A DNA stretch of 64,000 bases from Isurus oxyrinchus (Eukaryota): contig JANJGN010000121.1 in NCBI GenBank assembly GCA_026770705.1, positions 868,001 through 932,000 of the forward strand. The letters run 5' to 3'. Below are positions 1-64,000 of this stretch, one piece after another. The notes under the pieces were generated by a model that saw only the letters and a list, made by a program, of their open reading frames with translations, was not told the origin of the DNA and did no database searches. Each line of letters opens with the position of its first letter. Position 1 is the stretch's first letter. The position numbers were made by a program, and so were the translations under genes.

Positions 1-860
1 GGAATGTGCTGTCAGTGGGTGTGGTGGTTGCTGTCTCTCTGTTGCCTTCAAGAGGGATCTGGAGTGGTTACTAACTGGGGGAGAGATCATGGAAGCGGAG
101 AATGATACAGCACAGGAGGAGGCCATTCAGCCCATTGTGCCTGTGCCAGGTCTTTCAATGTTCTATCCAATCAGATCCACTAACCACCACTCCACTTTGC
201 CCCCACCTTCTTCCTTCAAGTGTTTATCCAATTTCCCTTTTGAAAGTTCCTGTTGAATCTGCTTCCACTGCCCTTTCAGGCAGCACCTTCCAGATCACAA
301 CAACTCGCTCTGTCAAAACAAATTCTCCTCATCTCCCCCTCCGGTTCATCAATCTGTGTCCCTCTGGTTACCGACCCTCCTGCCCCTTAAATACATCGAT
401 ACTGTTCACCTCGACCACTCCCTGTGGGAGCGAGTTCCACATTCTCCCCTCTCTCTGGGTAAAGATTGGACCTGTTTATTAAGCGGGGGGTGTAAGTCCA
501 TGGGGGAGTCCATCTCGATCTTGCCCGATTCGCACACGCGTCCGAGATGGATTTCTACCCTGCACTAAACGTTTCCAGAATTTTCTACAGCACAATCCTG
601 TACACAGCGATGGAGAGAAACATTGGACAGGGAGTCCAACAGCACAATGATCCATTCTCACCAATGTTCCACGCTAAGGGGAAAGTTCCGATTGTCCACT
701 CTTAGAGTGTTTACAATGAAAACATTCATTCCACATTGAATCCCAGTGGATGGGTCAATATTACAGCAAATGTTGCAGTGATATGAAGCTTGATTGTTCA
801 GCCAGAGTGAGAGATTGAAAGCGGAGAGTCAGTGATGATTTCTTTCTGTGTGTTCTCTAG

Positions 861-1000
861 ACAGTGGAGGAGAGATTCTGCACGTGATCCTGATCCTGGG
901 AATACGAGCTGTGATATTCCTTGTGGCTGTGGTTATCACTATCGCTGGAGTCTGTGTCTGGGAGAGACAAACAGTGAAAGGAAGTCGACAGACTGTTTGA
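861..1000 (+). CDS. Unit 0 terminal exon: transmembrane segment with Arg plus short tail (activating-type Siglec-like receptor; upstream exons lie before the window)
   Basis: Polypyrimidine/AG acceptor at 859-860. Read in phase 1 it gives xSGGEILHVILILGIRAVIFLVAVVITIAGVCVWERQTVKGSRQTV* (TGA 998-1000). The ORF track shows a different frame. Confidence 0.8.
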
Positions 1001-1139
1001 AGCTTTGTACAGCAACAATCTGGTCAGTCAGTGCGGACAAATAACGTGTGATGTTGGGTTAAATTGTAAAGAAACTGGTCAGTGTCCTGGTTAGAATCAC
1101 CTTCGTATCAGAGAGGCATTCCAGCACAGTGGGAGCCCA

Positions 1140-1720
1140 TTGAGCCCATTGAGTCCATGCTGTCTCTCTGTAGAGCAATCCAGTCAGTCCCATTCCCCCG
1201 CTCTATCCCTGTATCCCTGTGAGTTTATTTCCCCTCAAGTGTCCATCCAATTTCCTTTTGAAATCGTTCATCTTCTCCACTTCCACCATCCTCGTAGGCA
1301 GCGAATTCCAGCTCATTACCACTTGCTGTGTAAAAAAGTTCGTCCTCACATCCCCCTCTGCCCAAAACCTTCAATCTGTGTCCCCCAGTCCTTGTACCAT
1401 CAGCTAATGGCAACAGCTTGTCTTTGTCTACATTATCTAAACCCATCATCATCTTGTACACCTCGATCAGATCCCCCCTCAATCTCCTTTGCTCCAAGGA
1501 GAACAACCCCAGCTTCTCCAACCCAACCTTGTAGCTAAAATCCCTCATCCCTGGACCCATTCTACTCAATCTCCTCCCCACCCTCTCAAGGACCCTCACT
1601 TCCTTCCCAAAGTGGGGAGACCAGAACTGGACACAATACTCTAGTTGTGACCTAACCAGAGCTTTATAAATGTTCAGCATAACCTCCCTGTGTTTGTATT
1701 CAATCCCTCGATTTATGAAA
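1140..1720 (-). mobile_element. CR1-type LINE 3' fragment
   Basis: ORF 1225..1770 reads GIEYKHREVMLNIYKALVRSQLEYCVQFWSP...LGLFSLEQRRLRGDLIEVYK, the typical CR1 ORF2 C-terminus. Boundaries approximate. Confidence 0.85.
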
Positions 1721-2424
1721 AGCTTATTCTTTCCATCAGCACAAACAGCAATTTCCAAGCGGACTCCCATCAGCAGACAGAGTGCAATGAAACATCGGCA
1801 TGCCTGCTTCTTAATGTACGGAGAGAAACCTGCAACGAGAGATTCTCCTTCTTCTCCTCAGCAAGCTGAAACTTTTCCTTATACCTGGTGCACCCCAGTC
1901 CTGCTGTGTGGACACATCATAACCACGGCATTGTCTGGCTGTGTGCAGCCAACATGGTCGAATAGGAATGAACAGAAATGTGACGTTGCTAAACTCTGTT
2001 CTCTGATTGGAATGTGCTTTCTGAATGCTGCACCTTTTTCATGCTGCGATAGATTGTAAGAAGCATTTGGGTTATGAATAAAATTACATTGATTAACACA
2101 AGTGATTAAAATGCTCAGCCTGTTCTGTAGATATTTATAGATTAAAATTCTTATTTTGCTGCCAGATTCTTGGCTCAAAGACGTTACTTCATGTTGTCAC
2201 TTTTTCCAGTCAGATGAATTCCTGTGCCCATCTTTATAATGGAAATTTTCAATGTAAACATGTCACATTGCAGCTGCACACAATTGCCAGTAGGTGGTGT
2301 GATATCAAAGCTGCCTTGCTGCTCAGAAAGAGAGAGAAATATTCCTGATAAATGCATGAACTGCATGTGTGCATCAGACACTGACATCAGATGCAATTTT
2401 GTGCAATTTGTGCAATGTATTTTA

Positions 2425-3030
2425 GACAGTGCAGCACTCCCTCTGTTCAGACCCCCCAACAGTGCAGCACTCCCTCAGTTCAGACCCTCCAACAGTGCAG
2501 CACTCCCTCAGTTTAGACCCTCCGACAGTGCAGCACTCCCTCAGTTCAGACCCTCCAACAGTGCAGCACTCCCTCAGTTCAGACCCTCCAGCAGTGCAGC
2601 ACTCCCTCAGTTCAGACCTTCCGACAGTGCAGCACTCCGTCAGTTTAGACCCTCCTACAGTGCAGCAATCCCTCAGTTTATACCTTCCAACAGTGCAGCA
2701 CTCCCTCAGTTTAGACCCTCCAGCAGTGCAGCACTCCCTCAGTTCAGACCCTCCAACGGGTGCAGCACTCTCTCAGTTTAGACCCTCCAACAGTGCAGCA
2801 CTCCCTCAGTTCTGACCGGCCGACAGTGCAGCACTCCCTCAGTGCCAACACTCTGACAGTGCAGAACTCCCTCACAGCTGTCCCTCAAACAGAGCAGCAC
2901 TCCCTCGCTGCTTATCCTCCATCAGTGCAGCACACCTCAATACTGACGCGCCAACAGTGCAGCACTCCCTCAGTACTGACCCTCTGACAGGGTAGCACTC
3001 CAACAATACTGACCCTCCGACAGTGCAGAA
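2425..3030 (+). repeat. 33-bp minisatellite (ACAGTGCAGCACTCCCTCAGTTCAGACCCTCCA variant)
   Basis: Direct tandem repeats visible; they produce 11-aa periodic ORFs. Confidence 0.95.
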
Positions 3031-3221
3031 CATGCTTAGTATTTCTCCTCCAACAGCATTTTTAAATATAAACCCTCAGAGCCATGGTAGAAATTTGAAG
3101 TTAACAAACAGCAAACAGAAAGATCACAGAGTCATGATGAATTGCCAACAGTTTGATTCTGTTGTAACGCATTGTGAAATTACGCACTCATTCCTAATGC
3201 CTGTTTACTCACTCCTTTACT

Positions 3222-3361
3222 ACTTCCTCATTTTGTCTCACAGAGACACATCAACCCTTTCTCATTAAATACACAGAGGGGGCAGCACAGGAAGAGGTCA
3301 TTCAGCCCAAGCAGAGCGTGTGGGCAGTTCCTCCCCAGGCGAGCAGTCGGACAGGTCCTGG
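3222..3361 (+). promoter_or_regulatory. Unit A putative core promoter and 5' non-coding exon
   Basis: Block conserved in 4 units, starting at ACTTCCTC (Ets/PU.1-like) and ending at a GG|GTAAGT donor (3362). Confidence 0.55.
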
Positions 3362-3695
3362 GTAAGTAACGGAACGATTGGAATTCACTTCCACGACCAA
3401 CACCGTCCTTTGTTGATGTTGTGACTTAATAAAGACAGATTCCAATGATTGATGCCTTTGAAAGATTTCTACTGATTATTGAGATCAGGGTGTGAGGCTC
3501 AAGTCTGTTGTACAGAAAATCTTTCTAGCTCAAGGGATGAGGGAAGTGCAGAGACATGAGCTTGGGGGCGTCCTGAGGTGGTGAAAGGTGCTATAGAAAT
3601 GCAAGTCTTTCATTGTTTTTCTTTCTTAAAGCCTTGTAACTCTCTGCAGAGCAACTATCATCCCACAGAGAATCAAATTAGTCTGTGAAGACATT

Positions 3696-4332
3696 GGGCT
3701 GAATTTCCAGCCTGTCGAGCGGATGGGCCTGACCCAATCTCCAGCGGGCGGGGAGCCAATCCCCACCGGAGAAGCGGGACCCGCCGCCATTTTAAGTGGG
3801 CGTGCCAATTAAGGCCCACCCAGCATGATGTCCGGCGGGAAGGGCTATGCCCTTCCTGTGTGGGCCGGGTGTGGGGGGTGGGGGTGGGGACATTCCCCAA
3901 ATGCGTGAGTGCGCTCTGTCACACATGCGCATGATAAAGCCCACATCACCCTGAGGCTAAGTGCTGCCTCAGGGAGATCGCTGAAAGGTTTTCAAACAAT
4001 CAAAATAGAAAAATAAAAAAATCCTCAACATGTCCCCCTCACGTGACAATGTCACGCTAGATGGGACATGTTAATAAACTGCACCAAAACTTGAATAAAC
4101 TCTTTTAAAACCGACATGAGTCCTCGTCCCGCCGGTGGATGAGGTTTCATGTTTTCTCTAGTTGTCGCTGGAGCTCCTGCCCTGCCCACCAGCCTTAAGG
4201 TTAGACCGGCAGGTCGGTTCATTGTTTAAATGTTCCTGTCAATGGCTTCAATTGGCCATTGACAGGTCGGCGGGCCCTCAGCTGATTTCACTGCACGCCT
4301 GTCTCCTGCTCACCGACAGCGAAACTCTGCCC
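3696..4332. mobile_element. MITE-like DNA transposon (PIF/Harbinger-like)
   Basis: Termini GGGCTGAATTT...AAACTCTGCCC with a 3-bp ATT duplication. Absent from the homologous intron of units B, C and F (GACATTGTCT or GATATTGTCT empty site). Confidence 0.7.
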
Positions 4333-4599
4333 ATTGTCTAAAAGCAGTTCTGATCTCTGGAGAGCTGTCGGACAAGAGGTGAGGTCTCATTAACTCCTTT
4401 CTTTTTCACAGCTTGAGAGTGAGAAGCTGATGAAATATCTGCGAGTGGACAATGATCTTACTTCCTCCTGTCACTTCTCCAAGGTAATATCATCGTCAGC
4501 TCGGACAGATTTATGGTTAATAGTCTTTGTAAAAGATTATTCTTATTGAGCTGTGATTGGGAACCGATTCAGCAGTGAGCCAGTGTACAAACTCACACC

Positions 4600-5125
4600 A
4601 AGTCCCATTCACCCATCACCCCTGTGATCACTGATATACACTGACTCCCTGTCTGACAGCAACAGAAAATTAAAATCCAGGTCATCCTGTAGAAATCCCT
4701 CCAAAATTTTGCAACTCTCCCTATCCATGTTACCTCCTCCAGCCCATACCAACCTCCCTATCTCTGTAACATCTTCCAGCACATATATTACTCCCTACCT
4801 CTGTAACCTCGCCCTGCTCCTACAATCCTCCCTATCTCAGTAACCTCCTCCAGCCCCTACCACTCTCCCTAACTCTATAACCAACTCCAGCCCCTATATC
4901 CTTCGCTATCTCTGTTAATTTCTCCAGCCCCTACAAACCTCCCTTTCTCTGTAACCTCGTCCACCATTACAACCCTCCCTATTTCTGTAATCTCCTCCAG
5001 TACCTACAACCCTCCGAGATCTCTGCACTCCTCCAATTCCAGCATCTTGACCATCCCCCGATTCCCAACATTCCATTATTGGCGGCCGTGCCTTCAGCTG
5101 CCTGGGCCCCGAGCTCTGGAATTCA
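4600..5125 (+). repeat. L2-like LINE 3' remnant with degenerate ~37-bp tandem repeat (CTCTGTAACCTCCTCCAGCCCCTACAACCCTCCCTAT)
   Basis: The same repeat follows the recognisable L2 RT fragment at 31480-33090. Confidence 0.6.
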
Positions 5126-6031
5126 AAATCAAAATTCAGGGATGAATAAACTCCAATAGTCCATTCCCTGAGAGGCCATGATTACATCACAGCAGCATTC
5201 AGAATAGACAGAGGGTCCAGCCCTCACACTTCTTGCACAGTTTCACCATAATGAAATGAATTAACTGAAAGGCAAACCGTCAGTGTAGAGAGATGAGATA
5301 TTTACACAGTTTCCCTGTGTATCTTGTAGACACTGTGTTGGGTGGAAGACTGGCTTCACTAAACAGGGTCCTGAGGACCATGAGCCAATGTAGAATGAAG
5401 TTGTCCACTCCTGTGTCCAGGATTCTCTTCCATCCATTGTGAAAACTTGGGGAGTTCCTTGTGTGTCCTGTAGATGGTCCACACTGCAGCCACTGTGCCC
5501 CAGTGATGGAAGGGGTGGATATCGAGTCTAGTGAAGCTACAAAACATCCAGAGTTAAATATTGATATTTCTCTCCCCAGTTGGACTGTCACAAGAGTGGA
5601 AAGGTGACACTCCACGAGAGGTGATAGCGCAGGAATATTCGTGTGTACAGATTCCATGTCATTACAGCTACCCATCGTGTCTGGAAAACCAACTGCAAAT
5701 TGGAATCTGATTTAATGACAAAGTCTTGATAAGATTCTTTATAGCCTTTCACTCCAAGGATAATAATCGCGAGTTACCACTGTTCCAACATCGGACCCGG
5801 CTGTCTGGAGACCTGAAAGATGGTGACTGTTCCCTGATTATAAACAACATCAGACGGGAAGATGCAGGACCTCATTTTTTCAGCATAAAATTTGACAATG
5901 GTCCGAGCCATAACTATTACCCTGTAACCCAGCTTCACGTTTCTGGTAAGTGCTGTGTTATAATTACTCAACAATTCACATTCAACACTCAATGGGAATG
6001 AACACAAACTCTGACGTTTACATAATAACAC

Positions 6032-6758
6032 TGTTATGACATGGCAGGTGATGTGTGCCAAGTGGAGAGAATCCACAAAGGGAACTTGGCCAAGCATAAT
6101 TTCCAACTACACACCCCCTTGAAGGCAACAATCCCAATAAATCTTAAATGGAAATGGGAATCCGGCAAGGTTACTGCAGCACCCACTTGACAGTGTAATT
6201 CCAAAGTCTTTTAACACACCTTTAAGTACTGGAGCAGCAAAAGTGAACAGAAACGTTTTACCCAAGGCTGCTTCACCTACTGTACCTTTCAAGAAATTCA
6301 TGTCCCCCTCCCACATAACATTCCATCCTTCTTTATGTTGGTTTCTCTCTCTCCAATGTATAAAATCCCATTGTTGCACCTTTCTTGGGAAATACACTTT
6401 TCCCAAAATATAAAAATCTTTCGTGTTGTCAATATGGCCCATTCCTTTTGGGAAGAATACACATAATAACCTTGCCCTGGTTATCTTGTTAATTATAAAC
6501 ACCCAACTACCCTTTGACAATCAAACATTCTCTTTACTGATCTAAAATTTCATTTACAGCTTTTCTGTGGAACCCTCATCCTAGCTTGTCCATCCCCATT
6601 TCAGAAGTCTGCTTTGCACCAAACTCTATTGATAATTTTAACCTCATAGTTGATCTGACTCAAATTCAATTAAATCAGACCCACAGACGGAACCATCCAC
6701 ATTCATTCCCATAAGCCGACAATATTATTCTGAAAAATATCATAGTTTCATCACAACA
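6032..6758. mobile_element. Solo-LTR-like insertion (TGTTATGA...TCACAACA)
   Basis: TG...CA termini with a short inverted repeat; absent from the homologous post-V intron in other units. Confidence 0.55.
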
Positions 6759-7509
6759 TAAAACACAGTTTACTATAACGCAGAGTCTGATTCTCAATAA
6801 CCTGGTGATAGCTTCCATTCAGTCCAAAAGCAACCTCTAATACTCACTTTAATATCAATGATTAAATGTATTGAATGTGTCCATCAATGTTATCAGGTCA
6901 TCCACTCCCATCTATCTCTAATCTTAAGGCTGTGATTTCTATTTGAACTGATGCTTCACGTTATATTTCTCTAAAAGGATCCATTCTCTGTCTGTTAGAT
7001 TTCACAGATAAACCCACGATATTCCCTGCTGAAATTATTGCAGGAAAGCGTGTGGATGTAAGCTGCACCTTCAACACAACGTGCAATGGAACAGCAGCAC
7101 CTGTCTTAACCTGGGACACTCCCACTGACGTACCTGGATCAGTCTCAAACACTGTAACTCAGCATGGTGTCACTCTGACCTATACTTCTGTTCTGACCCT
7201 GATCCCATCACTCAAACACCACGGACACACTCTCAGCTGCAGAGTGAGATATCCATCTGTTTCATCGGAGCGGACCCTCGTACTAACTGTGCAAGGTAAG
7301 TACTGACACCCTTCATTATACATTCGCTGGAACAGTCTAGATTACGCACAGCAGGATCCCATAGAAAGGTATTCTGATGACAATCAGATAATCTGTTTTT
7401 TAAAGAAAATGGTGGCCAGAATACAATTAATAACAGTTTCTGAACATTAACATAGGGGCTTTTATGTCCAGCCAAGGGGCTGCTAGAGCAGAGCAGGAAT
7501 CGCAATGTA

Positions 7510-8175
7510 CTCACCCCCTGACAGTGCAGCACTCCCTCAGTACTGACCCTCTGACAGTGCAGCACGCCCTCAATACTGAACCTCTGACAGTACAACACTC
7601 CCTCAGTACTGACCCTCCGACAGTGCAGCACTCCCTCAGTACTGACCCTCTGACAGTGCAGCGCTCTCTCAGTACTGACCCTCCAACAGTACAACACTCC
7701 GTCAGTACTGACCCTCCGACAGTGCGGCACACCCTCAGGACTGACCCACCGACAGTGCAGCACTCCATCAGTACTGACCCTCCAACAGTGCAACAATTCC
7801 TCAGTACTGTCCCTCTGACAGTGCAACACTCCCTCAAAACTGTCTCTCCGACAGATTAGCACTCCCTCAATACTGTCCCTCTAACAGTGTAGCACTCCCT
7901 CAGTACTGACCTTCCGAGAGCGCAGCACCCCCTCAATACTGACCCTCTGACAGTGTAGCACTCCCTCAGTACTGATCCTCCGAAAGTGCAGCACTCCCTC
8001 AGTACTGTCCCTCTGACAGTGTAGCACTCCCTCAGTACTGACCCTCCGACAGTGCAGCACTCCCTCAGTACTGTCCCTCTGACAGTGTAGCACTCCCTCA
8101 GTACTGACCCTCTGACAGTGCAGCACTCGTTCAGTCCTGACCCTCTGACAGTGCAGCACTCCCTCAGTACTGACA
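7510..8175 (+). repeat. 33-bp minisatellite CAGTACTGACCCTCYGACAGTGCAGCACTCCCT
   Basis: Direct tandem repeats. Confidence 0.95.
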
Positions 8176-8414
8176 CTGGGGAATTTCAGTCTACTCTGTG
8201 GGGCAGGCATCTCCTGAATGGGGTCTTGAACCCCAGAAAATTCTACAACATACTGACTCCCTGAGTTCGGGTGTGAAACCCACTGACCCACAGGAGAAAC
8301 TCCTGGTTAATGACTGTCCATCAGTGAGCAGAAATATCACCACAGGGTCAGGACACAAAGCGTTAACAGTTCACCAACATCTCAAAACATGAGCTGCTCT
8401 GTCACTTTGATCCA

Positions 8415-8554
8415 ACTTCCTCATTTTGTCTCACAGAGACACATCAACCCTTTCTCATTAAATACACAGAGGGAGCAGCACAGGAAGAGGTCATTCAGCC
8501 CAAGCAGAGCGTGTGGGCAGTTCCTCCCCAGGCGAGCAGTCAGACAGGTCCTGG
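8415..8554 (+). promoter_or_regulatory. Unit B putative core promoter and 5' non-coding exon
   Basis: Same conserved block; donor GTAAGT at 8555. Confidence 0.55.
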
Positions 8555-10739
8555 GTAAGTAACGGAACGATTGGAATTCACTTCCACGACCAACACCGTC
8601 CTTTGTTGATGTTGTGACTTTATAAAGACAGATTCCAATGATTGATGCCTTTGAAAGATTTCTATGATTATTGAGATCTGGGTGTGAGGCTCAAGTCTGT
8701 TGTACAGAAAATCTTTCTAGCTCAAGGGATGAGGGAACTGTAGATACTTTGGGATGCCCTGATGTGGTGAATGGTGCTATAGAAATGCAAGTCCTTTGTT
8801 GTTTTTCATTCTTAAAGCCTTGTAACTCTCTGCAGAACACCTATCATCCCACAGAGAATCAAATTATTCTGTGAAGACATTGTCTAAGAGCATTTCTGAT
8901 CTCTCGAGAGCTGGTGGACAAGAGGTGAGGTCTCATTAACTCCTTTCCCTTTCAGAGTTTCAGAGTGAGAAGCTGATGAAATATCTGGGAGTGGATAATG
9001 ATTGGAAAATCTTACTTCCTCCTGTCACTTCTCCAAGGTAATATCATCGACAGCTCGGTCAGATTTATGGTTAATAGCCTTTGTAAAAGATCATTCTTAT
9101 TGAACTGTGATTGGGAACCGATTCAGCAGTGAGCCAGTGTACAAACTCACACCAAGTCCCATTCACCTATCAACCCTAAACTATCTGACTCCTGGTCCTA
9201 CAACATCTCAAACTTAAAATTCACATCTCTTTGTTCAAATGCATCCATTGCCTCACACTGCCTCCTTATCTCTGTAACCTCCTGCAACTCTCCCAACCAA
9301 CGTCCCAGATCTCTGTGTTACTCCAATTCCGGCCTCTTGACAATCCCCCGATTCCCATCACTCCAATACTGGCGGCCGGGCCTTCAGCTGCCTGGGGCCT
9401 GAGCTCTGGAATTCACTCCCTAAACCTCGGGATGTAGGAGATCAGAGGGTTTCATTTTACTGAAAATCACCACGACCACATCACAGCTGCAGTCAGAATA
9501 GACAGAGAGTCCAGCCCTCGCACTTCCTGCACAGTTTCACCATAGCAACCACAATAAGGAAGTAAAATAACTGAAAGTTAAACCGAAGCTCAACCAGTCA
9601 GTGTAGAGAGATGAGATATTTACACAGTTTCCCTGTGTGTCTTGTAGACACTGTGTTGGGTGGAAGACTGGCTTCACTAAACAGGGTCCTGAGGACCATG
9701 AGCCAATGTAGAATGAACTTGTCCATTCCTGTGTCCAGGATTCTCTTCTATCCATTGTGAAACACTGGGGAGATCCCTGTGTGTCCTGTAGATGGTCCAC
9801 ACTGCAGCCACTGTGCCCCAGTGATGGAGGGGGTGGATATCGAGTCTAGTGGATCTACAAACCATCCAGAGTTAAATATTGATACTTCTCTCCCCAGTTG
9901 GACTGTCACAAGAGTGGAAAGGTGACAGTCCCCGAGAGGTGACAGCGCAGGAAGGTTCGTGTGTACAGATTCCATGTCATTACAGTTATCCAGCACATTT
10001 GGAAAATCAACCGCGAGGTGAAGTCTGGTTTAATAATGAGAATCAGATTCCCTGGGCTCCCATTGCCTTTCACTCCAAGGATCACAGTCACGAGTTACCA
10101 TGGTTCCACCATCGGACCCGGCTGTCTGGAGACCTGAAAGATGGCGACTGTTCCCTGATTATAAACAACATCAGATGGGAAGATGCAGGACCTTATTTTT
10201 TCAGAATAAAATTTGACAATGGTCGAGCCATAACTATTACCCTGTAACCCAGCTTCATGTTTCTGGTAAGTGCTGTGTTATAATTACTCAACAATTCACA
10301 TTCAACACTCAATGGGAAATAACACAAAGTGTGACGTTTACATATTAACACAAAACACAGCTTATTATAACACACTGTCTGATTCTCAATAACCTGGTGA
10401 TAGCTACCAGTTCAGTCCGAAAGCAACGTCTAATGCTCACTTCAATATCAATGATGAAAAGCATTAACTGTATTATCAGGTTATCCACTCCCATCAATCT
10501 CTCCTGTCCTGTTTAAAAGTCTGACGTATCGATAAAAGAAAGATGTGCATTTCTGCAGCGCAATTTACCACCTCAGGAGGATCCAAATCCATTCACAGCC
10601 AATGAAATTATTCCTGAATTGTAGTCACAGATGTTAAACACAGCAGGCAGTTTGTGCACAGCAAGATCCAACAAACACAATGTAATAAATCACCCAGATC
10701 ACTGAGGAAATGAGAAGCCAGTGAACTCAAACCTCTGGT

Positions 10740-10871
10740 CTGATGAAGAGTCATACAGACTCAAAACGTTAACCCTGTCTTCCTCTCCACTGATACTGTC
10801 AGACCTGCTGAGTCTTTCCAGCAATTTTTGTTTTTGTTTCAGATTTCCAGCATCCACAGTATTCTGCTTTT
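10740..10871 (+). mobile_element. Short Penelope-like terminal fragment with degenerate hammerhead motif
   Basis: CTGATGA-AGAGTC-ATACA-GACTC-AAAA-CGTT followed by the same tail as the element at 58843-60999; imperfect flanking direct repeat. Second copy near 19416-19547. Confidence 0.6.
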
Positions 10872-13558
10872 AACTCCAATCTCTGGTCTGAGCCTCTTCT
10901 CTCATCCAGTGTTCTCAATTCACATGTCTCGGAGTGAACGTGTATTAAGCTGAGAGACAGAAACACTACTGCCAAAGAGCAAGAAAATCTTTCCTGATCA
11001 TTGTAACCTCTCAGTTCTGATATCATCCTTGTAAAAGTGCTTTCTCTTGTGGGACTGTGATTTCTATTTGAACTGATGCTTCACGTTATATTTCTCTAAA
11101 AGGATCCATTCTCTGTCTGTTAGATTTCACAGATAAACCCACGATATTCCCTGCTGAAATTATTGCAGGAAAGCGTGTGGATGTAAGCTGCACCTTCAAC
11201 ACAACGTGCAATGGAACAGCAGCACCTGTCTTAACCTGGGACACTCCCACTGACGTACCTGGATCACTCTCAAACACTGTAACTCAGCATGGTGTCACTC
11301 TGACCTATACTTCTGTTCTGACCCTGATCCCATCACTCAAACACCACGGACACACTCTCAGCTGCAGAGTGAGATATCCATCTGTTTCATCGGAGCGGAC
11401 CCTCGTACTAACTGTGCAAGGTAATTACATACACCTTTCATGCTACATCAGCACTCCCTCAGCGCAGACCCTTTGACAGTGCAGCCCATTCTCTGTATCC
11501 ACATTCTAAGGCCTCTCTAAGTGCTTCAAAGTCGATAGAAGTTAATTGATCTTTATATGATTATTGCTGAATGAAGAGACAAGCTGTCTAAACTTTACAT
11601 CTCGCACACACCATTCTCCATGGCAACACCTCCACCTATCAGAGACCACTTGCCAACCAATCAGCACTCTCTTCCCATTAAGTATAAATTGTTGTTCACT
11701 TTCTGTTGGTAATCCTGTGAACGGGCTTCTTGATTCCTGCCATGACATCTGAATGTCCAAATGAACAGAACAAGTTCCAAAAATTAGCTGTGATTGGTGA
11801 TTCCTCACGTTACATCCAGGGACACTGGAGACTATCAGTGTGTGGCAGAGAATGAACATGGAGCAGTGGATGGGTTCATAACCATCACTGTGGAACTTGA
11901 GTTATAGAGACTTCAATATCTCTCTCAGATTTGAACACTACACAAACACCATCGAACATACACAACTAAATAGACACAAGCAGACACACATATATGACCA
12001 CACACAAAGACACACTCACACACAAACACTAACACTCACTCCCTCATGGGTTACCTGACCTCCCTCAGTACTGCACTGGAGAGTTGGCCTGAATTCTGGG
12101 ATTTGTGTTCCCATTCATATTTATGGAAGAATATGGAAATTACTATTACAGACACTCAGATGCATAGAGGCTCTCACAGATACTCTCTGCGTCTCCAACT
12201 CTCTCTCTCCCTTTAAGAAGCTTCCTGAAACCTAACCCTTTGACGAATCACCAACCCAACTCTTCCTTATCTGATTCTGTGTGATTTTCTTTGTGAATCT
12301 GAGAGTAAGAGAGAGTTGGAGAGGTTTAGGAAGAGAATTCCTGCTGGTGAAAAGCTTACATAGTGTTCTCACTATTTCCGTGCACATAATTCCCATTATG
12401 CCCCTGTTTGTAATGATGATTGCCTATGTAAACGTCACGCTGTAGTTACAGCCTCCCACCAGTGGTGGCATTGTAGCCCTTAATCCTTGTGTTTCCCAGC
12501 TTTCCCAGCAACTCTACTTCCCAATTTGCTACACAAGCTGTGAGTTCATCGGAATTCAATTATTTCACAAACGGTAGATTTGATGTCATTTTATTGAAAA
12601 CTTCCTCAGCGCCTCCCTGAAGGGTTTACACTCTCCGGGTGGCAGGAATAGGCTGGATGTTGGGGAGTTCATCTTTTCCCAGAGAGAAGGGATCCTCGGG
12701 AATGTGCTGTCAGTGGGTGTGGTGGTTGCTGTTTCTCTGTCACCTTCAAGAGGGATCTGGAGTGGTTACTGACTGGGGGAGAGATCATGGAAGCGGAGAA
12801 TGATACAGCACAGGAGGAGGCCATTCAGCCCATTGAGCCTGTGCCAGGTCTTTCAATGTTCTATCCCATCAGATCCACTAACCACCACTCCACTTTGCTC
12901 CCATCTTCCTCCTTCAAGTGTTTATCCAATTTCCCTTTTGAAAGTTCTTATTGAATCTGCTTCCACCTCCCTTTCAGGCAGCACCTTCCAGATCACAACA
13001 ACTCGCTCTGTCAAAACAAATTCTCCTCATCTCCCCCTCCGGTTCGTCAATCTGTGTCCCTCTGGTTACCGACCCTCCTGCCCCTTAAATACATCGATAC
13101 TGTTCACCTCAACCACTCCCTGTGGGAGCGAGTTCCACATTCTCCCCTCCCTCTGGGTAAAGATTGGAACTGTTTATTAAGTGGGGTGTGTAAGTCCGTG
13201 GGAGAGTCCATCTCGATCCTGCCTGATTCGCACACACGTCTGAGATGGATTTCCACCCTGCACTAAACGTTTCCAGAATTTTCTACAGCACAATCCTGTA
13301 CACAGCGATGGAGAGAAACATTGGACAGAGAGTCCAACAGCACAATGATCCATTCTCACCAATGTTCCACGCTAAGGGGAAAGTTCCGATTGTCCACTCT
13401 TAGAGTGTTTACAGTGAAAACATTCATTCCACATTGAATCCCAGTGGATGGGTCAATATTACAGCAAATGTTGCAGTGATATGAAGCTTGATTGTTCAGC
13501 CAGAGTGAGAGATTGAAAGCGGAGAGTCAGTGATGATTTCTTTCTGTGTGTTCTCTAG

Positions 13559-13698
13559 ACAGTGGAGGAGAGATTCTGCACGTGATCCTGATCCTGGGAA
13601 TACGAGCTGTGATATTCCTTGTGGCTGTGGTTATCATTATCGCTGGAGTCTGTGTCTGGGAGAGACAAACAGTGAAAGGACGTCGACAGACTGTTTAA
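13559..13698 (+). CDS. Unit B TM exon with Arg (activating type)
   Basis: AG at 13557-13558; xSGGEILHVILILGIRAVIFLVAVVIIIAGVCVWERQTVKGRRQTV* (TAA 13696-13698); near-identical to 861-1000. Confidence 0.8.
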
Positions 13699-13739
13699 AG
13701 CTTTGTACAGCAACAATCTCATCATGGAACAGAAGGACG

Positions 13740-14320
13740 GCATTTGGCCCATCGACTCCATGCTGTCTCTCTGTAAAGCAATCCAGTCAGTCCCATTCCC
13801 CCGCTCTATCCCCGTATCCATGCGAGTTTATTTCCCCTCAAGTGTCCATCCAATTTCCTTTTGAAATCGTTCATCGTCTCCGCTTCCACCATCCTCGTAG
13901 GCAGCGAGTTCCAGCTCATTACCACTCGCTGTGTAAAAAAGTTCCTCCTCAAATCCCCCCACTGCCCAAAACCTTCAATCTGTGTCCCCCAGTCCTTGTA
14001 CCATCAGCTAATGGCAACAGCTTCTCTTTGTCTGCCTTATCTAAACCCATCATCATCTTGTACACCTCGATCAGATCCCCCCTCAATCTCCTTTGCTCCA
14101 AGGAGAACAACCCCAGCTTCTCCAACCCAACCTTGTAGCTAAAATCCCTCATCCCTGGACCCATTCTGCTCAATCTCCTCCCCACCCTCTCAAGGACCCT
14201 CACTTCCTTCCCAAAGTGAGGAGACCAGAACTGGGCACAATACTCTAGTTGTGACCTAACCAGAGCTTTATAAATGTTCAGCATAACCTCCCTGTGTTTG
14301 TTCTCAATCCCTCGATTTAT
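13740..14320 (-). mobile_element. CR1-type LINE 3' fragment (duplicate of 1140-1720)
   Basis: ORF 13949..14374 is the CR1 ORF2 C-terminus; part of a segmental duplication offset by about 12.7 kb. Confidence 0.85.
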
Positions 14321-15039
14321 GTAAAGCTTATTCTTTCCATCAGCACAAACAGCAATTTCCAAGTGGACTCCCATCAGCAGACAGAGTGCAATGAAACATC
14401 GGCATGCCTGCTTCTTAATGTACGGAGAGAAACCTGGAACGAGAGATTCTCCTTCTTCTCCTCAGCAAGCTGAAACTTTTCCTTATACCTGGTGCTCCCC
14501 AGTCCTGCTGTGTGGACACATCATAACCACGGCATTGTCTGGCTGTGTGCAGCCAACATGGTCAAATAGGAATGAACAGAAATGTGACGTTGCTAAACTC
14601 TGTTCTCTGATTGGAATGTGCTTTCTGAATGCTGCACCTTTTTCACGCTGCGATAGATTGTAAGAAGCATTTGGGTTATGAATAAAATTACATTGATTTA
14701 CTCAAGTGGTTAAAATGTTCAGCCTGTTCTGTAAATATTTATCGATTAAAATTCTTATTTTGCTGCCAAATTCTTGCCTCAAAGACAAAGCTTCTTGTTG
14801 TCACATTTTCTCTATCATATGAATTCCTGTGCCCATCTTTATAATAGAAATTTCCAATGTAAACATGTCACATTGTAGTTGCACACTCCTGTCAGTGGTG
14901 GTGCCATTCCAAAGCTGTCTTGCTGCACAGACACAGTGAGAATTATTCTTGACGTGTACATGATGTTGTTGTTACACAGACATCAGGCGGAATCTTGGGC
15001 AGTGCCTAGAATGCACTTAGGACAGCGCAGACCACACTC

Positions 15040-16860
15040 AGAACTGACAGTGCAGCGTTTCCTCAGTGCTGACCCTCCGTCAGTGCAGCGCTCCCTCATT
15101 ACTGTCTCTCTGACAGTGCTGCACTACCTCATTATTGACCCTTTTCAAGTGCTTCACCCCGTCAGCATTGACCTTCTGACCGTGCAGGATTCCCTCATGG
15201 CTGACAATCTGACAGTGCAACACTCCCTGAATATTGACCCTCTGATACTGTAACCCTCCATCACTAATGACTTTCCAACAGTTCAGCACTCCCTCGGTTC
15301 AGACCCTCTGACAGGGCAGCATTCCCTCAGTATTCAAACTCCCACTATGCAGCTGTCCCTCAGTATTCTCACCCCCACAGTGCAGCACTCCCTCAGTACT
15401 CTCCCTCCCACAGTGCAGTACTCCCTCAGTACTCACCCTCCCAAAGTACAGCACTCCCTCAGTACTCACCCTCCCACAGTGCAGCACACCCTCAGTACTC
15501 ACTCTCCCACAGTGCAGCACACCCTCAGTACTCACCCTCCCACAGTGCAGCACTCCATCAGTACTCACCCTCCCAAAGTGCAGCACTCCCTCAGTACTCA
15601 CCCTCCCACAGTGCAGCACACCCTTAGTACTCACCCTCCCACAGTGCAGCACTCCATCAGTACTCACCCTCCCAAAGTGCAGCACTCCCTCAGTACTCAC
15701 CCTCCCACAGTGCAGCACATCCTCAGTACTCACCCTCCCACAGTGCAGCACTCCATCAGTACTCACCCTGCCACAGTGCAGCACTCCCTCAGTACTCCCC
15801 CTCCCACAGTGCAGCACACCCTCAGTACTCACCCTCCCACAGTGCAGCACACCCTCAGTACACACCCTCCCACAGTGCAGCACTCCCTCAGTACTCACCC
15901 TCCCACAGTGCAGAACTCCATCAGTACTCCCCCTCCCGCAGTGCAGCACTCCCTCAGTACTCACCCTCCCACAGTGCAGCACACTCTCAGTAGTCACTCT
16001 CCCGAAGTGCTGTGCGAGTTGTTTAAATCAAGACTGATGCCCAAATAGGGAGGTTTCAATGCTAAATCATTGAAATCCGTGAAAATTATTTTTAGGCTGA
16101 GGGGAACAAGACTTAGTTCCTCATATCCTTTCTTTAGCAATAACACACAGTACAAGAATCTCTGTTTAAATAAATTCCAGTTAAACTTTGCCATGAAAGG
16201 ATATCTCCTCACACTCCGCTCTACCTCAGTACTAACCCTCCCACAGTCCGGCACCCCCTCAATACTGACCCTCCGACTGTGCAAATCTCACTCAGTACAG
16301 ACCCGCCGACAGTTCAGCACTCCCTCATTACTGACCCTCTGACAGTGCAGCACTCCCACATTACTGTCCCTCTGACAGTGCAGCACTCCCACATTACTGA
16401 CCTTCTGACAGTGCAGCACTCCCACATTACTGACCTTCTGACAGTGCAGCACTCCCTCAGTACTGATCCTCCGACATTGCAGCATTCCTTCACTACTGGC
16501 CCTCTGACAGTGCAGCACCCCCACATTACTGACCCTCTGATAGTGCAGCAGACCCTCAGTACTGACCCCACTAACAGTGCAGCACTCGCTCAGTACTGAC
16601 CTTCCCACAGTGCAGCACTCCCTCAGTACTATACTCCTGACAGTGAAGCACTCCCTTATTAATGACCCTCTTCCAGTGCAGCACTCCCACATTACTGACC
16701 CTCTGACAGTGCAGCACTCCCACATAACTGTCCCTCTGACAGTGCAGCACTCCCTCAGTACTGACCCTCCGACATTGCAGCAATCCTTCACTACTGGCCC
16801 TCTGACAGTGCAGCAATCCCACATTACTGACCTTCTGACAGTGCAGCACTCCTTCAGTAA
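15040..16860 (+). repeat. Two arrays of the 33-bp minisatellite (~15040-15995 and ~16230-16860)
   Basis: Direct tandem repeats with array-specific variants (CAGTACTCACCCTCCCA; CACATTACTGACC). Confidence 0.95.
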
Positions 16861-17080
16861 TGATATCAGGGATTGTCAATATGTATCATACGGCCAGAGA
16901 CCTGTATTGGGAAGTCTATCGCCTGCGCTTCAGCTCTGAGATGAGGGGGAGGGGTCTAATCCCACGGAGCCAATGGAGAAGCTTGATGACTACAGCTGCC
17001 CAAATATGAGCTGACAGATCATCACATGGTAAACGTTTTGCTGAGAGCACAAAACATCCTCGATCTTCTCACTGATTACC

Positions 17081-17221
17081 CACTTCCCCATTTTGTCTCC
17101 CAGAGACACATCCACCCTTTCTAATTAAACACACAGAGGGAGCAGCACAGGAAGAGGTCATTCAGCCCAAGCAGAGCGTGTGGGCAGTTCCTCCCCAGGC
17201 GAGCAGTCGGACAGGTCCTGG
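17081..17221 (+). promoter_or_regulatory. Unit C putative core promoter and 5' non-coding exon
   Basis: Conserved block starting CACTTCCCC; donor GTAAGT at 17222. Confidence 0.55.
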
Positions 17222-17671
17222 GTAAGTAACGGAACGATTGGAATTCACTTCCACCACCAACACCGTCCTTTGTTGATGTTGTGACTTTATAAAGACAGAT
17301 TCCAATGATTGATGCCTTTGAAAGATTTCTACTGATTATTGAGATCTGGGTGTGAGACTCAAGTCTGTCGTACAGAACATCTTTCTAGCTCAAGGGATGA
17401 GGGAAGTGGAGAGACATGAGCTTTGGGACATCCTGAGGTGGTGAAAGGTGCTATGGAAATGCAAGTCCTTCATTGTTTTTCCTTCTTAAAGCCTTGTAAC
17501 TCTCTGCAGAACACCTATCATCCCACAGAGAATCAAACTATTCTGTGAAGACATTGTCTAAAAGCAGATCTGATCTCTCGAGAGCTGTTGGACAAGAGGT
17601 GAGGTCTCATTAACTCCTTTCTCTTTCAGAACTTCAGAGTTAGAAGCTGAGGAAATATCTGGGAGTGGACA

Positions 17672-17711
17672 ATGATCGGTAAATCTTATTTCCTCCTGTC
17701 TCTTCTCCAAG
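17672..17711 (+). CDS. Unit C leader exon (signal peptide MIGKSYFLLSLLQ)
   Basis: ATG at 17672, 40 nt, phase-1 GT donor; continues in frame into VGLSQEW. Confidence 0.8.
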
Positions 17712-18571
17712 GTAATATCATCGTCAGCTTGGACAGATTTATGGTTAATAGCCTTTGTAAAAGATCATTCTTATTGAGCTGTGATTGGGAACCGATTCAG
17801 CAGTGAGACAGTGTACAAACTCACACCAAGTCCCATTCACCCATCACCCCTAAACTATCTGACTCCTGGTCCTACAACATCTCAAACTTAAAATTCACAT
17901 CTCTTTGTTCAAATGCATCCATTGCCTCACACTGCCTCCTTATCTCTGTAACCTCCTGCAACTCTCCCAACCAACGTCCCAGATCTCTGTGTTACTCCAA
18001 TTCCGGCCTCTTGACCATCCCTCGATTCCCATCACTCCAATACTGGCGGCCGGGCCTTCAGCTGCCTGGGGCCTGAGCTCTGGAATTCACTCCCTAAACC
18101 TCGGGATGTAGGAGATCAGAGGGTTTCATTTTACTGCAAATCACCACGACTACATCACAGCTGCAGTGAGAATAGACAGAGAGTCCAGCCCTCACACTTC
18201 CTGCACAGTTTCACCATAGCAACCTAATAAGGAAGTAAAATAACTGAAAGTTAATCCAAAGACAAACCAGTCAGTTTAGAGAGATGAGATGTTTACACAG
18301 TTTCCCTGTGTGTCTTGTAGACACTGTGTTGGGTGGAAGACTGGCTTCACTAAACAGTGTCCTGAGGACCATGAGCCAATGTAGAATGAAGTTGTCCACT
18401 CCTGTGTCCAGGATTCTCTTCCATCCATTGTGAAACCTTGGGGAGTTCCATGTGTGTCCTGTAGATGGTCCACACTGCAGCCACTGTGCCCCAGTGATGG
18501 AGGGGGTGGATATCGAGTCTAGTGGATCTACAAACCATCCAGAGTTAAATATTTGATATTTCTCTCCCCAG

Positions 18572-18940
18572 TTGGACTGTCACAAGAGTGGAAAGGTGAC
18601 ACTCCACGAGAGGTGACAGCGCAGGAAGGTTCGTGTGTACAGATTCCATGTCATTACAGTTATCCAGCACATTTGGAAAATCAACCACGAGGTGGAGTCT
18701 GGTTTAATAATGAGACACAGATTCCCTGGGCTCCCATAGCCTTTCACTCCAAGGATCACAGTCACGAGTTACCACGGTTCCGCCATCGGACCCGGCTGTC
18801 TGGAGACCTGAAAGATGGCGACTGTTCCCTGATTATAAACAACATCACACGGGAAGATGCAGGACCTTATTTTTTCAGAATAGAATTTGACAATGGTCCG
18901 AGACATAACTATTACCCTGTAACCCAGCTTCACGTTTCTG
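18572..18940 (+). CDS. Unit C Siglec-type V-set exon (intact)
   Basis: 369 nt, AG/GT, phase 1-1. AQEGSCVQIPC...GDLKDGDCSLII...EDAGPYFFRIE matches the Siglec V-set cysteine pattern and essential Arg. Confidence 0.9.
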
Positions 18941-19799
18941 GTAAGTGCTGTGTTATAATTACTCAACAATTCACATACAACACTCAATGGGAAATAACAC
19001 AAACTGTGACGTTTACATATTAACACAAAACACAACTTATTTTAACACATTGTCTGATTCTCTATAACCTGGTGATGGCTTCCAGTTCAGTCCTAAAGCA
19101 ACGTCTAATACTCACTTTAATATCAATGATGAAAAGCATTAACTGTATTATCAGGTTATCCACTCCCATCAATCTCTCCTGTCCTGTTTAAAAGTCTGAC
19201 GTATCGATAAAAGAAAGATGTGCATTTCTGCAGCGCAATTTACCACCTCAGGAGGATCCAAATCCCTCCACAGCCAATGAAATTATTCCTGAATTGTAGT
19301 CACAGATGTTAAACACAGCAGGCAGTTTGTGCACAGCAAGATCCAACAAACCATAATGTAATAAATCACCCAGATCACTGAGGAAATGAGAAGCCAGTGA
19401 ACTCAAACCTCTGGTCTGATGAAGAGTCATACAGACTCAAAACGTTAACCCTGTCTTCCTCTCCACTGATACTGTCAGACCTGCTGAATCTTTCCAGCGA
19501 TTTTTGTTTTTGTTTCAGATTTCCAGCATCCACAGTATTCTGCTTTTAACTCCAATCTCTGGTCTGAGCCTCTTCTCTCATCCAGTGTTCTCAATTCACA
19601 TGTTTCGGAGTGAACGTGTATTAAGCTGAGAGACAGAAACACTACTGCCAAAGAGCAAGAAAATCTTTCCTGATCATTGTAACCTCTCAGTTCTGATATC
19701 ATCCTTGTAAAAGTGCTTTCTCTTGTGGGACTGTGATTTCTATTTGAACTGATGCTTCACGTTATATTTCTCTAAAAGGATCCATTCTCTGTCTGTTAG

Positions 19800-20096
19800 A
19801 TTTCACAGATAAACCCACGATATTCCCTGCTGAAATTATTGCAGGAAAGCGTGTGGATGTAAGCTGCACCTTCAACACAACGTGCAATGGAACAGCAGCA
19901 CCTGTCTTAACCTGGGACACTCCCAATGACGTACCTGGATCAGTCTTAAACACTGTAACTCAGCATGGTGTCACTCTGACCTATACTTCTGTTCTGACCC
20001 TGATCCCATCACTCAAACACCACGGACACAATCTCAGCTGCAGAGTGAGATATCCATCTGTTTCATCGGAGCGGACCCTCGTACTAACTGTGGAAG
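19800..20096 (+). CDS. Unit C C2a exon (Siglec domain-2-like C2-set)
   Basis: 297 nt; DFTDKPTIFPAEIIAGKRVDVSCTFNTTCNGTAAPVLTW...LSCRV, with the extra Cys after the B-strand Cys. Confidence 0.9.
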
Positions 20097-20420
20097 GTAA
20101 TTACATACACCTTTCATGCTACATCAGCACTCCCTCAGCGCAGACCCTCTGACAGTGCAGCCCATTCTCAGTATCCACATTCTAAGGCCTCTCTAAGTGC
20201 TTCAAAGTCGATAGAAGTTAATTGATCTTTATATGATTATTGCTGAATGAAGAGACAAGCTGTCTAAACTTTACATCTCGCACACACCATTCTCCATGGC
20301 AACACCTCCACCTATCAGAGACCACTTGCCAACCAATCAGCACTCTCTTCCCATTAAGTATAAATTGTTGTTCACTTTCTGTTGGTAATCCTGTGAACGG
20401 GCTTCTTGATTCCTGCCATG

Positions 20421-20572
20421 ACATCTGAATGTCCAAATGAACAGAACAAGTTCCAACAATGAGCTGTGGTTGGTGATTCCTCATGTTACATCCAGGGACA
20501 CTGGAGACTATCAGTGTGTGGCAGAGAATGAACATGGAGCAGTGGATGGGTTCATAACCATCACTGTGGAAC
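20421..20572 (+). pseudogene. Unit C truncated C2b exon remnant
   Basis: 3' half (MNRTSSNNELWL...ITVE|GT) present; acceptor and 5' half replaced by the same ~180-bp insert as in unit B. Confidence 0.75.
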
Positions 20573-23029
20573 GTGAGTTACACAGACTTCAACAACTCTC
20601 TCAGATTCGAACACGACACAAACACCATCGAACATACACACCTAAATAGACACGTGCAGACACACATATATGACCACACACAAAGACACACTCACACACA
20701 AACAATAACACTCACTCCCTCATAGGTTACCTGACCTCCCTCAGTACTGCACTGGAGAGTTGGCCTGAATTCTGGGATTTGTGTTCCCATTCATATTTAT
20801 GGAAGAATATGGAAATTACTATTACAGACACTCAGATGCATAGAGACACTCACAGATACTCTCTGCGTCTCCAACTCTCTCTCTCCCTTTAAGAAGCTTC
20901 CTGAAACCTAACCCTTTGACGAATCACCAACCTAATTCTTCCTTATCTGATTCTGTGTGATTTTCTTTGTGTATCTGAGAGTAAGAGAGAGTTGGAGAGG
21001 TTTAGGAAGAGAATTCCTGCTGGTGAAAAGCTTACATAATGTTCTCACTATTTCCGTGCACATAATTCCCATTATGTCCACTGCCCCTGTTTGTAATGAT
21101 GATTGCCTATGTAAACGTCACGCTGTAGTTACAGCCTCCCACCAGTGGTGGCATTGTAGCCCTTAATCCTTGTGTTTCCCAGCTTTCCCAGCAACTCTAC
21201 TTCCCAGTTTGCTCCACAAGCTGTGAGTTCATTAGAATTCAATTATTTCTCAAACGGTAGATTTGATGTCATTTTATTGAAAACTTCCTCAGCGCCTCCC
21301 TGAAGGGTTTACACTCTCCGGGAAGCAGGAATAGGCTGGATGTTGGGGAGTTCATCTTTTCCCAGAGAGTAGTGATCCTCGGGAATGTGCTGTCAGTGGG
21401 TGTGGTGGTTGCTGTCTCTCTGTCACCTTCAAGAGGGATCTGGAGTGGTTACTGACTGGGGGAGAGATCATGGAAGCGGAGAATGATACAGCACAGGAGG
21501 AGGCCATTCAGCCCATTGAGACTGTGCCAGGTCTTTCAATGTTCTATCCCATCAGATCCACTAACCACCACTCCACTTTGCCCCCATCTTCCTCCTTCAA
21601 GTGTTTATCCAATTTCCCTTTTGAAAGTTCTTATTGAATCTGCTTCCACCGCCATTTCAGGCAGAACCTTCCAGATCACAACAACTCACTCTGTCAAAAC
21701 AAATTCTCCTCATCTCCCCCTCCAGTTCGTCAATCTGTGTCCCTCTGGTTACCGACCCTCCTGCCCCTTAAATACATCGATACTGTTCACCTCAACCACT
21801 CCCAGTGGGAGCGAGTTCCACATTCTCCCCTCTCTCTGGGTAAAGATTGGAACTGTTTAGTAAGCGGGGGGTGTAAGTCCGTGGGGGAGTCCATCTCAAT
21901 CCTGCCCGATTGAGCCAGTGAGCCAGTGTACAATCTCACACCAAGTCCCATTCACCCATCACCCCTGTGCTCACTGATATACACTGACTCCCTGTCTGAC
22001 AGCAGAATTGGAGGAGAGCAGAGATCTCAGAGGGTTTTAGGGTTGGAGGAGGTTACAGGGATCGGGAGTGAAGAGGGGGGATGGTGGGGTAAGAAATCAA
22101 TGATGAGAATTTGAAATTTGAGTCATTGCTGGACTGGGAGTCAGTGTAGTTCAGCCAGTGACAGGGCAGCGATCGGCTGAATAGAAAATCAGGGATAAAA
22201 ACTGGGGGATGAAGTCTATCCTGATGCTGGGACTCGGATAACAATGCCCTGAAATTTTGTGTCTTTTGCTGATTTTAGTCAGAATTTCCCATGAAGACAA
22301 CACAGCAGCTCCTAGAATAGACAGGCTGTTCAGTGTCACTCTTCCTGTCCATTCTCACCATGCTAGATACTTCAATAAGGGAGCAAGATAACTGAAAGAG
22401 AGAAGGAAGGTAAAGCTGTCTGTGTGTAAAACTGTCAAATATTCTGAGTTCTCATGAGTGTCTCTGATCTGCTGCAGAGTTTAAATTTCACAGAATCTGA
22501 GCACTTTGCAGCTCAGAGAGAGACCATTGACTCACTGCCTGAAAGGGCGGTGGAAGCAGATTCAACAGGAACTTTCAGAAGGGGAACTGGATAAATACTT
22601 GAAGGGGACATTTTGCAGGGCTGTGGAGGAGAGAGCAGAGGTGAGAGTGGGACTAATTGGACAGATCTTTCAAAAGCCCAGCACAGGCTCAATGAGCCAA
22701 ATGGCTTCCTTTTGTTCCCGATCATTCGACAATCTGATAAATTAAGCCCCACATCAATAACTCTTAAGGCTCCAGCTGCAGGGATGGATCTTTGAGAAGG
22801 ACAGGGAACAAGAGGTTTCTGGTATCATTTTCAATTTTATTGACAATTACATAACAGTATAGATTTGTTGAATATTTGAGTCTCTAAAGAGTAGAGGTAA
22901 TCTGCACTTACGCCCAGATCTTGTGGTAGTAACCTTGTCTGGAGGTGTCTTTAAATGCTCACAGTGATCTGTGGGATTGTCATTCTTGGATGTTCTCCCT
23001 GGTTCCAATTGGCATTTTGCCCTTGATGC

Positions 23030-35920: not shown

Positions 35921-37182
35921 NNNNNNNNNNNNNNNNNNNNNNNNNNNNNNNNNNNNNNNNNNNNNNNNNNNNNNNNNNNNNNNNNNNNNNNNNNNNNNNN
36001 NNNNNNNNNNNNNNNNNNNNNNNNNNNNNNNNNNNNNNNNNNNNNNNNNNNNNNNNNNNNNNNNNNNNNNNNNNNNNNNNNNNNNNNNNNNNNNNNNNNA
36101 CATACGCACAAACATACACAGATGCACACACACAGACAGAGATACACATAGATGCACACACAGAGACACATACACACCGATGCNNNNNNNNNNNNNNNNN
36201 NNNNNNNNNNNNNNNNNNNNNNNNNNNNNNNNNNNNNNNNNNNNNNNNNNNNNNNNNNNNNNNNNNNNNNNNNNNNNNNNNNNNNNNNNNNNNNNNNNNN
36301 NNNNNNNNNNNNNNNNNNNNNNNNNNNNNNNNNNNNNNNNNNNNNNNNNNNNNNNNNNNNNNNNNNNNNNNNNNNNNNNNNNNNNNNNNNNNNNNNNNNN
36401 NNNNNNNNNNNNNNNNNNNACTAACACAGACACACACACGCACACACACATACAGACACACACACACAGACATACGCACACACACAGACACACACACATA
36501 GACACACACAAACATCCACATCGACAAACACAAACACACACACACACAGACATATGCACACACACACACACAGATGCACTCACACAGACAGAGACACACA
36601 TAGTTGCACACACAGAGACANNNNNNNNNNNNNNNNNNNNNNNNNNNNNNNNNNNNNNNNNNNNNNNNNNNNNNNNNNNNNNNNNNNNNNNNNNNNNNNN
36701 NNNNNNNNNNNNNNNNNNNNNNNNNNNNNNNNNNNNNNNNNNNNNNNNNNNNNNNNNNNNNNNNNNNNNNNNNNNNNNNNNNNNNNNNNNNNNNNNNNNN
36801 NNNNNNNNNNNNNNNNNNNNNNNNNNNNNNNNNNNNNNNNNNNNNNNNNNNNNNNNNNNNNNNNNNNNNNNNNNNNNNNNNNNNNNNNNNNNNNNNNNNN
36901 NNNNNNNNNNNNNNNNNNNNNNNNNNNNNNNNNNNNNNNNNNNNNNNNNNNNNNNNNNNNNNNNNNNNNNNNNNNNNNNNNNNGCAGACACACAGACACA
37001 CATACAGACACACACACACAGACATACGCACACACACAGACACACACACACATCCACATCGACTAACACAGACACACACACAGGAATACGCACACACACA
37101 GACACACACACACAGAGACACAGAAACATCCACATACACAAACACAGACACATACACACACACACAGACATACGCACACACA
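35921..37182. repeat. CA-rich microsatellite region with N runs
   Basis: (CA)n-like sequence flanking three N blocks. Confidence 0.9.
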
Positions 37183-38259
37183 GTTCCTGATCTCTCAGTT
37201 CCGCACTGGATCACTCTGGATCACTGTCCTGGTTTTTGGGCTGTGTTGAAACATTCAGTTTGGACTCTCTTTAAAACCGATCTCTTTGACAAAGCTTTTG
37301 GTGAAACAAACATACGAACACAGGAATGAGGAGCAGCAGGAGGCCACTCAGCCCCTCGAGCCTGTTCCACCTTTCCATAAGGTCATGGATGATCTGATTG
37401 TAACCTCAACCCCACATTCCCTGCTCACCCTTGATGACCTTTCACCCCTTTGTGAATCAAGAACCTATCAAGCTTCACCTTATTCTCCCTGTCAAAATGG
37501 ACAATTTCATCTTTTCCCACGTTATACACTATTTGCCAGATTTTGCCCATTCACTTAAAACTCTGTGTCACTTTGTAGGCTCCTTATGTCCCCTTCACAA
37601 GGTCATCTGTCCCTAACATCACCTCAGCTGACTCAGGGTCTAGACAGGTTTTAGTCAACAGTGAACAGGCAGAAATTGGAGTTTGATTAATAACCAAATA
37701 TTTCATTGATAAAATTATCAATAATTGTTACACTGAAAAGGGTGACCTGTATTTATTGAATGATCAGATTGTCCCAAAACACTTTACAGTCAATGAGATA
37801 TATTTGAAGCAATGTCATGTTGTAATGTAGGAAATACGGCACCAAAATGTGTACAGCAAGATCCCACACAAGGTGACAGTGATCTGATAATGGATTATTT
37901 TAGTGAGGTTGGTTGATACGTATATAGACATCACATGTATAGGGTGGGTCACTAATGTCCATTTAGTGAGGAAAACCTGTCCATTTTAACAGGTCTGGGT
38001 GTATAAGTGACTCCAGTCTGTAACACCAACATGGTTAACTCTTACCTGCCCTCTGAACTGGTCTCCCAGTTTGGGACAAACCAGTGGTTCAGGAGGAAGA
38101 CTCCCCACCACCTTCTCAAGGGGAAACTAGGGATGGACAATAAATGTCAGCATTGCCCGAGAATGAGTATTTAAACACTGAGTGAGTGTATCGCTTCTCG
38201 AGATACATCGGAGCATCATTGTAAACCTGTAGTGCAGTAATTAATGGCTGTTTTTACAG

Positions 38260-38356
38260 GTAGAGACTCCAGTAAATGGACAGTAGGATTGTTCACGGCT
38301 GGGATCATGTTGAGTGTTTTCCTGGCTGGAATCTTCATCTTCATCTGTGTGAGAAA
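38260..38356 (+). CDS. Unit D uncharged TM exon
   Basis: TTTTTACAG acceptor; GRDSSKWTVGLFTAGIMLSVFLAGIFIFICVRK; phase 1 in, phase 2 out at GTAAGT. Confidence 0.8.
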
Positions 38357-38899
38357 GTAAGTGTGAAGATTTAACTTGATTTTAATATAAACATTTGCTT
38401 CAATGTTCTTTCCTGAAGTCGGTGATTGTTTCCCTTGGGATCAGCACCAGGTCCCTCTCTGTAAGTGATCCCTGTGTCCACTCTGATCCAGAGAGAACCT
38501 TTCATTGTCCTGTATCCAGGTAAATGATCACGAGACCCAGAGATTCCTCACTCTGCACGATTACTCCTGGATTGTATCAGGTCACCTTGTGATTCCACAC
38601 AAGCGGAGTGACCACACCCCGAAGATTGGTTCATTCACCGGGAACGGCTTTGCAATGTTCCAGGGACTTGAATAAGTAACTGTACATTCCCACGTTGTAT
38701 CTGCCTCTCTCTGATTTAGATTCACAGGGATGATATCAGAACTGAGAGGTTATAACCATCACAAGGATTGAACAGTCTGGGTAGTGGGACTAACTGGACA
38801 GTTTATACAAAGGGCCAGCACAGGCACGATGGGCTGAGTGGCTTCTTCCTAAGCTGCGAGATTTTAAATCCCTACATCGAATGTGGCTGTCACTGGTGA

Positions 38900-39330
38900 G
38901 GCCGCTATTAATTGCCCATCTCTAATTGCCCCTTGAGAAGGTGGGGGTGAGCTGCCTTCTTGACCCGCTGCAGTCCATGTGGTGTAGGTACACCCACAGT
39001 GCTGTTAGAGAGGGAGTTCCAGGATTTTGACCCAGCGACAGTGAAGGAACGGTGATATATTTCCAAGTCAGGATGGTGAGTGACTTGGAGGGGAACTTCC
39101 AGGTGGTGGTGTTCCCATGTGTCTGCTGCCCTTGTCCTTCTAGATGGTAGAGGTCGCGCGTTTGGAAGGTGCTGTTGAAGGAGCCTTGCTGAGTTGCTGC
39201 AGTGCATCTTGTAGATGGTACACACACTGCTTCCACTGTGTGTTCATGGTGGAGGGAGTGAATGTTTAATGTGGTGGATGGGGTGTAGATCAATCGGGCT
39301 GCTTTGTCCTGGATGGTGTCAAGCTTCTTG
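38900..39330 (-). mobile_element. Non-LTR retrotransposon 3' fragment
   Basis: SKSWNSLSNSTVG...RVKKAAHPHLL LINE-like C-terminus; same family on the + strand at 43260-43995. Confidence 0.65.
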
Positions 39331-39463
39331 ATTCTGTGCTTTGTGCAGAGGTGATTTAAAGAGACAGTCCAGTCGTTGGTGTAAGGTTACAGTGGGCTCT
39401 GTGTCTGTGCTGCACTGACTCTCTGCTATATGATAACCACAGTGTGATATTGTGTTATTTCAG

Positions 39464-39545
39464 GAGAAAGACAGCGATGGAGGAGAGAGTTTCAGGGACC
39501 AGTGACATTGCATTGACCCCCAGTCCACTCTCAGTGAATCACCAG
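39464..39545 (+). CDS. Unit D cytoplasmic exon 1
   Basis: TTTCAG acceptor; phase 2 in, phase 0 out; RKTAMEERVSGTSDIALTPSPLSVNHQ. Phases fit both neighbouring exons. Confidence 0.75.
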
Positions 39546-39680
39546 GTACAGGAGCTGTTTACACTCACTCCCAAGCTTCAATCTCAGTGTGTAGACAACA
39601 CGTGTCCCAGATTCCCAGCCCAGTTACCCACTGATTTGTACCTGTGGAGTCAGCAATGGTTCAGTATCACGCTGTCTCTC

Positions 39681-40437
39681 TGTTATGACACAGCAACTGG
39701 TAAAGGCTGTTGTTTAAAATCCCAGAGGGAAACTTTAAACAACTGTCATAACCTATATATCCCAGTGGAATGTTTGAGATGCAGCTCTAAATTCAGGAAT
39801 AAGACCACCAGTTCTCGAGATGGGTTTATATCAAACTACATGAGACATTTATTAATTTACACAAGTTAAACATATGCACATGGCTACAAACTAGTATTAT
39901 CATAACTTTTTAACAAATTCTCTAACTAATCTCCTCTAAGACAACACATAGATTTCAAGCAGATTCCAGCAAAGCATTTTCACCTCACAAATTCCAAATG
40001 AAGTTCCTTTCACTTTGGTTCCTTTGCAGACAGGTGTAGGCTTACAGCTGCTTTGATGTTACAAGCCTCTGCTCTGCACACACAAAACTGCTCAAGTTAT
40101 ACCCAGTGCTTCTCTTTGAATGTAAATTCTCATTGTATCATCAGGACCTTTGAACTCCATCTCTTCTAACAATAAATCCCCTTTCATTGTCTCAATTTTA
40201 TTAGTAATATAAATGTTGATTGGTTTAACATTTCGCCCCCAGACATTGAATGCTCTAATTAAAAATGCAAATTACCACTTTACCTCTTTGTTTACATCTG
40301 AAGACTACTAGACATCCAAGTACCCAGACTGGCTGGCTTTAGTCCAATTAAAACACACACAAACACACCCACAGACTGAACTTCTGTCTAAATAGACAAT
40401 TTCCAATTACATTACATACATTAATAGATTCATAACA
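39681..40437. mobile_element. Solo-LTR-like element (TGTTATGA...TCATAACA)
   Basis: Perfect 8-bp terminal inverted repeat; related copy at ~45683-46507. Confidence 0.6.
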
Positions 40438-40574
40438 CTCTGTCTCTGTCCCTTCATCTCTATCTCTCTCTCTAATCCTCTCTCTGATTACAAGGTTCAT
40501 ATTATTGAGCCTCACACCAGGCACCTGTGTGCAGAATCCAAGCCGTCACTCGCCAGAGCCATTACCGAGGGAGT

Positions 40575-41140
40575 GCGGGACTGACAGAGGGTCAGTACTG
40601 AGGGAGTGCTGCACTGCCGGAGTGTCAGTACTGAGAGAGTACTGCACTGCCGGAGGGTCAGTACTGAGGGAGTGCTGCACTGTCGGAGGGTCAGTACTGA
40701 GGGAGTGCTGCACTGCCGGAGGGTCAGTACTGAGGGAGCGCTGCACTGTCGGAGGGTCAGTACTGAGGAAGTGCTGCACAGTCGGAGGGTCAGTACTGAG
40801 GGAGTGCTGCACTGTCGGAGGGTCAGTACTGAGGGAGTGCTGCACTGTCGGAGGGTCAGTACTGAGGGAGCACTGCACTGTCGGAGGGTCAGTACTGAGG
40901 GAGTGCTGCACTGTCGGAGGGTCAGTACTGAGGGAGTGCTGCACTGCCGGAGAGTCAGTACTGAGGGAGCGCTGCACTGTCGGAGGGTCAGTACTGAGGA
41001 AGTGCTGCACAGTCGGAGGGTCAGTACTGAGGGAGTGCTGCACTGTCGGAGGGTCAGTACTGAGGGAGTGCTGCACAGTCGGAGGGTCAGTACTGAGGGA
41101 GCACTGCACTGTCGGAGGGTCAGTACTGAGGGAGCACTGC
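40575..41140 (-). repeat. 33-bp minisatellite, reverse orientation, very homogeneous
   Basis: Tandem AGGGAGTGCTGCACTGTCGGAGGGTCAGTACTG. Confidence 0.95.
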
Positions 41141-41290
41141 ACATGCCTTAGGTGGTTTCTTTCATAAGACATGGGAAGGACAGTTAAACCCACTGAGCCA
41201 CGACTGACACTAACGAGGCTGCAGAATAATTTAACCCTATCAGTGCCAGTAAATGATGTGAGGATGTCTTCTGTTTCCATTTCTCTGTAG

Positions 41291-41539
41291 GGTAAACAGA
41301 ACGTGCTGATTACTGAGCCCCGGAACACAACCAGAGACACAACTAGTGAGGGGGAGACCCCAGCTCCCCGGGGTCTCTCTGAAGGTGCAGTGGGAGGCGA
41401 TGCTGGACATGGAATCCCTGACAATCCTGACAACCTTCTCTACGCCAATCCCCAAGTCTTCAGGGTGTCCATTGGTGATGCGTCTGTCCACAGGGAAGAG
41501 GAGACGGAATACGCACAGATCAGATTCAAGCGAAACTGA
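41291..41539 (+). CDS. Unit D terminal cytoplasmic exon with two tyrosine motifs (LLYANP, TEYAQI)
   Basis: TTCTCTGTAG acceptor, phase 0; GKQNVL...DNLLYANPQVFRV...EEETEYAQIRFKRN*. Layout resembles the CD33 LHYASL / TEYSEV tail. Confidence 0.82.
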   Translation, partial: GKQNVLITEPRNTTRDTTSEGETPAPRGLSEGAVGGDAGHGIPDNPDNLLYANPQVFRVSIGDASVHREEETEYAQIRFKRN

Positions 41540-43259
41540 GTGTGAAACGGGGAGTGGGGGTGAGGAGGTGGGGGCAGGGATTATGATTCCTTGGAACATG
41601 ACACAACCCACTGGGGGAGAGGGGGAGAGAGGGAGGAAGGGACTGAATGGGTCTGTGGTTGGTGTGATTTGGAATGAAATGTTTCCCCAGTGATGACTTG
41701 ATGCTGAGTCATTGGAGACAGAGATTCAGTGTCTCTCTCTCTCTCTCTCACTTNNNNNNNNNNNNNNNNNNNNNNNNNNNNNNNNNNNNNNNNNNNNNNN
41801 NNNNNNNNNNNNNNNNNNNNNNNNNNNNNNNNNNNNNNNNNNNNNNNNNNNNNNNNNNNNNNNNNNNNNNNNNNNNNNNNNNNNNNNNNNNNNNNNNNNN
41901 NNNNNNNNNNNNNNNNNNNNNNNNNNNNNNNNNNNNNNNNNNNNNNNNNNNNNNNNNNNNNNNNNNNNNNNNNNNNNNNNNNNNNNNNNNNNNNNNNNNN
42001 NNNNNNNNNNNNNNNTTAACTGGCTTTGTTAACTCAGCTTTTTGTCACCTGTCCCTAATATCTCATTACGTGTCTCAGAGATGGATTTATATGTGGTTAA
42101 CAATTCACTGAAGAGTTTTGGGACAGTTTGCTACATTAAAGGCGCTATGTTAATGCAAGTTATTGTAGTATCTTGGACCTGCCTCGATTCAGAATGGAAC
42201 CACAGAGGCTCCTTCGACAGGGCGTGTGTGCAACAGGCTCGAAATAAATGCATTGCACAGCAACAACTAAGCATGTCCTTTGATGCTGATGCATCCCAGT
42301 CCTGCTGTGTGGACACATCACAACCGAGGGACTGCCTGACTGCGTGCAGCCAACATGGCCGAATAGAAATTAGCAGAAATGTGACGTCACTGAACTTTGT
42401 TAACATTTCAGAATGTGCTTTCTGAATTCTGCAACTTGTTTATTCTGTTATAGATTACAAGAAGCTTTTGCATTTTCTATAATATTACATTTATTGTCAC
42501 AAGGGATTGAAATGCCCAGACAACTCTGTACAGATATATTTTTATTAAACATCTTACTCTAGGACAACCTTCCTGCTACAATCTGTTAATTCATGTCATT
42601 GCATTTCCCCCACCAAATTATGTAAATTCCTGTGTCCTCATTTATCATGAAAATTTCCCATGTAAACATGTCACACTGTACTTACACTCTCTTGCCAGTG
42701 GTGGTGCTGTAAGCACACCAAATTCTTTCTCAGAGACTGCAGGATATCTCCCAGTTGTCTTTACAATATTATTAAAATACAGGGAATGGGGACAATCTTC
42801 ACCCTGTGTTTACGATATTGTTAAGACAGAGAGCTGGTGAAACCTCCCCCCCTCCACAGAGTTGTGGGCAGGGTCAGTTCAGGCTGTGAGACCCCCACAC
42901 TCATCCCATGCCCCTTGTTCATTTCTCCATCCCTGCTCTAACTTAGTGCTTTAACACATGAAGTGCGGGGCCCACAGGAAAGTGTGGAAGGGCTGCCCAT
43001 CGCAGCTGGAACAAGGATCCTGGCCGGTCTCCCAGGATAGAATGGCGGAGTGGGGGAGGGGAAGCAGTGGGGTCAATATCCACAGCCTCCCCAACACCCC
43101 CATCACTGTCACTACCAAGAGGGAACATCAGTCTCAAGACAAAGGCCAGAGTGTGACCAACTGAGACTGAAACCAGCATCAACCAGTGTCCCAGCAAATA
43201 AGGTCAGAGTAGGGGAGATGGGGAAAAGACAGAAAGGTTCTTAAACTGAATGCACGCAA

Positions 43260-43995
43260 GCGAGAATCTAACCATCTCCCCTTGACATTAAATGGCAGCA
43301 CCATCATTGGATCCCCCATGGTTAACAGCCTGGGGGTTACCATTGACGAGAATCTGAACTGGGTCAGCCACATAAACATTGTGGCTACAAGAGCAGCTCA
43401 GAGGCTGGGAATCCTGCGGTGAGTAACTCACCTCCTGACTCCTCAAATCCTGTCCATCATCAACATAGCACAAGGCAGGAGTGTGAATGGATTACTCTCC
43501 ACTTGCTTGGATGAGTGCAGCTCCAACAACACTCAAGAAGCTCGACACCACCCTGGACAAAACAGCCCCGCTTGATTGTCTCCCCCTCAACCACAGCAAC
43601 ACTCACTCCCTCCATCGTCAATGCACAGTGGCAGCAGTGTGTGTCCCATCTACAACATGACCTTCAGCAACTCAGCAAGGTTCCTTCAACAGCACCTTCC
43701 AATCCCACAACCTCTACCATTGAGAAGGACAAGGGCAGCAGGCATAGGGGAACACCACCACCTGGAAGTTCCCCTCCAAGCCACACATCATCCTGATTTT
43801 GAAATATATCGCCATTCCTTCACTGCCACTAGGGTCAAAATCTTGGAATTGCTCCTCTAACTGCATTGTGGGTGTACCTACACCACATGGAGTGCAGAGG
43901 TTCAGGAAGGCAGCTCACCACCACCTTCTCAAGGTAATTAGGGATGGGCCATAAATGCTGGCCTAGCCAGTGATGCCCACTTCCCATGGAAGAAT
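43260..43995 (+). mobile_element. Non-LTR retrotransposon 3' fragment
   Basis: Reverse-complement homologue of 38900-39330, longer. Confidence 0.65.
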
Positions 43996-43999
43996 GAAT

Positions 44000-46930
44000 A
44001 TATTAAACATAAATTTGGAACAAAATGAATGAAGTCATAGCACAAATAGAGATTAATGGGTACGATAAGATGGACACTGCAGAGAGTTGGTTGCAAGGTG
44101 ACCAAGGTTGGAAATTGAAAATTGAAGGATATTTGGAATCTTTGAAAGGATAGGAAAAATGAAAAGGAGGTGGGGTAGCTCTGTTAATAAAAGATGAGGC
44201 CTGTAAAGTAGTGAGAAATGATCTTGGCTCAAATGTCAAGATGCACAGTCAGTTTGGGTGAATATAAGGAATTGCAAGGGAAAGAAATCTCTGATGGGTT
44301 GGTTTATACTACCCCCTGACAGTAGTTACACTGCAGGGATAGATTATAAATCAATACATGAGGAGGTCTGTGCAAAAGGCACCACATTAATCATGGAAGT
44401 TTTCAATCGTCATATGGATTAGACAAATCAGATCAGCAAATGTAGCTTTCAGCGAGGTTATACAGATTGTATTCAGGACAGTATTTTAGAACAATCCAAC
44501 ATGGAACCAACCAGGGAAGAGGCTGTTTTAGTCCTGGCAATGTTTAATGAGACAAGACTAATTAACATCTCATTGTAAAGGACCCTCAAGGGAAGAGTAA
44601 TCATACCGTGTTGAAATTTAATATTCAGTTTAGAAACTTGGGTCTGAAACTAGTGTCATAAACTGATCTAAAGACAATTACAAGGGTTAAAAGTACAGTC
44701 GGCCCAAGTGGAGTGGGACAGCAGGTTAAAGGGGGTGTGGTGGGAGATGAAGAGTAACAGGCATCTAAAGAGATCTTTCATAAATTCCAATGAAGATATT
44801 TTCCAGTAAGAAAGAAAGAATCTGTAAAAAGGATGGAGCATCGGCGGCTAACTCAGGAAGCTAAGGACGGTATCCAATTGTGAGATAAAGCCGGCAATGT
44901 TGGGATGCTTAGTGATAGACTGGAGATTGGGAATATTTGAGAAACCAGAAAAGTGAGGGAAGAAATATCAGGAGGCAGAAATGATGATATGAGAGTAAAC
45001 TAGCAAGAACCATAAACAATGACAGTGAGATGTTGTACATTAAAATAAGAGAGAAGCTACAGTAATAATGGGACACATAGAAAATCAGACTGGGGAATTA
45101 ATAATGGGAAACAAGGAAATGACAGAGACTTTCAACAAGAATTTTGTGTCTGTCTTCACAGTAAAAATCTCTAAAACCATCCCAATAGCAGGAGAAAGTC
45201 ACGGTGCAACAAGGAGGGAGGAACATAAAACAATCACTATCACCAGAGAAAAAGTATTAAGAAAACTAATGAGACAAATGCTGACAAGTCCCATGGAGCA
45301 GACGGCCTGAATGTGAGGGTCTGAAAGGAAATGGCTGCAGAGACAGTGGATGCATTGGATGTAATCTTCCAGAATTCCTTAGATTATGGGAAGGTCCCAG
45401 CGGATTGGAAAAACATAAATGAAACATTTCTGTTCAATAAAGGGAGGAGGCAGAAAGCAAGAAACTACAGGTCAGTTAGTCTAATATCTGTCATGGGAAA
45501 ATACCAGAATTCATTATGAAGGAGGGAGCAGCCGGACATTTAGAAATCCATAATTCAATCAGACAGAGTCAACATGGGTTTGTGAAAGGGATATCATGTT
45601 TGAAAAAATAATTAGATTTCCTCGAGGATGTAACAAGTGGATTGGATAAAGGGGAACCTGTAGATGTGGTGTATTAGGGACTATGACACAGCCAAGGGTA
45701 AAGGCTGAGTTGTTCAAATCCCAGAGGGAAAATTGAAACAACTGTCGTAACCCAACGTTGATGTTTGTAATTTCGAGATGAAGACTTTGAATTCAGTAGG
45801 AATAAGATCACCGAGGATTTTGCGTTTTTTATATAAAACTAAATAAACCATTTATTAATTTAACAACAAATTTAACACATACACATTGGCTACAAATAAC
45901 TACTATAAAAACTTTTTAACAAATCCCCCAATTAATCACCCCCACGTAAATCTCTACTAAGGCAACAATGAACCATTGACATAATATAGACACCAGGCAA
46001 AGCACATTTGACATTACGAATTCCGAATGAGGTTCCTTTGCTAGTTGGTTGGAGGCTACAGGCTGGTTCGGTCTGAAATGCTCCTGCCTCACACACACAA
46101 ACTCCTTCCTTTATATAGCTAGCTTTCCCTTTGAATGTAAATTTTCCATTGTATCACTCGGTCTTCTGAACTCCAGCTCGTCGAACAATAAAACCCCCTT
46201 TCACAGCACCAATTTCATTAGTAAGTTTAAGAAAAAACACATCTTTTGGATTCTTCTAACAGGTGCAAGATTTTACCCCCAGTCTGGAATGGTTTATTCA
46301 ACAATTGCAAATGAACACTTTACTGTTCTCCTCACAATTCACCTAATTAACATCTCAAAACTACTAAACATCAAAGCACACAGACCAGCTGGCTTTAATC
46401 CAATTAAGACACACACAGACACACACCTATACATGGACCACCACTAGAATTCTATTTTAAATAATAATTTCCAAGCATATTTTACACACAAATATCTCTT
46501 CATGACACTGGATTTCCAAAAGGCTTTTGATAAGGTGCCACATCAAAGGATACGGCACAGGGTGAAATTGGATGGTGTTGGGGGGGATATATTAATACGG
46601 ATAGAGGACTGGCTAACTGACAGGAAACAGAGAGCCAGGATAAATGGGTGATTTTCAGCTTGGTAAACTGTAACTAGTGGAAAGCCACAGGGATCAGTGC
46701 TGAGGCCTCAACTATTCACAATCTACATTAGTAACTTGGATGAAGAGACTGACTGTACTGTAGGCAGATTTTCTGACTGTGTGGTGAAGATAGGTAGGAA
46801 TTATATAAGCTGGGCAAGAAAGCAAATTGTGAGGAGGACATAAGGAGACTGCAGAGGGAGAATAATAGTTTCAGTGAGGGGATAAAAAAATGAGTGGATG
46901 GAATATAAGGAATGAAAATGTCAGGGTGTC
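44000..46930 (+). mobile_element. Highly decayed CR1 LINE ORF2, interrupted by a solo-LTR-like insert (~45683-46507)
   Basis: VIFQNSLDYGKVPADWK, NYRSVSLIS; GATTTCCAAAAGGCTTTTGATAAGGTGCCA resumes after the insert. Confidence 0.8.
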
Positions 46931-47024
46931 CAGCTGATCCTACTTGTTCTGTTCTTATATTCTTATACAGACACAGGGTTTACTGACAGTGCACAGCAAA
47001 GTGCTGTTGTCTCACTTTGTTCTG

Positions 47025-47164
47025 ACTTCCTCATTTTGTCTCACAGAGACACATCAGCTCTTTCTAATTAAACACACAGAGGGAGCAGCACAGGAAGAGG
47101 TCATTCAGCCCTAGCAGAGCGTGTGGGCAGTTCCTCCCCAGGCGAGCAGTCGGACAGGTCCTGG
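47025..47164 (+). promoter_or_regulatory. Unit F putative core promoter and 5' non-coding exon
   Basis: Conserved block from ACTTCCTC to the donor GTAAGT at 47165. Confidence 0.55.
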
Positions 47165-47596
47165 GTAAGTAACGGAACGATTGGAATTCACTTCCACGAC
47201 CAACACCGTCCTTTGCTGATGTTGTGACTTTATAAAGACAGATTCCAATGATTGATGCCTTTGAAAGATTTCTACTGATTATTGAGGTCTGGGTGTGAGG
47301 CTCAAGTCTGTTGTACAGAACATCTTTCTAGCTCAAAGGACATGAGCTTGGGGCATCCTGAGGTGGTGAAAGGTACTATAGAAATGCAAGTCCTTCATTG
47401 TTTTTCTTTCTTAAAGCCTTGTAACTCTCTGCAGAGCACCTATCATCCCACAGAGAATCAAATTAGTCTGTGAAGATATTGTCTAAAAGCAGTTCTGATC
47501 TCTCAAGAGCATTCGGACAAGAGGTGAGGTCTCATTAACTCCTTTCTCTTTCAGAACTTCAGAGTTAGAAGCTGAGGAAATATCTGGGAGTGGACA

Positions 47597-47636
47597 ATGA
47601 TCGGGAAATCTTACTTCCTCCTGTCACTTCTCCAAG
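47597..47636 (+). CDS. Unit F leader exon (MIGKSYFLLSLLQ)
   Basis: ATG at 47597, 40 nt, phase-1 donor. Confidence 0.8.
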
Positions 47637-48752
47637 GTAATACCATCGTCAGCTCGGACAGATTTATGGTTAATAGTCTTTGTAAAAGATCATTCTTATT
47701 GAGCTCTGATAGGGAACTGATTCAGCAGTGATCCAGTGTACAAACTCACACCAAGTCCCATTCATCCATCACCCCTGTGCTCACTGATATACACTGACTC
47801 CCTGTCTGACAGCAGAATTGGAGGAGACCAGAGGTCTTGGAGAGTTGTAGGGGCTGGAGGAGTTTACAGGGATAGGCAGGTTTGTAGCAGCTAGAGCAGA
47901 GTCTTAAAATTCAGTTGCTGTCGGACGTTGGTCACTGAGCGATGGGGATTGATGGGTTGAGTAGAGAAGCAGAGATAAATACTGGCGGATGAAGCCTATC
48001 CTAATGCGAGGTCTCCAATAGCAATGGCCTGAAATTTTTGTTCTTTGCTGCCTGTATTCAAAATTGCCCATGAAGACAGCACAGCAGCTCCTAGAATAGA
48101 CAGGCTGTTCAGTGTCACACTTCCTGTCCATTCTCACCTTGCTAGATACTTCAATAAGGGAGCAAGATAACTGAAAGAGAGAAGGAAGGTAAAGCTGTCT
48201 GTGTGTAAAACTGTCAAATATCCTGAGTGATCATGATTGTCTCTACTCTGCTACAGAGATTATGTCACGGGACATTAGAGATGGGCAGTAAATGCTGGCC
48301 TTGGCAGCGACGCCCACATCCCATGAATGAATACATTTACAAAATCTTATTACTTGGAAGGTGCAAGTGCAGGTTGTTATGATCCTTGAGCAGACCCTCT
48401 CAGCACTGACCCTACTCCAGCAGACACTGTGAAACACACTAACAAAGCGCCTCTCGCCTGAGCTCTGCATGTGTCGGAGGTGCCGCTGTGGTGGGTTCAT
48501 GACTTTCAAAGATGGTGTTGTTTATTTGTTCAAACTGAACTTGGCCCCACACAAAACGCTGATACCAGAAACCTCTTGTTCCCTGTCCTTCTGAAATATC
48601 CGTGACTTCAGCAGGATTCTGAAGAGTTGCTGATGGAGGAACAGAAACCAATTTTTTTTGGTAATTTACAGTTAGGAACAAGTAATGTTTTGTTTCAAGG
48701 AGACGAGTTTTGAGATTTAAGACACCTGCGAAGAGAATAAAGCTACAAGATT

Positions 48753-49226
48753 CCTGTGAGGTGGAACGTCACTGAGGCCATCCGAGTTGAAGCGACTTTT
48801 GGAGAGAATTCCAAGGCAGGATGTATGAAGTTGAAGATTGGAATCCCTCATGAGAGAAACAGAGTTTCCATGGCTTTTAAACAAACAAAAATAAACTTTA
48901 CTGCACCAGGTCAGAAAGATAAAATAATTCACAATATCCACCTTATACCCTAACATTCTGGATTAATATGAGCTCATGTGAATTAACAGGCAAACTGTGG
49001 TCTCACAGCCACATTACTCATTAAATTGTAAACGCGACCAAGATAGAGCCCATGGATTTCACAACAACCCACCCGGATATCAGTGAACACTGTCAGTCAA
49101 CCAATCTCACTGAAACTCTGTTTCTCTCATGAGGGATTCCAATCTTCAACTTCGAAGATCTTGCCTTGGAATTCTCTCCAAAAGTCGCTTCAACTCAGAT
49201 GGCCTCAGTGACGTTCCACCTCACAG
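48753..49226. repeat. ~115-bp inverted repeat (48753-48868 and 49112-49226)
   Basis: The two arms are near-perfect reverse complements with a ~245-bp spacer. Confidence 0.85.
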
Positions 49227-61818: not shown

Positions 61819-62657
61819 GTGAGTTACNNNNNNNNNNNNNNNNNNNNNNNNNNNNNNNNNNNNNNNNNNNNNNNNNNNNNNNNNNNNNNNNNNNNNNNNN
61901 NNNNNNNNNNNNNNNNNNNNNNNNNNNNNNNNNNNNNNNNNNNNNNNNNNNNNNNNNNNNNNNNNNNNNNNNNNNNNNNNNNNNNAAGTATACACAGACA
62001 GTCATACACGTACAAACACATACACAGGAAAATACACACCCATCTCAAACACACACACATATTCATGCCCACACAAAGACACACACATACACGTACTCTC
62101 ACTCATGGACAGACATAGACACACAGACACGCATGCATGCGCACACACAGATACATGTGTGCATACACACACAAGCACACTCACTTGTGCAGAAACACAA
62201 ACACAAACACACACATACACACATGTGAGTTCCGTGTCCTCTCTCAGTGCTGCACTGGAGTCTCAGTGTCATCTCCGAATCTGTGTTGAAAGAAGGTAAA
62301 CTCCAAATCAATAAGACCCTGAATTGGATGAGCAACCTCCTGAACAGAGAAATGTAGATTTAAACCTCAGTACTCCATCGATCAAATACAATTCATTGCC
62401 TGTCCAGCCCTTTGCGAAATCCTGAGGATGTGAAAGCAAGCTTCTTTCATTCTAGATGGACAACACCTCTACTGGTGGGAGAATGCAACTGCAGTGTGAC
62501 AGTTTACATCGGCAGTGTCAATTATAAATGTGCCATAAGACCTCATCGTGAGGGAAGTTACCTGGAAATGCATTCAGACATCAGATACAGAGAGATGATG
62601 CATGAAGTCTTGCTGTGCACTATATTTGCTCACATTAAAATCTTTCTATGTTTTTAG

Positions 62658-62939
62658 ATGCACCACGGAATCTCTCAATTACTTCTCTTGGTATGATTAA
62701 CTCTTCATCGATCAACATAATTGAGGGGAATTCTGCAGTGATAATCTGCTCTGTCGAGAGCTTCCCAGCTTCTAACCTGACGTGGCGACATCTTAATGTC
62801 CCAATGAACAGAACAAGTTCCAACAATGAGCTGTGGTTGGTGATTCCTCACGTTACATCCAGGGACACTGGAGACTATCAGTGTGTGGCAGAGAATGAAC
62901 ATGGAGCAGTGGAGGGGTTCATAACCATCACTGTGGAAT
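62658..62939 (+). CDS. Unit F C2b exon copy 7
   Basis: 282 nt, open; starts APRNLS. Confidence 0.88.
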
Positions 62940-63715
62940 GTGAGTTACTGCAAACTTCAACATCACTCTCACACAGACACACACACACACACACAAAAAC
63001 ACAACATGCACTCGTGTAGACACATACATGCACATTTACACACACAAACATACGCATGCAAAAATATACACAGAAACATACACACACTCAACTCACACAC
63101 ACACACTCACACATGCACACACATACACATACACATGTACACACATTCACTCATGCACAGAAATATACACAAAAACACACTCACATATGCGCAAACACAT
63201 ACATGCACACACAGACACATGCATGCATACTCACACAAACATACTCACATATGTACAAACACAAACACATACACATAAACACGCGTGAGGTCCCTCTTCT
63301 CTCTCAGGGCCGCACTGGAGTCTCGGTGTCAGCTCTGATTCTGTGTTGAAGGAAGGTAAACTCCAGATCAACAAGACCCTGAATTGGATGAGCAACCTCC
63401 TGAACAGAGAATGGTAGATTTACCCCTCAGTGCTCCATCAATCAAATACAATTCAATGGCTTTCAATCCCTTGGGGGCATCTTGAGAGTGTTAAACGATG
63501 TTTCTTTCATTCTAGATGGACAGCAACTCTACTGGTGGGAGAATGCAACTGCAGTGTGACAGTTTACATAGGAAATGCCCATTATAAATGTGACAGTAAT
63601 TTTTCATGAGGGAAGGTACCTGGAAAGGCATTCCAACATCAGATACAGAGAGATGATGCATGGAGTCTTGCTGCGCACTATGCTTGCTCACATTAAAATC
63701 TTTATTTATTTTTAG

Positions 63716-63997
63716 ACACACCACGGAATCTCTTAATTACTTCTCTGGATATGATTAACGTTTCATCGATCAATATAATTGAGGGGAATTCTGCAGTGAT
63801 AATCTGCTCTGTCGAGAGCTTCCCAGCTTCTAACCTGACGTGGCGACATCTTAATGTCCAAATGAACAGAACAAGTTCCAACAATGAGCTGTGGTTGGTG
63901 ATTCCTCACGTTACATCCAGGGACACTGGAGACTATCAGTGTGTGGCAGAGAATGAACATGGAGCAGTGGAGGGGTTCATAACCATCACTGTGGAAT
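63716..63997 (+). CDS. Unit F C2b exon copy 8 (gene continues beyond the window)
   Basis: 282 nt, open; starts TPRNLL; GT donor at 63998. Confidence 0.85.
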
Positions 63998-64000
63998 GTG

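Follow-up and report, generated by a model that had tools for sequence, protein, structure and literature searches.

An old microhomology joint shared by 14 Siglec-type gene copies in Isurus oxyrinchus and the long receptor it may encode

Genes and features at the locus

The window, a stretch of 64,000 nucleotides from contig JANJGN010000121.1 of Isurus oxyrinchus (GCA_026770705.1, positions 868,001 to 932,000), lies in a cluster of ~450 transmembrane (TM) exons, Arg-bearing and uncharged types being present near 1:1. One gene in the window, unit C with the downstream exons of unit D (Table 1), has nine open coding exons with AG/GT ends that give a coding sequence of 2184 nt and a predicted protein of 727 residues with no internal stops. 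This open six-domain model agrees with an earlier, sequence-only reading, which had proposed L-V-C2a-V-V-C2a-TM-tail, or isoforms with skipped exons, from open, phase-compatible exons. The same reading took it for the only model in the window free of coding lesions; this holds for models lying wholly inside the window, but the gene to which the TM exon at 861-999 belongs proves intact as well when the 5′ part lying upstream of the window is included. A further exon candidate near 40495-40575 was rejected, as it has no reliable donor and its flanking exons are joined directly in the shark proteins P0021 and P0011.

The N-terminal V domain finds its best PDB matches in Siglec-5, Siglec-7, MAG, Siglec-10 and CD33 (E 8e-15 to 2e-13), and the Pfam profiles V-set and Ig_CD22 score above cut-off in all three V exons. 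Each of these keeps the F-strand Arg (YFFR or YYFR, aligning with YFFR of Siglec-5), so that three Arg-bearing V domains are present as proposed. Siglecs carry odd cysteines that form intra-sheet and V-C2 disulfides; V Cys21/26/84-90, C2a Cys22/28/80 and the extra Cys33 of the third V fit this pattern, and the predicted disulfides could pair all 16 ectodomain cysteines (3+3+3+4+3) evenly. An inhibitory CD33-related Siglec combines a membrane-proximal ITIM with a distal ITIM-like or ITSM motif. The distal motif TEYAQI is found in 31 of 34 tails and a proximal xxYANP or xxYANI in 32 of 34 (LLYANP in the window copy), the proximal tyrosine, with neither L nor V at +3, falling outside the ITIM consensus. 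Judged by one ITSM-like motif, the window tail is probably inhibitory.

Table 1. Features of unit C, its joint and the downstream exons (window coordinates)
Feature	Position	Strand	Observation
Arg-bearing TM exon of unit B, type lost from unit C	13559..13697	+	227 look-alikes in assembly
5′UTR exon of unit C (putative promoter upstream)	17082..17221	+	family-level splice 17220>17629, RNA-type run X2
Leader exon, ATG 17672, phase-1 donor	17630..17711	+	leader also present in P0011 of white shark
V-set exon 1, Siglec type, F-strand Arg, Cys 21/26/84	18572..18940	+	profile and structure matches
C2-set exon (C2a), open	19800..20096	+	V>C2a splice in X2, X4, X5
Second C2-type exon remnant, 5′-truncated, without acceptor	20420..20572	+	full-length in 2/14 junction copies
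Last intron of Arg-TM genes (left parent)	21382..21905	+	directly 5′ of Arg-TM exon in 14/14 un-fused matches, 916 kb
Fusion joint, CCGATT + four foreign letters making 8-base tandem repeat	21906..21924	+	14 exact assembly copies
Former leader intron of downstream gene	21925..30700	+	broken sense LINE (RT match in 23772-24932), antisense retroelement-like stretch
Cryptic exon with strong acceptor; 85 residues in frame before a stop	27994..28253	+	in X2 joined to the leader exon
V-set exon 2, long CC′ region, Arg kept	30701..31087	+	joint 20094>30699 in X2
V-set exon 3, Arg kept, extra Cys33	34727..35092	+	
Second C2a exon, open	35464..35760	+	splice 35091>35463 in X1, X2, X5
Uncharged TM exon	38260..38356	+	226 look-alikes in assembly
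First cytoplasmic exon	39464..39545	+	exon order as in P0021
Last cytoplasmic exon, LLYANP + TEYAQI motifs, stop	41291..41539	+	

Anatomy and parentage of the joint

Unit C tracks unit B to about 21911, as had been noticed, with 96.5% identity over 17079-21911 (4834 bases compared). The switch into a post-leader intron is likewise confirmed (21908-22483 against 47719-48262, 81%), but the partner named for it, from 47730 onward, is not the best match: the leader introns of unit A and of other paralogues fit better, and 21906-22004 matches 4564-4661 at 96%. The proposed 6-base microhomology, CCGATT at 21906-21911, is common to both parents; the joint is nevertheless not clean, as the four letters that follow match neither parent and create the tandem repeat, identically in 14/14 copies.

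For the left-parent intron 185 un-fused copies were counted, and the right-parent intron is preceded by a leader in 15/15 un-fused matches; in its class of at least 94% identity, all seven genes with a reachable TM exon end in a tyrosine tail (three more were not reached). By these sequence matches the stretch left of the joint comes from the last intron of an Arg-transmembrane (activating-type) gene and that to its right from a leader intron mostly of tyrosine-tail genes, and the parent intron types make the gene a hybrid of activating-type and inhibitory-type paralogues. Un-fused parent arrangements, 3.7-4.8 kb long, occur in seven places, and from these neighbours the founding deletion is estimated at 3.7-4.8 kb; together with the parent introns they uphold the view of an activating-type front joined by deletion to a leader-less downstream gene. 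A C2-then-V order without the joint was not found in 916 kb. That unit C has lost its TM exon and unit D its promoter and leader is also sustained: a search of 21912-30700 for homologues of a TM exon, a 5′UTR exon or a leader found none (best match to a promoter or leader E 0.076), and no homologue appeared of the separate unit D leader or promoter that would have spoken against the fusion. The stretch 23217-26781 was considered as an insertion in the fused lineage and rejected, five sampled un-fused loci having lost it at a 4-base microhomology.

Copies of the joint and their condition

A 34-base sequence across the joint has 14 exact matches in the assembly, spread over eight contigs. Three copies share contig C52, three C150, two C121 and two C385, and copies on the same contig cannot be alleles of one another. 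Their flanks differ by 0.3-3.9% on the left and 0.3-4.8% on the right, and the same four foreign letters in all 14 copies establish a single origin, the joint being an old event inherited by 14 paralogues. Eight copies end in a tyrosine tail and six in an Arg anchor. On a tree of the junction the tail label needs three changes, two of them forced by well-supported branches, and the tails cluster weakly on it (a score as low in 40 of 500 shuffles). C385b, whose anchor is of the Arg type, aligns collinearly with the window for 16.4 kb (97.5%), and the copy on C323 carries the front of unit B on the joint (99.3% over 9.5 kb, with the same frameshift). We infer that the joint was duplicated after its birth and its ends swapped between tail types.

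Nine junction copies out of 14 are intact, compared with eight neighbours out of 38, a contrast to be read with the relatedness of the copies, which are not independent, and with an exon library built from the window. The other 30 neighbours are broken under strict scoring; four junction copies are broken, a fifth has no leader acceptor, and C150b, scored intact, is without one C2 cysteine. Among the copies pN/pS is 0.66 for the upstream V and 0.93 for the upstream C2a, and the remaining Ig exons range from 0.44 to 1.43, with no clear purifying signal.

Transcript evidence

The C2a donor at 20096 must now reach 30701. RNA joints were assessed on assembled contigs of four runs, and a C2-to-V splice of the predicted type (20094>30699, GT..AG) is present as one contig in one of them, X2, a run tentatively taken as RNA. 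This contig has a depth of 6 vs ~5100 for the C2a exon contig, its short side measures 27 letters, and it cannot be tied to one copy. Because many V starts (32 of 53) and C2a ends (19 of 35) in a sample fit the RNA joint within tolerance, a back-splice or read-through from a unit without a TM exon would give the same joint. The 20096>30701 splice suggested for checking has thus gained one low-depth contig of its type, which a back-splice would resemble. Among the contigs listed none spans 21911 and none joins 20096 to 27994, and neither gap in such a listing speaks against transcripts of these kinds.

In run X2 the family leader exon is also spliced to the cryptic acceptor at 27994, which weighs against the long form. 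This acceptor is kept in 13 of 14 junction copies; its exon holds a 19-residue hydrophobic stretch as well as an ATG (28002) and a phase-1 donor (28084) that is weak, and six AATAAA signals lie in the 10.6 kb intron.

Interpretation and rival explanations

Unit C is quite probably one of 14 fusion copies derived from a single old microhomology deletion of ~4 kb, its predicted spliced product being a tyrosine-tailed V-C2-V-V-C2 receptor of 727 residues. A deletion, likely of ~4 kb, would have been repaired at the 6-base microhomology, so that the last intron of an Arg-TM gene ran on into the leader intron of its downstream neighbour. Since all ectodomain introns are of phase 1, the C2 donor can reach the next V acceptor and would skip 10.6 kb to do so. 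Segmental duplication may later have spread the joint, while unequal crossover or conversion within the near-identical V and C2 exons may have swapped fronts and tails. The predicted outcome is a set of genes that share the lengthened ectodomain and come in matching activating and inhibitory types.

A less likely reading, though one of some weight, accepts the joint as real and old but has the long protein made rarely or never, the copies being passengers of segmental duplication whose transcripts terminate early (in the cryptic exon at 27994 or by intronic poly(A)) or pass directly from the leader to the downstream V. The broken neighbours, pN/pS near 1 in several exons, the use of the cryptic acceptor in family RNA, the AATAAA signals and the low depth of the fusion-type joint all favour this; against it, the only C2a exit among the joints listed for the four runs is a V acceptor, with no 20096>27994 among them, and junction copies are more often intact than their neighbours. 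It is improbable that the downstream half is a gene of its own, started inside the intron with ATG 28002 and the donor at 28084 as substitute leader, while the front yields a separate short product. Its 27-codon ATG-to-donor reading has a hydrophobic start and phase 1 as in a true leader, and contigs of X1 and X2 cover 28065-28979. The donor is weak, however, promoter and leader homologues are missing as described, no 28083>30701 is among the joints listed, the strandless contigs may stem from an antisense retroelement, and one junction copy lacks the stretch.

The likeness to SIGLEC14/SIGLEC5 drawn by the sequence-only reading implies an allele that arose by recent local deletion and has an un-deleted counterpart at the same locus. 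A putative activating-type promoter does stand before a tyrosine tail here, and un-fused arrangements exist among the paralogues; yet the joint is found in 14 paralogous copies, several per contig and up to 4.8% apart, the nearest un-fused right flank is only 94.3% alike, and the breakpoint is non-homologous and adds domains, so that this part of the proposal is not supported and such an allele is very improbable. An assembly chimera of two paralogues might be feared among hundreds of genes 90-99% identical over many contigs, but all 14 occurrences of the joint have flanks that diverged independently; misassembly, which the earlier reading had named as a refuter, is thereby rejected, and a chimera is scarcely credible.

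More speculatively, and rather doubtfully, one non-homologous deletion may have founded a Siglec subfamily by setting V-C2 on V-V-C2, which selection then spread and divided again, yielding activating receptors and matching inhibitory ones, each with three sialic-acid sites. The usual picture of paired immune receptors is one of complete pairs that gene conversion keeps alike; if this proposal is true, the birth of a paired-receptor set would have been caught in one genome. The datable single-origin joint tags 14 genes and traces the passage of a new ectodomain layout to both signalling types, and it offers a natural test of whether the inner V domains of a Siglec bind sialic acid and add to reach or avidity. 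Should the long protein not be made, the joint would be a routine result of turnover in so large a cluster.

Comparison with known systems

Annotated Siglec-12/13-like proteins of sharks (P0011 and P0021 of white shark, P0003 and P0007 of catsharks) share the leader, V, C2, TM and tail exon types, and tandem V domains are common among them. A V after C2 is absent from 81 of 82 such proteins, all of them automatically predicted and retrieved within a length limit of 225-2000 residues. The one exception, P0016, was rejected as an independent case, its divergent, leader-less front coming from another gene type in what looks like annotation read-through. Primate Siglec-12 has two V-set domains, which are adjacent; the shark model resembles it in having more than one V and differs in that a V-C2 unit precedes V-V-C2. 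A search of openly accessible papers on Siglecs in sharks, cartilaginous fish and elasmobranchs did not find this cluster or fusion, and one on KIR fusions returned nothing relevant; two papers (PMC8455134, PMC13262535) mention Siglecs in passing.

The human SIGLEC14/SIGLEC5 fusion arose by crossover between highly similar 5′ regions at a single polymorphic locus (PMC4042635, PMC6288428) and yields a protein identical to Siglec-5 (PMC4042635). Both cases concern a Siglec cluster in which an activating TM exon is lost. In the shark a putative activating promoter, with the front of its gene, would stand on a probably inhibitory tail, an anatomy that fits here and in 8/14 copies, 6/14 ending in an Arg anchor. 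Unlike the human fusion, the shark joint unites unlike introns (last intron vs leader intron) at a microhomology, its model gains a V and a C2a before V-V-C2a, and it recurs in 14 paralogues, six of them with an activating-type anchor. FCGR2C, a hybrid of FCGR2B and FCGR2A, arose by homologous unequal crossover with domain number kept (PMC6563257). It, too, is an old chimera that combines the ectodomain of one paralogue with the signalling end of another and marks a segmental duplication with later copy-number change; the shark gene differs in its non-homologous founding joint, its longer ectodomain and in carrying either tail; its later swaps look homologous.

Structure and setting of the fusion gene

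The fusion of unit C to the leader-less unit D is real. An initial sequence-only reading had unit C tracking unit B and then switching, at a CCGATT microhomology, into a post-leader intron, and this is borne out: after the joint the sequence tracks a post-leader intron, and CCGATT is common to both parents. The next four letters match neither parent and produce an 8-base tandem repeat. No promoter, 5′UTR or leader homologue for D was found between joint and first D exon (best match E 0.076), and the model is open as described, with nine coding exons, AG/GT ends, 2184 nt, 727 residues and no internal stops. Its ectodomain domains carry 3, 3, 3, 4 and 3 cysteines in order; the extra one in the third V-set (V) exon would allow every ectodomain cysteine to pair.

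Positions of features (in coordinates of the window, G000:C121:868001-932000, unless another place in the assembly, G000, is named)
Feature	Position	Remarks
Fusion gene	17082-41539 (+)	
Stretch of C tracking B	17079-21911	96.5% identity
CCGATT joint	21906-21911	
Interval searched for promoter or leader	21912-30700	
Presumed-RNA joint	20094>30699	GT..AG; equals predicted 20096>30701
Cryptic exon	27994-28980	within antisense retroelement-like stretch; predicted tail short and hydrophobic, its end close to AATAAA at 28914
Proximal tyrosine, last exon	~41441-41449	A-N follows in 32/34 tails
Broken A-B pair	2427-13715	recurs at G000:C52:1895425-1906718 (98.1%) and C323:311001-321000 (99.3%)
Unit E	53724-64000	tandem ~1 kb units, one C2-type exon each, 8 in window, ninth beyond; second V frameshifted, as is the TM exon beyond the window
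Arg-anchor gene model	G000:C52:1863161-1893667	intact; seven consecutive V exons
Duplicated cytoplasmic exon pairs after tyrosine tail	G000:C52:2743201-2763200	also in several background genes and white shark model P0021
Un-fused left-parent copy	G000:C121:655080 (minus)	junction copies' A variant just 5′ of breakpoint

Judged by homology, the immunoglobulin exons belong to the Siglec type. In the PDB, unit C's first V exon matches Siglec-5, -7, MAG, -10 and CD33, and the F-strand arginine lines up in these matches. Each of the model's three V exons scores above the cut-off for Pfam V-set and Ig_CD22. The nearest proteins that carry a name are automatically generated shark Siglec models, headed by those of white and basking shark. 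The cluster is very large, with TM types at about 1:1 (226 uncharged and 227 Arg-bearing TM exon matches in the 4.98 Gb assembly; at least 54 and at least 63 on the 4.17 Mb contig C52 alone), and some contigs may be duplicate haplotypes. Most of the cluster genes sampled are broken.

'Inhibitory' (uncharged TM, tyrosine tail) and 'activating' (Arg anchor) are putative labels drawn from motifs. TEYAQI, present in 31 of 34 tails sampled, fits the ITSM/distal motif consensus; the proximal LLYANP is without the L/V of the ITIM consensus, and with A-N after its tyrosine it is closer to the Grb2 pYxN motif than to an ITIM.

Origin and amplification of the joint

A 34-base pattern spanning the joint has exact matches at 14 places on eight contigs (reversed control, none); among these copies the left flanks are 0.3-3.9% diverged and the right flanks 0.3-4.8%. 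Misassembly, raised earlier as a possible refutation, is ruled out by these diverged flanks together with the common foreign letters, which, being identical in all copies, point to one origin. Since several copies sit on one contig they are paralogues, and the earlier view of a private, local deletion allele is accordingly unlikely. The joint is, on the evidence of its copies, old and amplified.

In un-fused form the left intron occurs 185 times in the assembly; in the 916 kb sampled, an Arg TM exon directly follows in 14/14 un-fused matches, and a leader exon precedes un-fused right-intron matches in 15/15. Among the latter, seven of the ten at ≥94% identity reach a TM exon, always of the tyrosine-tail type, the other three not being traced far enough; TM types are mixed in the five at 88-90%. 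Where an Arg-TM gene lies immediately upstream of a right-parent-type gene, the breakpoints are 3.7-4.8 kb apart (seven cases, excluding the window's own B-to-junction row). A deletion joining the last intron of an Arg-TM gene to the leader intron of the next is thus the likely founding event. The deletion proposed earlier probably holds, but would have happened in an ancestor of 14 genes, not at this locus alone. The C121:655080 copy, the only un-fused one with the A variant among 100 of the 185 matches listed, is a candidate closest relative of the left parent.

C2-then-V order without the joint occurs nowhere in the 916 kb sampled. One of 82 homologue proteins was flagged for it (P0016), and was rejected as an independent case, its front being a divergent leader-less gene piece.

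Probable reshuffling of the copies, and their intactness

Eight junction copies end in a tyrosine tail and six in an Arg anchor. A tree built from 5 kb about the joint requires the tail label to change three times, two changes being forced by well-supported branches, and the label clusters only weakly on it (as low in 40 of 500 shuffles). The Arg-anchored copy C385b is collinear with the window over 16.4 kb at 97.5% identity, and copy C323 carries unit B's front (99.3%, identical frameshift) on the fusion joint. Synonymous divergence of the C2-set (C2a) exons, 0.9-1.4%, is lower than that of the introns, a pattern that exchange among the copies would produce.

Junction genes are intact in 9/14 cases vs 8/38 other units by one rule (naive Fisher p 0.006) and in 10/14 vs 13/38 by a lenient one (p 0.027), only a hint that they are more often intact, because the copies share ancestry, the library of exons was built from this window and copy C150b passes despite a missing C2 cysteine. 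Across Ig exons, pN/pS among copies is 0.44-1.43.

Transcript evidence

RNA mapping covered contigs from five of 24 runs and two organisms, their RNA nature guessed, and recovered the family-level splices UTR>leader, V>C2a and V>V. The sole joint listed for 19990-30800 at 97% likeness is the predicted splice onto unit D, in one contig of run X2 (depth 6, short side 27 letters; C2a contig depth ~5100). The prediction is matched to that extent, but the joint is not copy-specific (32/53 V starts and 19/35 C2a ends in the sample fit it), and an identical joint would result from a V-C2a back-splice or from read-through of a TM-less unit. In X2 a leader exon is also spliced to the cryptic acceptor, which is kept in 13/14 junction copies and could truncate transcripts; there is a slim chance that the cryptic exon's ATG and weak donor act as a substitute leader.

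The reconstructed history of the joint is well supported and very probably correct. That an old, amplified fusion would encode a long receptor is the overall explanation we favour with some confidence; the chances that the full-length protein is made are about even, and expression of long receptors as matched activating/inhibitory pairs seems rather unlikely.

Comparison with known fusions

Literature searches on Siglecs of sharks, cartilaginous fish and elasmobranchs, with subscription papers and supplements outside their scope, found no report of the cluster or fusion. The human SIGLEC14/5 allele is polymorphic; it originates between regions of high similarity and encodes Siglec-5 from the SIGLEC14 promoter (PMC4042635; PMC6288428). 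FCGR2C is a hybrid from non-allelic homologous recombination with variable copy number afterwards (PMC6563257). The SIGLEC14/SIGLEC5-like picture first offered for the shark gene does not hold for that allele's defining features. The shark joint resembles both systems in that it brings the signalling end of one gene under the front of another. It differs from what defines them in being non-homologous, in adding domains and in occurring with both tails.
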